Assembly (NCBI GenBank): GCA_963662275.1
Contig: OY759316.1
Coordinates: 192,001-256,000 of the forward strand
DNA length: 64,000 nt
Direction: 5' to 3'
Source: Candidatus Cloacimonadales bacterium
GTDB lineage: Bacteria; Cloacimonadota; Cloacimonadia; Cloacimonadales; DAONDQ01
Part shown: positions 1 through 64,000 of the stretch, piece by piece
Layout: each line of letters starts with the position of its first letter
Numbering within the stretch: the first letter of the stretch is position 1
Notes under the pieces: model-generated
Told to the model about the DNA's origin: nothing
Seen by the model: the letters and a program-made list of their open reading frames with translations, nothing else
Database searches by the model: none
Made by a program: the position numbers and the translations under genes

Positions 1-1
1 G

Positions 2-532
2 AACAATCAAATTTGGTTAACAACAAATCATGTTGATCAATGGGGTGAACCTTCAGATGGAGTTTTATCACGCTTTGATGGCAGCACTTGGACATCCTGG
101 ACATCACTTAATTCACGGTTACCCAATGGAGCTATCAATGATTTGAAAATCGATAGCTTTGGTAACAAATGGATTGCATCTTATGAAGGTGGTCTCATTG
201 AGTTCAATGAAAACGTGATCGTTGCTGTTGATGATGAGACATTACCGAGCATAAGCCAGCAAATAGAAACATCAATATATCCTAATCCCTTCAATCCCTC
301 TACTACGATCAAATTTAATGTCCCTAGTGAAGGAATTGTAAAGCTCAGTATCTTCAATATCAGAGGACAACTTGTGAAAACACTGGCAAATGAGAGAATG
401 AGTGTTGGGGATCATCAAATCAACTGGAACGGTATGGATAAAAACGATAACCAACAGGCATCAGGAGTTTATTTCCTGCAAGTCCAAGCGAATGGATTAA
501 AGTCCGTAAAAAAAATGCTGATGCTAAAATAG
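2..532 (+). CDS. 3' part of a secreted protein: regulator-propeller (Reg_prop-like) blades plus C-terminal FlgD-Ig/T9SS-type sorting domain; 5'-truncated by the window edge
   Basis: Frame is open from position 2 (NNQIWLTT...FDGSTWTSWTSLNSRLPNGAINDLKIDSFGNKWIAS, a typical propeller blade); ends SIYPNPFNPSTTIKF...IFNIRGQLVKTL...SGVYFLQV...KKMLMLK. Confidence 0.8.
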   Translation, partial: NNQIWLTTNHVDQWGEPSDGVLSRFDGSTWTSWTSLNSRLPNGAINDLKIDSFGNKWIASYEGGLIEFNENVIVAVDDETLPSISQQIETSIYPNPFNPSTTIKFNVPSEGIVKLSIFNIRGQLVKTLANERMSVGDHQINWNGMDKNDNQQASGVYFLQVQANGLKSVKKMLMLK

Positions 533-554
533 TCAAAATTAGCCAAACGAACGG

Positions 555-3500
555 CTATTTCATCAGTATCATCTTATTTGTAATTGTTTGATTTCCTGAA
601 GAAAGCCGATAGAAATAGACTCCGCTGGCAAGTTGCTTTGAATTAATATCCTTTCCATCGAAAGTAACCGAGTATTTGCCAGGGGCTTTTGCTTCATCTA
701 CCAGGGTATTCACTAACTGCCCTTTGATGTTATAAATCTGCAGGATTGTTCTACCGAAATGTTTGATTGAGAAGTCAATTTTAGTAGTAGGATTGAATGG
801 ATTCGGATAATTCCTGGATAACGCAAATACGCTTCGAGATTGGAGAGCATCATTATTTGCGGTATATGTGAACTGAAGAACATTGGAACTGTCACTTAAT
901 ATCTCAGCATGATAGATATCATGGAAGACACTCTTAGTATAGATCGTATAATTCCCTCCCGTCATTACGTATTGATAATTCATAGAAGACGTAGTATCTT
1001 CAATAACCGTATTATTATGCTGCATATAAATACAATAGAAATCAGGAAGCATACGATTCTTTGATTTAGCGGGAGGACTTTCCAGGCACCAGGAAAGTGA
1101 AAGAGTATTTTCATTCAGAGCGTAGGTAAGATTAACAGGTTTCTCCAAATAAGACATGGCAAAATTAATATCAGCAGTTGTCTGATCACTAGTCACTACG
1201 ATGTTATTTTGATACTGCGGTAGAAAGTTTGCTAGCTCAGCTTTGATCGAGGAGTAAGTTCCCCTGTAAAGAGGCAGGATAAAAAGACCATTTTCATCTG
1301 GATGCACAAATTGCTCAGGAAAAAGTGTCGGTGCTATTCTTACTTGCGTAATATTCATCGCTGAGTATTCTAAATTAATGTTTCCACTGATATATCCCAA
1401 GGCATGATGAATAGCCTGGATGTGAATATCATCCAAGATAACCTGGCTAGTATTCTCACTTTGTGATATTGTTACCCATTTCAATTTTATTGTCTGTAAA
1501 TTGGCGGGCAGATCGTCAATATTGAATTGAACATGGACAGGACTAATTTGTACGGTATTGAAAGTATATAGTGAATTCCATGTATTTCCTTGGTCATAAC
1601 TAATATAGACTCCATTTGCTACATTGGGATTAAAATTACAGTAAGTAAATTCAACTTGAACTCTTTGGCAATCAAAACCATTGAGAAGTGGAGATTCAAC
1701 CTTGTATACCTGGTTAATTACTGACGGTGAAATGATGATTTCGGAACCACTTTCATGAATGTAGCTAGCTGGCAGTATTTCGATTCCTGGTGCAAAATGC
1801 CAGCCCGGTGACATGATAGGATTATCAAATGTTTCTAACAAAAGATCATCCCAATTCCCAATCATCAGTTGTTTCGTAAACAGACTATCATAAGAATTAG
1901 AACTGAATAAACCTCGGATCGTTAATTCATCACCACTGAGCGCAGTTGGCAGGATAGATATTTGGGATTCAATCCTGAAAGTACTAAATGCTGGAATACT
2001 ACAGTTAAATTGGGAAAGAGTAAGAGTACAATTGGCAGTTTCTTCAAACGCAAAATTTCCATCGATAGGTAAATTAGACATATTCTGTATTTGCATGATA
2101 ACCGGTACGGTTGTATTCGGATTCAGAACAGGATTTGTGACACCATCGATAAGACAATAAGAAAAACTAACCTGGGGTGCATGTACAATGACTGAAAAAT
2201 CTGAACCGTAATTTCCGCTGGTCGTCGAGTATTGAAGGTGAAAATTGATTTGTCTCATGTTAGGGCAATTTTGAGATACCACGATTATAAAAGGAATATC
2301 AATCGCAGCGTTTTGACCGGGTAAAATCTCAACTAATGAATAACTGTCATTTATAATGCTGATATAAGGATCGTTCGTAGACAGTAAAAGTGTCGAACTC
2401 TTCAAGTTTGCATTCCCTGAATTAGTGATAATAGGAGAAAGAGAAATTGTTTCACCGCAATCTATCTGATTATTCGGGTAAATTGCATTCGTTTCAATAT
2501 AAGGACAAGATAGAACAACTGGAATTGGTGCTGCAGTGTATGCCGGGATGGTTGTAAAATAGAGTGTTGAATTGCTGGCAAGGGCGGTTGCCGATACGGG
2601 ATAGGTTGCCTGGTACGTGTACTGTAACCCGATCAGTCCAGTATGATCAGCGATACCAACTGTGGCATATTGCCCGTGATCAACATTAACGACACCATAA
2701 TTACCGGCATCTACATTGTGAAAACTTTTATATTGGAAGAGAAAGGCATTATCACCAGTTGAAGTGGGATGTTGAAGGACATCATAGATAACTACTTCAA
2801 ATGTTTCAGTTTGAGAAGTATCATATCGATTCTTGAGCTGACTCCATTCTACGATAAATGAATTATTATCAGTGTCATATTTGTACACTATTTTAGAAGA
2901 GGATTGAATGATCAGGTCATCCCAGAAAGGGGCAATAATGGGTTTGAGTACCATAGGTCCTGGAATAGCCCAATTCATCCATTCCTGGCTTCCATTGCTG
3001 CCGGGCATAATGAAACCATTTGAACAAATTGTGATTTGATTATACATAACGCCATAATATCTGAATGAAAATGGCATGCTGACAGTTTGATAGCTGCCAC
3101 TACCATTAGTATCGCTATCAAAGAGAGAAAGAGTAGTTCCACATCCTCCTAGGCTGGGATTGATCTCTATCCAATTGTAGGGGTTAGCAAATGGATGATT
3201 ATCACTGTTAGCTACGCAGATATAACCATATTCATCAGGTCCTGTCATGGAAGATGTAAGAACATTCCCGATAGTAATATTTTTCATGAGCATTTGGGTT
3301 GAATCATTATTATATGTGATTTCCAAGACCAACTTTACCGGTGTTCCTGTGTATATCGACTGATTTGCAGAAATCGAGAAGGATGTAGTATTTATAGCAG
3401 TCGCATTAGAAGCGATGTTTCCAAAACTCTGTGTTCCTTCATTAATGCTTATATTTGGATTGGGACAAGATAGATGGGCAATAACATTATTCGCTGTTCC

Positions 3501-5822
3501 TGTACCAATATTCTTTATCGTGAATGTTAATTGACTGGTTTCACCAGGTATTAGAACGTTATCTGTCCCTATTTGAGAGCTAATGATTGTCAGGTCAGGT
3601 CCTCTTTCATTCACGTTAAAATTGATATTCTTACTAACAGTACTATTTAAATAATCTATCCCTTGAATATGTACCTGAAATGCCAGAACTTCATTTGCCG
3701 GACAAGATTCCAGGACTCTAAACTCTACATTCTGTAAAGATGTGACTATTTGGCTCAGTCCCATATGTCCAAGGTTAAGGTTACCGGATATGATTTCAAC
3801 ATATTCTGAAGAAGATGTCAAGCAAGCAGTTACATCATCTAAGGTTGAATCCTGATTATCAACTAACGAAAGGGGAAAAGAATAAATAGTCCCGGAATCA
3901 AGTTGATTGAAGCTACTCATGTTACTTAAAGTAAACCAATTGATCGTCTGGCTATTAAAACTAACGGTCCCCTGGTAAGTATAGTAATTTGGATTCGTGA
4001 CTGTTAATCTGCCTGTGCCTGTAGTCACTGAATTCCAGGCAAAGACAATGACTCCGTTTGCATCAGTAAAGCCGGTTTGGAATATTTCGTCACTGCCTTT
4101 TAGCAAACAAACCCTTGCATTTTTAACGGGATTTCCATCACTTACTTCTGTCACGGTGACTTGTAAAGAACCATTTAGAAGTGGTACAGCAGTATCGTAA
4201 TCCACATGAATATTTTCCGGTTGTTTCAACCAAATATCGACAGTTGGATCACCGAGTAAATTAATAGATTGGAAATTCTCAGGAATATAATCAATTGGAT
4301 ATTGAGGATAACAAGCCAGCAGTCCAATTTTGGAACGTAACAATGCCTGTCCCTGGTTCGTTAAACCTTCCTTGTAGAATCCGTATGCTACCGCACCGGT
4401 CATGATATTATTTAAACAGGTATGAGTTTCACAAGCAGCCCCGATAAAGCCAATTCCTCCCAACGGATTTGAGGCAGTTCCGACTCTCATGAATTGATCT
4501 CCAATACAGTTGGAAGAGGTTGTTCCAAAATTCCCAGAAAAACAAGTAATAAAACAAATAAAAGGATACATCCCATTATTAACCAAACCACTGATATTGC
4601 TATTTGTCAAACCGCTGTAACCATTATGTCCCCGATAATAGAAATTGCTGGCACCTAAGTTCATTGCAGACATCATCTGTGAGGATAGTGTACCGGAATT
4701 AATGTATGTAAATTGTGTTTGAGAGCTATAATCCGACATCAGATTTTTTACATAATCCATAGTCGTTGTACATGATGGACCTGAATCTGTGTTATCTGGA
4801 CAAAGAATAGCCCGATTATACCAATTATAACTTGAGAATCCTGTCATCTTTTCATAATTGATGGTTTTGCTGACCATAGCAGAGAGTTGAGCTGCTGAAC
4901 TGAAACTGAATCTTCCAATATAGGCATCAGGAATAATGTCATTTCCATCCAGCAAGCAATATTGGTAATCTCCAACCGTATTATGGTTATAATAAACCCA
5001 ATAAGTTGGAACTGTGTTAGTTTGGGTGGCTTTCCCTACCATCAATATATATTCAGGTGGATTTTCCCAAGTATCGTAGGCATTTTGGATATAATTTTTA
5101 ATGGAATTCGTATTATTGCCAATCTCTTGCGTATTAACGGCATGTACTTCCCATCCTTTTTGATGTTTCCAATCTAAGAGCGGTTGAATATAGCTTAGGG
5201 CAGCAGCATCCTGGTTATAGAAGACAAGGAAAGAACCGATTGCCTCTCCGGAACGTGTATTGTCCCGATAATTAATCACTGACTGGGATAACCACTGCTT
5301 AAATTGCCTGGTCTTTTTGGTATCTTTATTTAAAGATACTGATGCATCTGGAAGGAAATCAATTTCAATATCTGCTTCAGTCAGGATCTGCATATTCTTT
5401 GATTTATCTGCATAAAGAAATGGTTGAATCATCAGCGTTGCCAGGATATTACCCCGCATAATAAATGGGGCAGATATATTGATATATTCTGAGCTGATGG
5501 GTAAATCCTTGTCGATTGCCGATAGAACGATATGCTCTTGCCTGGTAATTTTCAAATTAGATAACTTCACAATTGCCCGACAATGATTGGGAACTTGAAT
5601 CATATAGTTTAGCGAGGGTAGATTATAATTATTCAACACATAGTTGTCTGCTTTTTCTTGCATGACAACAGGAATCTTTGAGTTAGAATCCTGCATGTGA
5701 TAATTGCCAAGTTCGAAATGCATTCTTAGTTGTGATGTATTATTATCAATTATAGAAAGGGTATTAGCTGTTAACAGCATTGGGAAAAGAACTGACAGAA
5801 ATACACAGATTACAATTTTCAT
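555..5822 (-). CDS. Gingipain-like C25 family cysteine peptidase with propeptide, Ig-like repeats and C-terminal sorting domain (1755 aa)
   Basis: Signal peptide; C25 motifs WKHQKG, IKNYIQNAY..W...PEYILMVG, PDAYIGRF; catalytic His (YRGH) and Cys (ITCFSGNF); LLGDP; C-terminal NYPNPFNP domain. Confidence 0.88.
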   Translation of the reverse strand: MKIVICVFLSVLFPMLLTANTLSIIDNNTSQLRMHFELGNYHMQDSNSKIPVVMQEKADNYVLNNYNLPSLNYMIQVPNHCRAIVKLSNLKITRQEHIVLSAIDKDLPISSEYINISAPFIMRGNILATLMIQPFLYADKSKNMQILTEADIEIDFLPDASVSLNKDTKKTRQFKQWLSQSVINYRDNTRSGEAIGSFLVFYNQDAAALSYIQPLLDWKHQKGWEVHAVNTQEIGNNTNSIKNYIQNAYDTWENPPEYILMVGKATQTNTVPTYWVYYNHNTVGDYQYCLLDGNDIIPDAYIGRFSFSSAAQLSAMVSKTINYEKMTGFSSYNWYNRAILCPDNTDSGPSCTTTMDYVKNLMSDYSSQTQFTYINSGTLSSQMMSAMNLGASNFYYRGHNGYSGLTNSNISGLVNNGMYPFICFITCFSGNFGTTSSNCIGDQFMRVGTASNPLGGIGFIGAACETHTCLNNIMTGAVAYGFYKEGLTNQGQALLRSKIGLLACYPQYPIDYIPENFQSINLLGDPTVDIWLKQPENIHVDYDTAVPLLNGSLQVTVTEVSDGNPVKNARVCLLKGSDEIFQTGFTDANGVIVFAWNSVTTGTGRLTVTNPNYYTYQGTVSFNSQTINWFTLSNMSSFNQLDSGTIYSFPLSLVDNQDSTLDDVTACLTSSSEYVEIISGNLNLGHMGLSQIVTSLQNVEFRVLESCPANEVLAFQVHIQGIDYLNSTVSKNINFNVNERGPDLTIISSQIGTDNVLIPGETSQLTFTIKNIGTGTANNVIAHLSCPNPNISINEGTQSFGNIASNATAINTTSFSISANQSIYTGTPVKLVLEITYNNDSTQMLMKNITIGNVLTSSMTGPDEYGYICVANSDNHPFANPYNWIEINPSLGGCGTTLSLFDSDTNGSGSYQTVSMPFSFRYYGVMYNQITICSNGFIMPGSNGSQEWMNWAIPGPMVLKPIIAPFWDDLIIQSSSKIVYKYDTDNNSFIVEWSQLKNRYDTSQTETFEVVIYDVLQHPTSTGDNAFLFQYKSFHNVDAGNYGVVNVDHGQYATVGIADHTGLIGLQYTYQATYPVSATALASNSTLYFTTIPAYTAAPIPVVLSCPYIETNAIYPNNQIDCGETISLSPIITNSGNANLKSSTLLLSTNDPYISIINDSYSLVEILPGQNAAIDIPFIIVVSQNCPNMRQINFHLQYSTTSGNYGSDFSVIVHAPQVSFSYCLIDGVTNPVLNPNTTVPVIMQIQNMSNLPIDGNFAFEETANCTLTLSQFNCSIPAFSTFRIESQISILPTALSGDELTIRGLFSSNSYDSLFTKQLMIGNWDDLLLETFDNPIMSPGWHFAPGIEILPASYIHESGSEIIISPSVINQVYKVESPLLNGFDCQRVQVEFTYCNFNPNVANGVYISYDQGNTWNSLYTFNTVQISPVHVQFNIDDLPANLQTIKLKWVTISQSENTSQVILDDIHIQAIHHALGYISGNINLEYSAMNITQVRIAPTLFPEQFVHPDENGLFILPLYRGTYSSIKAELANFLPQYQNNIVVTSDQTTADINFAMSYLEKPVNLTYALNENTLSLSWCLESPPAKSKNRMLPDFYCIYMQHNNTVIEDTTSSMNYQYVMTGGNYTIYTKSVFHDIYHAEILSDSSNVLQFTYTANNDALQSRSVFALSRNYPNPFNPTTKIDFSIKHFGRTILQIYNIKGQLVNTLVDEAKAPGKYSVTFDGKDINSKQLASGVYFYRLSSGNQTITNKMILMK

Positions 5823-5973
5823 TATGAGTTCCTACTTTCAATAGACATTCGTGACTTACACCTATGCATAACGTATTCCAAATATAATAAAGGAAACAAA
5901 CAAGATTACTTTTTTTCTAGTAAAATGATAAATATTGTCATTACTTATTTGGAGAAGAAATCTTGGCGTGAAT

Positions 5974-6023
5974 ATCGGGCTTCAAAACCGACTTTTCATC
6001 CTCGGCAGCAAAAACCTACTTTC
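5974..6023. repeat. Dispersed ~50-bp intergenic repeat (second copy at 49912-49961)
   Basis: 41/50 identity by manual ungapped alignment with 49912-49961. Confidence 0.75.
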
Positions 6024-6031
6024 AGTTAGGT

Positions 6032-6493
6032 TCATTTATCCGGAGAAAACTTTATTGGTACAATCGCCCAGCAATCGACAGGCTTTCCCTTTCTTTTTGC
6101 AGGCTGGAATTTCCATTTCTTGATGGTTGCTATTGCAATCTTATCCACTCCAACAGGACCTTTGTTATTCGTTTTCCTCACTTCCACACTATCAATTCTT
6201 CCATTGGCACGAATATGTACTTCCAAATACAATGTTCCTTGAATGGCTGCTTTCCTCATCGCTTCAGTATATTCGGGCATTACTTTTGTAATTACAACAG
6301 GTGCATCATCATAATAAATGGATCTCTCAGGGTGAGGATGATCTTGAATACAAATGGTTTGTAATTCCGTAAAATCATCAGAGGTCGGTTTCGGATGATC
6401 TATGACAACATCGGGCTTTAATTTCTGAGTTGCACAATTTGCGAATGTAACAATACCCAGGACGATGATCAGGAAAAGAACTTTGAAATTCAT
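6032..6493 (-). CDS. TonB family protein (TonB C-terminal domain, short linker)
   Basis: N-terminal hydrophobic segment; PEYTEAMRKAAIQGTLYLEVHIRANGRI...WKFQPAKRKGKPV TonB_C pattern. Confidence 0.85.
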   Translation of the reverse strand: MNFKVLFLIIVLGIVTFANCATQKLKPDVVIDHPKPTSDDFTELQTICIQDHPHPERSIYYDDAPVVITKVMPEYTEAMRKAAIQGTLYLEVHIRANGRIDSVEVRKTNNKGPVGVDKIAIATIKKWKFQPAKRKGKPVDCWAIVPIKFSPDK

Positions 6494-6506
6494 AACAATC
6501 TCCTTT

Positions 6507-6734
6507 TTCAGCAGGAACGGTGTCCTGCTCTACAAGAAAGATGTAGGGACTGACGTCCTCGGCAGTCTCGTGTTCAGCGGATCGGCGTCCTGCTCTACAA
6601 GAAAGATGTAGGGACTGACGTCCTCGGCAGTCTCGTGTTCAGCAGGGACAGTGTTTTGCTCTACAATATTATAACCGTAGCGCACGACCTCCGGGCGTGC
6701 AAAAACGAAGGCTGCCAAGGATGTCAGCCCCTAC
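6507..6734. repeat. BIME-like mosaic of GTAG-type REP hairpins
   Basis: Exact 57-bp direct repeat at 6522-6578 and 6587-6643 (period 65); alternating GTAGAGCAGGA... (minus) and GTAGGGACTG... (plus) hairpins; inverted GTAGGGGCTG copy ends at 6734. Confidence 0.85.
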
Positions 6735-6745
6735 GATGATCGCTG

Positions 6746-7591
6746 CTATTGCTTCATGAGTTGTTCGAGTAATTCCTTTTTTTCTTCATCATTCGAGTAC
6801 TTGAAAATGATCTTTCCTCTTCCATTCTTGTCATCAATCTTCACATTCACTTTAAATATTTGTTTCAATTCAGTTTCTTCGATGACATGAGAGTATATTT
6901 TCGGATGACTTTGCCTGACAGAAGTATGAGGTTGCAACCATGATTTCGCCATTTCTTCTGCTTGGCGGACAGAACTGCCATTTGCTGCTAAATGTTTGGC
7001 GAAGCTTTCCTGAAGAGATTCTTCCACCTGGAGAATAGCCCGGGCATGACCAGCAGTCAATGTCCCGCTTAGTATATAATCCTGGATTGAACTACTCAAA
7101 CGTAATAAACGGAGAGAGTTTGTGATCGTTACCCTGTCTTTTCCCATGATTTCCGAGATCTGGGCATGAGTCATGTTAAATTCTACCACCAATTGCTGGT
7201 AAGCCATTGCCTCTTCAATTGCATTCAAATTTTCACGTTGGATATTCTCAATAATGGCAAATTGGAGTTGCTCTTTTTTTGACACGGAACGAATGATGAC
7301 CGGTACTTCTTCAAAACCTGCCAGTTTTGCAGCTTCCAAGCGACGTTCACCAGCGATTAATTCATAATCGGAATCTTCACGTTTAGTAACAATGATTGGC
7401 TGAATGATTCCATTCTGTTTGATGGAATCAGATAATTCCTTCAATTTGACTGGATCGAATGCTTTCCTGGGTTGATAACGATTTGGGCTAATGTGCTCCA
7501 CTCTAACTGTTGTAATACCTGTTGCCTGGTTCGTCCTTTCCGGGATATCACGAATCAGGGCATCTAAACCTTTTCCTAATCTTTCATTCAT
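6746..7591 (-). CDS. parB: Chromosome partitioning protein ParB/Spo0J
   Basis: LGKGLDALI N-terminus, PNRYQPRK, YELIAGERRLEAA, IIENIQRENLN, HTH; downstream of parA. Confidence 0.97.
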   Translation of the reverse strand: MNERLGKGLDALIRDIPERTNQATGITTVRVEHISPNRYQPRKAFDPVKLKELSDSIKQNGIIQPIIVTKREDSDYELIAGERRLEAAKLAGFEEVPVIIRSVSKKEQLQFAIIENIQRENLNAIEEAMAYQQLVVEFNMTHAQISEIMGKDRVTITNSLRLLRLSSSIQDYILSGTLTAGHARAILQVEESLQESFAKHLAANGSSVRQAEEMAKSWLQPHTSVRQSHPKIYSHVIEETELKQIFKVNVKIDDKNGRGKIIFKYSNDEEKKELLEQLMKQ

Positions 7592-8346
7592 CTTTGCAAC
7601 ACTTCCATCGCTAATTGAAGATAATTCTGCGCCCCCACAGATTTGATATCATAATGAAATATAGATTTCCCAAAGCTGGGAGCTTCACTTAATTTGACAT
7701 TACGAACAATGATAGTTTTGAATACTTTTTCCTTAAAATAGCGTCGTACTTCTTTTGCTACCTGGTTGGAAAGGTTCAAACGCTTATCATACATAGTCAT
7801 CAGGATGCCGAGTATATTCAGGTTCGGGTTTAAATTCTTTTGAATTAGCCTGACTGTATTTAATAATTGGCTAACACCTTCTAGAGCATAATATTCACAT
7901 TGAATAGGAATGATAACATCTGTACAAGCTGTCAAGGCGTTGACGGTTAACAGACCCAATGAAGGCGGGCAATCGATAAGAATATATTCATAATCATTCA
8001 GGATGGGTTGAATGGCATCTTTGAGTTTCTGTTCACGGGAAAATTCCTTTACAAGCTCAATTTCAGCTCCTGTCAGATCGATATTACCGGGAATAATATC
8101 CAGATGCTCGATCACTGTATGGAGAATTGTCTCTTTTGTTGGAACACGTTGAATTAGAGCATCATAGATTTGGAGAGGTGTATTGTCTTTTTCAATCCCA
8201 AAGCCACTGGATGCATTTCCCTGGGGATCGAAATCTATGAGAAGTGTCTTTTTTTCCAATATTCCTAAGCCGGCAGCAAGATTGACTGTCGTCGTTGTCT
8301 TACCAACACCGCCTTTCTGATTTACAATCGCAATGATTTTCTTCAT
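7588..8346 (-). CDS. parA: Chromosome partitioning ATPase ParA/Soj
   Basis: NQKGGVGKTTT deviant Walker A, DPQGNAS, IDCPPSLG, IPIQCEYYALEG, LSEAPSFG. Confidence 0.97.
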   Translation of the reverse strand: MKKIIAIVNQKGGVGKTTTTVNLAAGLGILEKKTLLIDFDPQGNASSGFGIEKDNTPLQIYDALIQRVPTKETILHTVIEHLDIIPGNIDLTGAEIELVKEFSREQKLKDAIQPILNDYEYILIDCPPSLGLLTVNALTACTDVIIPIQCEYYALEGVSQLLNTVRLIQKNLNPNLNILGILMTMYDKRLNLSNQVAKEVRRYFKEKVFKTIIVRNVKLSEAPSFGKSIFHYDIKSVGAQNYLQLAMEVLQR

Positions 8347-8957
8347 ATTTTTCCAATTTCTATTATATTTCTCGTACCCACTGCCACGTGACTGACATCA
8401 TGAATTTTGAAGGATGAGAATTGTTCAGCATCCTCCCAGGACTTGCTTTTATAGAGAAGAATCCTACCATCTTTCTTAAGGAGTTTTTGCATTGAATCCC
8501 GGAATTCCGGTATTATTTTCACTGACCTGCAGACGATTAAATCAAATCCTTCTGTATCATGGTAATTTTCTAAACGATTCCAAACTGGATAACAATGTTC
8601 TAGATTCAGAGCTTCTATTATCTCATGCAACGCTTTTACTTTCTTGCCTTTGGCGTCAAGTAAAATCATATCCAGTCGAGGTTTCACCAACTGAAGGGGA
8701 ATACCTGGAAGACCACCCCCCGAACCGAAGTCGAGAATCCTCTCATGGTCAAGATTAAAGCATTTCAGTAACAACAGACTATCCAGGAAATGAACAGTCC
8801 AAATATCGTCTGGATTCATTTGACGGGAGTAGAGATTGATATGCTCATTAATCTGTATCAGTGTTTTATGTAGAATCTCAAACTGAGAAAGCACGGTATT
8901 CCATGTTTCTGGCAATAGTTCCATCAGAAATTGAGTGAACTGTTCTTTCTGTCCCAT
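8343..8957 (-). CDS. rsmG: 16S rRNA m7G527 methyltransferase RsmG (GidB)
   Basis: HFLDSL, LDFGSGGGLPGIPL SAM motif; rsmG-parA-parB synteny with 4-bp overlaps. Confidence 0.93.
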   Translation of the reverse strand: MGQKEQFTQFLMELLPETWNTVLSQFEILHKTLIQINEHINLYSRQMNPDDIWTVHFLDSLLLLKCFNLDHERILDFGSGGGLPGIPLQLVKPRLDMILLDAKGKKVKALHEIIEALNLEHCYPVWNRLENYHDTEGFDLIVCRSVKIIPEFRDSMQKLLKKDGRILLYKSKSWEDAEQFSSFKIHDVSHVAVGTRNIIEIGKI

Positions 8958-8975
8958 CTAACCTCTATCTATGTT

Positions 8976-9003
8976 GTGGAGTAAGATTCCGATCTTACTG
9001 AAT
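8976..9003 (+). repeat. GTGG-type REP-like hairpin (family also at 33736 and 33802)
   Basis: GTGG-AGTAAGAT-tccg-ATCTTACT-GAAT, 8-bp perfect stem. Confidence 0.75.
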
Positions 9004-9016
9004 CTTGATTTAACAA

Positions 9017-9091
9017 TGTAGGGGACCGCGTCAGCAGACCCATCTACCTCGAGAGCATTGAAGAATGGGTCTGCTGACGCAGACCCCTACA
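9017..9091. repeat. REPIN-like inverted REP doublet (GTAG type)
   Basis: 27-bp arms at 9017-9043 and 9065-9091 are 25/27 complementary; each starts TGTAGGGG. Confidence 0.85.
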
Positions 9092-9233
9092 GCGCATACT
9101 TTATTGAAAGAAATGTCTATCCTGTAAAGAGAAAGTTTCAGCAGGAAGGAAAGAGAATAAAATAAAACTTGCTCTCTTTATCAGCTTATCTTTCATAGTA
9201 TGAAGATTATTAATTTGAGGAGAAAGTGAGGAT

Positions 9234-10340
9234 ATGCTTGATTTATTGAGTGGCTTCATCGTACTGGTTACTGATTACAAAGCTTTAATTATGATACTTG
9301 TTGGAGCTGGTCTGATCTACCTTGCAATTCGCAAAGAATATGAGCCTGCACTATTACTGCCTATCGGTTTCGGTACAATCCTGGCTAATCTCCCCATGTC
9401 CTCAGCAATAGGAGCTGATGGCATCCTGACTTTCCTGTTTAAAATCGGTATTCTGACAGAACTCTTCCCACTCCTAATATTTATTGCAATCGGAGCGATG
9501 ATTGACTTCACTCCTTTATTAAAAAATCCGCTAATGCTCTTATTTGGGGCAGCTGCACAATTTGGTATTTTCTTTACTTTATCGACTGCAACCTTACTTG
9601 GCTTTTCTCTTAAACAATCAGCCTCTATCGGTATTATCGGTGCAGCGGATGGTCCAACTTCCATTTATGTAGCCACAAAATTTGCCACTGAATTATTGGG
9701 ACCTATATCTGTTGCCGCCTATTCATATATGGCGCTTGTACCAATTATTCAACCACCAGTCATTCGCCTTCTAACTTCTTCTAAAGAAAGAAAGATACGA
9801 ATGGATTATCAAGCGGGTGATGTCTCTCGAACTGTGAAAATTATCTTTCCTATTTTAGTAACCATGCTTGCTGGTATCATTGCACCTACTTCCGTCGCGC
9901 TGATCGGATTTCTTATGTTTGGAAACCTGATTCGTGAATGCGGTGTTTTAAAAAATCTTTCCGAAACTGCTCAAAAAGAATTAGCAAATCTTGTAACTAT
10001 CCTACTTGGAATCACAATTGCTTCTACAATGACTGGGGAGCGATTCATCCAGCCAACGACACTGATGATTCTTGTTATGGGATTATTTGCTTTTATCTTC
10101 GATACCGCTGGTGGTGTTCTTTTTGCTAAATTATTGAATCTTTTTTTAAAGAAGAAGATCAATCCCATGGTGGGAGCTTGCGGTATTTCGGCTTTCCCCA
10201 TGTCGGCTAGGGTCATTCAGAAAATGGGACAAAAGGAAGATCCCTTCAATTTTCTATTGATGCCTGCCGTAAGTGCTAATGTTGCTGGTCAAATCGGATC
10301 AGTTATTGCTGGTGGTTTAATCCTGGCACTTGTACATTAA
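9234..10340 (+). CDS. oadB: Na+-translocating decarboxylase beta subunit (OadB/MmdB/GcdB family; substrate unknown)
   Basis: YEPALLLPIGFG, GAMIDF, GAAAQFGIF, IGIIGAADGPT, VAAYSYMALVP, GISAFPMSARV. Confidence 0.92.
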   Translation: MLDLLSGFIVLVTDYKALIMILVGAGLIYLAIRKEYEPALLLPIGFGTILANLPMSSAIGADGILTFLFKIGILTELFPLLIFIAIGAMIDFTPLLKNPLMLLFGAAAQFGIFFTLSTATLLGFSLKQSASIGIIGAADGPTSIYVATKFATELLGPISVAAYSYMALVPIIQPPVIRLLTSSKERKIRMDYQAGDVSRTVKIIFPILVTMLAGIIAPTSVALIGFLMFGNLIRECGVLKNLSETAQKELANLVTILLGITIASTMTGERFIQPTTLMILVMGLFAFIFDTAGGVLFAKLLNLFLKKKINPMVGACGISAFPMSARVIQKMGQKEDPFNFLLMPAVSANVAGQIGSVIAGGLILALVH

Positions 10341-10350
10341 GGAGAATGTA

Positions 10351-10743
10351 ATGAATGATATCATGAAAGAATTATTAGATATAGCGAAACAAGCATCCAA
10401 GAATGCTTATGCTCCCTACTCGAATTTCAAGGTTGGGGCTGCTGTCCGCGCATCAAGTGGTGCAATCTATTCAGCATGCAATGTGGAAAATTCTTCCTAC
10501 TCTCTTACTCTCTGTGCTGAACGAAATGCAATATTCCAGGCGATATCTAAAGGTGAACGCATAATTACAGAAATCGCAATTTATGTTGATAGTGATAAGC
10601 TTTTTCCCCCTTGTGGTGCATGTCGGCAGGTAATGGCTGAATTTGCTTCCGACTTACCTATCGTTTATGCTTCTCATAATGAAGTTCTAGAGTCTAAATT
10701 ATCAGATCTATTACCCCAGAGTTTTTTATTAAAAAATGACTGA
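10351..10743 (+). CDS. cdd: Cytidine deaminase (homotetrameric type)
   Basis: AYAPYSNFKVGAA, NVEN, CAERNA, PCGACRQ; start moved to ATG 10351 after AAGGAG. Confidence 0.95.
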   Translation: MNDIMKELLDIAKQASKNAYAPYSNFKVGAAVRASSGAIYSACNVENSSYSLTLCAERNAIFQAISKGERIITEIAIYVDSDKLFPPCGACRQVMAEFASDLPIVYASHNEVLESKLSDLLPQSFLLKND

Positions 10744-11629
10744 TCCATTATTTCTGGAGTATCAGAATTGTCTGCTTTGCCCTCGAAATTGCAGTATAAA
10801 TCGTTATGAAACCACAGGATATTGCAATAGTACAGCAAACTTGAAAATGAATATTGCTCAACTGCATTTTGGAGAAGAACCCCCTATTTCCGGTACAAAT
10901 GGCAGCGGTACAATTTTTCTCAGTAATTGTAATCTGAAGTGTGTGTTTTGCCAAAATTACGAGATCAACGACTTTGGACAGGGTAAGGAAATATCGCTGG
11001 AAATGCTCGTTCAGATCATGTTTGATTTGAAAAACAAAGGTGCTCATAATATCAACTTTGTCACCCCAACTCACTTCACACCTCATATAAGAGCAGCTAT
11101 CATCCAGGCAAAAAACAACGGATTGAATATTCCAATCGTTTGGAATTCCAATGCCTATGAAAAACTGGAAACTCTGAAATCCATGGAAGGTTTAGTGGAT
11201 ATTTATCTTCCAGACTTGAAATATGCTGCAGGTATCTTTGCAGGTAAGTATTCGGGTGCAAAGGACTATCCTCAAATTGCTCAGCCTGGTATCTTGGAGA
11301 TGTATCGCCAAGTTGGTAACCTGCAGGAAAATCTTGGTATTGCTTCAAAAGGATTAATTATTCGGCTGCTTGTTTTACCTAATCAACTGGCAGGAATACG
11401 TCAAAATCTGTATTGGATTCATGAAAATCTCGGTGTAGAAACATATATTAGTCTCATGGGGCAATATTATCCAACGCATAAGGCGAACGAATACCCTGAG
11501 ATCAATCGTGGTATCACCCATGATGAATACAGCAAAGTATCAGATTTATTGCATGACTTGGGTTTTCAAAATGGTTTTATCCAGGATTGCGGCAGTACTT
11601 CAGATTGGACTCCAACATTTGAAGAATAA
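10736..11629 (+). CDS. Radical SAM protein, PflX-like (PFL-activase-related, uncharacterised)
   Basis: CLLCPRNC, HFGEEPPISG..GSGTIF, CNLKCVFC (CxxxCxxC), NINFVTPTH, VDIYLPDLKY. Confidence 0.9.
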   Translation: MTDPLFLEYQNCLLCPRNCSINRYETTGYCNSTANLKMNIAQLHFGEEPPISGTNGSGTIFLSNCNLKCVFCQNYEINDFGQGKEISLEMLVQIMFDLKNKGAHNINFVTPTHFTPHIRAAIIQAKNNGLNIPIVWNSNAYEKLETLKSMEGLVDIYLPDLKYAAGIFAGKYSGAKDYPQIAQPGILEMYRQVGNLQENLGIASKGLIIRLLVLPNQLAGIRQNLYWIHENLGVETYISLMGQYYPTHKANEYPEINRGITHDEYSKVSDLLHDLGFQNGFIQDCGSTSDWTPTFEE

Positions 11630-11714
11630 AACGGTGTTTCCTTCTCTGGTAACGGAGTAATCAACCCATTCTTTAACAGCTTAACAAGGCGTGATGATAT
11701 TAAAACATAAGTAA

Positions 11715-11743
11715 TAGGGGCAGACACATTGGTCTGCCCCTAC
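11715..11743. repeat. GTAG-type REP hairpin between convergent genes; may act as a terminator
   Basis: TAGGGGCAGAC-acattg-GTCTGCCCCTA, 11-bp perfect stem; GTAG on the minus strand. Confidence 0.75.
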
Positions 11744-11753
11744 AAGCTATAAG

Positions 11754-13211
11754 CTATTTGACCATCACCATTTTGTGGGTCAAGATCCTGCCTCCGGTTT
11801 CAAGTTTAGTAAAATAGACTCCGGAAGAGACTTTATTGCCATCCTGGTTATCGCCATTCCATGTGATCTTGTGATTACCAATTGCCATCGTCTCATTGAC
11901 CATTAGTTTAACCAATTGTCCTTTCATATTGTAGATACCAATTTGGACATTTTCATTTTTGGGTACAAAATAACTGATCGTGGTCGTAGGATTAAATGGG
12001 TTTGGATAGTTCGATATCGTGAGTGGAGCACTAGGACTGGTCTGATCATTATTCGGGGTAACAATTGGTAAAGTCAGGAAATGCGTAGTAAATAAGGTTT
12101 CATACCCCCCAGCGTTGCTTAATCCACCAGTGAAAAGTATCCGCCCATCCTGTAATTGAGACCATTCCATATTGCTGTTACCGACTAAATTATCAAAATC
12201 TAGCCTTGTTGTATCAGAAACGGCAACATTACCTGCAATAGCGATTAAGTGGTTTGCATTACTTTGAATATTATACGCCAGCAAGAAGGGCATACTATAG
12301 GTATAGTCATACATCACATTGTTTCGTAACCCATCCGTAGAAGAATTGGGTAAAATTACCGGGAGCTTGGTTATTTCAGCAGTTGTGGGATTTACTGTAA
12401 ACAAAGTGTAACTGGTAATACCTTCAATTGCTCTTTCAGCCAGGCAAAGGAAATTGCCACTAGGTAGTAGCAATTGTTGGTTCATGTCTGAATTAATAGT
12501 CCAGCCGATCTCACCGGGAAATAATTGCTCAGAGACCAGTGTAAATTGATTTGTTGTACGGTTAAAACGTTCAACACTGGTACGTAAGGAATCGGGATGA
12601 TTAAACGAGGACAACCCGCCTATTACCAATGCTCCGCCATCGTTGAGAGGTAGCACAACAGTGGCAGAACGACCAAAAAACATGTTACCTGTGGGTGTCC
12701 AGGTATTGTTTGTGGGTGAATAAATCTCACCAGTTTTGTCAGCATTTGAATTGTACCAGGCACCGACTGCCAAAACAGTCCCATCGCTTAGTAAGCAGGA
12801 ACCGAAAAGCATACGCTGCTGATTCATTGATGCACATGGTTCAATTGCATGAGACATGGTATTGATGATATCGCAGTTGTTAACACCGGGAGCATTCCCC
12901 ATCGTAGCAAATGCCCCACCGCAAACTATCCATCTGGCGTCATCAAGTTGACTCACCGAACACATATCATGATTGGATGATAAGGCTAGCTGAGTAAAAA
13001 CACCAGATATGGGAATATAATATTCCGCTGTGCTTAAGGCAACAAATCCGTTTGTATGACCACCGACTAGCCATACAGTACCATTATTGTCAGTAAATTG
13101 AAAATGCGAACGACGCGCTACGGTCATGTCAGGACCGGTTGTCAATGTTAATGCCTGACAGATTAAAGGGAGAGCCATACAAAATAACAGAACAATAATC
13201 AAGGTTTTCAT
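11754..13211 (-). CDS. Secreted Kelch-repeat protein with C-terminal sorting domain
   Basis: Signal peptide; Kelch blades (VWLVGG, LLSDGTVLAVGA, EIYSPTNNTWTPTGNM..GRS, LQDGRILFTGG); SNYPNPFNP domain. Confidence 0.85.
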   Translation of the reverse strand: MKTLIIVLLFCMALPLICQALTLTTGPDMTVARRSHFQFTDNNGTVWLVGGHTNGFVALSTAEYYIPISGVFTQLALSSNHDMCSVSQLDDARWIVCGGAFATMGNAPGVNNCDIINTMSHAIEPCASMNQQRMLFGSCLLSDGTVLAVGAWYNSNADKTGEIYSPTNNTWTPTGNMFFGRSATVVLPLNDGGALVIGGLSSFNHPDSLRTSVERFNRTTNQFTLVSEQLFPGEIGWTINSDMNQQLLLPSGNFLCLAERAIEGITSYTLFTVNPTTAEITKLPVILPNSSTDGLRNNVMYDYTYSMPFLLAYNIQSNANHLIAIAGNVAVSDTTRLDFDNLVGNSNMEWSQLQDGRILFTGGLSNAGGYETLFTTHFLTLPIVTPNNDQTSPSAPLTISNYPNPFNPTTTISYFVPKNENVQIGIYNMKGQLVKLMVNETMAIGNHKITWNGDNQDGNKVSSGVYFTKLETGGRILTHKMVMVK

Positions 13212-13278
13212 GATAACTCCTATCTTATGTATTTTGCTACGTAAAAGTTAATAGAAATATTTGACGCTGTAATATGAA

Positions 13279-13285
13279 TGTCAAG
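13279..13285 (-). promoter_or_regulatory. -35-like box CTTGACA upstream of the Kelch gene
   Basis: TTGACA on the minus strand about 70 bp before the ATG, preceded by an A-tract; no canonical -10 at 17 bp. Confidence 0.5.
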
Positions 13286-13287
13286 TT

Positions 13288-13301
13288 ATTTTTTTATCTA
13301 G
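13288..13301. repeat. 14-bp target-site repeat ATTTTTTTATCTAG (also 14948-14961 and 16608-16621)
   Basis: Three identical copies flank and separate the two IS4-like elements. Confidence 0.9.
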
Positions 13302-14947
13302 CTCACATCCCCCCGTTTTTCAAACCAGGTATTTTTAGCTGCTGATTATCCAGCCATTTTCCTGCAAAAGGATTGAGCCTGTACCTTGTCACGGTGGCAA
13401 AACACATCTCTATCAGCATTGACAGACGATAATACACAAAGTCATATATCTGCTTCCACTGTTTATTTGAGTATTTCATAAGATTTGGGAAGGCATCTAA
13501 AAATACGCCAGCATACTTTTTCAGAGAATACAGGTAGCACATAGCTAGCAGAAGCAGCTGGTTCATGTTTTTCAGACGGGTATATGATTTCAGTTGTATC
13601 TTTTCCCAACCATATTCCTGCTTGATATGGCGATGGACCTCTTCGATTTTCCAGCGTATGCGATACATCCGCAAAACCTTCTCCATGATAGCATTTTCCG
13701 TCAGATAAGGTTGTGTCGGAAAGTCGCAGATGAAATAGAAATATCCCTGTCTGCCACTAGCATCGGGACTGAACTGTGCAACAATAAGCCAGGCATCTGT
13801 AGTATCAGGGTATTTTACAGGGTAAGGATTCAAACGCAGCTTCACCCGCGTTAAACCACATTTTATCTGTTGTCCTGATTCTTGCAGATTGAATGTATGA
13901 TCGAGTTTCACTGTCTTTGCCACTGCCATGAAGTTCTGTTCGCAGCCATCCATGATAAGACTTCTTTCACCTGTTGATCTGATGATATAGCTTAGTCCAT
14001 GTTCATGCAGAAAGCTGAATAGATTTCGGTTGTCAAAGCCACGGTCGAAAATAGTTACTCCACGGTTACCACTTGCAAGAATAATCCCCACTAGCCGGTC
14101 TTCCATGATCTGAGAGACGCTATCCAGTTCCATGTTTCGGGCTATCAGGTCTGAACTGATGGGTTTTATCTCATAGCCTGTACTGCCTGCCTGATAGGCA
14201 ATTATATTCAGCAATGCATAGCCCTGCTGATCATGACTGCCGGTGCTGCCATCACGCACCTTCTGCAATCCCTCCATCTTTTTGGCTTTGGTTTTTACGA
14301 TATCACTTTCATCAACTATGATGCCTGTCTCATCATCAAAACCCTGGCACTGATGCCTAATTATTTCCGCTTGCAGCTTATCTCCTAAGGGCTTCTTATT
14401 CAAATGTCGGGTGAAACGTTCGCAGAGCTTTTTAACCGTGATTGGTTCATTTAGCTGTTTCGCTATTTGGAGCATAATTACAGATTTACTTTTCAGTATC
14501 CCTAAGCAGATATCCTGTATGAACTTATACACAGGTAGAGATTGCGTTTCTCTAAAATTATTCAGAAATTGTAACAATTTTACTTGCAAGGTTTCTCTGG
14601 TTTTGATTTGCTTCTTATTAATCATGGGTGTCTCCTTCTTAGGTTTGGTTTAGTGCTTGAACAAAAGATCGGAGACACTTTTTTTGTACAGTTTTATTAT
14701 GGACATTCTATATAGTTATCTTATTTTCTCACATAATTTTATAAGTTTTATTAAAATACCTGCTTTTTGCTTTTACCGTGAAAACACAACTCTTCTGTTT
14801 ACCGTAAATTACAAATTGCACTAGTTTCTGTTTAGGAGTTTTGACCAACCAGTGATGTTAAACAGATTTTCAAAGTCGGCAAAACGTTTGACTGTTACTA
14901 TAAACGCTTCTAAACTAATTGTTAAGAAAATTACGGGGGGATGCCTG
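13302..14947 (-). mobile_element. IS4-superfamily insertion sequence, copy 1 (1646 bp)
   Basis: Imperfect TIRs CTCACATCCCCCCGT / CAGGCATCCCCCCGT; 14-bp direct repeats; single DDE transposase. Confidence 0.92.
13303..14625 (-). CDS. IS4-like DDE transposase (440 aa)
   Basis: IIVDESD, FDRGFD and Y-(2)-R-(3)-E-(6)-K signature YRIRWKIEEVHRHIK; stop codon lies inside the TIR. Confidence 0.93.
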   Translation of the reverse strand: MINKKQIKTRETLQVKLLQFLNNFRETQSLPVYKFIQDICLGILKSKSVIMLQIAKQLNEPITVKKLCERFTRHLNKKPLGDKLQAEIIRHQCQGFDDETGIIVDESDIVKTKAKKMEGLQKVRDGSTGSHDQQGYALLNIIAYQAGSTGYEIKPISSDLIARNMELDSVSQIMEDRLVGIILASGNRGVTIFDRGFDNRNLFSFLHEHGLSYIIRSTGERSLIMDGCEQNFMAVAKTVKLDHTFNLQESGQQIKCGLTRVKLRLNPYPVKYPDTTDAWLIVAQFSPDASGRQGYFYFICDFPTQPYLTENAIMEKVLRMYRIRWKIEEVHRHIKQEYGWEKIQLKSYTRLKNMNQLLLLAMCYLYSLKKYAGVFLDAFPNLMKYSNKQWKQIYDFVYYRLSMLIEMCFATVTRYRLNPFAGKWLDNQQLKIPGLKNGGM

Positions 14948-14961
14948 ATTTTTTTATCTAG

Positions 14962-16607
14962 CTCACATCCCCCCGTTTTTCAAACCAGGTATTTTTAGCT
15001 GCTGATTATCCAGCCATTTTCCTGCAAAAGGATTGAGCCTGTACCTTGTCACGGTGGCAAAACACATCTCTATCAGCATTGACAGACGATAATACACAAA
15101 GTCATATATCTGCTTCCACTGTTTATTTGAGTATTTCATAAGATTTGGGAAGGCATCTAAAAATACGCCAGCATACTTTTTCAGAGAATACAGGTAGCAC
15201 ATAGCTAGCAGAAGCAGCTGGTTCATGTTTTTCAGACGGGTATATGATTTCAGTTGTATCTTTTCCCAACCATATTCCTGCTTGATATGGCGATGGACCT
15301 CTTCGATTTTCCAGCGTATGCGATACATCCGCAAAACCTTCTCCATGATAGCATTTTCCGTCAGATAAGGTTGTGTCGGAAAGTCGCAGATGAAATAGAA
15401 ATATCCCTGTCTGCCACTAGCATCGGGACTGAACTGTGCAACAATAAGCCAGGCATCTGTAGTATCAGGGTATTTTACAGGGTAAGGATTCAAACGCAGC
15501 TTCACCCGCGTTAAACCACATTTTATCTGTTGTCCTGATTCTTGCAGATTGAATGTATGATCGAGTTTCACTGTCTTTGCCACTGCCATGAAGTTCTGTT
15601 CGCAGCCATCCATGATAAGACTTCTTTCACCTGTTGATCTGATGATATAGCTTAGTCCATGTTCATGCAGAAAGCTGAATAGATTTCGGTTGTCAAAGCC
15701 ACGGTCGAAAATAGTTACTCCACGGTTACCACTTGCAAGAATAATCCCCACTAGCCGGTCTTCCATGATCTGAGAGACGCTATCCAGTTCCATGTTTCGG
15801 GCTATCAGGTCTGAACTGATGGGTTTTATCTCATAGCCTGTACTGCCTGCCTGATAGGCAATTATATTCAGCAATGCATAGCCCTGCTGATCATGACTGC
15901 CGGTGCTGCCATCACGCACCTTCTGCAATCCCTCCATCTTTTTGGCTTTGGTTTTTACGATATCACTTTCATCAACTATGATGCCTGTCTCATCATCAAA
16001 ACCCTGGCACTGATGCCTAATTATTTCCGCTTGCAGCTTATCTCCTAAGGGCTTCTTATTCAAATGTCGGGTGAAACGTTCGCAGAGCTTTTTAACCGTG
16101 ATTGGTTCATTTAGCTGTTTCGCTATTTGGAGCATAATTACAGATTTACTTTTCAGTATCCCTAAGCAGATATCCTGTATGAACTTATACACAGGTAGAG
16201 ATTGCGTTTCTCTAAAATTATTCAGAAATTGTAACAATTTTACTTGCAAGGTTTCTCTGGTTTTGATTTGCTTCTTATTAATCATGGGTGTCTCCTTCTT
16301 AGGTTTGGTTTAGTGCTTGAACAAAAGATCGGAGACACTTTTTTTGTACAGTTTTATTATGGACATTCTATATAGTTATCTTATTTTCTCACATAATTTT
16401 ATAAGTTTTATTAAAATACCTGCTTTTTGCTTTTACCGTGAAAACACAACTCTTCTGTTTACCGTAAATTACAAATTGCACTAGTTTCTGTTTAGGAGTT
16501 TTGACCAACCAGTGATGTTAAACAGATTTTCAAAGTCGGCAAAACGTTTGACTGTTACTATAAACGCTTCTAAACTAATTGTTAAGAAAATTACGGGGGG
16601 ATGCCTG
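14962..16607 (-). mobile_element. IS4-superfamily insertion sequence, copy 2 (tandem, apparently identical)
   Basis: Repeat of 13302-14947 at period 1660; identical translated protein. Confidence 0.92.
14963..16285 (-). CDS. IS4-like DDE transposase (440 aa), copy 2
   Basis: Identical to 13303-14625. Confidence 0.93.
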   Translation of the reverse strand: MINKKQIKTRETLQVKLLQFLNNFRETQSLPVYKFIQDICLGILKSKSVIMLQIAKQLNEPITVKKLCERFTRHLNKKPLGDKLQAEIIRHQCQGFDDETGIIVDESDIVKTKAKKMEGLQKVRDGSTGSHDQQGYALLNIIAYQAGSTGYEIKPISSDLIARNMELDSVSQIMEDRLVGIILASGNRGVTIFDRGFDNRNLFSFLHEHGLSYIIRSTGERSLIMDGCEQNFMAVAKTVKLDHTFNLQESGQQIKCGLTRVKLRLNPYPVKYPDTTDAWLIVAQFSPDASGRQGYFYFICDFPTQPYLTENAIMEKVLRMYRIRWKIEEVHRHIKQEYGWEKIQLKSYTRLKNMNQLLLLAMCYLYSLKKYAGVFLDAFPNLMKYSNKQWKQIYDFVYYRLSMLIEMCFATVTRYRLNPFAGKWLDNQQLKIPGLKNGGM

Positions 16608-17036
16608 ATTTTTTTATCTAGTCTGTTTCTGATAGATTTTCCTCGTTTTTTTCTCTTTAAATAGACTTTTAAGTAAAAAAATATATCAATAAAAAGTATC
16701 TAAAGCTAGAAAGATTAAGGGCAAGATACAAACACTTCCAAGAGATGCTTTGGGATACTGTAAGAGTGCTGAATAGTATATCATGCTTTCAAATCAAGTA
16801 TACGGTAAATTGGAATGACAGGGATGATTCAAATTAACAGATAACATCCAGGATTTATTACAATATTCTTGAGACTAAAAAGCACAGTATCAAAAGAAAA
16901 ATGATCATAAAAAAGCAGGTGCTAGACAACATGACACAGCAATTACAAAAAAAACAGTTGACTAATTCTTCTAGTACAGTTCCTGCTCTTATTAGTAACT
17001 GATGAATTAGAAAAGACTTAAGAATGGATGATATAA

Positions 17037-18149
17037 ATGAAATATAGATATATGCTACTCATGTTGCTGATTTGTGTTACTTTATCAGCAGATATCAAGA
17101 TCACTTTTCAAAAAGTACCTATCTGCAGCATGCTGCAAACTAGTATTATAGAAAATCAAGAATATTTTAAGCTAGCTGATTTCAATGCTATCTTCCGTTC
17201 CTATTCTTCAGAAGAGATAGCTGATTCGCGATTAAATCTTAATCTTTATGGGGAACAGTTTTTCTTTTTATTGAATTCACCTTATGTGCTTTTTCAAAAC
17301 AAAGTATATGATATCAAATATTCAACCAAAGTTCAGAACAACTATTATTATCTTCCGCTGAATTTCATTACTGATCTTCTACCAGTCGTATTATCTAATC
17401 AATTCAGAAAACAGGGAGATGAGCTTGTTTGCCAGAAACCTCTAGATAATTCCATCCAGACAATCGTGATCGACCCGGGACATGGGGGAAAAGATCCAGG
17501 CGCTGTTGGATATCGGAAAACTCATGAAAGCGACATAACCCTGAAATTGGCTCTTATGCTGAAAGCTATGCTGGAAAAGGAACTAGGTGTAAGAGTATTA
17601 CTGACACGTTCAACGAATGAATTTGTCTCTCTGAATGAAAGGACTACTTTTGCCAATAACCAGAAAGCTGATCTATTTATCTCAATTCACTGCAATGCAT
17701 CCAAATCACGTACTGCTGAAGGAACGGAATTATACTATCTTTCCACAGCAAGAACGACAGAATCACGTGCTGTGGAATCTATGGAAAATGAAGTGGTTGC
17801 CAAGTATGAAGGTGGTCAAAACGCTGTTAAAAAATACGATGACCTGACATTCATTCTTTCCGACATGATGCAGACTGAACAATTGGAAGAAAGCAATGCG
17901 CTTTCCCAAAAACTAATCAATAATATCGTCATTGGTACTTCCGGTCTGGATCACGGTGTTCACCAAGCTGGTTTCTATGTACTTAGGGGAGCATTCATGC
18001 CTTCGGTACTGATAGAAACTGAATATATCTCCAACTTGAAAGCAGAAAAAAAAATAAATGATCCTCTTTACCAGGAAATGGTAGTTAAATCCATATTCTA
18101 TGGCATTAAAAGCTTCAAATATCAATATGATCGGATTCGAAATTCTTAA
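17037..18149 (+). CDS. N-acetylmuramoyl-L-alanine amidase (Amidase_3, AmiC-like)
   Basis: Signal peptide; IVIDPGHGGKDPGA, LTRS, ADLFISIHCNA, FYVLRGAFMPSVLIE. Confidence 0.93.
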   Translation: MKYRYMLLMLLICVTLSADIKITFQKVPICSMLQTSIIENQEYFKLADFNAIFRSYSSEEIADSRLNLNLYGEQFFFLLNSPYVLFQNKVYDIKYSTKVQNNYYYLPLNFITDLLPVVLSNQFRKQGDELVCQKPLDNSIQTIVIDPGHGGKDPGAVGYRKTHESDITLKLALMLKAMLEKELGVRVLLTRSTNEFVSLNERTTFANNQKADLFISIHCNASKSRTAEGTELYYLSTARTTESRAVESMENEVVAKYEGGQNAVKKYDDLTFILSDMMQTEQLEESNALSQKLINNIVIGTSGLDHGVHQAGFYVLRGAFMPSVLIETEYISNLKAEKKINDPLYQEMVVKSIFYGIKSFKYQYDRIRNS

Positions 18150-18167
18150 TATCCAACAGGAGACCAC

Positions 18168-20672
18168 ATGAAAGAAGGTTTCTTATTCAGAAACGAGCAA
18201 TCTATTTTTTTTACAGATAGCATAAGCAACTGTGAAGATGTACTTCATAATTCAATTCTTGAACACCTGGAATATACGTTAGGCAAAGATAGAACAACGA
18301 CAAGGTACTGGGATGTATACCAGGCGTTGGCGTTAGCACTCAGAGACAGGCTCACGGAAAAGTGGTTGCGCACCCAGTATGAATACCGTAAGCGAGATGT
18401 AAAAAAATTATATTATTTATCCATGGAGTTTCTTGTTGGTCGTTTACTTGGTAATACCCTGATCAACTTGGACATCTACGAAGATTGCCGTAAAGTGCTT
18501 AAGGAAGTGGGATTCAATCTTGATGATATCGCTGAACTTGAACCGGATATGGGACTGGGGAATGGTGGTTTGGGAAGATTAGCAGCTTGTTTCATGGATT
18601 CACTTGCGACCCAGGAATATCCGGCTTATGGATATGGTATTCGTTATGAGTTCGGTATTTTCAAACAATGTATTCAGCAAGGATACCAGGTGGAAGAACC
18701 GGATAATTGGTTGAAAGGTGGTAACCCCTGGGAAATATGCAGACCATCAATCAATTATCGGGTACGTTTTGCAGGGAAAGTTGAAAAATATGAACAATCC
18801 GATGGAAGGACAGTTTATCATTGGGTAGATACAAGTGATGTTATGGCTGTTGCCTGGGATACACCTATACCGGGATATCAGACAAATACTGTCAATAATC
18901 TGCGTCTTTGGCAGGCAAAAGCCACCGATGAATTTGACTTTGATTATTTTAATCATGGTGATTATGTAAAAGCTGTTGAACGCAAGAATATCTCAGAGAA
19001 TATATCAAAAGTTCTTTATCCTAATGATAATCTTCATTTGGGCAAGATTCTCCGTCTTCAACAGGAGTACTTCTTTGTTTCTGCTACATTACAGGATATC
19101 TTCCATCATTATAAACGAGATCATGATTCCTTTAAGGAATTTCCTGAAAAGATAGCTGTTCAGTTGAATGATACACATCCTGCAATCGCTATTCCTGAAA
19201 TGATGCGAATACTAATGGATGAAGAACGTCTTAATTGGGAAGAAGCTTGGGATATCACTCAAAAAACCTTTGGTTATACAAATCATACGGTCATGCCTGA
19301 GGCTTTGGAAAAGTGGTCAGTGGCAATTTTTGAACAGATGCTTCCTCGGCATTTACTCATCATCTTCGAAATCAATAATCGTTTATTGAGTGAGGTTTCC
19401 AGTCTCTATCCCGGGAACCTGATTAAATTGAAGAACATGTCAATTATTGAAGAAGGCAAAGAGCAATTTGTACGTATGGCACAATTGTCTGTATTGGGTA
19501 GCCATTCCGTGAATGGTGTGGCTGAAATTCATACAGATATCATTAAAACACGTATTTTTCCTGATTACTTTGAACTATATCCTCAGAAATTCAATAACAA
19601 GACAAATGGTATTACCCAACGCTTATGGCTCAAGGAATGCAATCCATGGCTTGCAAAATTGATTACGAAAACCATCGGGGATAGATGGGCAATTGATTTA
19701 TACGAAATGAAGAAACTTGAATCTTGGGCTGATGATCCAGCTTTTCGTGCAAAATTCACGGAAGAAAAATGGAAAAATAAACAAGCATTGGCACGTTTTA
19801 TCCACAAGGAAAATGGAGTTCGGGTGAATCCTGCTTCGATGTTTGATGTGCATGTGAAACGTCTTCATGAATATAAACGTCAGCTTCTTAACTTATTACA
19901 TGTAATAACGTTGTATAACAGGATCAAAGCCGATCCCACCATTGATATTGTTCCCCGGACTGTGATCTTTGCCGGAAAAGCAGCGCCTGGGTATTTCGTG
20001 GCAAAATTAATTATCAAATTGATAAATTCCGTTTCAGATATTGTTAATTCAGACCCAGATGTTGGTGATAAACTCAAAGTGGTATTCTTGAAGAATTACT
20101 GTGTATCTCTTGCGGAACGGATTATTCCGGCAGCCGACCTCTCAGAACAGATATCAACCGCAGGTTATGAAGCTTCCGGAACTGGTAACATGAAGTTTGC
20201 TCTCAATGGAGCATTGACAATAGGCACTTTGGATGGTGCGAATGTCGAAATGATGGAGGAGTTTGGAGAAGAAAATATCTTCATATTTGGTCTAAAGGCA
20301 AACGAAGTGGTTGCTTTAAAAGAACATGGTTACCATCCCAACGATTACTATCATGGCAACATGGAATTGAAGAAAGCTCTGGATATGATTCAGTACAATT
20401 ACTTCTCCGTTAAGGAACCTGGTATCTTCAAACCGATCATTGATTCCCTGTTAAAACATGGAGATCATTTCCTATTGCTTGCTGATTATGCTTCTTACAT
20501 AGAAACGCAGGAAAGAGTCAGCAATGAGTTCCGCGATACTTCTAATTGGATGCGTAAAGCAATCCTGAATGTTGCCAGGATTGGTAAGTTCTCCAGTGAT
20601 CGAGCAATCAAAGAATATGCTGATGAAATCTGGCATATCAAACCTCGTGAAATCCAGATGAATAAAAACTGA
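18168..20672 (+). CDS. glgP: Glycogen/starch/alpha-glucan phosphorylase
   Basis: YYLSMEFL, GLGNGGLGRLAACF, QLNDTHP, KRLHEYKRQ, PLP-lysine motif EASGTGNMK. Confidence 0.97.
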   Translation: MKEGFLFRNEQSIFFTDSISNCEDVLHNSILEHLEYTLGKDRTTTRYWDVYQALALALRDRLTEKWLRTQYEYRKRDVKKLYYLSMEFLVGRLLGNTLINLDIYEDCRKVLKEVGFNLDDIAELEPDMGLGNGGLGRLAACFMDSLATQEYPAYGYGIRYEFGIFKQCIQQGYQVEEPDNWLKGGNPWEICRPSINYRVRFAGKVEKYEQSDGRTVYHWVDTSDVMAVAWDTPIPGYQTNTVNNLRLWQAKATDEFDFDYFNHGDYVKAVERKNISENISKVLYPNDNLHLGKILRLQQEYFFVSATLQDIFHHYKRDHDSFKEFPEKIAVQLNDTHPAIAIPEMMRILMDEERLNWEEAWDITQKTFGYTNHTVMPEALEKWSVAIFEQMLPRHLLIIFEINNRLLSEVSSLYPGNLIKLKNMSIIEEGKEQFVRMAQLSVLGSHSVNGVAEIHTDIIKTRIFPDYFELYPQKFNNKTNGITQRLWLKECNPWLAKLITKTIGDRWAIDLYEMKKLESWADDPAFRAKFTEEKWKNKQALARFIHKENGVRVNPASMFDVHVKRLHEYKRQLLNLLHVITLYNRIKADPTIDIVPRTVIFAGKAAPGYFVAKLIIKLINSVSDIVNSDPDVGDKLKVVFLKNYCVSLAERIIPAADLSEQISTAGYEASGTGNMKFALNGALTIGTLDGANVEMMEEFGEENIFIFGLKANEVVALKEHGYHPNDYYHGNMELKKALDMIQYNYFSVKEPGIFKPIIDSLLKHGDHFLLLADYASYIETQERVSNEFRDTSNWMRKAILNVARIGKFSSDRAIKEYADEIWHIKPREIQMNKN

Positions 20673-20694
20673 AAAAACTACCAGATTATGGGAC

Positions 20695-20840
20695 TCCCCC
20701 CACTTTTGTAAAGAGGGGGATTAAGGGGGCGTTAGTTCTGCTCTGCATTCGCACTTCATCCTTCACACTTCGAAATGGGGAATTAGTTCTGCTCTTTACT
20801 AGTCTCTAGCTTCTTCTGCATAAGGGAGAGTTAGTTCTCC
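20695..20840. repeat. Degenerate repeat cluster: C-run/G-run hairpin, three TTAGTTCT units, heptamer-periodic tract
   Basis: TCCCCCCACTTTTGTAAAGAGGGGGATTAAGG resembles the 49492 array unit; TTAGTTCT three times; CATTCGC/ACTTCAT/CCTTCAC/ACTTCG. Confidence 0.55.
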
Positions 20841-20871
20841 TTCAACAATTTAAGAAAGTATAAATTTTGAG

Positions 20872-22732
20872 GAGACTGTTCATGAAGTTATTCATAATAT
20901 TCAATAAGTTAGAAAGTAGCAAGTTGAAAAAAGTGGTCGAAACGGTCATAATTTAACATACCTTCCAGAATTGACAGATAAGCTCTGCTAAGGACACCAA
21001 ATCACAAGTTAAGCTTTTTGACTAAAATTGAAAAACACGCGATTATAAGTAATGTTTCGAAGCCGTTTCTGACTAAATGTGTAGTTAAAATCATATAAAA
21101 TAGTTCTTTACAAGTTTTTTGCTATAGCTTCAATGGCATTTGTTACCTGGTAACAAAAGGGAGGATATTATGACAAAAAAACACTCCAATTCAAGAAGCG
21201 GTAAGTGTTAGTCATGAAAGTAACCAATACCATGTAAGTATTAACGTACCATTTTCATTCACTTTGCCTGAGACAACATCAAACCACAAGTTCTTAATAG
21301 CGTTTCTACGCTTATTAGTAGGAATAGGCGGAGACAACCTCCTTACACTTCAGCAAATAGCTGATCTGTTTAACTACGCAGACCGCAGGAATGTACATAA
21401 TTTCTGGCAAGAGTTTGAGCAGCATGGTCATGATATCCTGGCATATTTAAGCCGGAAAGTTGACCTGCTGGAGTGTATTCCTCAGATCGAGAATTTTGTT
21501 ATCAATAACCTGCTTTTACCTTTAAATGTCATGTATCAGGAGTTCATCAGCCATCATGATTTTAAAATGTCCTATACCACTTTCTGCAAATATGCTTCTC
21601 AGGTCAATTCTCTGTCTGTAGTTAAGCAAGCTCAGAAGCTTCTTCTGAAAAAGACAGTAGGCGGTGATGCTGTACATCTGCTGAAACTGCTTGCCGGTCA
21701 GCAGAATACACCTGTTATCTGTGACAGACTCCTGGAACAAATGAAGACTGCTAAAGGCAATACATCCCATAGAACCGCCGATGCAAAGCCGTTCCATAGT
21801 CTGGAACGCAAGAACCTGTGTCTGCTGGTACATTACCTGGTTGGAAGCGGTATGAACTTCGAGACGATAGCTTTGCTGCTCAACACCTGTAAAGCTACAG
21901 TCTCAAATCTCTGGCATGAAATCGCTGACCTGCAGAGCCTGATTCTGAACTCAATCGGTAAGTGGAGCGGAAAGATCAGCATTGATGAGAAATATGTGAA
22001 GATCAAAGGTATTCCGTACTATGTCATCAGTATTGTTGATTTTGTGACTCACATCCCTCTGTTTTGTGAGTTGTATCCTGACACAAAGAAAGAATCATTC
22101 GAAGCATGTTTCAGAACCTTCAGACAGCTCTACAGGAAAGATCCAACCCTGATTGTCAGTGATGGCAGTAAATCGTTAGCAGTTGCAAGAAAAACAGTGT
22201 TTCCAAAAGTCCATTACCAACTCTGTAAGTTCCATAAGATACGAAATCTCTTCAAAAGAATCAGTCAATGTCATCTCCCTGAAGACAGGGACAAGTTCTT
22301 TAAGAAGAGGATTATGAAAGCTTTCCGAAGAGAAACGGCGGGCGGAAGGAAAAAGGGTATCGCAAGCCTGACAGCTATTACTCCCCCAACCGCCGCCGAA
22401 TACATCAAAAGCAATATCATTAGTGATTGGAGACACCTCAGCAAAGGTTTGACTTCCAATGTCTCTGAACGCTGGAACCGCAAAATCAAGAAGGTGACAT
22501 CCGGTAGATTTGGACTAAAATCTGAAGAAACCACCCGCAACCTTGTGTTTTCGCTTTGGTTCAAAGAACTGGTCGATAAAGGTCAACCAATCATGCGTCA
22601 GGAATCACTTTTAGCAAGTTTAAATATCTCCCGCATATGTCAAGAAAATGTGGATTGGTCGCACTTAGACCACTTTTTCTCTGTCACTACCAATAAGGCT
22701 GCGTAAAATGGAGGTTAATTTTGAACAGTCTC
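20872..22732 (+). mobile_element. Mutator-type (IS256/ISH6-like) insertion sequence, copy 1 (1861 bp)
   Basis: Perfect 11-bp TIR GAGACTGTTCA; 8-bp TSD ATTTTGAG at 20864-20871 and 22733-22740. Confidence 0.92.
21264..22706 (+). CDS. DDE transposase with Mutator/IS256-like CxxH motif; true start may be ATG 21170 via frameshift
   Basis: SIDEKYVKIKG, IVSDGS, QLCKFHKIRN (CxxH), TSNVSERWN; two HTH-like segments in the N-terminal half. Confidence 0.88.
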   Translation: MPETTSNHKFLIAFLRLLVGIGGDNLLTLQQIADLFNYADRRNVHNFWQEFEQHGHDILAYLSRKVDLLECIPQIENFVINNLLLPLNVMYQEFISHHDFKMSYTTFCKYASQVNSLSVVKQAQKLLLKKTVGGDAVHLLKLLAGQQNTPVICDRLLEQMKTAKGNTSHRTADAKPFHSLERKNLCLLVHYLVGSGMNFETIALLLNTCKATVSNLWHEIADLQSLILNSIGKWSGKISIDEKYVKIKGIPYYVISIVDFVTHIPLFCELYPDTKKESFEACFRTFRQLYRKDPTLIVSDGSKSLAVARKTVFPKVHYQLCKFHKIRNLFKRISQCHLPEDRDKFFKKRIMKAFRRETAGGRKKGIASLTAITPPTAAEYIKSNIISDWRHLSKGLTSNVSERWNRKIKKVTSGRFGLKSEETTRNLVFSLWFKELVDKGQPIMRQESLLASLNISRICQENVDWSHLDHFFSVTTNKAA

Positions 22733-22765
22733 ATTTTGAGATTATGAAGTAAAAAACAAATAATA

Positions 22766-22772
22766 CTTGACT
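22766..22772 (+). promoter_or_regulatory. -35-like box CTTGACT upstream of the FG-GAP protein gene
   Basis: About 90 bp before ATG 22861, preceded by an A-tract; TTGACT starts 26 bp after the IS TSD. Confidence 0.5.
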
Positions 22773-22860
22773 CGCTAAGTTGCTCAATCACAGGATAATA
22801 ATATTATCCGAAATTTCTTGTATTTCTTCATGAATTGCATAGAATTATAAGGAGAACGAG

Positions 22861-25800
22861 ATGTATTTAGCCAAAAAATTAGGTACTTTTCTGCTTAAAC
22901 AACTTAAATTAACTTTATTATGTGTTTCAATCCTATGTATCCCATTGAGTCTAGTCGCCCAGTTCACTCATATCGATGCTGGATTAACTGGTGTTGAAAG
23001 TGGTGCAGTAGCTTGGGGTGACTACGATAATGACGGAGACTTAGATATTTTGCTAACTGGGGCAATTAATAGTACTGGAAATTGTATTTCCAAAATTTAT
23101 TGCAATAATGGAAATTCTACTTTTACTAGCTTAAACGCGGGACTAACTAATGTTGATTTAAGCGCTGTTGCATGGGGAGACTTAGATAATGATGGTGATT
23201 TAGATATTATTTTAACGGGGAATACAAGTTCAAGTAGTGTTACAAGAATCACTAAAATTTATCGTAACAACGGAAATTCTACATTCACTAGCATAACTAC
23301 AGGACTTATTAGCATATATTGTGGCTCTGTCGCCTGTGGAGATTATGATAATGACGGTGACCTTGATATTCTGTTATCCGGGGGCGCAAGCACAGGATAT
23401 ATTTCTCGAATTTATCGCAATGACGGAAATTTTATCTTCACAGACATTAATGCGGGTCTGCCCGGTGTTAGTGGTTCTGTTGCCTGGGGTGACTATGATA
23501 ACGACGGGGATCTGGATATTCTATTGACAGGATCGTCTAATCTTGGTAATATTTCACGAATCTATCGCAACGATGGTAATTCTACTTTCACCGACATCAT
23601 CGCAGGATTACCTGGCGTTTATGCTAGCTCTGTAGCCTGGGGTGACTACGATAACGATGGGGATATTGATATCCTTTTAACAGGATCCACTGGTAATGAG
23701 TTCATTTCGAAAATCTACCACAATAATGGGAATTCTACATTCTCTGCTATCAACGCCGGATTAACTGGCATTATATCTGGCTCTGCAGCTTGGGGAGACT
23801 ACGATAATGATGGGGATTTAGATGTTCTATTGTCAGGATATTCTTCTAGCAGAATTTCCAGAATCTATCGCAACGATGGTAACTCAGTTTTCACTAACAT
23901 TAGTGCGGGACTTATTGGCGTTGATGGTTGCTCAGTAGCCTGGGGTGATTATGATAATGACAAAGACTTAGATTTTCTTTTATCTGGTAATTGGAGCGGA
24001 GATTATATTTCCTATATCTATCGCAACAATATCAATTCTCTTAATAGTGTCCCATCAGCGCCTTCGAATCTTAGAAAATCCGTTATTGGAACTAACTTAA
24101 TACTGCAATGGAATGCATCGAGCGATATACAAACACCTTCAGCAGGTTTGAATTATGTGCTCAGAATTGGTACTGCCTCTGGAAGTTACAACATAAGTTC
24201 ACCTATGGCAAATCTGACAACCGGTTATAGAAGAATACCTATAATTGGTTATGCTAATTCGATTTGTAAATGGAAAATTGATAGAAATTCACTCATTCAA
24301 GGAACGACATATTATTGGAGTGTACAAGCCATAGATACCGCACTTGGGGGGTCTTCATTTTCAGCAGAAGCAACATTTAATGGAAATATGGTTTATTATT
24401 CAATTTCGGGCAATATCCTTGATTATCAAAATGTTGGGATAGAGGGTGTTATTATCACTGCTTCAGATGTTGGTAGTTGTCAATCTCAATCCGACGGTTC
24501 TTTTCAAATTAGTGTTCCCGAGAACTGGAACGGTATTTGTAGTGCCAGTAAAACTGGTTGGGTTTTCAGCCCGTCTTCAAAATCTTACTCGAATGTATGT
24601 GCTACTACAACCGATCAGAACTTCAGAGGTAAATTAGCTCCTCCAATATTTTCGGTAGCAGGGGGAAATTATTCTACGGCTCAAAGTATCACTCTATCAT
24701 CATTAGCTCAAGGAATCATCAAATATAAATATTCATTATTATACATAACTCCCACGTATTATTCAGGTACAAATTTCTGGTTTCCTATTAATATATCCCA
24801 TAATTCGACAATTCAAGCGATTGCATATATAGAAGGACAGCCTGGGACGGTATCTGACAAAGCAACTGCCAGTTATAATATTGGAACAGGACAAAATGAT
24901 CCTCTGAATCTAACCGTAATTGATTCCCGGAATCAAGCTTATTCTGTCGAATTAACAATCGACAAACCTGGTCTCTATTTGAATTCACATATTAATAAAG
25001 ACATTGGCAGCAGTGGTAAAGTTTCTTTCATAATAGATGATTTTACAAATCAATCTCATTTCGATTCAAGTAATTTAACCAGAATTTCGATTCTAAATGA
25101 AGCAGGCATTGAAATCGGACACATGAAAATAAACGATCTTCCAATCAGCAAGATAGTAACAAGTACAATAAATGCAATCATCGTTGTACATAGTGAACAT
25201 ACACCTTTTGATTCACCAACAGGCTACCCTTGGCAATACTATGCTTATAACGAACGCATGGTTTCCATGATCATCAAACCACCGGTTATCCGCAATAGTA
25301 AAGTTCCTTTACTGCTTGTGCATGGCATTGGCGATTCCTACCCACATTTTGGAGAAAACTGGCTCTCCCAGTTGCAAACAGCCAAAGATTTTGATATCTG
25401 GCAATTTTACTATCCCTACGACCAACAGATAGAACTATCTGCCGGACTGCTTCGCGACGCCCTGGCTCGAATTCAAGTCAACAACTATACACTAAACAAT
25501 GGTCGCATCAATATCCTGGCTTATAGCATGGGTGGACTAGTTACACGAACTTACATACAAAGTCCTAATTATCAAAACAACATTAATAAATTACTTATGC
25601 TGGGAACTCCTAATCACGGTTCCCATTCGACTTATCGATTGAACAAAACCGGATATCCATTAACAGAAATCGCTAATGATTTTTTAATACACCAGGATCA
25701 AAACTCTCCTGCTGTAAAAGAAATGGTTCCTAATTCTTATTTCATTAATGGGCTGAATGCTTCTCCACCCCGTCCTTTGTTTCCTGGAGCTAATAATCAA

Positions 25801-28677
25801 AATACATACCTAGTGCTTGCCGGTAATTTGAACGAGTCAAAATTTATGCCGTTGACTTCAGTCGGAGAAGTGTATTATCCGGAAAATTCAGATGATGCTG
25901 TTGTGTCCGTCAGTAGTGCCAGTCTATTGGAATTCAATATTCCTCTGGCAATTTATTCATGTAATCATAAGGCACTTGTTGGTAATCCAATACCTCTGAT
26001 CCACATCACATCAGTGATATACCCCGGACAGCACATCGCACCATTTTTCGATAATTCCTACAACCCTATGACAAGCTCATTTAAGAATTCCTTTAACAGG
26101 TTCCTAACCCATGTTCCAAACGAAATGAATTGTGCAGGTAATTTTTATGCAACTTTCAACACATTACTCAATTCTAAAGTTATTCCGGTTGAATTAGGGA
26201 ATCACAACGGACAGTTGATTCTCGATTTGAACTTCGGAATTACGGAAACAATCATACACAAAATTACAAATCACTCCAAAAGTATGGATGATTTACTTGA
26301 TAGCCAGGGAGCATCACTACTTTCAGCAAATTCCCAAATAATCGATTCTAATTACTTTCTCGAAGTGACCAATATATTTAATGAACCTCTTGCTTATGTT
26401 AAAAAGGGTCTTGGTTCAAACTTCAACAGCGGTTCGTATTTATTTAGGCTTAAGAAGCTGGGATCAACCTTCAAAACGGTTCGGAGTCCAGTTAATTTTG
26501 GCAGTTATTGTACCAATAATGTTTATTTTAATTTAGTACCAGGTGAACAGGCGATTGCACGGCTCAATAACGGTTTACCTCAACCGACACGTACCTGCTT
26601 TCGGGAACAGGGACGAACAATTCGTGAAGAGCAGTATTATGTGGACAGCTCAATGGATTCACTTGTATTCTATCTTGGTTCAGAGGATAATCCCATCTTT
26701 GCATCTCATGGAGCTTATCTCTTGGCTCCTGATAATACAATCATAGATACTCTGTATGCCTTTAACTCTCCAGATGTTGATTTCAGCCAGGATATTGAAG
26801 CCGGATTTGCATATTATTATGTAAGAAATCCTATGGCAGGTTTATGGAAATTACGCTATAACGATGCCCTACCAGATTCTGTTTCAGCTACTTACATTGA
26901 TAGTCCCATCTCCATATCCGTTACTATCCCTGATTCTTCATATGCCATCAGGGAAAGAGTTGATGTTAAACTGCCATTGCCAAAGCCTATAACCTATACC
27001 CAACCTCAATTCATGGTAGGTCTCAGCTATGTGGATTCAACGGGTGTTAATCACATAATAGGCAATATCACATCTACCAATAATCCTGCAGATTCATCTT
27101 ATTCCTGCTTTTTCATACCAGTAAATCCAGGTAGTTATAGAATCAATGTTGATTTCCAATGTCAATTGGGAACAGAAACTGTCCGCAGGCATTTGGAAAG
27201 TTTTGTGAATGTCCAGGAAATACAGATTCCTCAGTTACTGACTCCTTCTGATGGAACTGCCAATTTGCTGAATCCGGTGACATTGACTTGGAAATCAACC
27301 CCAAGTGCTTCGTCCTATTATTTGGAAATTTATTCCTGGGCTGATTCTTTGCCTGCAGTATCTATCTCTGTAACTGATACCACATATTCCGTAAATAACT
27401 TGTTACCTGGCAGCAAGTATTATTGGCTGGTGCGGTCTGTCAGTCCTTATGGTACAAGCCAATCCTCTTCCATAAATCATTTCTATACAAAAATCAACAG
27501 CCCTGTACTGCTTAGTCCTACTCATAATTCACTGGATATGCCAAAAGTTGTGGATCTCAACTGGGAAGCTGCCAGGGGCGCAACTTACTACCATTTTCAA
27601 TTATCTGAGTCTCCCACCTTCAGCTTTTGTACAATCAGCGATTCACTCTGCTCAGAAAACAGCTATCAGATCAATGATCTGAGCAATACTCAAACGTATT
27701 ACTGGCGGGTGGCAGCCATTAACGAATATGGAAAAAGTGAATGGTCTCAAGTTTTTTCTTTTACAATAAGAAGATACACGATCAGTTTTCCAGCCAATAT
27801 GCAGAGCAATGAAGATAATATTCTCTCCCTCTACTTGCCTAGATATATTGACGATTTTGATCCAAACAACACCCAAGTCTCTATATCCGGGAATGTGCAT
27901 CTAATTCCAACCTATTTAACGGACAGTATTAATCTTACACCAAATGAGAATTGGTCAGGTCATGAAGATCTAATCCTGACAATCAGCTCTGCTTCCCGAA
28001 CTCAAAATTCTCATGCAGAACAAATGGTGAAGGGACAGAATGATCGAAATACCATCATTGATACAATCAGTGTGGATATACTTCCTGTGAATGATCTGCC
28101 AACGATGTCATTTCAAAATACATTAGTCTTTTGGGATAATGAGTCAACAGTCATTGATTTCACTCCCTTTTTAGGCGATATTGACAACGCAGTTTCAGAA
28201 ATCAGTGTTACAGCAGTTGGAAGTACTCACTTGGGAATTAGAGTTAGAGGAAGAGTGATCAGAATTATTCGGGAAGATGGATGGTATGGAAATGAACCGA
28301 TTACGATTAATCTGTCTAATAGCCTGCGTGGCTCATCAAAGAATATCAATGATTGCAGTTCCTACAATATCAATGTTTTCTTTATCAATTCACAACCTGT
28401 CATCTTTGCTTTCACTATCGCTAACAATATGATGACGCTGAAATGGAATTTGATCAAGGATGCCACTTCCTATCGAGTACTCTCTTCAAGTATTTACTCA
28501 GATAACTTTACCGATATTACCGATACTGGAACGATATACTTCCATAAGAATGAGATTATGTGGCAATCAGCAGCTACAAACCAGGAGAGGTCTTTTTATC
28601 AGGTACAGGCAATTAAAAACCAATTGAGAAATACTGGTGCAGGAAATTCCTTAACAAAAGATCTATTCGAGAGATAA
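22861..28677 (+). CDS. Large secreted multidomain protein: 7 FG-GAP/VCBS repeats, FN3/Ig domains, PGAP1-like alpha/beta-hydrolase, cadherin-like repeats (1938 aa)
   Basis: Seven (W/C)GD(Y/L)DND(G/K)D repeats; YYWSVQA/YYWRVAA FN3 motifs; LLLVHGIG...LAYSMGGLVTR...LGTPNHGS hydrolase motifs; AAGGAG RBS. Confidence 0.82.
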   Translation: MYLAKKLGTFLLKQLKLTLLCVSILCIPLSLVAQFTHIDAGLTGVESGAVAWGDYDNDGDLDILLTGAINSTGNCISKIYCNNGNSTFTSLNAGLTNVDLSAVAWGDLDNDGDLDIILTGNTSSSSVTRITKIYRNNGNSTFTSITTGLISIYCGSVACGDYDNDGDLDILLSGGASTGYISRIYRNDGNFIFTDINAGLPGVSGSVAWGDYDNDGDLDILLTGSSNLGNISRIYRNDGNSTFTDIIAGLPGVYASSVAWGDYDNDGDIDILLTGSTGNEFISKIYHNNGNSTFSAINAGLTGIISGSAAWGDYDNDGDLDVLLSGYSSSRISRIYRNDGNSVFTNISAGLIGVDGCSVAWGDYDNDKDLDFLLSGNWSGDYISYIYRNNINSLNSVPSAPSNLRKSVIGTNLILQWNASSDIQTPSAGLNYVLRIGTASGSYNISSPMANLTTGYRRIPIIGYANSICKWKIDRNSLIQGTTYYWSVQAIDTALGGSSFSAEATFNGNMVYYSISGNILDYQNVGIEGVIITASDVGSCQSQSDGSFQISVPENWNGICSASKTGWVFSPSSKSYSNVCATTTDQNFRGKLAPPIFSVAGGNYSTAQSITLSSLAQGIIKYKYSLLYITPTYYSGTNFWFPINISHNSTIQAIAYIEGQPGTVSDKATASYNIGTGQNDPLNLTVIDSRNQAYSVELTIDKPGLYLNSHINKDIGSSGKVSFIIDDFTNQSHFDSSNLTRISILNEAGIEIGHMKINDLPISKIVTSTINAIIVVHSEHTPFDSPTGYPWQYYAYNERMVSMIIKPPVIRNSKVPLLLVHGIGDSYPHFGENWLSQLQTAKDFDIWQFYYPYDQQIELSAGLLRDALARIQVNNYTLNNGRINILAYSMGGLVTRTYIQSPNYQNNINKLLMLGTPNHGSHSTYRLNKTGYPLTEIANDFLIHQDQNSPAVKEMVPNSYFINGLNASPPRPLFPGANNQNTYLVLAGNLNESKFMPLTSVGEVYYPENSDDAVVSVSSASLLEFNIPLAIYSCNHKALVGNPIPLIHITSVIYPGQHIAPFFDNSYNPMTSSFKNSFNRFLTHVPNEMNCAGNFYATFNTLLNSKVIPVELGNHNGQLILDLNFGITETIIHKITNHSKSMDDLLDSQGASLLSANSQIIDSNYFLEVTNIFNEPLAYVKKGLGSNFNSGSYLFRLKKLGSTFKTVRSPVNFGSYCTNNVYFNLVPGEQAIARLNNGLPQPTRTCFREQGRTIREEQYYVDSSMDSLVFYLGSEDNPIFASHGAYLLAPDNTIIDTLYAFNSPDVDFSQDIEAGFAYYYVRNPMAGLWKLRYNDALPDSVSATYIDSPISISVTIPDSSYAIRERVDVKLPLPKPITYTQPQFMVGLSYVDSTGVNHIIGNITSTNNPADSSYSCFFIPVNPGSYRINVDFQCQLGTETVRRHLESFVNVQEIQIPQLLTPSDGTANLLNPVTLTWKSTPSASSYYLEIYSWADSLPAVSISVTDTTYSVNNLLPGSKYYWLVRSVSPYGTSQSSSINHFYTKINSPVLLSPTHNSLDMPKVVDLNWEAARGATYYHFQLSESPTFSFCTISDSLCSENSYQINDLSNTQTYYWRVAAINEYGKSEWSQVFSFTIRRYTISFPANMQSNEDNILSLYLPRYIDDFDPNNTQVSISGNVHLIPTYLTDSINLTPNENWSGHEDLILTISSASRTQNSHAEQMVKGQNDRNTIIDTISVDILPVNDLPTMSFQNTLVFWDNESTVIDFTPFLGDIDNAVSEISVTAVGSTHLGIRVRGRVIRIIREDGWYGNEPITINLSNSLRGSSKNINDCSSYNINVFFINSQPVIFAFTIANNMMTLKWNLIKDATSYRVLSSSIYSDNFTDITDTGTIYFHKNEIMWQSAATNQERSFYQVQAIKNQLRNTGAGNSLTKDLFER

Positions 28678-28759
28678 GAAATCACATTTCAAACATTATA
28701 AGAACTAAATACAAAAAGAATTCATCATACACTCTAAAGAAACTCAACCATCTCTCAAA

Positions 28760-28814
28760 TCCTGAGAGAATCATATGTGGATCCTGAGAGAGTCCTGAGG
28801 GAGTCCTGAGGGAG
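28760..28814. repeat. 11-bp tandem repeat (TCCTGAGRGAG) x5, one unit degenerate
   Basis: tcctgagagaa/tcatatgtgga/tcctgagagag/tcctgagggag/tcctgagggag. Confidence 0.8.
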
Positions 28815-28999
28815 ACTTTATTGTGCATTCTTTGCAATGTATAATAACGAAAAGGAAACATTTTATTACAGGTTAGTCGGTTTAAAATAATATACTAGTT
28901 TTGAAAAATCTTCTTGACTTAAGGATAATACAAACCTAAAGAAGAAAAAATAAAATAACAGAAAATATGAAAATAACAGCAAACCACTGGAGGCTGATT

Positions 29000-31900
29000 A
29001 TGACAAAAAATCAATTACTTTTTTTGGTTGTATTGCTTCTCGCTTCTGTGTCACTTCTGGCGATTTCCGTCCATGATATCCAATACACGACCATTGCTGG
29101 GACAGATAATACCTACCCATCGTTGTATTTACAACTAACTGTGACACTTACCAACGTTGTTGTGACAGCAAAAAATTATTCAGGAGGCTATACAATTGGA
29201 GATACATGGTTCGTTTCTGATCCTGGAGGCGGACCTTGGTCAGGTTTATTCGTGTATAACCATTCCTTTTTGGATGGAATTTTAGTAGGTGATCTTGTCA
29301 ATATAACAGGTTATATATATGAATATTATGGAACGACTGAATTAGCAGGTGTGACAGCAGTTGAAATAATCAGTCACGGGAATCCAATTCCTGAACCGAT
29401 TAACATCACCACAGGAATCATGACTCAACCTGAACTGATCGAACCTTATGAAAATGTACTTGTCCAAGTTCAGGATGTTACAGTGACAGCTATTCCTTCA
29501 GCTTCAGCAAATTATGAATGGAGTGTGACAGATAACAGTGGTGCCTGTCTAATAGATGATGGGTTTTCAACTGTCCTTATGTGGTCCGGTTTACATACCC
29601 AGCCATTTCTCAATGAAAATTGGGTATTGATAACGGGTATGGTTTTGAGTGTTGCTCCAAGTAATGAAATGACTATTAATCCCCGTTTTTATTCTGATCT
29701 AATTCAACAGGTTGGTATTCACTCAGTTTATGATGTCCAATATACTCCTTTTGCTGGCAATGGCACATATCCATCACAGCTTAGTGATCAAACAATAACC
29801 CTTACAAATGTCATGGTAACTGCGAAGGACTATTCAGGTTCTAACACTGCGGGAAACAAATGGTTTGTTTCCGATATTGGCGGAGGTCCTTGGTCAGGTT
29901 TGCTCATCAATGATTCATCCTACTATAATAATATTTTAGTTGGTGATATTGTCAATGTCACAGGGACTGTGGCTGAATATAATGGACAAACAGAATTGGG
30001 AGAAGTGACTTCTGTTGAAGTGATTAGTCATGGAAATATACAACCTCGTCCTATCCAGATAACTACGAGTATGATGTCCCAACCAAATCAGATCGAACCC
30101 TATGAAAGTGTTCTTGTGAAAGTCCTGGGAGTAAGAGTGACAACTGCTCCTTCTGTTCCTAATTATGAATGGTATGTAACAGATAACAATGGTCTCTGCC
30201 AGATAGATGACGGTTTTACTCCACTTCTTGCCTGGAATGGGTTAAATCCTTACCCGATAATCAACCAGACTTGGGTGAAGATTGTCGGAATTATTGATTA
30301 TAGTAATAACGAATATGCAATCAACCCTCGTTTTACAACAGATCTGATGCAAACAGGAGATGGTGGTCCCATTTATGAAATCCAATACACAACCGTTGCT
30401 GGCATAGGTAATACATACACATCGCTGTATGTAGGTCAAACTGTCACACTTACTAATGTCGTTGTCAGTGCAAAAGGATATGGAAATATCCAGGGCAATT
30501 CCTGGTTTATATCTGATCCTGCCGGAGGTCCCTGGTCAGGTCTGTATGTTTATGACTATACATTTTATAATAATATTTTAGTTGGGGATATGGTCAATAT
30601 TACGGGAACGATTGTAGAATATTCCGGGTTAACCGAGTTTAATCCTTCAGCAGTTGAAGTGATCAGCCATGGAAATCCAATTCCTGGACCGGTTATTATA
30701 TCAACAGGAATGATGACTCAACCGGAGCAGATCGAACCTTATGAAAGTTCTTTGGTTCAAGTTCAAAATGTTAGGGTGACAGCTATTCCTTCTGCAACTT
30801 ATTATGAATGGTATGTGACTGATAATAGCGGTATTTGTCAAATAGATGATGGTTTTTCAACAGTGCTTACTTGGTCAGGAGTCATTCCTCCAATTTATAT
30901 TAACCAAACTTGGGATATAATCAAGGGTATTGTTGATTACAGCCACAATGCGTATGCAATTAATCCGCGGTTTTATGCTGATTTGAATATACCCGGCAAT
31001 GTTCAATCTGTCCGGACAGTCCAATATACGACAATTGCCGGAGATGGCACATATCCATCACTATTTGCCGGTCAGACAGTGACATTAAATGTCGTAGTCA
31101 CCGCAAAAGGTTACTCGGGTACAAATGGTACTGGAGACAAGTGGTTTGTTTCCGATCTTGCAGGAGGTCCCTGGTCAGGTTTACTTATTAACGATACTGC
31201 TCATGCCGATAGTATTTTGGTTGGAGATCTCGTTTCAGTGTCAGGAACGGTAACAGAAAATAATGGAATGACTGAATTGACTGATGTTACATCAGTTTCC
31301 GTTGTAGGGCACGGCTATTCGGTTCCTCAGCCGATTGTTATCACTACAGACAAGATGACACAACCAGCACAGATTGAACAATATGAAGGTTGTCCTGTCA
31401 TTATTAGTAATGTTTGTGTGACATCTCCTCCATCTGCTGAAAATTATGAATGGTATGTAACAGATAATAGTGGTCAGTGTCAGGTTGATGACGGTTTTAC
31501 TTCAGTACTTGCTTGGAATGGATTGACCCCTTATCCAATAATAGACCAAAACTGGATTCAGATAAAAGGTATAATAGATTATAGTAATAATGAATATGCC
31601 ATCAATCCACGTTTTACTTCGGATTTGATGCAAACAGCAGTTGGTATGTCAGTTCATGATATTCAGTTCACCACAATTGCCGGTGATGGCACATTTCCAT
31701 CCTTGTATTCAGGTCAAACAGTCACAATTGCGAATGTCGTTGTAACAGCTAAAGGCTATTCAGGTTCAACCTTTGCGGGAGATAGGTGGTTTGTTTCCGA
31801 TCCTGCTGGAGGTCCTTGGTCTGGTTTATATGTTTATGATAATACATATTACAATAGTGTTCAAGTTGGCGATCTTGTGCTTGTGACAGGACAGATAACT

Positions 31901-32605
31901 GAATATCTTGGTTTTACTGAATTAGGTCCTCTAACCTCAGTTGTTGTGATTAGTCATGGCAACCCAATACCGGAACCGGTTATTATTACAACTGGTATGA
32001 TGACTCAGCCAGCCAATATCGAACCTTATGAAAGTTCCCTGGTACAAGTCCAAAATGTTAGGGTGACAGCTATTCCAACTGCAACATATTATGAATGGAA
32101 AGTGACGGATCAGGGAGAGAACATTAATCTCGCTCAAATCGATGACGGTTTTTCAAGTGTTCTTACATTTTCTGGAATCACACCTCCTATCTATCTGAAT
32201 GAAACCTGGGCACAGATTCGGGGTATTTGTGATTACAATCATAGTGAATTTGGGATCAATCCACGTTCATATTCAGATTTGAATCGGACAGTTGGTGTAG
32301 ATGATGAACAAACTGCTGCTCCTATAAATAATATGGAAGTATATCCTAACCCCATATTTCAAAATACCCATATCAAAGTGACAGATAACCAGGTAAAGGC
32401 TGGTGAAAAAGTGAATGTCAAAATCTTTAATATTCGAGGACAACTGGTAAGAGGTATCAAGTTAGAGAGCAAGGATAATAATCAATTTGAAGCAGACTGG
32501 GATGGAATTGATCAGAATGGTGGCAAGTGTGCTTCCGGGATATATATGATTCGGACAGATCATGCCGGAAACAGGCTGTCTAAGAAGATTGTGGTGGTGC
32601 ATTAG
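29000..32605 (+). CDS. Secreted protein of five ~215-aa tandem modules (paired OB-fold-like domains) plus C-terminal sorting domain
   Basis: Five repeats of ...QYT...GGPWSGL...VGD.V.(V/I).G...E..G.TE...E.YE...DDGF...INPR; VYPNPIF C-terminal domain; start moved to ATG 29000 after GGAGG. Confidence 0.8.
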   Translation: MTKNQLLFLVVLLLASVSLLAISVHDIQYTTIAGTDNTYPSLYLQLTVTLTNVVVTAKNYSGGYTIGDTWFVSDPGGGPWSGLFVYNHSFLDGILVGDLVNITGYIYEYYGTTELAGVTAVEIISHGNPIPEPINITTGIMTQPELIEPYENVLVQVQDVTVTAIPSASANYEWSVTDNSGACLIDDGFSTVLMWSGLHTQPFLNENWVLITGMVLSVAPSNEMTINPRFYSDLIQQVGIHSVYDVQYTPFAGNGTYPSQLSDQTITLTNVMVTAKDYSGSNTAGNKWFVSDIGGGPWSGLLINDSSYYNNILVGDIVNVTGTVAEYNGQTELGEVTSVEVISHGNIQPRPIQITTSMMSQPNQIEPYESVLVKVLGVRVTTAPSVPNYEWYVTDNNGLCQIDDGFTPLLAWNGLNPYPIINQTWVKIVGIIDYSNNEYAINPRFTTDLMQTGDGGPIYEIQYTTVAGIGNTYTSLYVGQTVTLTNVVVSAKGYGNIQGNSWFISDPAGGPWSGLYVYDYTFYNNILVGDMVNITGTIVEYSGLTEFNPSAVEVISHGNPIPGPVIISTGMMTQPEQIEPYESSLVQVQNVRVTAIPSATYYEWYVTDNSGICQIDDGFSTVLTWSGVIPPIYINQTWDIIKGIVDYSHNAYAINPRFYADLNIPGNVQSVRTVQYTTIAGDGTYPSLFAGQTVTLNVVVTAKGYSGTNGTGDKWFVSDLAGGPWSGLLINDTAHADSILVGDLVSVSGTVTENNGMTELTDVTSVSVVGHGYSVPQPIVITTDKMTQPAQIEQYEGCPVIISNVCVTSPPSAENYEWYVTDNSGQCQVDDGFTSVLAWNGLTPYPIIDQNWIQIKGIIDYSNNEYAINPRFTSDLMQTAVGMSVHDIQFTTIAGDGTFPSLYSGQTVTIANVVVTAKGYSGSTFAGDRWFVSDPAGGPWSGLYVYDNTYYNSVQVGDLVLVTGQITEYLGFTELGPLTSVVVISHGNPIPEPVIITTGMMTQPANIEPYESSLVQVQNVRVTAIPTATYYEWKVTDQGENINLAQIDDGFSSVLTFSGITPPIYLNETWAQIRGICDYNHSEFGINPRSYSDLNRTVGVDDEQTAAPINNMEVYPNPIFQNTHIKVTDNQVKAGEKVNVKIFNIRGQLVRGIKLESKDNNQFEADWDGIDQNGGKCASGIYMIRTDHAGNRLSKKIVVVH

Positions 32606-32610
32606 AAGAA

Positions 32611-32714
32611 GGTGTTAGGTCTTAGGTACTAGGTAACAGCAAAGACGGTTCATTGAGTGATTTCTCGGTCATTGAGCGAAGTCGAAATGCGAGAAATTGT
32701 TTCGAAATGTACCG
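32611..32714. repeat. Heptamer tract followed by a nested CATTGAG...CGAAATG hairpin element
   Basis: ggtgtta/ggtctta/ggtacta/ggtaaca; inner GTCATTGAGCGAAGTCGAAATG enclosed by ATTTCTCG/CGAGAAAT and an outer CATTGAG...CGAAATG. Confidence 0.65.
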
Positions 32715-32848
32715 ATGTTAGAACGTATCTTGGTGCAATCGCTGTTAGCTGTTACCTGTCCGCTGTCAGCTTCTTTTCTCAAATTCATTGACATAAAACC
32801 GATAATAAAAGAACGATTCATAAATTTATACTTGCGATGGAGGTCACT

Positions 32849-33727
32849 ATGCTTCAAGGTTCTTATGTTGCTCTCGTTACGCCGTTTAAACATAACGAAG
32901 TGGATTATAATGCTTTGGAAAAATTACTTGATTTTCACTTGAATAATCATACGGACGGTATGGTTCTGTTAGGAACCACCGCAGAAACAGCTTCCCTGGC
33001 AAACGATGAAAAAGAACGTATCCTGGCTTTTGCCCTGAAGCATCTGAATCATAAACTGCCAATTATGATCGGGACAGGTACTTACAATTTTCATCAGACT
33101 TTAGCTAATACTATTCGAGCTAAGGAATTGGGTGCTGATTATGCTCTCATCGTTACCCCATATTACATCAAACCCACACAGGAAGGAATGTATCAATACT
33201 ATAAAGCGATTGCAGAAAAAGTTGATATGCCGATAGTTCTCTATAATGTGCCGGGAAGAACGGGTGTAAGTATCAGTTCTGAAACGACTGTTCGTCTTGC
33301 GAATGATTTCCAGAACATAGTAGGTATCAAAGAGGCATCAGGCAATTTGGTACAAGTGTCAGAAATTGTCAGAGATTCACCGAAAGGTTTTGTGGTTTTA
33401 TCCGGTGAGGATGCCTTGAATATGCCAATCATGGCTTGTGGCGGTAAAGGCACAGTATCTGTGACAGCCAATATCATTCCTGACCATATGCATCGTTTAA
33501 TCAAAGCATGCTTGAACAACAATTATGAGGAAGCCCTGGATCTGCATTTGGAACAAGTGCTGATAAATCAGCTTATGTTCATAGAAACCAGCCCTACTCC
33601 TGCTAAAACAGCATTGAGCATGATGGGAATGATAAACCCTGATGTCAGGTTACCTTTATACCAATTGAAGGATGAAAATCGCTTGAAAGTTGAATCTGGA
33701 ATCAGGAAATTTGGATTGATAAAGTAA
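32849..33727 (+). CDS. dapA: 4-hydroxy-tetrahydrodipicolinate synthase
   Basis: ALVTPF, GTTAE, VTPYYIKPTQEG, LYNVPGRTG, Schiff-base lysine in GIKEASG; ATG 32849 follows GGAGG. Confidence 0.95.
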   Translation: MLQGSYVALVTPFKHNEVDYNALEKLLDFHLNNHTDGMVLLGTTAETASLANDEKERILAFALKHLNHKLPIMIGTGTYNFHQTLANTIRAKELGADYALIVTPYYIKPTQEGMYQYYKAIAEKVDMPIVLYNVPGRTGVSISSETTVRLANDFQNIVGIKEASGNLVQVSEIVRDSPKGFVVLSGEDALNMPIMACGGKGTVSVTANIIPDHMHRLIKACLNNNYEEALDLHLEQVLINQLMFIETSPTPAKTALSMMGMINPDVRLPLYQLKDENRLKVESGIRKFGLIK

Positions 33728-33735
33728 ATATAAAC

Positions 33736-33829
33736 GTGGAGTAGGATTCCAATCCTACTGAATACGAAACACTAGAACGTAGTTTCCTGAAGAAAACTTC
33801 AGTGGCATAAGATTCCGATCTTATGGAAC
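33736..33829 (+). repeat. Two GTGG-type REP-like hairpins (33736-33763, 33802-33829)
   Basis: GTGG-AGTAGGAT-tcca-ATCCTACT-GAA and GTGG-CATAAGAT-tccg-ATCTTATG-GAA. Confidence 0.75.
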
Positions 33830-33907
33830 ACGATACTATAACCTCTTGAAGTAGGCGTCACAAGTGTTACAAAATAGATTTAAAAAATATGGATAGTAGG
33901 AGTTACA

Positions 33908-36841
33908 ATGAATTTGGAACAGAACCAGGTTTATTATGGTTTTCGTCTGAAATGGATCAAAGAAGTTAAGGAAATGAATTCTGCAGTATATTTTTTTACA
34001 CATGAAAAAACTGGTGCGGAATTAATGTATATGAAAAATGAAGATACTAATAAGGTCTTTTCTGTATTTTTTAAAACTCCACCGGAAGATAGTACAGGCT
34101 GCCCTCATATATTAGAGCATTCTGTTTTGAACGGTTCTAAACGCTTTCCGATTAAAGATCCTTTTACTGAACTTGTGAAGGGTTCATTGAACACTTTTCT
34201 GAACGCTTTCACTTCTTCCGATAAAACCATGTACCCTTTTGCCAGTATGAATCATAAGGATTTTCGTAATCTGATGGAAGTGTATCTTGATTCTGTCTTT
34301 TTCCCTAATATCTATCAATATCCTGAAATTTTCTGGCAGGAAGGCTGGCATCATGAGTTCAGTGAAAATGGCGAGTTGATATACAAAGGTGTTGTTTATA
34401 ACGAAATGAAAGGGGCTTTTTCTTCACCGGAAAGTGTGCTTTATCGCATGGTGCAATCAGTTCAAAATCCGGATAATGCTTATTTCTTTGAATCAGGTGG
34501 TGATCCTGAAGTAATACCGGAGCTTACCTATGAGAAATTTTGCAGCTTTCATAAAAAACATTATCATCCAAGTAACAGCCGTATCTTCTTGTATGGGGAT
34601 TTAGATCTGGAATCTGCATTTCAATTGATTGATGGTCAATATCTCAGCCAGTTTGATAAACTTGAAATTGATTTGACCATCAAACCACAAAGACCTTTTG
34701 ATCAACCGATTGAAGTTGTGGAGAAATATCCCATATCTTCATCTGATGATTCTTCAGAAAAGACGTATATGAGCTTGAATTTTACACTGCCGGATGTCAG
34801 GGATGCCGAAACATGTCTTGCCTTTTCGATTTTAAGACATATGCTCCTGGAAACGCCTGCTGCTCCATTAAAGAAAGCTATCCTTGAAGCAAAAATAGGT
34901 AAAGATGTTTTAGCTGTATTTGATGATGGGATCATGCAGCCGATTTTCGAGATCATTGTTAAAAATACAGAAACTGCCAGGAAAAATGAATTCAAGGAAG
35001 TTGTACGTCAAACACTTCAGCATCTTGTAAGGGATGGAATCGATAAAACATTAGTCGAAGCCTCCCTAAATCAATTGGAATTCCAATTAAGAGAAGCTGA
35101 AATGGGTCGTTTCCCCAAAGGTTTATACTATGGTTATACTGCTAGTAAGACTTGGCTTCATAATGCAGATCCACTTCTGTATCTTGAATATGAGAAACTG
35201 CTTCCAACATTCAAGAAAGCTCTCACAGAACCCTATTTTGAAAGTTTGATCGATAAATATCTGATAAACAATCCACATAGCAGTCTCCTGATTCTCGAAC
35301 CAAGCAAAACCTTGTCGGAAGAAAGGGAGAAAAAAACTAAAACTGATTTGAATCAGTACTTATCTGGTTTAACACCAGAACAGAGAATATCCTTGAAGTC
35401 TGATAATGAAAGACTTATGAAGCGCCAGAAGACTCCTGAAGCCCCTGAAGCATTGAATGTAATGCCACACCTTACCTTAGAAGATTTGGATACAGAAATC
35501 AAGAAACTACCATTGGAATGTGTCCAGGAGAATGGATTTCAGTTGCTTTTACATTCTCAGTTTACCAGTAAGATATTGTATATGGTAGCATATTTTGATA
35601 CACGTGTCTTACCCTTTGAGGACATTTTATACTTAGTTATCTTAGCCAAAACATTGGGAAATATTGATATAAAAGAAATGGATTATGCCAATTTATCAAA
35701 TGAAGTGAATATCCATACTGGTGGAATTCACGGCAGCCTGGAAAATCACTCAAATGCCCATGTTTTGGATATGGTTACACCAAAGCTAAGTCTTTATGGG
35801 AAAGCTTTAAGTTCAAAGATTCCTGAGCTGTTTAAATATTCTGCTCTGATCTTAAGCAGAACTGTTTTTCAGAATCATGACAGATTACTGGAAATCATCA
35901 GGGAAATGAAATCTTCCATTGAAATGGCTTTGATGCGTGCAGGACATCTTACAGCCATAACAAGGTTATGTTCAGGTTTCACACCAAGCCATGCTGTTTC
36001 AGAGATGTCTAAAGGTATCTCTCAATATCACTTTCTGGCAGATTTGGAAGCGAACTTCGATGAGCGTTATCAGACTCTGGCTGATAAGCTTGAAGATGTT
36101 CGAAGTATCATATTCCGTCCAGGTAACCTGATTCTCAGTCTAACTGGGGATGAAGAAGATATTACTGCAGCAAGAAAGTTAATACCACTTTTAATAGAGG
36201 AATTGCCCAAAGAAATCTTACCTTTAACGCAATATCCTTTTATAGAACAGCAAAAAAATGAAGCTCTTCTAGCTCCTGCTGAAATACAATATGTAGCACA
36301 AGGGTATAATTTCCTAAAACTAGGTCATGAGTATTCTGGAAAGATGCTCGTAACAAAATCGATCCTGTCTACGGATTTCCTCTATAACAAGATCAGAGTC
36401 CAGGGTGGTGCTTATGGGGCTTTATGTAATTTCTACAGAAGCGGTAATGTATTCTTCTGTTCTTACCGAGATCCCAATTTAAAAGAGACTTATGATGTAT
36501 ATTCAGGGATCAGTGAATACATGCGTAACTTCGATTGTAGTGACCGTGATATAACTAAATACATCATTGGTACAATAGCAGAATTGGATATGCCCCTGAC
36601 TCCAGCGATGAAAGGAAATAAAGCGGCTTCCAATTATCTTGCAGGAATCACGGATGAGGATCGTCAGAAGGAACGAACTGAAGTCCTGAAAGCCATTCCC
36701 CAGGATGTTAGGGATTTGGCTGATTTAGTAGATCAAATTATAGAAAAGAATTTTATCTGTACATTTGGAAATGAGAAAAAGATACGTGAAAATAGTGATT
36801 TATTCAAAGTATTGGTACCGGTATTCTCTTCAAAAAGCTAG
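33908..36841 (+). CDS. M16C insulinase-family metallopeptidase (presequence protease-like)
   Basis: Inverted zinc motif HILEH, TFLNAFT, QEGWH, GVVYNEMKG, IRVQGGAYG, SYRDPN. Confidence 0.93.
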   Translation: MNLEQNQVYYGFRLKWIKEVKEMNSAVYFFTHEKTGAELMYMKNEDTNKVFSVFFKTPPEDSTGCPHILEHSVLNGSKRFPIKDPFTELVKGSLNTFLNAFTSSDKTMYPFASMNHKDFRNLMEVYLDSVFFPNIYQYPEIFWQEGWHHEFSENGELIYKGVVYNEMKGAFSSPESVLYRMVQSVQNPDNAYFFESGGDPEVIPELTYEKFCSFHKKHYHPSNSRIFLYGDLDLESAFQLIDGQYLSQFDKLEIDLTIKPQRPFDQPIEVVEKYPISSSDDSSEKTYMSLNFTLPDVRDAETCLAFSILRHMLLETPAAPLKKAILEAKIGKDVLAVFDDGIMQPIFEIIVKNTETARKNEFKEVVRQTLQHLVRDGIDKTLVEASLNQLEFQLREAEMGRFPKGLYYGYTASKTWLHNADPLLYLEYEKLLPTFKKALTEPYFESLIDKYLINNPHSSLLILEPSKTLSEEREKKTKTDLNQYLSGLTPEQRISLKSDNERLMKRQKTPEAPEALNVMPHLTLEDLDTEIKKLPLECVQENGFQLLLHSQFTSKILYMVAYFDTRVLPFEDILYLVILAKTLGNIDIKEMDYANLSNEVNIHTGGIHGSLENHSNAHVLDMVTPKLSLYGKALSSKIPELFKYSALILSRTVFQNHDRLLEIIREMKSSIEMALMRAGHLTAITRLCSGFTPSHAVSEMSKGISQYHFLADLEANFDERYQTLADKLEDVRSIIFRPGNLILSLTGDEEDITAARKLIPLLIEELPKEILPLTQYPFIEQQKNEALLAPAEIQYVAQGYNFLKLGHEYSGKMLVTKSILSTDFLYNKIRVQGGAYGALCNFYRSGNVFFCSYRDPNLKETYDVYSGISEYMRNFDCSDRDITKYIIGTIAELDMPLTPAMKGNKAASNYLAGITDEDRQKERTEVLKAIPQDVRDLADLVDQIIEKNFICTFGNEKKIRENSDLFKVLVPVFSSKS

Positions 36842-36874
36842 GTAGCATCCACTTCAGCGGATATAAGGAAGATA

Positions 36875-37945
36875 ATGCAAAAGAAAAAAGATAAGAAACG
36901 GCATACCAGATCAGCACCCAGGCTCATGAATGTTGAGTTTGGTGATTTGGATATGTTGGATAATACCGAGTATGACCATGATCGAAAAAGCTCACATCGT
37001 TCCGTGGAACACGGCACAAAATCATTCAAAAATGATATGGTGCTTGAAAAAGGACGAATTGTGGAAGTAAAATCAAATTATAGCTGTATCGTTCAATTGC
37101 CGGACAGAAAAGTTGTCTGTTCCTTGAGTGGCAGATTGAAACAGTTTCGTTTTGAAACTCGTGTTTTAGCTGCGGTTGGGGATTGGGTCAGTGTAAATAT
37201 AAGTAATCCTGATCATGCTCGGATTGAAGATATTTTTCCCCGTAAGAATAGACTTTCCCGCTATACAGAGGGAAGCTTTCAAACAGAAATTATCCTTGCT
37301 TCCAATATAGATCAGATTATCATCACGACTTCAGCAAGATTACCAATGATTAAACCCGGTCTTGTAGATCGTTATCTTTGTATTGCACATATCCAGGGTT
37401 TAGAAGCTATTGTATGTGTGAATAAAATGGATCTGGCCGATAATCCTGTAGAGATTAGACAAATCTGTTCCTATTATGAAAAGTGCGGTATTCCTGTTGT
37501 TTATACATCAACCGTGACCGGTGAAGGTATGGATGAATTGAGGCAACTTCTCAAAGATCGTGATTCAATTTTTTCTGGTCAGTCCGGGGTAGGTAAATCA
37601 ACACTTATCAATGCTATTCAACCTGAGTTAGCTTTGAAGATTGGCGAAATCAGCATGTTCAACGAAAAGGGAAAACACACGACGACACAGGCAATTATGC
37701 TGGAGTGGGATTTTGGCGGACATCTTGTTGATACACCTGGATTAAAGACAATCAATCTACATCGCGAAGATAAACCAAGAGTGCCTGAGATTTTTCCTGG
37801 ATTTGAAGAATTGAGACTTCGATGTAAATTCCCCGATTGTTCTCATTTTCATGAAGAAGGATGTGCAATACAATCTGCTGTTGAATTTGGTGAAATTCCC
37901 TATGAACGATATGAATCATACCAACGAATCTATGAATCATTGTAA
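36875..37945 (+). CDS. rsgA: Ribosome small subunit-dependent GTPase A
   Basis: Circularly permuted GTPase NKMD...GQSGVGKST...GKHTTT...DTPG; C-terminal CKFPDCSH..E.GC zinc site. Confidence 0.96.
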   Translation: MQKKKDKKRHTRSAPRLMNVEFGDLDMLDNTEYDHDRKSSHRSVEHGTKSFKNDMVLEKGRIVEVKSNYSCIVQLPDRKVVCSLSGRLKQFRFETRVLAAVGDWVSVNISNPDHARIEDIFPRKNRLSRYTEGSFQTEIILASNIDQIIITTSARLPMIKPGLVDRYLCIAHIQGLEAIVCVNKMDLADNPVEIRQICSYYEKCGIPVVYTSTVTGEGMDELRQLLKDRDSIFSGQSGVGKSTLINAIQPELALKIGEISMFNEKGKHTTTQAIMLEWDFGGHLVDTPGLKTINLHREDKPRVPEIFPGFEELRLRCKFPDCSHFHEEGCAIQSAVEFGEIPYERYESYQRIYESL

Positions 37946-37957
37946 GGATAGGTTTTA

Positions 37958-38818
37958 ATGAAACATTTCGGAGTTTATTTAAATCCAAGTTATGCTCATA
38001 AAAATGAAGTTTATGATATTTTACTTTCTATGCATGCAACCAAGGATATTCATTTTTATGGTTTACCGGAACAAAAGTCAGTTTTACCACCCTTCATACG
38101 TTGTGATGCTGATCTTGAGAATGGAAAGCCCAAACTTGCATGTATCTTGGTTTTCGGTGGAGATGGCACCATCATGCGTGCCAAGAAAATGGCTTTGGAT
38201 ACTGGATCTCCGATATTGGGTATCAATATCGGTAACTTAGGATTTTTATCCGAAAGTACTTTGAAAGATGTAAAAAAATCCATGGAGTCTTTATTCCGAA
38301 ATCATTATGAGATTCAAACTCGCATGTTGTTAGAAATCAAATTGAAGCGAAAGGGTAAAATCATCGCTTCTGAACTTGCTCTAAATGATGCCGTTATTTA
38401 TAAGGCAATTACTCCAAGGCTGATCGAGATCAGAGTCTATTCAAACCGTAGGCTTGTTATTGATGCCCGTTGTGATGGAATAGTTGCATCATCCCCTACC
38501 GGATCGACTGCATACTCGCTTTCTGCCGGAGGACCTATATTATCTCCCCTGATGGATGCCATTGTTGTCAGTCCTCTAAATCCTCATATCTTAGCAACTC
38601 GACCCATTGTTTTTCCTGCCAGCGATACATTGAGCTTTAAAATGATGCAGATATACCAAATGGCTGTTCTGCAAATTGATGGGCAGAATGTACATGACCT
38701 GGAAAATGGGGATGAAGTATTTGTTACAGCAGCCAAACAAAAGATCAGTTTTATCAAACTTAATAAACAAACATTCTACCAGATTCTTCGAAAAAAAATG
38801 CATATGGGAAGACTATGA
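37958..38818 (+). CDS. nadK: NAD(+) kinase
   Basis: GGDGT, GNLGFL, ALND, DGIVASSPTGSTAYSLSAGGP; upstream of recN. Confidence 0.95.
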   Translation: MKHFGVYLNPSYAHKNEVYDILLSMHATKDIHFYGLPEQKSVLPPFIRCDADLENGKPKLACILVFGGDGTIMRAKKMALDTGSPILGINIGNLGFLSESTLKDVKKSMESLFRNHYEIQTRMLLEIKLKRKGKIIASELALNDAVIYKAITPRLIEIRVYSNRRLVIDARCDGIVASSPTGSTAYSLSAGGPILSPLMDAIVVSPLNPHILATRPIVFPASDTLSFKMMQIYQMAVLQIDGQNVHDLENGDEVFVTAAKQKISFIKLNKQTFYQILRKKMHMGRL

Positions 38819-40521
38819 TTCGAAAATTGAAATTACTCAATTTCATCTTAGTAACTGAGATAGAACTTGAATTCAGTGATGGATTACAAGTCATAACCGG
38901 TGAAACCGGGGCGGGTAAATCAATTTTAGTCGGAGCATTGAGTCTAATTCTTGGTGGTACTCTACGCCAGTACCAGGCATTTGATGTAAGTAAGTCAATC
39001 TTTTTGGAGGCTGTTTTCTCTGTTGAAAAAGAACAAAAAGGTCTTCAACATCTTCTTGAACAATATGGCATTGATGAGGACGAAGAACTTATTCTGGCGA
39101 AGGAGATAAATCCAGCGGGTAAGATCACATGTTATCTCAATGGCAGAAAAGTAACGAATAATACATTAAAAGAATTCGGTGAAGAATTATTAGATTTTCA
39201 TGGGCAGAATGAACATCAGCGTTTGCTGCAGCGTTCTTATCAATTAGATCTCTTGGATGAATTTGGTAATTTGATGGAAATGCGAGATTCTTTCCGATCT
39301 CAGTATCATTCTTTATTGGATAAGTGCACTGAACTGCAGGGCATGAAGTTAGCTGAACAATCTTTAAAGGATAAAATGGAATTGTTCAAGTATCAAAAGG
39401 ATGAAATTGAGGAAGCAAGGCTAACTTTAAATGAAGATGAGGATTTGCAAAAGGAACTGAATATTTTAACCCATGCAGGTGAAATACAGCAACTTACCAG
39501 TGAAGGTCTGCATTTTCTCTATGAAGGTGATCAAACATCATATGATCAACTAAATACATTTATCAGTAAATTATCTCACTATACAACAGATCATGTTCAT
39601 ATTGCTGCTTCGGTTCAACATCTTAATGATTGCCTTGGCTACCTGGATGAAGCGATACAAGAATTACGTCTGTTACAGGATTCAGTTCAAATTGATGATC
39701 AGCGTCTTGTCGAAGTGGAACAACGCTGGAATGAAATCAATCGGTTTAAAGCGAAGTATCGGGTGCAGAAAATAGATGATGTAATTATTTATTTGAATAT
39801 GATTAACCAGAGTTTGAGAGACTATCAATCCAATCAGAAACAAATTTCAGATCTGGCTGAGATAATTCAGTCAGATTGTGCGAAATTAAAGTCACAGGCA
39901 GATGTTTTAACTGATTCACGGAAAAAGGCAGCGATCCAATTCAGTGCTCTTGTTGAGGAGAATATTCACCAATTAGCAATTCCTGATGGTAAAATAGAAA
40001 TACAATTTGACAAAAAACAGGATATAATTGATAAAACACAGGATGCTTTATTATATTATAACGATAGAGGTCAGGATGGCATTGATTTTTATTTCTCAGC
40101 CAATCGTGGAAGTCCTATTCAATTATTAAAACATGCTGTTTCAGGCGGTGAACTATCACGCTTGTTACTTGCGATTAAGAAAATTTTGTCCGATAAATTA
40201 GAAAAAAGAGTGATTGTGTTTGATGAAATAGATGCCGGAATCGGGGGTAAAACGGCTGATAGTCTGGCTGGTTTTATAAGATCGATTGCGAAATATCACC
40301 AAGTTCTTTGTATCACGCATCTACCACAGATTGCAGCAGCAGCAACGCATCAATATGCAATCGAGAAAAAGGCAAGGAAAGATAAAACAGAGATGTATGT
40401 GGAATTGTTGTTACCTGACGAACGTGTTCATGAAATAGCCCGGATGTTATCAGGAATGACGACAGAAACTGCACTACAACATGCGAATGAACTACTAAAC
40501 AGAAATAGAGGGAGGGACTAA
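38815..40521 (+). CDS. recN: DNA repair protein RecN
   Basis: ITGETGAGKS, HGQNEHQ, SGGELSR, VFDEIDAGIGG, CITHLPQIAA. Confidence 0.96.
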   Translation: MIRKLKLLNFILVTEIELEFSDGLQVITGETGAGKSILVGALSLILGGTLRQYQAFDVSKSIFLEAVFSVEKEQKGLQHLLEQYGIDEDEELILAKEINPAGKITCYLNGRKVTNNTLKEFGEELLDFHGQNEHQRLLQRSYQLDLLDEFGNLMEMRDSFRSQYHSLLDKCTELQGMKLAEQSLKDKMELFKYQKDEIEEARLTLNEDEDLQKELNILTHAGEIQQLTSEGLHFLYEGDQTSYDQLNTFISKLSHYTTDHVHIAASVQHLNDCLGYLDEAIQELRLLQDSVQIDDQRLVEVEQRWNEINRFKAKYRVQKIDDVIIYLNMINQSLRDYQSNQKQISDLAEIIQSDCAKLKSQADVLTDSRKKAAIQFSALVEENIHQLAIPDGKIEIQFDKKQDIIDKTQDALLYYNDRGQDGIDFYFSANRGSPIQLLKHAVSGGELSRLLLAIKKILSDKLEKRVIVFDEIDAGIGGKTADSLAGFIRSIAKYHQVLCITHLPQIAAAATHQYAIEKKARKDKTEMYVELLLPDERVHEIARMLSGMTTETALQHANELLNRNRGRD

Positions 40522-40523
40522 TT

Positions 40524-41417
40524 ATGGCCCTAAAAAGAAGGATTAAAACCGGAATTGCGGTAATGATAATTATCTTTGCTTTTTTAACAGCATATATGAC
40601 AAATAGGGGGAGCATATCTCCATATGAAGGAAAAGAGAATTTTAGCAAGGTTGAACATGTCTTTGATTTTTCGGATAATAATTCTAAACTGAAAGTTGAG
40701 ATGAGTATTTCTGATTTACAGAGGAATCAAGATTCTTTTACCAAGCTGCTTGCACTTCCTGAGATGATCCATAACTATCATGAAGTCATTGGAAAGCAAT
40801 CTGTATATCTTCTTGAAATTCCTTCCCAGATGAAAGATACTTTCATAATGGACGCCAAGAAAGTTGGTAGAGTTGTCATTTCGAAAGAGATAACTCGTGT
40901 GACTGAAGTTGACCCCAATTTGGAAACTAAATTAGCTGATTTCAAACTCATAAAACAACAACTTATTGAAGATATTTCCAAAAGAAGAGAAGCTTCTGAT
41001 TATAAGATTACGCGTATCAAGGATCTCCAAGCCACGATTGATAGTTTGACAACGAGCCTGCAAGCTCGTGAACATAATCGGAATATGAGTTTGATTTATC
41101 TGATTTTAACGGATGCAACTTCACAGAGAGCAAATCCTTTTCATAGTTTACTATCTTTCCTCAAACAAGTGCTCTTTAATGTACTCATATATTCGGTAAT
41201 AGTAATAGGTGCGTATTATGGTTCACGCCTCCTGGTAGCATTTATGACATATATGGGGGTGCGGAGTTCATCAAGTACCGGTGCATATCGTTATGGTGGT
41301 AAATATGGATATGGATACAGCTATGGCTCTTCAAATCGGAAACGCAAGATAAAGAGAATTTATAAAGGAAATGTTCCCAAAGAACCTGATGAAGAGGATG
41401 AAACACTCCCCAAATAA
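40524..41417 (+). CDS. Hypothetical membrane protein (N-terminal TM, coiled coil, C-terminal TM, Gly/Tyr-rich tail); architecture reminiscent of DUF4349
   Basis: 297-aa ORF in an operon with GGAGG RBS; hydrophobic segments near both ends. Confidence 0.6.
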   Translation: MALKRRIKTGIAVMIIIFAFLTAYMTNRGSISPYEGKENFSKVEHVFDFSDNNSKLKVEMSISDLQRNQDSFTKLLALPEMIHNYHEVIGKQSVYLLEIPSQMKDTFIMDAKKVGRVVISKEITRVTEVDPNLETKLADFKLIKQQLIEDISKRREASDYKITRIKDLQATIDSLTTSLQAREHNRNMSLIYLILTDATSQRANPFHSLLSFLKQVLFNVLIYSVIVIGAYYGSRLLVAFMTYMGVRSSSSTGAYRYGGKYGYGYSYGSSNRKRKIKRIYKGNVPKEPDEEDETLPK

Positions 41418-41431
41418 CAGGAGGTTAAGTT

Positions 41432-41887
41432 ATGAGCGATTTTTCACCTTGGATGTACTGGGTTGCAGCAGGAATTATCTGCGTCATTATTGAAATCTTC
41501 TATCCGGCTTTCTTTTTTCTCAGTATAGGAATTGCCGCTATCATTACTGGAATCTTGGCATCTCTGCATGTTATTTCCAGTTTTGTTGTTCTACAAATCA
41601 TTATATTCGGTGTCGTTAGTATTCTGACCTTCCTGAGTATGAAGAAATTAGGAAAAAAGATCATATCTGAACCGACAAAACCAACTAATGTCTATGCTTT
41701 AATCGGGAAATCTGGTCATGTCACAACCAATATACCCTCCGTCGGTCGCGGTCATGTTAAGATCGGAGGGGAAGAATGGTCTGCAACATCAAAAACCGGT
41801 GAATCAATTGCTACCGGTACCATGATCGTCGTTGTCGAATTAGATGGCAATAAAGTGATCGTGGAAAGCAAAAAGGATGAATCATGA
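41432..41887 (+). CDS. NfeD-family (YbbJ-like) membrane protein
   Basis: Three TM segments, then LIGKSG.V...GHVKIGGEEWSA OB domain; adjacent to an SPFH gene. Confidence 0.9.
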   Translation: MSDFSPWMYWVAAGIICVIIEIFYPAFFFLSIGIAAIITGILASLHVISSFVVLQIIIFGVVSILTFLSMKKLGKKIISEPTKPTNVYALIGKSGHVTTNIPSVGRGHVKIGGEEWSATSKTGESIATGTMIVVVELDGNKVIVESKKDES

Positions 41888-42828
41888 CACTCCCTATTGT
41901 ACTAATCATATTTGTCATACTTGTGATATCCATTATTTCGAAAGGATTGATCATCGTCCGTCAGGCTGAAGTCGTTATAATTGAAAGACTCGGTAGATAT
42001 CATGTTACCTTGACAAGCGGATTGCATTTGATCGTTCCAATTTTTGATCGTCCTCGACCCATTCATTGGCGTTATGTTCGTAATGATATGCGTGGAAATG
42101 CAATGGTCGTAATGCGCGTTGAAAATAGAATTGATCTTCGTGAAACTGTCTATGATTTTCCCCGCCAAAAAGTGATTACCAGTGATAACGTAACGATCGA
42201 TATCAATGCACTACTCTATTTCCAAGTCACAGATCCCTATAAAGCAGTCTATGAAATCGGTAATCTTCCGGATGCAATAGAAAAACTAACACAAACAACT
42301 TTACGTAATGTTATTGGTGAAATGGAATTGGATAAATGCCTGATATCACGAGATACAATCAATACTAAACTGAGAAATATACTGGATGAAGCTACTGATA
42401 AATGGGGTGTGAAAGTCAATCGTGTGGAATTGCAGGATATCATGCCACCTAAGGAAATTCAAACTGCGATGGAAAAACAGATGCGTGCTGAACGAGACAA
42501 ACGTGCTCGTATCCTGGAAGCTGATGGTGAAAGAGAATACCAGGTAAGGGTCGCGGATGGTGACCGCCAGGCTAAGATCAACCGTGCCCAGGGTGAAGCA
42601 GAAGCCAAGCTGTTAGTCGCTGATGCAGAAAAAAGGTCAATCCAGATGATTGCAGAAGCAGTTTCCATGACTAAAACAGATCCTGCCCAATATATGCTCG
42701 CTTTAAAGTATATCATTGCCTTTACTGATATTGTCCAGAAAGGTGATAAGACAGTGGTCGTACCTTATGAAGCGACTGCAATGTTGGGATCGATCAAGAT
42801 GATGGAGCAATTGTTTAAAACAACATAA
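41884..42828 (+). CDS. SPFH/band-7 (stomatin/QmcA-like) protein
   Basis: IERLGRY, Q.VITSDNV, TTLRNVIG, LDEATDKWGVKVNRVE, AMEKQMRAER. Confidence 0.93.
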   Translation: MTLPIVLIIFVILVISIISKGLIIVRQAEVVIIERLGRYHVTLTSGLHLIVPIFDRPRPIHWRYVRNDMRGNAMVVMRVENRIDLRETVYDFPRQKVITSDNVTIDINALLYFQVTDPYKAVYEIGNLPDAIEKLTQTTLRNVIGEMELDKCLISRDTINTKLRNILDEATDKWGVKVNRVELQDIMPPKEIQTAMEKQMRAERDKRARILEADGEREYQVRVADGDRQAKINRAQGEAEAKLLVADAEKRSIQMIAEAVSMTKTDPAQYMLALKYIIAFTDIVQKGDKTVVVPYEATAMLGSIKMMEQLFKTT

Positions 42829-44136
<1,308 letters not shown>

Positions 44137-44166
44137 TTAATGCATATGGATAAGCTTTGTATATCG

Positions 44167-44200
44167 AAATGGCAGACTTAACGGTCTGCCATTTTATTTA
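44167..44200 (+). terminator. Intrinsic terminator after eno
   Basis: AAATGGCAGAC-ttaacg-GTCTGCCATTT followed by a T-rich tail. Confidence 0.75.
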
Positions 44201-44419
44201 GGTAATCAGTTTGGGCATATGAACTCCAGAATCTCAGCTTTCATATCAAGTTCGCCCATCTGTTAGTCCTCTCTTTTTCATTAATCTCATATAATGTTTG
44301 AACTCAATAATTTCTTTATTACGCTGTTATCAAATTATATTTATTACACTTGGTTATTTCCTTTACAAAAGATAATAGCTTCTTTAATTGGCAATCGAAT
44401 TCACATAGGAGATGACAAT

Positions 44420-46801
44420 ATGACAAATTCACGTTTTCTATTGCGATTAATGCTAATTTTATTCTGTTTTTCATTACCTGTTTTTGTATTTGCTAGTGAA
44501 GCTGACCTTTTACTCCCTGATCTAAGCCAAGTCCAGTTCGTAGGAATTGATGGTCATTCGCTACTGGCTTTCGGTTTAATCATATGTGTTTTAGGTTTGT
44601 TGTTCGGATTCTTTCAATATCGGGGAATTCGTAGTCTTCCAGTCCATCGAGCGATGAGCGAAGTCTCTGAATTGATCTATAGTACGTGTAAGACTTATTT
44701 GATCACACAAGGTAAATTCTTATTGGTACTGGAAGTGCTGATTGGAATTATCATCTCCTTTTATTTTGGTTATGTGAAGCATTTCCCAGGTTCACATGTA
44801 GCGATCATTCTTGCTTCGAGTGTGATCGGGATTCTTGGCAGCTATATGGTTGCCTGGTTTGGAATACGTGTCAACACAAGAGCAAACTCACGTTCTGCTT
44901 TTGCTAGCCTGAGAGGCAAACCTTTCCCGACCTATGCCATCCCAATCAGGGCAGGTATTAGTGTTGGAATGATGTTGATCAGTGTTGAACTTTTAATTAT
45001 GCTCTGCATATTGTTATTTATCCCGGGTAATTATGCCGGTGCCTGTTTCATAGGCTTTGCTATCGGTGAATCTTTGGGTGCTTCAGTGCTTCGTATTGCT
45101 GGCGGTATTTTTACTAAGATAGCTGACATCGGTGCTGACCTGATGAAGATCGAACACGAGATCAAAGAAGATGATCCCCGCAATCCCGGTGTGATTGCTG
45201 ATTGTACCGGTGATAATGCCGGTGATTCTGTAGGTCCCACTGCTGATGGTTTTGAAACTTATGGTGTAACAGGTGTTGCACTCATCACTTTCGTACTGCT
45301 GGCAGTCCCCAATGTTCAGATGCAGGTAATCCTGCTTGTTTGGCTTTTCGTTATGCGCCTTGCTATGCTCATTGCCAGCGGATTATCCTATTATATCAAT
45401 GACTTCATTGCTCGCATCCGCTTTTCGCACGTCGATAAAATGAATTTCGAAGATCCTTTAACCTCACTGGTATGGATTACTTCTGTTTTCTCGATCTTTT
45501 TAATATTCCTGCTATCCTATATCATCCTTGCTCCTCATTATCCAACCTTATGGTGGAAACTTGCTTCTATCATAACGTGTGGAACTATAGCAGGAGCAGT
45601 GATTCCTGAAATCGTCAAAATATTCACATCCACCAAATCTGCCTTTGTGCAGAATATTCTGACTTCTTCAAAACATGGAGGAGCTTCTTTGAATATTCTC
45701 GCTGGTCTTACTTCCGGCAATTACAGTGCATATTGGATGGGAATGGTGATCATTGCATTAATGGGAACTGCATTCATATTTAGTACCTTTGGTCTTGGCG
45801 TTTTCATGATTGCCCCTGCTGTTTTTGCGTTTGGCTTGGTAGCTTTCGGGTTTTTGAGTATGGGGCCGGTTACAATTGCCGTAGATTCATATGGACCTGT
45901 TACGGATAATGCGCAATCTGTATATGAATTATCCTTGATTGAAACCATTCCTAATATTAAAAAAGAAATTGAAAAAGACTTTGGATTTACACCTGATTTT
46001 GAGAGAAGTAAGGCTTTTCTCGAAGAAAATGACGGTGCCGGCAATACTTTTAAAGCTACAGCAAAACCTGTTCTTATTGGTACTGCTGTTGTAGGTGCTA
46101 CGACTATGATCTTTTCCATCATCATGATTTTAACTAACGGTCTTACTCAAAACATGGAGAAACTATCATTAATATATCCTCCATTCCTATTGGGTTTGCT
46201 TGCTGGCGGGGCAATGATCTATTGGTTTACCGGCGCAACAATGCATGCTGTTACGAGTGGAGCCTACCGAGCCGTTGAGTTCATCAAATCTAAACTGAAA
46301 CTGGATGGACATGCTGTAGCTAGCTTGGAAGACAGCTCGAAAGTAGTGGAAATTTGCACTATTTACGCCCAAAAAGGCATGATCAATATCTTCATGGTTA
46401 TTTTTCTGACCACATTAGCATATGCTTGCCTGGAACCTTTCTTCTTTATTGGATACCTGATTTCCATCGCGATGTTCGGTCTTTACCAGGCTATCTATAT
46501 GGCGAATGCCGGTGGTGCCTGGGATAATACGAAGAAAATTGTGGAATGCGATTTAAAGGAAATGTCAACTCCTTTGCATGAAGCTTCTGTTATTGGTGAT
46601 ACCGTTGGAGATCCATTTAAAGATACTTCTTCTGTGGCTATGAACCCGGTGATCAAGTTCACAACCTTATTCGGGTTACTGGCTATGGAATTGGCTCTGA
46701 CTTTAACCCGTACGATGAACACAATTTTGGCGATTATATTCTTTAGTGGAGCACTTATTTTTATCGTACTATCCTTTACCAGTATCCGTATTCGGGATTA
46801 G
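44420..46801 (+). CDS. hppA: Membrane-bound ion-translocating pyrophosphatase, divergent K+-independent-type clade
   Basis: GGIFTKIADIGADL, EDDPRNPGVIADCTGDNAGD, DSYGPVTDNA, GNTFKAT, GDTVGDPFKDTS; start moved to ATG 44420 after AGGAG. Confidence 0.93.
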   Translation: MTNSRFLLRLMLILFCFSLPVFVFASEADLLLPDLSQVQFVGIDGHSLLAFGLIICVLGLLFGFFQYRGIRSLPVHRAMSEVSELIYSTCKTYLITQGKFLLVLEVLIGIIISFYFGYVKHFPGSHVAIILASSVIGILGSYMVAWFGIRVNTRANSRSAFASLRGKPFPTYAIPIRAGISVGMMLISVELLIMLCILLFIPGNYAGACFIGFAIGESLGASVLRIAGGIFTKIADIGADLMKIEHEIKEDDPRNPGVIADCTGDNAGDSVGPTADGFETYGVTGVALITFVLLAVPNVQMQVILLVWLFVMRLAMLIASGLSYYINDFIARIRFSHVDKMNFEDPLTSLVWITSVFSIFLIFLLSYIILAPHYPTLWWKLASIITCGTIAGAVIPEIVKIFTSTKSAFVQNILTSSKHGGASLNILAGLTSGNYSAYWMGMVIIALMGTAFIFSTFGLGVFMIAPAVFAFGLVAFGFLSMGPVTIAVDSYGPVTDNAQSVYELSLIETIPNIKKEIEKDFGFTPDFERSKAFLEENDGAGNTFKATAKPVLIGTAVVGATTMIFSIIMILTNGLTQNMEKLSLIYPPFLLGLLAGGAMIYWFTGATMHAVTSGAYRAVEFIKSKLKLDGHAVASLEDSSKVVEICTIYAQKGMINIFMVIFLTTLAYACLEPFFFIGYLISIAMFGLYQAIYMANAGGAWDNTKKIVECDLKEMSTPLHEASVIGDTVGDPFKDTSSVAMNPVIKFTTLFGLLAMELALTLTRTMNTILAIIFFSGALIFIVLSFTSIRIRD

Positions 46802-46843
46802 AACTAACAATAAGAATTGCTTATCTATTAGTGTTATATATCA

Positions 46844-46876
46844 AAATGGCAGACTGTTCGGTCTGCCATTTGATTT
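46844..46876. terminator. Hairpin terminator between convergent hppA and the 856-aa gene
   Basis: AAATGGCAGAC-tgttcg-GTCTGCCATTT; same stem as the eno terminator. Confidence 0.72.
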
Positions 46877-46886
46877 AGGAGATCAG

Positions 46887-49457
46887 TTATTTAACCAGGA
46901 TTAGCTTCTGAATCCTATGTTTATTCCCGAGGTAAGAAGAACAGAAGTAGATACCGGAAGCTAGCTGGTGGTTGCTTTCATCTGTCCCGTTCCAATCCAG
47001 GTCATGTTTGCCGGATTCTAAAAAAGCATTGATCAAGGTCTTGACTTTCTGCCCCCTGATATTGAATATCTCCAGTTTCACTTTTTGCGGTGATTTCAGA
47101 TGAAAAGACAGCGTTGCGCTGCTTTGAAAGGGATTCGGGTATATTGATAATCCTTCCCTCGCTGCTGCTGTATTGTCTTGGTTGGCAACGGGTGTAATGA
47201 TTGACATCCTGCGAATGCTATCATAGCGATTTGCGTAACTGACGATGAGTGAGGGAGAAAATGTGCCGCCTTCTGTATAAGCATAAGTGGGATTCTGCTC
47301 TTCAGAATCAAGGACACCATCATCATTGAAATCCCACGCCCAATGATCGGCATCACCAGTACTCATATCCGTAAAATGGACGGCAAGTGGAGCTGCACCA
47401 CTGGTATCAGAGACAGCAAAACCAGCCTGAATCTGACCCTGGTATTCATAAGCACCAATATCTATCCTACTCTCTATCCCCAAACCATTCATTATTCTCG
47501 GATTGCCGAATAAGTCAAAAGGAGAGAGCGATAATCCTGTGGTATCAGTTGTTCCGGCATCTATCCCCGGGGATAGGGAAGTTATCATATAGGAGTTATC
47601 TCCCCACCCAAAGAATATCGGCTCTTCATCAATATTTCCCTCCTGCCAGTGCAGGAAATCGGAAGGATCACAAAATACACCTTCCATGCCATTCCGAATG
47701 ATATTATTGGATAGATACTCATGATGATTATTCAAACCATCAGGAGTATATAGAAATTGAACTTCCTGGGTTAAACTCGGATTCCAAAAGATATTGTTCT
47801 TCAGGACAGCATCACCCACTATTCCCAACACTGCGCTTCCTCCTGAATTATTGGCAAACGTGCAGTTACTGATTTCAATACCGTTATTGGCTGAGATTAG
47901 AGCCATAAAAGTATATGCTGTTTGAGTATTCTCTATGATATTAGAATTCGTTATTATTACTTTGAGTGTATCATCATCTGTATTACGCCCAATAGAAAAA
48001 ATAGTTGGCATTCCTTCTGCTGAACTGAAATTCCCCTTGAAAGTGCAGCCATCTATAATAATCGTTCCCTTATCACCATATTTCAAACCATTTCCATCTC
48101 CCTGAAGACTTGTATTGTTTTCGGAAATGCAATTAATCAGTTTATTCAATCCAGAACACTCACTAAAAGAAAAACCAGGATAAAAATAAGTTACTGAATT
48201 GTTGAGAATAATTGTATTTGTTATACTAAAATCCCTTCCTTTACCAATAGAGATCCCAGAACTTGAATTGCTCATGCCACCAGTTGCAATTACATTTTCA
48301 ATTATCAGACCATAACTCATATTTGATACAATACTCTGTGCTGAATTGTAACATGTCAAATTTGAAACTCTAACACTTTTGCTGTGAAATGCAGTAGACA
48401 ATAATAGATATATATTCTCTCCATCCAATATGGTGCTTTCTCGTGTTTCTCCCTTGAGATGTGTCCAGCTTTTTAAAGACACACCATATCTCTGATTATT
48501 CGCGGAAACTGAATATGTTCCTGGAGCGAGATGTACTGTTTTCGGATTCAGACTGTCTGCTGCTATATGATACATGGCATAATAAATGGAGCGCAGGGGT
48601 GTTGATTCTGATAAGCCATCATTTGCATCACTGCCATTGGGAGAAACATACAGGTCATGATTGATTTCTGTCATATAGGCATGTTCAACTTCGTAAATAA
48701 TGGAATTCTCAATATGGGGATCGGATGCGTATCCGGTAATAAAATAATTCAAGGGACTTATCACCGTGCAGGTATCTAAAATCACATGGACAGAGTTGTA
48801 TAATGAGAACTGACAATCCAAACCGTAAGAGGCGTCATTATTATAGATCGAGCATTTATTTACAGAACTGAATGTCACAGAAAATGAATTTGATAAATCA
48901 CTGTAACAAAATAACCCACCTCCACCATCTGATGCACTATTATTAAAAATTGAGGTTCCTTCAAAAATTAGATTTGACCATGTACTAGCAATCCCTCCTC
49001 CCCCATCAGCAGTATTGCCATAAATCTTACAATTAGTTACTAATAATTGGTCATTACCTGAGCTTAGGATACCTCCTCCCCACCTTGCATTACTCTCCGT
49101 ATAATAAGTGCCAATACCATTTGTTAGCGTTAGTCCCCTAATTATAGCATTCATTTCGTTGTGATTAAGAATAATGCAACTGCTTAAATGATTCCCGTCA
49201 ATGATCGTGGAATCAATATAAGCAGGATTCCCGGTTGTCAGTTCCAAACTCGCAAGGGTTAGGCTATGCCCATTGAAATTGATATTCTCGAAGTATCTTC
49301 CCGGATATACTAAGACCGTGTCACCGGTTGCAGAGGCATTGATGGCTGATTGGATAGCAGTAAACTGAGCAGAGCCATCCAGGTTTACGGTATGAGTAAG
49401 AGCGCAGAGTATTCCTGTTGAGAATGCAAGCATTATCAATAACATAGTCTTTGACAT
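46887..49457 (-). CDS. Secreted protein: two pectin-lyase-like beta-helix regions (DUF1565-like), PKD domain, C-terminal sorting domain
   Basis: IQSAINAS..GDTVLVYPGRYFENI; LYVSPNGSD.NDG; DLFGNPRI...DIGAYEY; APLAVHFTD.S...WAWDF PKD; SIYPNPF. Confidence 0.82.
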   Translation of the reverse strand: MSKTMLLIMLAFSTGILCALTHTVNLDGSAQFTAIQSAINASATGDTVLVYPGRYFENINFNGHSLTLASLELTTGNPAYIDSTIIDGNHLSSCIILNHNEMNAIIRGLTLTNGIGTYYTESNARWGGGILSSGNDQLLVTNCKIYGNTADGGGGIASTWSNLIFEGTSIFNNSASDGGGGLFCYSDLSNSFSVTFSSVNKCSIYNNDASYGLDCQFSLYNSVHVILDTCTVISPLNYFITGYASDPHIENSIIYEVEHAYMTEINHDLYVSPNGSDANDGLSESTPLRSIYYAMYHIAADSLNPKTVHLAPGTYSVSANNQRYGVSLKSWTHLKGETRESTILDGENIYLLLSTAFHSKSVRVSNLTCYNSAQSIVSNMSYGLIIENVIATGGMSNSSSGISIGKGRDFSITNTIILNNSVTYFYPGFSFSECSGLNKLINCISENNTSLQGDGNGLKYGDKGTIIIDGCTFKGNFSSAEGMPTIFSIGRNTDDDTLKVIITNSNIIENTQTAYTFMALISANNGIEISNCTFANNSGGSAVLGIVGDAVLKNNIFWNPSLTQEVQFLYTPDGLNNHHEYLSNNIIRNGMEGVFCDPSDFLHWQEGNIDEEPIFFGWGDNSYMITSLSPGIDAGTTDTTGLSLSPFDLFGNPRIMNGLGIESRIDIGAYEYQGQIQAGFAVSDTSGAAPLAVHFTDMSTGDADHWAWDFNDDGVLDSEEQNPTYAYTEGGTFSPSLIVSYANRYDSIRRMSIITPVANQDNTAAAREGLSIYPNPFQSSATLSFHLKSPQKVKLEIFNIRGQKVKTLINAFLESGKHDLDWNGTDESNHQLASGIYFCSSYLGNKHRIQKLILVK

Positions 49458-49491
49458 ATCTTCTCCAAGATTCTAATTGGAACGCTATCTT

Positions 49492-49837
49492 TAGACCCCC
49501 CTCCCCCCCTTCTCAAGGGGGGATTAAGGAGCCTTATCTGAACTTAATTTTAGTCTCCCCTTTCCAATCCCCCCTTGAGAAGGGGGGTTAAGGAGCCTTA
49601 TCTGAACTTAATTTTAGTACCCTTTCTAATCCCCCCTTGAGAAGGGGGGTTAAGGAGCCTTATCTGAACTTAATTTTAGTACCCTTTCTAATCCCCCCTT
49701 GAGAAGGGGGGTTAAGGAGCCTTATCTGAACTTAATTTTAGTCTCCCCTTGAGAAGGGGGGTTAAGGAGCCTTATCTGAACTTAATTTTAGTCTCCCCTT
49801 TCTAATCCCCCCTTGAGAAGGGGGGTAGGGGGGTCTA
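49492..49837. repeat. Tandem hairpin array bounded by 34-bp terminal inverted repeats (MITE-like)
   Basis: TIRs at 49492-49525 and 49804-49837 (1 mismatch); five copies of TTAAGGAGCCTTATCTGAACTTAATTTTAGT; C6-TTGAGAA-G6 hairpins. Confidence 0.88.
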
Positions 49838-49858
49838 TTTCTGAATCTGTGCCATATT

Positions 49859-50006
49859 TGGAGTTCAAATGCCCTAAACAAATTATCATTGAATACTTAA
49901 CTAAAAGGGCATTCGGACTTCAAAATCGACCTTTCATTCTCGGTAGCGAAAACCTGTTTTCTGGGAAGTTCAAATCCTCAGCTTTCATGTAAAGTCCAAA
50001 TCGCCT
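49859..50006. repeat. Degenerate dispersed element sharing segments with 5974-6023 and 44213-44257
   Basis: 49912-49961 vs 5974-6023 is 41/50; reverse complement of 49859-49874 vs 44213-44228 is 15/16; shared CTCAGCTTTCAT. Confidence 0.65.
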
Positions 50007-50118
50007 TTGTGAAATGTTATTTATTACATTTACCCGCTTTTAATGGTTATAAATAACCATTCACGAAGCAACTTGGTGATTGAAACTCCAAAATTCGAGA
50101 GTATTGCGCCCCTATAGA

Positions 50119-52872
50119 TCATTTCAGCAATACCATCTTCTTCGTCAGTTTGCATGCAGGTGTATCCAGACGATACAGGTAAATACCGGAGGCAGCTTTC
50201 CTTCCTGCATCATCTTTGCCATTCCAGGCTGTATCATGCCTGCCTGTCGTTGTGATACCATTGACAAGAGTACGTACCTTCTGACCTCTACAGTTATATA
50301 TGGATAAATTGGCATGCATGTCTTTGGCGAGTGTGAAGGAGATATGAGTATCCGGATTGAAAGGATTTGGATAGTTTGCATCTAATTCAGTCTCTAATGG
50401 AATTAAGGGAGTTCCTTCGCCAGCTTTAAAAGAGAAATAGAGATAAGAATCAATATCCCTGAGATGAATTTTCCTTTTTTCAAAGACCATTTTATTCGGA
50501 TTAAAGACTGTCCAGCTATTCTGCAACTTTGTACCACGATCTCCATAAGAGAATACGATTTCTATATCCGCTTCCGGAACCGACTTTGTGTCGTCCAGTA
50601 AATAAGCATTTATTTCAAGGGTGTCACTATCCACTTTTGCAGCCCCTTTACATACCCCATCCACCATTATTCCAACTTCTACAGGTACGTCCTGCGGATC
50701 TAACTCCACAAACACAGGCAGATAATCCAGCTTCTCCTTATAAGTGAAAATCTCAGCTTTCTCTCGTATTACAGGCGGGCGGCTTGTTGACGGAATATTC
50801 CAGTACATTTGAGCAGGTGCATTGCTGAAAGCTTTCACAGCCACCATTTCACCACAGGATAATGTGGGATGACCGACCGGAATTCCCCAGGCAGCGCCGG
50901 ATTTGGGCATGATTCTGCGGGTTGCCCAGTTCCTGGTCTTAATCTCATACAGATAATCAAGATAAGTATGGGTCAAATCCCCGGGAATATGTTTCTTAAA
51001 AGCATCCATCAGATTTTGTGTCTGCTCCGGGAACCAGCCCAGCCAATATTCTCTGACTGTATTGGGATTGCTTGGAATTGTCAATGCCAGAGGAGTGGTA
51101 TGAGCATCAGGATATAACCCGCTGATATGGAGACTATCAATATAGGGAGTACTAAATTGAACTTTAAAACCAACAGGGGCAAAAGCCCGATAATTGCCGG
51201 ATTGCCACTGGCCATTATAAAATCTAAAATCATTTGATTCAAGTCCATATTTCGACTGTGCAGAGACGAGTGTCACATTCTCCGGATCTATATAGTTACT
51301 CAGAAGCAATCCAATTTCATTCATATATCGACCGTTTTCATAAGTTCTATCATCCAATACTGGGAAGCTGCACCAGACTATGCTGCTGCTTCCATCTGGA
51401 TTTAGCTGGAAATAATCCCTTGTTTTATGCACATAAGGAGGAATATTCTGATCTGCAAAAGGATATACTCCCATATCGGGAGGAGTTCCATACTCACCAC
51501 TTAGAGGTGGATCATTATGACCAAGTGGTTTGCCTCCGTCTATACAGGGGCTTGGTCCATTGCTGTTCCAATTCAGATAATATGACTGAGTGCTATTGAC
51601 ATCGCCCAGTGTAATATTCGGGTCAGCCGCGATGTTACCATTACCTATAGTGAAATTGTTGCCATTTGCGGGTATTCCATTTTGAAAGCAGGAATATGAT
51701 ATAGGGATTGGGAGAAACAAATTAGAAGGATTCCCATTATCATCTTCAATTTTAAAATCTACAGTATTGTGTGACATGATATTGCTATGAAACGAAGAAA
51801 TAAGATTACTTCCAATTTGATCTGAATGCTGGTATATATGAATTGCTTTCTGACAATTTCGGAATAAGGAATGTGAAATATTCAGATTTAAATTATGATT
51901 AAGATCTAAATCTGTATTTCTATTAATCATAATACCATCCAGATAATCGGATATCATATTATCTTCAAATTCTATATTCATCGGCTGCTCAAAACCTGGA
52001 GATTGAAATAGAATTGCGTAAGATTGACCGTTATTACCCCAAAACTGGTTATGGATAATACTTGAACTGCAGGTATCAATCAGAGTTGTACCTTTATTAA
52101 ATATATTATTTTGGATAATAAGATTTTGGTTTATACCAATTCCTTTACACACTACCGAACCTTCTATATAATTGTCTTCAATCAGTAATGTCCCATCAAA
52201 ATGAACACCATCATTGAATTGTAAAGATTCGGCGAACCAATCAGAATTCAATCTATAGAAACGATTCCCAATAATTTGTTTGTGAACAGAATTTTGGTTA
52301 GAATATATACCTAATTGCCCGGAAGCAAGATTAAAAATATTTCCGGTTATTGCTGCGCTGCCTGGTAAATATCCAAAATCACTATTCATACATATTCCGT
52401 AGTGGCACGCATTAAATACATTTGCTATAATTGAGACAGAACCCATGTATTGCAAAAAAATGCCTGCATCCTCATTATTATGAATAAAATTTTCGAAAGT
52501 AAATCCCTGAATCGTTAAAGGGGCTGTAGTGTTACCTATAATATGAAATCCTAAAATGTTATCATTAGAACCATCAATTATGCAATGCTCATTTCCATTT
52601 TCGCTTTCGATGGTTAAAGAATAAGTGCCAAAATTTGTCATATAAATTACAACACTCTCCGAATAAATGCTATCTCTGACTATAACCAGTTGATTTTCTC
52701 TAACAGTAGAATCGAATATAACTGCCTGCCCGATTGTTTTAAAGGGATAACCAAAGGAACCATCCTGTTGATTTAAGGTAGTAGTCCCATCTACGTAAAT
52801 TGTATGCACACCGTAGAGGAAAGAAAAAGAAAGGCATAGAATTAGTAAAACTATTACATGTGATGTTTTCAT
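50119..52872 (-). CDS. Secreted right-handed beta-helix protein with C-terminal sorting domain (917 aa)
   Basis: Signal peptide; IYVD...GS...PFKTI.QA; Asn-rich parallel beta-helix turns; SPCIDGG...DMG; ANYPNPFNP domain; AAGGAGG RBS. Confidence 0.8.
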   Translation of the reverse strand: MKTSHVIVLLILCLSFSFLYGVHTIYVDGTTTLNQQDGSFGYPFKTIGQAVIFDSTVRENQLVIVRDSIYSESVVIYMTNFGTYSLTIESENGNEHCIIDGSNDNILGFHIIGNTTAPLTIQGFTFENFIHNNEDAGIFLQYMGSVSIIANVFNACHYGICMNSDFGYLPGSAAITGNIFNLASGQLGIYSNQNSVHKQIIGNRFYRLNSDWFAESLQFNDGVHFDGTLLIEDNYIEGSVVCKGIGINQNLIIQNNIFNKGTTLIDTCSSSIIHNQFWGNNGQSYAILFQSPGFEQPMNIEFEDNMISDYLDGIMINRNTDLDLNHNLNLNISHSLFRNCQKAIHIYQHSDQIGSNLISSFHSNIMSHNTVDFKIEDDNGNPSNLFLPIPISYSCFQNGIPANGNNFTIGNGNIAADPNITLGDVNSTQSYYLNWNSNGPSPCIDGGKPLGHNDPPLSGEYGTPPDMGVYPFADQNIPPYVHKTRDYFQLNPDGSSSIVWCSFPVLDDRTYENGRYMNEIGLLLSNYIDPENVTLVSAQSKYGLESNDFRFYNGQWQSGNYRAFAPVGFKVQFSTPYIDSLHISGLYPDAHTTPLALTIPSNPNTVREYWLGWFPEQTQNLMDAFKKHIPGDLTHTYLDYLYEIKTRNWATRRIMPKSGAAWGIPVGHPTLSCGEMVAVKAFSNAPAQMYWNIPSTSRPPVIREKAEIFTYKEKLDYLPVFVELDPQDVPVEVGIMVDGVCKGAAKVDSDTLEINAYLLDDTKSVPEADIEIVFSYGDRGTKLQNSWTVFNPNKMVFEKRKIHLRDIDSYLYFSFKAGEGTPLIPLETELDANYPNPFNPDTHISFTLAKDMHANLSIYNCRGQKVRTLVNGITTTGRHDTAWNGKDDAGRKAASGIYLYRLDTPACKLTKKMVLLK

Positions 52873-52916
52873 AATGACCTCCTTAATTAATAATAGGTTA
52901 AAAGCAGATGTTTCAA

Positions 52917-52923
52917 TGTCAAG
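52917..52923 (-). promoter_or_regulatory. -35-like box CTTGACA upstream of the 917-aa gene
   Basis: TTGACA on the minus strand about 45 bp before the ATG; starts 26 bp after the IS TSD. Confidence 0.55.
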
Positions 52924-52956
52924 ATAAATATTTAGACGATAAGAAAAACCTTATAT

Positions 52957-54817
52957 GAGACTGTTCAAAATTAACCTCCATTTTACGCAGCCTTATTGGT
53001 AGTGACAGAGAAAAAGTGGTCTAAGTGCGACCAATCCACATTTTCTTGACATATGCGGGAGATATTTAAACTTGCTAAAAGTGATTCCTGACGCATGATT
53101 GGTTGACCTTTATCGACCAGTTCTTTGAACCAAAGCGAAAACACAAGGTTGCGGGTGGTTTCTTCAGATTTTAGTCCAAATCTACCGGATGTCACCTTCT
53201 TGATTTTGCGGTTCCAGCGTTCAGAGACATTGGAAGTCAAACCTTTGCTGAGGTGTCTCCAATCACTAATGATATTGCTTTTGATGTATTCGGCGGCGGT
53301 TGGGGGAGTAATAGCTGTCAGGCTTGCGATACCCTTTTTCCTTCCGCCCGCCGTTTCTCTTCGGAAAGCTTTCATAATCCTCTTCTTAAAGAACTTGTCC
53401 CTGTCTTCAGGGAGATGACATTGACTGATTCTTTTGAAGAGATTTCGTATCTTATGGAACTTACAGAGTTGGTAATGGACTTTTGGAAACACTGTTTTTC
53501 TTGCAACTGCTAACGATTTACTGCCATCACTGACAATCAGGGTTGGATCTTTCCTGTAGAGCTGTCTGAAGGTTCTGAAACATGCTTCGAATGATTCTTT
53601 CTTTGTGTCAGGATACAACTCACAAAACAGAGGGATGTGAGTCACAAAATCAACAATACTGATGACATAGTACGGAATACCTTTGATCTTCACATATTTC
53701 TCATCAATGCTGATCTTTCCGCTCCACTTACCGATTGAGTTCAGAATCAGGCTCTGCAGGTCAGCGATTTCATGCCAGAGATTTGAGACTGTAGCTTTAC
53801 AGGTGTTGAGCAGCAAAGCTATCGTCTCGAAGTTCATACCGCTTCCAACCAGGTAATGTACCAGCAGACACAGGTTCTTGCGTTCCAGACTATGGAACGG
53901 CTTTGCATCGGCGGTTCTATGGGATGTATTGCCTTTAGCAGTCTTCATTTGTTCCAGGAGTCTGTCACAGATAACAGGTGTATTCTGCTGACCGGCAAGC
54001 AGTTTCAGCAGATGTACAGCATCACCGCCTACTGTCTTTTTCAGAAGAAGCTTCTGAGCTTGCTTAACTACAGACAGAGAATTGACCTGAGAAGCATATT
54101 TGCAGAAAGTGGTATAGGACATTTTAAAATCATGATGGCTGATGAACTCCTGATACATGACATTTAAAGGTAAAAGCAGGTTATTGATAACAAAATTCTC
54201 GATCTGAGGAATACACTCCAGCAGGTCAACTTTCCGGCTTAAATATGCCAGGATATCATGACCATGCTGCTCAAACTCTTGCCAGAAATTATGTACATTC
54301 CTGCGGTCTGCGTAGTTAAACAGATCAGCTATTTGCTGAAGTGTAAGGAGGTTGTCTCCGCCTATTCCTACTAATAAGCGTAGAAACGCTATTAAGAACT
54401 TGTGGTTTGATGTTGTCTCAGGCAAAGTGAATGAAAATGGTACGTTAATACTTACATGGTATTGGTTACTTTCATGACTAACACTTACCGCTTCTTGAAT
54501 TGGAGTGTTTTTTTGTCATAATATCCTCCCTTTTGTTACCAGGTAACAAATGCCATTGAAGCTATAGCAAAAAACTTGTAAAGAACTATTTTATATGATT
54601 TTAACTACACATTTAGTCAGAAACGGCTTCGAAACATTACTTATAATCGCGTGTTTTTCAATTTTAGTCAAAAAGCTTAACTTGTGATTTGGTGTCCTTA
54701 GCAGAGCTTATCTGTCAATTCTGGAAGGTATGTTAAATTATGACCGTTTCGACCACTTTTTTCAACTTGCTACTTTCTAACTTATTGAATATTATGAATA
54801 ACTTCATGAACAGTCTC
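52957..54817 (-). mobile_element. Mutator-type (IS256/ISH6-like) insertion sequence, copy 2 (1861 bp)
   Basis: TIR GAGACTGTTCA; 8-bp TSD CCTTATAT at 52949-52956 and 54818-54825; reverse complement of 20872-22732. Confidence 0.92.
52983..54425 (-). CDS. DDE transposase, copy 2 (identical protein; upstream ATG at 54519)
   Basis: Identical translation to 21264-22706. Confidence 0.88.
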   Translation of the reverse strand: MPETTSNHKFLIAFLRLLVGIGGDNLLTLQQIADLFNYADRRNVHNFWQEFEQHGHDILAYLSRKVDLLECIPQIENFVINNLLLPLNVMYQEFISHHDFKMSYTTFCKYASQVNSLSVVKQAQKLLLKKTVGGDAVHLLKLLAGQQNTPVICDRLLEQMKTAKGNTSHRTADAKPFHSLERKNLCLLVHYLVGSGMNFETIALLLNTCKATVSNLWHEIADLQSLILNSIGKWSGKISIDEKYVKIKGIPYYVISIVDFVTHIPLFCELYPDTKKESFEACFRTFRQLYRKDPTLIVSDGSKSLAVARKTVFPKVHYQLCKFHKIRNLFKRISQCHLPEDRDKFFKKRIMKAFRRETAGGRKKGIASLTAITPPTAAEYIKSNIISDWRHLSKGLTSNVSERWNRKIKKVTSGRFGLKSEETTRNLVFSLWFKELVDKGQPIMRQESLLASLNISRICQENVDWSHLDHFFSVTTNKAA

Positions 54818-54914
54818 CCTTATATGTCCTCATTCATCCTAACCATACTCGTGAATGGTTATTCATTACCATTAGTGTGGATTTTAAGCAAATGTTATAA
54901 ATAACATTTCACGA

Positions 54915-56456
54915 TCAATCCACCTTCACCATCTTACCATTTATCTTCCGATGATTGTCAACCACGACCTGGTACAAATACAATCCTGACGGTACTTTTT
55001 TGCCCGATACATCTTTCCCATCCCATACAAAATGCATATCAGCATCTAATTTATCAGGTGCACCCAACTTTCTTACCAGTTGCCCTTTCAAATTGTAAAT
55101 AGAAGTGACAGCATTCCTGCTATTCCCCTTTAAAACAATTTCTGTGCTTCCCCTGAATGGATTAGGATAAGAATTGGCAGAACTGATCACAGGTATTACT
55201 AAGGGATCTGAAGACTCTGTTACCCTTTCTATGGCATATATTTTGATATCATGGTCTATGATATAGTAAATATAGTTCCCACCAGAGCATACATAATACT
55301 GGTAATCTGGAATTGTTGTAAACAATGTATCAAAGGAAGCCTGGATCGTCTGATCCTGTAAGTCTATGCAGGCAAATTTACGGATATTGTCTGCTGGTAA
55401 AGAAACTCCCACAATGTATCTAGCGCTAACCTGGAAAAGCCTTTGAACATTCGGGTAATCCATGGGAACCAAAAAAGGGAAATTCGTGTCTGTATTAAAC
55501 TGATCATTGGCAAAATGATAGGTCTGATAGTATGGAGCAGTATCATATGTCTCTATGCAAATGAAGCGTTGATCGCCAAGGGGAATACTATCGTATTGTA
55601 TGGTAGGAGGTGGACCTAATTCAAAATCTGTACTTAAGCCAACTAATCTGATTTGATTATTGTTGTATTCCACAAAACCAAAAATACTGGTTCTCACTAA
55701 ACCGTCACTCCACCAGGCAGGATAAATCCCTCCACCTATATTTGGCTGTGTGTTATTAATAATGTAAAAAGCATTCTGAATGTTATTGATGGGAGAAGTG
55801 ATATTTCCATCAATGTCAATAACGCGATAAAAGTCATTGTTGTAGGAAACATAGATTAATAGATATTCATCTCCTAATAATGCCATTTTCATATTATCAG
55901 GGGATGTAAATGCTAAAGCGATTGATTGGTTGTCATTGATCAAATTCAAAGCATAGAGGTTGTTATCTGTCGAACTAACGTAGTAAACAGTATTGCCAAG
56001 TTGTTCTGCTTCTTCAGTCCAAACTTCAGTGTTGATACCATGATTCTCAAACACATGCACTGTAGGAATTGTGTTTAGTGCAACATCAGGAAGTTTAAAG
56101 ATGAAGATTTGCTCGAGATTCTTTAGATATATGTAAGTGAAATAATCTTTTTGTATACTTTTTAAGAACATTGGTTCTATTTCAAAGGTAGAGGGACTAT
56201 TGTAGGTGATCACGGGTTGAATTGCCGAGATAACGCCTTGAGGAGAACAAACAACCTTTCGAATAGAAATACTGGCGCTATCGACAATCGTATCATAGAA
56301 AACAAGACTTCCATCGGATTCCACATTGGCAAAAACCTGGCTGAAGCCGGATACACTGAAAGGGGTTCCAGCAACAGGATTGATTTGTGCGACCGTGATC
56401 CGGGCATATAACCCGGTTGTGCAGATAAGGATTAGGACAATCAGGAATTGTTTCAT
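54915..56456 (-). CDS. Secreted hypothetical protein with C-terminal sorting domain
   Basis: MKQFLIVLILICTTGLYA signal peptide after GGAGG (start moved to 56456); NSYPNPFRG...IYNLKGQLVR...WDGKD..G...SGLYLY. Confidence 0.78.
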   Translation of the reverse strand: MKQFLIVLILICTTGLYARITVAQINPVAGTPFSVSGFSQVFANVESDGSLVFYDTIVDSASISIRKVVCSPQGVISAIQPVITYNSPSTFEIEPMFLKSIQKDYFTYIYLKNLEQIFIFKLPDVALNTIPTVHVFENHGINTEVWTEEAEQLGNTVYYVSSTDNNLYALNLINDNQSIALAFTSPDNMKMALLGDEYLLIYVSYNNDFYRVIDIDGNITSPINNIQNAFYIINNTQPNIGGGIYPAWWSDGLVRTSIFGFVEYNNNQIRLVGLSTDFELGPPPTIQYDSIPLGDQRFICIETYDTAPYYQTYHFANDQFNTDTNFPFLVPMDYPNVQRLFQVSARYIVGVSLPADNIRKFACIDLQDQTIQASFDTLFTTIPDYQYYVCSGGNYIYYIIDHDIKIYAIERVTESSDPLVIPVISSANSYPNPFRGSTEIVLKGNSRNAVTSIYNLKGQLVRKLGAPDKLDADMHFVWDGKDVSGKKVPSGLYLYQVVVDNHRKINGKMVKVD

Positions 56457-56593
56457 GCTAAACCTCCCTTGGCTGTACATGACTTAACGATAAGGGATGC
56501 ATTAATTATTCCATTTCAAAGAGAGTTATCTTTATAATAATATAAACAGCAAATATTATTACATAGTCAAGCTATAAGATTTTCTCCTGATAA

Positions 56594-56620
56594 AGAGACA
56601 CCCAAGTTGGGTGTCTCTAC
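56594..56620. repeat. GTAG-type REP palindrome in a divergent promoter region
   Basis: AGAGACACCCAA-G-TTGGGTGTCTCT (12-1-12); GTAG on the minus strand. Confidence 0.75.
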
Positions 56621-56698
56621 AGTGAGATTTCAGGTACTTGACAAAATTGATGTCTAAATTCTGCTGGTTCATAGAAAAACATATTTAGAGAGGTTGAT

Positions 56699-58471
56699 AT
56701 GAACATGCGCTGGAGTCTTGATTCACTCTATACATCTTTTGATTCGGAAGCATTCCAGAATGATCTGACGAAAGTTGATAAAGTCATTGCTGACATGCAG
56801 AATTTTGTAAAAGAACATATTGAGCAGCAATCTGAACTGAACCCTACTGTGATACTCGACGAATACGTCCAGAAGATGAATTCAATGTCTGATTTCAGCA
56901 GAAGGCTGATGGGTTTTGCTTCTCTTTCTTCATCGGTTGATACAAAAAATACTGATGCTCAGAAATACCAGGAAATGCTAAGCAAGAAGTTTGTGGAACT
57001 GACTGAGTCAGAAGTACGTTTTGAGAAATGGCTTTGCGAATTGAAAGATTTGGGGGCTGTCATAGCAGCTTCTCCACTGCTGGAAGAGCATCGATATCAC
57101 TTGGAAAGAACTGTCAAATTGCACACTTACATGCTCAGTGAAAAAGAAGAAGTGATGGCTTCAAAACTGAAAAACACTGGTTCAACTGCGTGGACTCATC
57201 TTCAGAATGTTATGTCATCTACTTTGCTTGTGGAACTGGAATTGAATGGTAAAACACAGTCATACCCACTTCCTGTAATCCGCAATATGGCATATGACAG
57301 TAATCCTGAAACACGGAGAAAAGCTTATGAAGCTGAATTGAAGGCTTATGAGAAGATTGAGGAAGTTTCTGCTTCCTGCTTGAATGCTATTAAAGGTGAA
57401 GTCTTGACGATGAGCAAGATACGCGGGTATTCTTCTCCTCTCGAAAAAGGCTTACTCGATTCAGATATGGATAAGGAAACCTTGGATGCTATGCTGGCAG
57501 CGATGAAGGAAAGCCTTCCCTGGTTCAGGAAGTATCTCCTGAAAAAGGCAGAAATTCTAGGTCATAAAGAAGGTCTACCATTCTATGATCTATTTGCTCC
57601 GATGGGTTCTATTGAAAAAAAATATACTTATGAGGAAGCCAGGGATTATGTCGTGGAGAATTTCCGTTCCTTCAATCCAGAACTGGCTGAGTTTGCTGAC
57701 AAAGCATTCGAAGAGCAGTGGATCGATGCTGAACCACGTCAAGGTAAGCGGGGAGGGGCTTTTTGCTCTGGACTGCATGGTTTGAAAGAATGTCGTATCC
57801 TGACTAACTTCAACGGTAACTTCAACGATGTGACCACGTTGGCTCATGAATTGGGGCATGGATACCACGGTAAGTGCCTGTATAATGAAACCAGTTCAAA
57901 TAGCGGTTATCCTATGCCTTTGGCTGAAACTGCATCCACATTCTGTGAAACCATTGTTTTCCAGGCTGCTTTAAAAAAAGCAACTCCTGATGAAGCATTC
58001 ACCTTACTGGAAACAAGTATCTCAGATGCAACTCAGATCATCGTTGATATCTACAGCCGTTACTTATTTGAAAGCAAGTTGTTCGAAATGCGTGAATCCA
58101 GTTCTCTTCCAGTAGCTGACTTAAAAAAGATTATGTTGGAAGCACAGGAAGAAGCATACGGTGAAGGTTTACATAAAGATCTCAGGCATCCTTATATGTG
58201 GCTCAATAAACCACACTACTATTATGCCGGCAGTAACTTCTACAATTATCCCTATGCCTTCGGTCAACTCTTTGCCATAGGCTTATATGCTGAATATCTG
58301 AGGCGGGGAATGGAATTTGTTCCTGCGTATGATGCGTTATTAAGAGCAACCGGTAAGAATGGAATAACGGATGTGGCAAAATCAGTTGGTATCAATGTGA
58401 ATAGCATTGATTTCTGGAGAAGTTCACTGGATGTCATGAAAAAGGATATTGAGCATTTCCTGAGTTTGTAA
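56699..58471 (+). CDS. pepF: Oligoendopeptidase F (M3B family)
   Basis: WSLDSLY, WID..PR.GKRGGAFC, TLAHELGHGYH, LAETASTFCE, KPHYY...FYNYPYAFG. Confidence 0.92.
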   Translation: MNMRWSLDSLYTSFDSEAFQNDLTKVDKVIADMQNFVKEHIEQQSELNPTVILDEYVQKMNSMSDFSRRLMGFASLSSSVDTKNTDAQKYQEMLSKKFVELTESEVRFEKWLCELKDLGAVIAASPLLEEHRYHLERTVKLHTYMLSEKEEVMASKLKNTGSTAWTHLQNVMSSTLLVELELNGKTQSYPLPVIRNMAYDSNPETRRKAYEAELKAYEKIEEVSASCLNAIKGEVLTMSKIRGYSSPLEKGLLDSDMDKETLDAMLAAMKESLPWFRKYLLKKAEILGHKEGLPFYDLFAPMGSIEKKYTYEEARDYVVENFRSFNPELAEFADKAFEEQWIDAEPRQGKRGGAFCSGLHGLKECRILTNFNGNFNDVTTLAHELGHGYHGKCLYNETSSNSGYPMPLAETASTFCETIVFQAALKKATPDEAFTLLETSISDATQIIVDIYSRYLFESKLFEMRESSSLPVADLKKIMLEAQEEAYGEGLHKDLRHPYMWLNKPHYYYAGSNFYNYPYAFGQLFAIGLYAEYLRRGMEFVPAYDALLRATGKNGITDVAKSVGINVNSIDFWRSSLDVMKKDIEHFLSL

Positions 58472-58508
58472 AGTAATGATCAGTAGATTATAAAACAGGG
58501 AGAAACAT

Positions 58509-58961
58509 ATGAAAAGAATCATCTTGATTACCCTTATAGTTGCTCTATTCACGACTTCTTTCTTATTTGCACAAACTCAACAGCAGAAAATGGACAAACG
58601 TGTGAAAATACTCATTGTACTACTCGATGGCAAACCATCCTGGTTCAAGCAGTCGATCATTGATTCTCTAAAAATCTATTACAGGGTCGATACGATTGAA
58701 GCTAAAACACCACAGGAAGTCAGAGCCTTTGAATATAAGGCTGTCATTATCATGGACCAGCTCAAAGCCTGGATGATGGGTAACGGGAAACTCAAGAGTT
58801 TCACGAAAGTTATGGATCCGAAGCATACGGTCTATTTCGTCACTTCAGGTGATAAAAAATGGAAATGGAAAAAACAGGGGATCACTGCCATTACATCAGC
58901 TTCCACACCTGCGAAGATACCGGAAATTGTGAAGAATTTACAATTGAAGATTGAACGATAG
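58509..58961 (+). CDS. Hypothetical exported protein (150 aa)
   Basis: GGAG RBS; signal peptide MKRIILITLIVALFTTSFLFA. Confidence 0.7.
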   Translation: MKRIILITLIVALFTTSFLFAQTQQQKMDKRVKILIVLLDGKPSWFKQSIIDSLKIYYRVDTIEAKTPQEVRAFEYKAVIIMDQLKAWMMGNGKLKSFTKVMDPKHTVYFVTSGDKKWKWKKQGITAITSASTPAKIPEIVKNLQLKIER

Positions 58962-59087
58962 AAGAAGGAGCAAGAGACCAGAGGCTAGGGAAGAATTGAA
59001 AATACGAAGTGCGAAGTGGATAACCACCAGGAAATAAATCGACTTTCAAGTCTGTTCGCTTTTAATTTTAAATCTTTAATTTTTAAT

Positions 59088-59115
59088 TCTCATATTTTCC
59101 CCGGAAAATATGAGA
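59088..59115. repeat. Perfect 13-2-13 palindrome between convergent genes
   Basis: TCTCATATTTTCC-cc-GGAAAATATGAGA. Confidence 0.75.
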
Positions 59116-59121
59116 TAGGTT

Positions 59122-59165
59122 TCATCTAGGCATTATCTAGGGATCATCTAGGGATCATCTAGACT
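59122..59165. repeat. 11-bp tandem repeat (TCATCTAGGGA) x4
   Basis: tcatctaggca/ttatctaggga/tcatctaggga/tcatctagact. Confidence 0.8.
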
Positions 59166-59452
59166 TTTTTAGTTTTTCTTAGGTTGATGCTTAGTTTTTT
59201 GTTATTTTCAAATTTCATGATCTTTCTTGACGTTTATATTGCCAATAGATAAACCAACCAAAACACATCACACTTAGGATCAGCACTATAATACCTCTAA
59301 ACTAAAGGAATATCTTATTCAAATGCAACGACATTACATTCTCTGCAACTGAAATACTGGCTTTTTTTATCCTTTCGTAAAGTACTCTCTTTTCAAGTAT
59401 TTTTCTGTATTTTCCACATAGTAGGATAGAACCCAGTCTTGTGGTTTTTCTG

Positions 59453-61039
59453 CTAAATATTTCGGTTCCAATTATCCGCTTTATTGCTCTTATCTTCTTC
59501 TGTGTATATCTTTACAGCTTCCCGGAAGCGATGATGTGAAAAGATTCTCATGAATTCTGTGAAATAGATATCAGCTACTGTAAGGTCATTCCGAATGATA
59601 AGCATATTCTCATCATTTCCATGCGTGCTTTCGTCACTCCAATTAGCTGAGCCAGATATAACAGTAGGTTTTGTTCCTAACGGGTCAACAAGCATAAACT
59701 TAGTATGGACCCAGGGAACACCACTTCCGAGAGAGAAACGTTCTTCCAGCCAACCATCAATTGTTTTCACTTTGATATAGTCTCCCACAGCCATACAGAT
59801 ATTGGGGAATTTACGGATTCTGTCTATTTCTGCCTTGGCTTCTTTACTATTTCTACCACAACTGGGATATTTATCGAGCATTGCAAAGCGTAAAACAGAA
59901 TCTTCATGATCAAACACTTTAGCAAAGCCATCTAAAATACCGAATGGGAAAGTCATGAAAAGAGCCTCTGTTGCACTTGAAGCAGTACTCTTGTACCATT
60001 CCAGAACCCTGTCTTCTGTTTTAGTTCCCTTATGCGGAGAAAAAATAACCGGTATTGAATCTGCCTTCTCTTCTAGTGGAAATACGTTATTGGTTTCCAC
60101 CCATTCCTGCATAACTTTATGTTCATCATCCTTCTTTAATTCCATCCAATAATTGAGATATTGCTGTGCAAGAACTGGGTCTTCCACGATGATACCGTTA
60201 TTCAACTGACCATATACTGCGTTTTCAGAAGCATTCATGGAGCCGGTCCAGGCGGCTATAGGTTTGCCCAGATGCGATAATACAACAAATTTGTTATGCA
60301 TGACTGGCGCATTTATTCTGGGAAAACAATAAGGGTCTAATTTTCCTTCATGGATAGCTTGTTTTGTTTTTTGGGTTCCTGAAGCATTTGGCTCAGCATC
60401 ATAAATGATTTCAACAGATACTTTACGAGCTACTGCTTCAGCAAACATCTGGAGTATTTTTGGCAAATTGAATTCATAAAATGCGCAGTGCAGACTATAA
60501 TCTTTATTTTCCGCGCGTTTGATAAAGCTCTCAAATCCATCCAGCAAACCTCTCTCTAACCACTGATAAGCAGCATCTCCAACTTTCGAAGGTTTTTCCC
60601 TGCCAAATTTCTTCGTATATGCCTGTGAGGCTATTGCTCCCATATTAAAGAACACAGATATTTTCTCTCCAAAGGGTTTTTCTGTGGAAATCTCGACTTC
60701 AGTTAATGATCCTTTTTGTAATTTCCCAGGTTCTCCGCGCATGGGATAGATTCGATAGATGTAAGTATATCCCGGTTTTGCTGTATAATCTGCCCATTGA
60801 AAACCTTGAATTGGTGCGACCAAGCTCGAATAATCCGTCACCGTTGAACCAGCATTGCATTTTTCAAATGTTTTATTACCACGTAACCAAACGACTTCTC
60901 CGGTTTCTTTGTCTTGCCGTTGGATAGCAAACCCCATGAGATCGTTTGTGTTCTCAACCTGCATGTTCAACCCCAAAAACACGACATGCGTTCCACTAAT
61001 TGCATAAACCGTGACTTCACCATTCTTTTTTACACGCAT
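59453..61039 (-). CDS. Phospholipase D superfamily protein with two HxK domains (Nuc-like); probable 3' frameshift, natural end near 59367
   Basis: MHNKFVVL...TGSMN and VHTKFMLVD...SGSANWS; ATG 61039 follows AGGAGG. Confidence 0.88.
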   Translation of the reverse strand: MRVKKNGEVTVYAISGTHVVFLGLNMQVENTNDLMGFAIQRQDKETGEVVWLRGNKTFEKCNAGSTVTDYSSLVAPIQGFQWADYTAKPGYTYIYRIYPMRGEPGKLQKGSLTEVEISTEKPFGEKISVFFNMGAIASQAYTKKFGREKPSKVGDAAYQWLERGLLDGFESFIKRAENKDYSLHCAFYEFNLPKILQMFAEAVARKVSVEIIYDAEPNASGTQKTKQAIHEGKLDPYCFPRINAPVMHNKFVVLSHLGKPIAAWTGSMNASENAVYGQLNNGIIVEDPVLAQQYLNYWMELKKDDEHKVMQEWVETNNVFPLEEKADSIPVIFSPHKGTKTEDRVLEWYKSTASSATEALFMTFPFGILDGFAKVFDHEDSVLRFAMLDKYPSCGRNSKEAKAEIDRIRKFPNICMAVGDYIKVKTIDGWLEERFSLGSGVPWVHTKFMLVDPLGTKPTVISGSANWSDESTHGNDENMLIIRNDLTVADIYFTEFMRIFSHHRFREAVKIYTEEDKSNKADNWNRNI

Positions 61040-61166
61040 AATATCCTCCTGATTTTGTTTACTTAAGTTTTCACCCAATATTTTCTTATCCATTCTAACG
61101 AAATACATGAAGAGTCCATATTGGGTTGAATCTATTACCCAATAATATATTATTTTGATTTCTCAG

Positions 61167-62330
61167 TTATAAAGCTAGAAGAATCAATATAGCTAAGGAT
61201 GCTCCTCCAATTACTTTAAGTGCAAGGCTTCTGTTATTTTGTTCTATCCCTTGAATTTGTTCAGGTGATGCTAGAACCAATGGAAGCTGGTAGAATTTGC
61301 TGCCTTCATTATTTTTGAAATCAAGAGGATTGGAACTTTGAGCATTATACGTTATTGGTAATGAGATATTAAAAGTATCAGCTTTCGCTGTATTATCTAT
61401 ATACATTTTGTATTTGGAATTAAATTTATATAATTTCGCTCTAGCTGGTGGTTTATTTTTATACAAAACTGGAAATACACTGGGGTCTTTATCAGTTATT
61501 AACATACTATTTGTACTATCGCCTTGTAATGCATTGTTAATTTGATATAATGATACTCCATTAGGGAGGATTTGCTGAGGCCAGTACGTAATACATGAAT
61601 CAGACTGAGTTTTATGAAATAGGTGTGATTCCATATCTTGATTAATATGGAAATCTTTTTCATCTGTTTTCTTTAGTTTAATGTATGATCCTTCTTGATA
61701 TGGTGTTTTAAATTCTAGTAGTAGTTGATTTTTATAGTTTATATTAAGAACTTGTGAAGAAGTAACTAAAATATTATTAGTATGTAAAAACTGCTCTACA
61801 GATAGCGTATCATTCAGGATATGAATATATCTTTCTTTCTTATAGATGTTATCGAGCTTGATTAAAAGCTCTGTTTTAGATGAATCAATTAGAGTTTTGC
61901 TGGATGAAATTTCATCTTTTCCAAGAATAAGTGAACCGTGAAAATCTGAACTATTGAGTCCGGAATATATAGCCATTATATTGGGGTTATTTTTAAAACG
62001 AAACATAGAATAATACTGACGATCAGTATAGAACTCAAAAGACACTACATCATCAATATCATGGTCTTTAGGCAATTTACCGAAATTATCTAGATAAATT
62101 ATTGCTTTAGCACTTTTTAAGCTTGAGCCAGGGTTTTTTGTATTTGGAAGTGATTTATATATAGACTCTCCGTCCTCAATATTTATCGGTATTTGAACAC
62201 AAATACGTAAATTTCTATTTACAGAATGCTCTTGTGAAAAAAGATAATTAGTAAAAATTACTAACAAAAAAAGGCATATGATAGTTAATTCTATCTTTTT
62301 GCTTTGCTTAAAAGATACAAATAGTTCCAT
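61167..62330 (-). CDS. Hypothetical exported or membrane protein (N-terminal signal/TM, C-terminal TM anchor)
   Basis: 387-aa ORF; IELTIICLFLLVIFTNYLFS near the N-terminus, VIGGASLAILILLAL at the C-terminus; AT-rich. Confidence 0.7.
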   Translation of the reverse strand: MELFVSFKQSKKIELTIICLFLLVIFTNYLFSQEHSVNRNLRICVQIPINIEDGESIYKSLPNTKNPGSSLKSAKAIIYLDNFGKLPKDHDIDDVVSFEFYTDRQYYSMFRFKNNPNIMAIYSGLNSSDFHGSLILGKDEISSSKTLIDSSKTELLIKLDNIYKKERYIHILNDTLSVEQFLHTNNILVTSSQVLNINYKNQLLLEFKTPYQEGSYIKLKKTDEKDFHINQDMESHLFHKTQSDSCITYWPQQILPNGVSLYQINNALQGDSTNSMLITDKDPSVFPVLYKNKPPARAKLYKFNSKYKMYIDNTAKADTFNISLPITYNAQSSNPLDFKNNEGSKFYQLPLVLASPEQIQGIEQNNRSLALKVIGGASLAILILLAL

Positions 62331-62818
62331 TTTTTTAGTACCACCATTTCATTTTTTATGTCTCTTGAATGATAAGGGAAATCAATAGTAAGATAATGGT
62401 TATTCAGTTTTTGGTCGTAAATAAACTTCAGATTAATAATTATTGTCCCAATAGTATGAGGATTCTGTTGATACCAATTGATTTCCTTATCTGAAATACT
62501 ATAGAATTTTATATCATATATTTTTGTTGTATCAGGATGCTCGCTAAAAAGTTTTTCCTGGTAAACAGTCGAACGAATATTTTCTTTGATTAAGCAATCA
62601 TTGCATAGACGATCCCACTGGATCTTTGAGATAGTCACTGTTTTGGGTGCTTGACGAGGATTATTACCTGATTCTGAAAAAAAATCAGGTAAAAAGATCT
62701 TAAGCACAATAAATACAATACCTAATGTTATGCCCATAGCAGATAACATCATATACATATCTAAAGAAAAGAGATTAATATCATCTCCGCTAGATTCTAT
62801 ATCATGTCTTCGTTTCAT
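62291..62818 (-). CDS. Single-pass membrane protein with ExbD/TolR/MotB-like N-terminus
   Basis: MKRR...DDINLFSLDMYMMLSAMGITLGIVFIVL: basic N-terminus, Asp at the start of the TM helix; ATGA overlap with the upstream MotA-like gene. Confidence 0.55.
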   Translation of the reverse strand: MKRRHDIESSGDDINLFSLDMYMMLSAMGITLGIVFIVLKIFLPDFFSESGNNPRQAPKTVTISKIQWDRLCNDCLIKENIRSTVYQEKLFSEHPDTTKIYDIKFYSISDKEINWYQQNPHTIGTIIINLKFIYDQKLNNHYLTIDFPYHSRDIKNEMVVLKKWNYLYLLSKAKR

Positions 62819-63999
62819 CGTTTATCCTTTGAAAAAACATCCATAACTAGTTTAGCTATTCCTTGAAGGAAATTGACTATGTCTTGGATTAAAGTTGAAT
62901 CACCTTTTGGGGGACATTTCAGTTTCTTAATTTCTTGAAGTGCTTCATTAATGTCTTCAGTATCGGATGTAATTTTCTGTACGTTCTCAGATAATTTAAT
63001 TGTATTTCTATTGATATTTTCATTATTGATACGAATTGAATCAGTATCGTCCTTAATTTCATTTGTTTTTGCAGCAATTGAGGGTAATTGAGTGGAAATT
63101 TTCTCTGTATTAAGACTAATATCTGAAGTATGTTTATCGATTAATCCTGTGTGCCCAACTATATTTGTAGTATCATCTTTGATAAATGCAGTATTTTTCT
63201 GTATTAAATCCGTATAACTGGATATTTCCTCAGTGTTTTGGTTTATGCTCGATGCGTTGTCTCGAATTTCTTCAACATCTGCTTTAATATCTTTTGCTAT
63301 AGAACCTATATCAGAAGCTTCTCCACTAATCACCTGCAATTTATTAATAATGGTATTTGCGTGCTCTTCTACTCTACAACGATATCCCATTGTAAATTCT
63401 GGTCTTTCTTGCATTTTGAGATATGCAGTTTCAATTAATTCTCTGTTTGAAAAAATTCGTAGACCCGTAATACCCAATATTAACTCTAGAAAAAAAGTGG
63501 CACTATGTGCCACAATACTTGTGATAACTGCGACGGAATTCCCAAGTAATGCTTGAATCATAGAATCTTTAATTATTGATGAGATATTTCCATTACCGTC
63601 ATCAGCTGCTTTCAGTTGCATCATTCCCTGAGCCATTTCATAAAATGCCAACATTACACCAAAGAGTGTTCCAAGGATTCCTAAACGCACTATCCAGGAT
63701 AATAAAACTCCCATTGTTCTATTTGATTGATTGAGTTTTTCCGTTTCTTTTTCATAGTTGTTTTCAAATATTTCTTCCATCAGTTCAGGCTTTCCCTTAT
63801 AGTGCCACATCTCATAGATTAATTTGAAAAGAGGAAATCTTCTATGCTCAGCTAAGTTATCAAAATATACATTATCCATTTCTGGAATATTCACATGACG
63901 GTAATGTTTCCTGATAAGCAAATCATATCTATATTGATACAGAATTCTGAATAAAATAACTAGAAATACAACAAACATCATTATCGACATTGCAAGATA
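62815..63999 (-). CDS. MotA/TolQ/ExbB-family proton-channel protein with long C-terminal heptad tail (ZorA-like architecture); possibly 5'-truncated by the window
   Basis: LGILGTLFGVMLAF and AL...SVAVITSIVA TM motifs; 20 consecutive Ile/Leu heptads; frame stays open to the window edge upstream of ATG 63990. Confidence 0.75.
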   Translation of the reverse strand, partial: YLAMSIMMFVVFLVILFRILYQYRYDLLIRKHYRHVNIPEMDNVYFDNLAEHRRFPLFKLIYEMWHYKGKPELMEEIFENNYEKETEKLNQSNRTMGVLLSWIVRLGILGTLFGVMLAFYEMAQGMMQLKAADDGNGNISSIIKDSMIQALLGNSVAVITSIVAHSATFFLELILGITGLRIFSNRELIETAYLKMQERPEFTMGYRCRVEEHANTIINKLQVISGEASDIGSIAKDIKADVEEIRDNASSINQNTEEISSYTDLIQKNTAFIKDDTTNIVGHTGLIDKHTSDISLNTEKISTQLPSIAAKTNEIKDDTDSIRINNENINRNTIKLSENVQKITSDTEDINEALQEIKKLKCPPKGDSTLIQDIVNFLQGIAKLVMDVFSKDKR

Positions 64000-64000
64000 G

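Follow-up and report, generated by a model that had tools for sequence, protein, structure and literature searches.

An Insertion Sequence of Cloacimonadota That Inserts One Way at a Fixed Distance Upstream of Promoter -35 Boxes

An insertion sequence (IS) that is present in 39 full-length copies in the genome of a Candidatus Cloacimonadales bacterium was confirmed to insert one way at a fixed distance upstream of the -35 box of host promoters, and it is, by functional class, a promoter-targeting transposable element. The preferred explanation, to which a probability of roughly 55% is assigned, is that the element is an active IS of a distinct family that picks the -35 element and that its transposase itself has a TTGACA-binding function.

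The Element and Its Genomic Copies

Two copies of the element were identified in the window, the 64,000-nucleotide stretch of contig OY759316.1 that was analyzed. Copy 1 (20872-22732, plus strand) and copy 2 (52957-54817, minus strand, inverted relative to copy 1) are each 1861 bp long and show 100% identity across 1864 nt. Copy 1 is flanked by the target duplication ATTTTGAG on the left (20864-20871) and on the right (22733-22740), and copy 2 by the target duplication CCTTATAT, found toward the promoter (52949-52956) and again on the far side (54818-54825). An exact 8-bp target duplication surrounds 36 of the 39 copies in the genome. This is an active element that is subject to selection: 29 copies are identical, and the differences that set apart a second subfamily (152 sites) lie mostly at codon position 3 (65 out of 100 in-frame sites).

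An alignment of the two ends revealed a perfect terminal inverted repeat of 11 bp, GAGACTGTTCA on the left (20872-20882, plus strand) and its reverse complement on the right (22722-22732, minus strand), past which the ends diverge. The tips read GAGACTG...CAGTCTC, with a terminal C at the ends of the inverted repeats, and the direct repeats (8 bp) have one of the two lengths, 8 or 9 bp, expected along with it. The two ends also have a subterminal box in common, AAAAAGTGGTC at IS positions 57-67 on the left (20928-20938, plus strand) and its reverse complement 55-65 nt from the right tip (22668-22678, minus strand), and a similar box is found at the equivalent place in relatives. Most of the records in which the family was found bear the title Candidatus Cloacimonadota. 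When contigs from four public runs were compared with positions 20500-23100 of the window, the depth ratio between the IS and its flanks was ~27-48, and there was no joint across the IS and no empty site or circle junction. An orthologous empty site was also sought in a genome of the same genus, where the flanking gene shares only 78% identity and the DNA between the genes could not be aligned.

A Fixed Register and a Single Orientation

The box next to copy 1 is C-TTGACT (22766-22772, plus strand) in front of a gene of 1938 aa (22861-28677), and the box next to copy 2 is C-TTGACA (52917-52923, minus strand) in front of a gene of 917 aa (52872-50119). Each box lies 26 nt past the duplication, and all coordinates of the initial annotation, which had placed both window copies 26 bp from a TTGAC box preceded by C, hold. 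That annotation had proposed to look for TTGAC at a fixed offset past the 3′ end of all copies, and the check bore out the expectation: the first letter of TTGAC is nucleotide 34 (3 copies), 35 (26 copies), or 36 (8 copies) after the right end of the IS in 37 out of 39 copies, the exceptions being the copies at C1:1227387 and C1:3726777. Because TTGAC occurs in this genome at a background frequency of 0.00089 per position per strand, ~0.1 of 39 copies are expected to carry it by chance within a 3-nt window, and the binomial probability of the observed register is of the order of 1e-90. The sequences of the duplications and of the spacers are unrelated among the copies, in keeping with the earlier proposal that the spacing to the box is conserved and the target sequence is not.

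The same register was found among relatives from other genomes and metagenomes whose transposases are 30-76% identical. TTGAC is located 33-36 nt past the right end in 61 out of 70 distinct right junctions. In four further junctions another family member adjoins after 6-8 bp, as expected if one site is struck again. Relatives with a different terminus contribute six more junctions with TTGAC at 34-36 nt and one more tandem arrangement. The orientation is the same in every case (37 out of 37 sites here and 61 out of 61 in relatives), with the right end, on the 3′ side of the transposase gene, toward the promoter as initially described.

The Transposase

The reading frame of the transposase (21174-22706, plus strand) consists of 510 open codons, or 480 aa when counted from TTG at 21264, the first start listed. 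The start ATG of the transposase, which follows GGGAGG, is itself followed by ACA-AAAAAA-C (21170-21182, plus strand), and the main frame lies in +1 with respect to this ATG. Two Pfam models match above their cut-offs, MULE with 32.6 bits against a cut-off of 27.6 and Transposase_mut with 27.7 bits against a cut-off of 21. The residues D241, D300, C321, H324, and E402 are invariant in 22 sequences, and so are the CxxH motif and the DEKY context of the first aspartate that had been singled out initially. The protein is a Mutator/IS256-like DDE enzyme: it has the DDE triad, its C/D(2)H signature comes shortly behind the second Asp, and the Glu is preceded by a helical insert.

The best structural match is ISCth4 (PDB 6xgx/6xg8, Foldseek E 2e-7). 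The predicted model aligns with ISCth4 over 262 residues (Z 17.4, rmsd 5.5), with model residues 172-442 corresponding to chain residues 100-387, which leaves ~170 modelled residues and 31 more upstream of them with no equivalent in IS256. Based on the homology with ISCth4, the element probably moves by a copy-out/paste-in route. The family-specific part is formed by the ~200 residues before GMNFETIALLLNTCKATVSNLW, including LTLQQIADLF; GMNFETIALLLNTCKATVSNLW itself, initially considered an extra HTH, aligns instead with the canonical HTH domain of ISCth4. The N-terminal ~200 residues are predicted to fold into a three-stranded sheet, a winged-helix-like unit, and a helical domain, and residues 130-180 form a flexible linker of low confidence in the predicted model. 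A Foldseek search with the N-terminal model returned a best match at E 0.07 and nothing at E ≤ 0.001, and a wide structure search with VIA gave Z scores of 5-6.5 that concern the canonical HTH only, with ties among KorB, LsrR, DeoR, and sigma region 4.

Established family models do not accommodate the protein. The NCBIfam model for IS256 (NF033543) matches the catalytic part only with 47.8 bits (E 9.5e-13) against a cut-off of 150, and the model for IS6 (NF033587) reaches 42.3 bits against a cut-off of 125. The transposase displays no match at E ≤ 1 to the models for ISLre2/TnGBS (NF033529) and ISKra4 (NF033572). Across the whole genome, with its 39 copies, the ISKra4 model gave no match and the ISLre2 model none at E ≤ 0.001, the latter being a model whose controls gave none either, so that this genome-wide negative counts for little on its own. 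A tblastn search in plasmids identified annotated relatives only within IS256 (E 3e-5) and IS6. The failure of the family models, together with the promoter-targeting behavior, therefore places the element in a separate lineage alongside TnGBS, ISLre2, and ISKra4, and the distinct IS group postulated in the initial annotation is upheld by the register in 37 out of 39 copies here and in 61 out of 70 distinct junctions elsewhere.

TTGACA Sites inside Both Ends

Both ends contain an internal TTGACA that reads inward. The left site (20971-20976, plus strand) falls in non-coding DNA, 100 nt away from the left tip. Among relatives, an inward TTGAC(A/T) occurs at 96-112 nt in all 36 distinct left ends, and TTGACA is kept in all ten lineages compared, where the surrounding non-coding DNA is otherwise unconserved and no conserved -10 follows the hexamer. 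The right site (22638-22643, minus strand) is located 90 nt from the right tip within the Cys-Gln codons of an invariant ICQE, and an inward TTGAC(A/T) is present at 71-104 nt in 58 out of 60 distinct right ends of relatives. The codons at this site are TGT-CAA in 57 out of 60 cases, compared with ~32% expected and with 23 out of 65 at a Gln/Cys pair used as control. Judged by this codon usage, the right-end TTGACA is held at synonymous positions. The internal sites of both ends are conserved throughout the family and are under selection at the level of the DNA. TAAACT-like hexamers follow the right-end TTGACA at 15 nt in five out of seven lineages, and the site could on that account be a mere antisense promoter. 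In several relatives, a further and better promoter lies around position 198-204.

TTGACA at both ends is a newly observed feature relative to the published promoter-targeting families, as far as the available parts of the publications describe them; those of Guerillot 2014 (PMC3942029) make no mention of it for TnGBS/ISLre2. The conservation of the inward TTGACA at both ends favors direct reading by the transposition machinery, with a route via sigma and RNA polymerase as a rival.

Host Promoters and the Reading of the -35 Box

TTGACA is a genuine promoter element in this genome: its sense-strand occurrences are strongly enriched in the region 40-120 nt ahead of genes, and at -60 to -80 relative to ORF starts each 20-nt bin contains 135-156 sense vs. 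16-21 antisense occurrences. Perfect TTGAC shows an excess on the promoter side (832 sense vs. 295 antisense), whereas variants with one mismatch are flat. Target sites and natural upstream TTGAC boxes have in common a C at -36, an A at -30, and A/T at -38 to -44. A -10 box of the form TAnnnT at 16-19 nt was found in 5 out of 37 target sites compared with 11-18% in controls, and this absence of enrichment rules out the -10 box as part of the target. The promoters of this poorly studied group depend on a near-invariant TTGAC and have a weak -10.

In the preferred reading, the transposition machinery selects its target via the promoter -35 element [C/A]TTGAC[A/T], with an 8-bp staggered cut whose center precedes the hexamer by ~30 bp and with the right end always toward the promoter. 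Promoter and gene are left intact, which makes the IS sites safe havens. Most likely, the TTGACA-binding function would reside in the family-specific N-terminal ~200 residues and would also bind the inward TTGACA located ~100 nt from the left tip and ~90 nt from the right tip. The capture of host promoters would then follow from their resemblance to the subterminal sites of the IS itself, and the asymmetry of the ends past the 11-bp repeat would set the orientation. The more specific proposal of end mimicry, in which a transposase domain other than a sigma domain may read TTGACA at the element's own subterminal sites and at host promoters over a rigid 34-bp distance, is given chances just short of even. 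The flexible linker fits poorly with a ruler that is accurate to ±1 bp, and neither Foldseek nor VIA provided a significant structural match for the N-terminal model. Moreover, the observations would look the same whether the transposase reads TTGACA or docks on the sigma-A or RNA polymerase that sits on it. The perfect boxes at 37 out of 37 sites and their matching flanks are also predicted by the sigma route because only perfect TTGAC shows the promoter-side excess. Perfect TTGAC was therefore dropped as an argument for direct readout, natural promoters here likewise using only perfect TTGAC.

The strongest alternative, tentatively plausible but on balance doubtful, is that the host is the reader: the transposase would dock on region 4 of sigma-A or on the RNA polymerase holoenzyme at the -35 box and insert at the upstream edge of the footprint (~-62 to -69), and the subterminal TTGACA would represent ordinary promoters (sense, and antisense at the 3′ end) or sites that recruit polymerase. 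RNA polymerase and its alpha subunits contact the DNA up to just short of the IS insertion point, in line with docking. Docking also agrees with the match between target sites and natural promoters at every informative position, with the exclusive use of perfect TTGAC by the promoters, with the canonical region 4.2 of the host sigma-A (TRERIRQIEDKALRKL), and with the -10-like hexamer at 15 nt from the right-end box in most lineages. Docking on RNA polymerase is, furthermore, the published model for TnGBS/ISLre2 in the accessible text of PMC3942029. However, the transposase fails the models of ISLre2 and ISKra4, the groups in which the published promoter-targeting signature was defined (a motif with a conserved Asp between N1 and N2; Fig. 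8 of PMC3942029, as far as available). Docking also leaves the left-end TTGACA fixed at 96-112 nt without any conserved -10, sits poorly with the second promoter near 198-204 in several relatives, and is at odds with two targets that lie inside genes.

These two insertions bear the motif. One interrupts a CheB-CheR gene within its CheB domain and the other an 847-aa ORF that was hit on its antisense strand, indicating that TTGACA with T-rich upstream DNA suffices as a target. They also count against random or AT-biased insertion followed by selection for intergenic sites upstream of promoters. Such a process would purge gene disruptors and would account for the absence of a spanning ORF of at least 80 aa at 32 out of 37 sites and for the co-oriented ORF start within 250 nt at 34 out of 37, but a fixed register (±1 nt) in one orientation, retained at 30% transposase identity, is beyond selection and refutes this explanation, to which the tandem copies 6-8 bp apart are also opposed, leaving it extremely improbable. 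Equally improbable is that the TTGAC box and the preceding 34 nt are part of the element as an outward promoter: the box always adjoins the right end, but the alignment of the flanks refutes this, with 8-bp direct repeats bracketing the 1861-bp unit in 36 out of 39 copies, the 26 nt between duplication and box unrelated among copies, and open frames of 616 and 847 aa restored when the unit and one repeat are excised.

Significance

Promoter-homing transposons (TnGBS/ISLre2 and ISKra4) have been in print for more than a decade (PMC3942029, in its available parts), and the accessible portions of the literature searched name no promoter reader for them. The family described here adds a separate lineage, about 100 mapped sites, and a new geometry (34 nt compared with 16). 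The 2014 survey searched for -35 boxes up to 30 bp (legend of Fig. 4, PMC3942029, as available), which suggests, if the proposal of end mimicry is true, that this limit hid more long-distance promoter-homing families. The element would then also be the first promoter-targeting bacterial transposon with the transposase itself as the reader. The target word inside both ends offers a clue, open to testing, to the way in which such transposons locate promoters and turns -35 sensing into a bench question on the N-terminal domain and TTGACA. For use as a tool, an enzyme that naturally inserts DNA at a set distance upstream of promoters and leaves them unbroken is of interest.

Comparison with Known Systems

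The TnGBS ICEs were reportedly treated by Brochet in 2009. As far as the accessible text of PMC3942029 shows, TnGBS/ISLre2 (p-MULT 3) and the present element have in common a Mutator DDE transposase with the C(2)H signature, a duplication of 8-9 bp, a right end beside a sigma-A type -35 box at a distance fixed to ±1 bp, and asymmetric inverted repeats that go with a single orientation. They differ in their hosts, mainly records titled Cloacimonadota here compared with Firmicutes. The -35 box lies 33-35 nt (mode 34) from the IR end here compared with 13-17 in TnGBS/ISLre2 (available part of Table S2, PMC3942029), where the published 15-17 bp are likewise counted from the IR end with the duplication included. 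The spacing, initially put at one helical turn longer than in TnGBS/ISLre2, is thus actually ~18 bp longer. The ISKra4 group (p-MULT 4) is Mutator-like, occurs in many phyla, and inserts ~16 bp upstream of -35 boxes with near-perfect repeats in both orientations (PMC3942029, in part), in contrast to the one orientation and ~18 bp longer spacing found here. A literature search, with ISfinder outside its scope, yielded no description of the family or of the 34-nt register, and the available text of Supplements 2-4 of PMC3942029 holds no entry for Cloacimonas, Cloacamonas, Cloacimonetes, or WWE1.

With ISCth4 of the IS256 family, as described in the accessible text, the element has in common the layout of HTH, RNase H, and helical insertion and the 8-bp duplication. 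The HTH domain of ISCth4 contacts base pairs 7-11 of the terminal repeat (PMC7780238, in its available part), and the termini of the present element begin with GAGnCTGT, like those of IS1113 (Table S1). Insertion of IS256 is reported to be random (available text of PMC3942029). The N-terminal region is ~100 residues longer than in ISCth4 and unrelated to its dimerisation and NDB domains, and the length of 1.86 kb with a structured left end of 300 nt is a further difference from the IS256 family.

Elements of the IS30 and IS3/IS911 type insert into targets that resemble their own ends. If the direct-reading model is right, the present element would be like them in that the target motif is also the binding site in its own ends; in contrast to them, the shared motif is the -35 hexamer of the host, located 82-112 nt inside the ends instead of at the tips.

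Insertion at a Constant Spacing to TTGAC

The window contains an exact inverted pair of arms (20871-22734 and 52955-54818), within which the junctions delimit two copies of an 1861-bp insertion sequence (IS), copy 1 at 20872-22732 on the plus strand and copy 2 at 52957-54817 on the minus strand. The element has a perfect 11-bp terminal inverted repeat (GAGACTGTTCA) and is flanked by 8-bp target duplications (ATTTTGAG for copy 1 and CCTTATAT for copy 2). Beyond the right end (the transposase 3' side) of both copies, the duplication is followed by 26 unrelated nt and then by a box, C-TTGACT at 22766-22772 (plus strand) for copy 1 and C-TTGACA at 52923-52917 (minus strand) for copy 2, behind which lie genes for 1938 aa (22861-28677) and 917 aa (52872-50119), respectively. 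This is the arrangement described in the initial annotation, and every part of it was correct on re-reading the junctions.

The source genome is a single 4.38-Mb contig (C1) with 39 full-length copies. TTGAC starts 34 (3 copies), 35 (26 copies) or 36 (8 copies) nt past the right end in 37 of the 39, at a genome-wide background frequency of 0.00089 per position per strand, and the fixed offset proposed from two copies thereby extends to the further copies. The aligned target sites have only [C/A]TTGAC[A/T] and A/T at -38 to -44 in common; the duplicated 8 bp and the spacer contain no sequence information. Integration is shown to be targeted, oriented and keyed to TTGAC, with no dependence on the -10 or on the duplicated sequence. 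The register, the orientation and the lack of relation among the spacers exclude both selection by itself and a box that the element would bring along. The two exceptions are C1:1227387, where the insertion lies at a 209-aa ORF's stop codon, and C1:3726777, within an ATP-grasp gene.

Twenty-nine copies are identical, three carry a single change, two are at 98% and five at 92% identity. The main and 92% subfamilies differ at 152 positions, 100 of them in the reading frame, where 65 fall on codon position 3 and 31 of 511 amino acids are changed. One copy (C1:1352207-1354067) is a recombinant between both subfamilies, with the first ~410 nt from the 92% subfamily and the remainder from the main one. 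The 8-bp duplication is exact in 36 of 39 copies; it matches at 7 of 8 positions in one, is a shifted 7-bp repeat in another and is absent from the third (C1:2889658-2891518), whose flanks (GGGAGGAA and TTAAAAAG) suggest a rearrangement between copies. In public runs containing the locus, contig depth on the element is ~27-48 times that of the flanks.

The window contains further repeats. Short dispersed or tandem repeats occur at 20697-20840 and 49518-49826, directly upstream of copy 1 and as an array of five units; they are of two kinds (GGGGGATTAAGG..., in units of 50-64 nt, and ...GTTAGTTCTGCTCT...) and look REP-like, the first having many matching places in a genome of the same genus. Two 300-nt stretches (13288-13587 and 14948-15247) are 100% identical and 1660 nt apart. 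The large secreted-protein genes downstream of copy 1 contain long in-frame repeat modules (22963-23987 and 29198-32076), with FG-GAP-like units of ~150 nt and units of ~640 nt.

The Register across the Family

Of 232 genomes from the phylum, 30, source genome included, have homologous transposases (~508 aa) at E<=1e-20; named sources are Candidatus Cloacimonadota/Cloacimonetes and single records labelled Poribacteria, Anaerolineaceae and Desulfurella. TTGAC lies at 33-36 nt in 20 of 23 evaluable loci from other genomes (26 loci in all) and at 33-38 nt in 50 of 56 evaluable metagenome loci (80 loci, first end pattern). Removal of duplicates left 70 distinct right junctions, 61 of which have TTGAC at 33-36 nt (33: 2; 34: 22; 35: 28; 36: 9); among the other nine, four adjoin another member's left end at 6-8 bp, two carry TTGAC at 38 and TCGAC at 35, respectively, and three show none of these. 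Twelve loci with another terminus (…GAACAGTGTC) fell outside the first end pattern, and the seven with enough flank comprise six with TTGAC at 34-36 nt and one tandem. No clade without the register was found among relatives down to 30% identity.

In tandems, 6-8 bp separate one member's right end from the next member's left end (L043:480-520, and loci L047, L060, L067, L100 and L134); at L043 a second member occupies the identical 8 bp, with ATTGAAAA as the common duplication. These cases fit a target that survives insertion, since the stretch from duplication to box is unaltered, and point to one promoter being struck repeatedly.

At L043:600-2230 and in the matching copy L044 (genome G194), two related IS copies are interrupted by a 1.6-kb IS66-family element (termini GTAACTACTCAGGTACC, duplication CCTAAAAC) inserted within the left end, at IS positions 95-102 and 104-111. 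Its end at L043 is 14 nt from the left-end TTGACA, and it may be another element drawn to that box.

Host Promoters

Based on crude ORF calls (2739 ORFs), sense TTGACA peaks 60-80 nt ahead of ORF starts (135-156 per 20-nt bin vs 16-21 antisense), and TTGAC occurs 832 times in sense and 295 times in antisense between -140 and -24, where one-mismatch variants show no excess (the largest being TTGAA, +52, and TTGCC, +36). Natural upstream sites (n=830) have C at -36 (42%), A at -30 (60%) and A/T at -38 to -44, flanks that recur at IS targets, and only a faint -10 (T at -8, 51%). Because of the sense-strand excess, the flat one-mismatch variants and the common flanks, TTGAC is a genuine and unusually invariant -35 element in this genome, with a weak -10; promoters of this organism seem to rely on it.

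A TAnnnT hexamer 16-19 nt downstream is found at 5 of 37 IS sites; its rate is 11% across TTGAC[AT] sites as a whole and 18% where the DNA upstream of them is AT-rich. No TAnnnT peak appears at IS sites at any spacing tested; genome-wide, TAnnnT is slightly enriched at a 15-16 nt spacer. A spanning ORF of at least 80 aa is absent at 32 of 37 sites, a co-oriented ORF starts within 250 nt at 34 of 37, and one target precedes a putative tRNA gene (by eye). Two motif-bearing insertions break genes: one divides a CheB-CheR gene within its CheB domain (positions 1-76 of the Pfam profile upstream and 89-174 downstream of the IS), and the other is antisense in an 847-aa ORF.

TTGACA inside the Element Ends

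Both ends have an 11-bp repeat and a box AAAAAGTGGTC (57-67 left, 55-65 right) in common, and both carry an inward-reading TTGACA: ATTGACA at 20971-20976 (plus strand, position 100 from the left tip) and CTTGACA at 22643-22638 (minus strand, position 90 from the right tip). It is present at both ends in 10 of 10 lineages compared; among distinct metagenome ends it occurs in 36 of 36 on the left (96-112 nt) and in 58 of 60 on the right (71-104 nt, chiefly 81-93). No outward-reading copy occurs within the first 220 nt of either end in 14 elements. The left site is non-coding, with otherwise unconserved surroundings that lack a conserved -10; in several relatives a further TTGACA near 198-204 comes with a better -10 and is a likelier transposase promoter. 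The right site is the Cys-Gln codon pair of an invariant ICQE motif, and the extended site TTTTCTTGACA encodes C-Q-E-N/K. Of 65 distinct ORFs, 60 have CQ, and 57 of these encode it as TGT-CAA; outside this pair, TGT accounts for 56% of Cys codons and CAA for 56% of Gln codons, and the Gln/Cys pair of the invariant QLCKFH is CAA plus TGT in just 23 of 65. This comparison uses related sequences and is not a formal test, but the internal control pair varies freely. At both ends, selection acts on the DNA word TTGACA itself.

The favoured mechanism, with a probability of roughly 0.55, is that the transposase would read TTGACA directly, on its own ends and on host promoters. Docking of the transposase on sigma-A or polymerase is the main rival and a real, if lesser, possibility: natural promoters here are as invariant as IS targets, and the box at the right end, with a TAAACT-like hexamer 15 nt further on in 5 of 7 lineages, may be a genuine antisense promoter. 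The conserved TTGACA words inside the ends favour direct reading.

The Transposase and Its Start

The transposase matches Pfam MULE (32.6 bits, cut-off 27.6) and Transposase_mut (27.7, cut-off 21), with DDE_Tnp_IS240 and ISL3 below threshold; NCBIfam IS256 (47.8 bits) and IS6 (42.3) are under their cut-offs of 150 and 125. A tblastn search against plasmids retrieved only IS256 (E 3e-5, ~31% over 156 aa) and IS6 family genes. D241, D300, E402 and C321-x-x-H324 are invariant in 22 aligned homologues. The full AlphaFold model (pLDDT 79) matches ISCth4 in Foldseek (E 1.8e-7) and in a superposition of model 172-442 on chain 100-387 (Z 17.4, 262 residues, rmsd 5.5); a PDB-sequence profile search gave ISCth4 alone (E 8e-4). 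In ISCth4, described as an IS256-family copy-out/paste-in transposase, repeat base pairs 7-11 are contacted by the HTH domain (residues 108-165) and base pairs 14-25 by the NDB domain ahead of it (PMC7780238). By homology with ISCth4, the element probably uses copy-out/paste-in chemistry. The second HTH-like segment, initially taken for an extra HTH, is the canonical one, since the ISCth4 HTH domain corresponds to it. The ~200 residues N-terminal to it are family-specific; modelled separately (pLDDT 72.9) they form three strands, a winged-helix-like unit, a helical domain and a low-confidence linker. This model had no significant Foldseek match, and VIA gave only tied matches (Z 5-6.5) to the canonical HTH, including KorB, LsrR and several sigma region 4 domains.

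The transposase ATG, which has a strong GGGAGG ribosome-binding site before it, is not in the frame of the 510-codon ORF and leads into an A7 run (21170-21182 in copy 1, minus-strand 54519-54507 in copy 2, L057:860-872 in a relative). For ATG-ACA-AAAAAA-C to yield MTKNTPIQ..., a match to the N-termini that relatives encode in frame (MKKN.., MSKKA..), the mRNA must lose one A or the ribosome must shift by +1. The run is kept in 39 of 39 copies, including the 92% subfamily, and in a 76% identical metagenome relative; it has the appearance of programmed recoding, by transcriptional slippage or a +1 frameshift, which would limit transposase supply.

Comparison with Known Promoter-Homing Elements

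Guerillot et al. (2014; PMC3942029) described five p-MULT families of Mutator-like transposases. Both TnGBS/ISLre2 and the ISKra4 group land upstream of sigma-A -35 boxes, with ~16 bp between box and right repeat; asymmetric repeats accompany a single orientation, and docking on the polymerase initiation complex was proposed (PMC3942029). The present family works alike, yet lies outside those groups: the ISLre2 and ISKra4 NCBIfam models do not match the transposase at E<=1, and neither matches anywhere in the source genome, a weak result for ISLre2, whose control also matched nowhere. Distances in Table S2 of that study run from the repeat end with the duplication included (e.g., 17 nt ahead of TTGACA; PMC3942029); on this scale the present family stands at 33-35 nt, ~18 bp further out. 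The promoter count in Figure 4 stopped at 30 bp from the junction (PMC3942029), so a 34-nt register was invisible to the survey. The closest relatives in sequence and fold are IS256-like, and for IS256 insertion is reported as random (PMC3942029).
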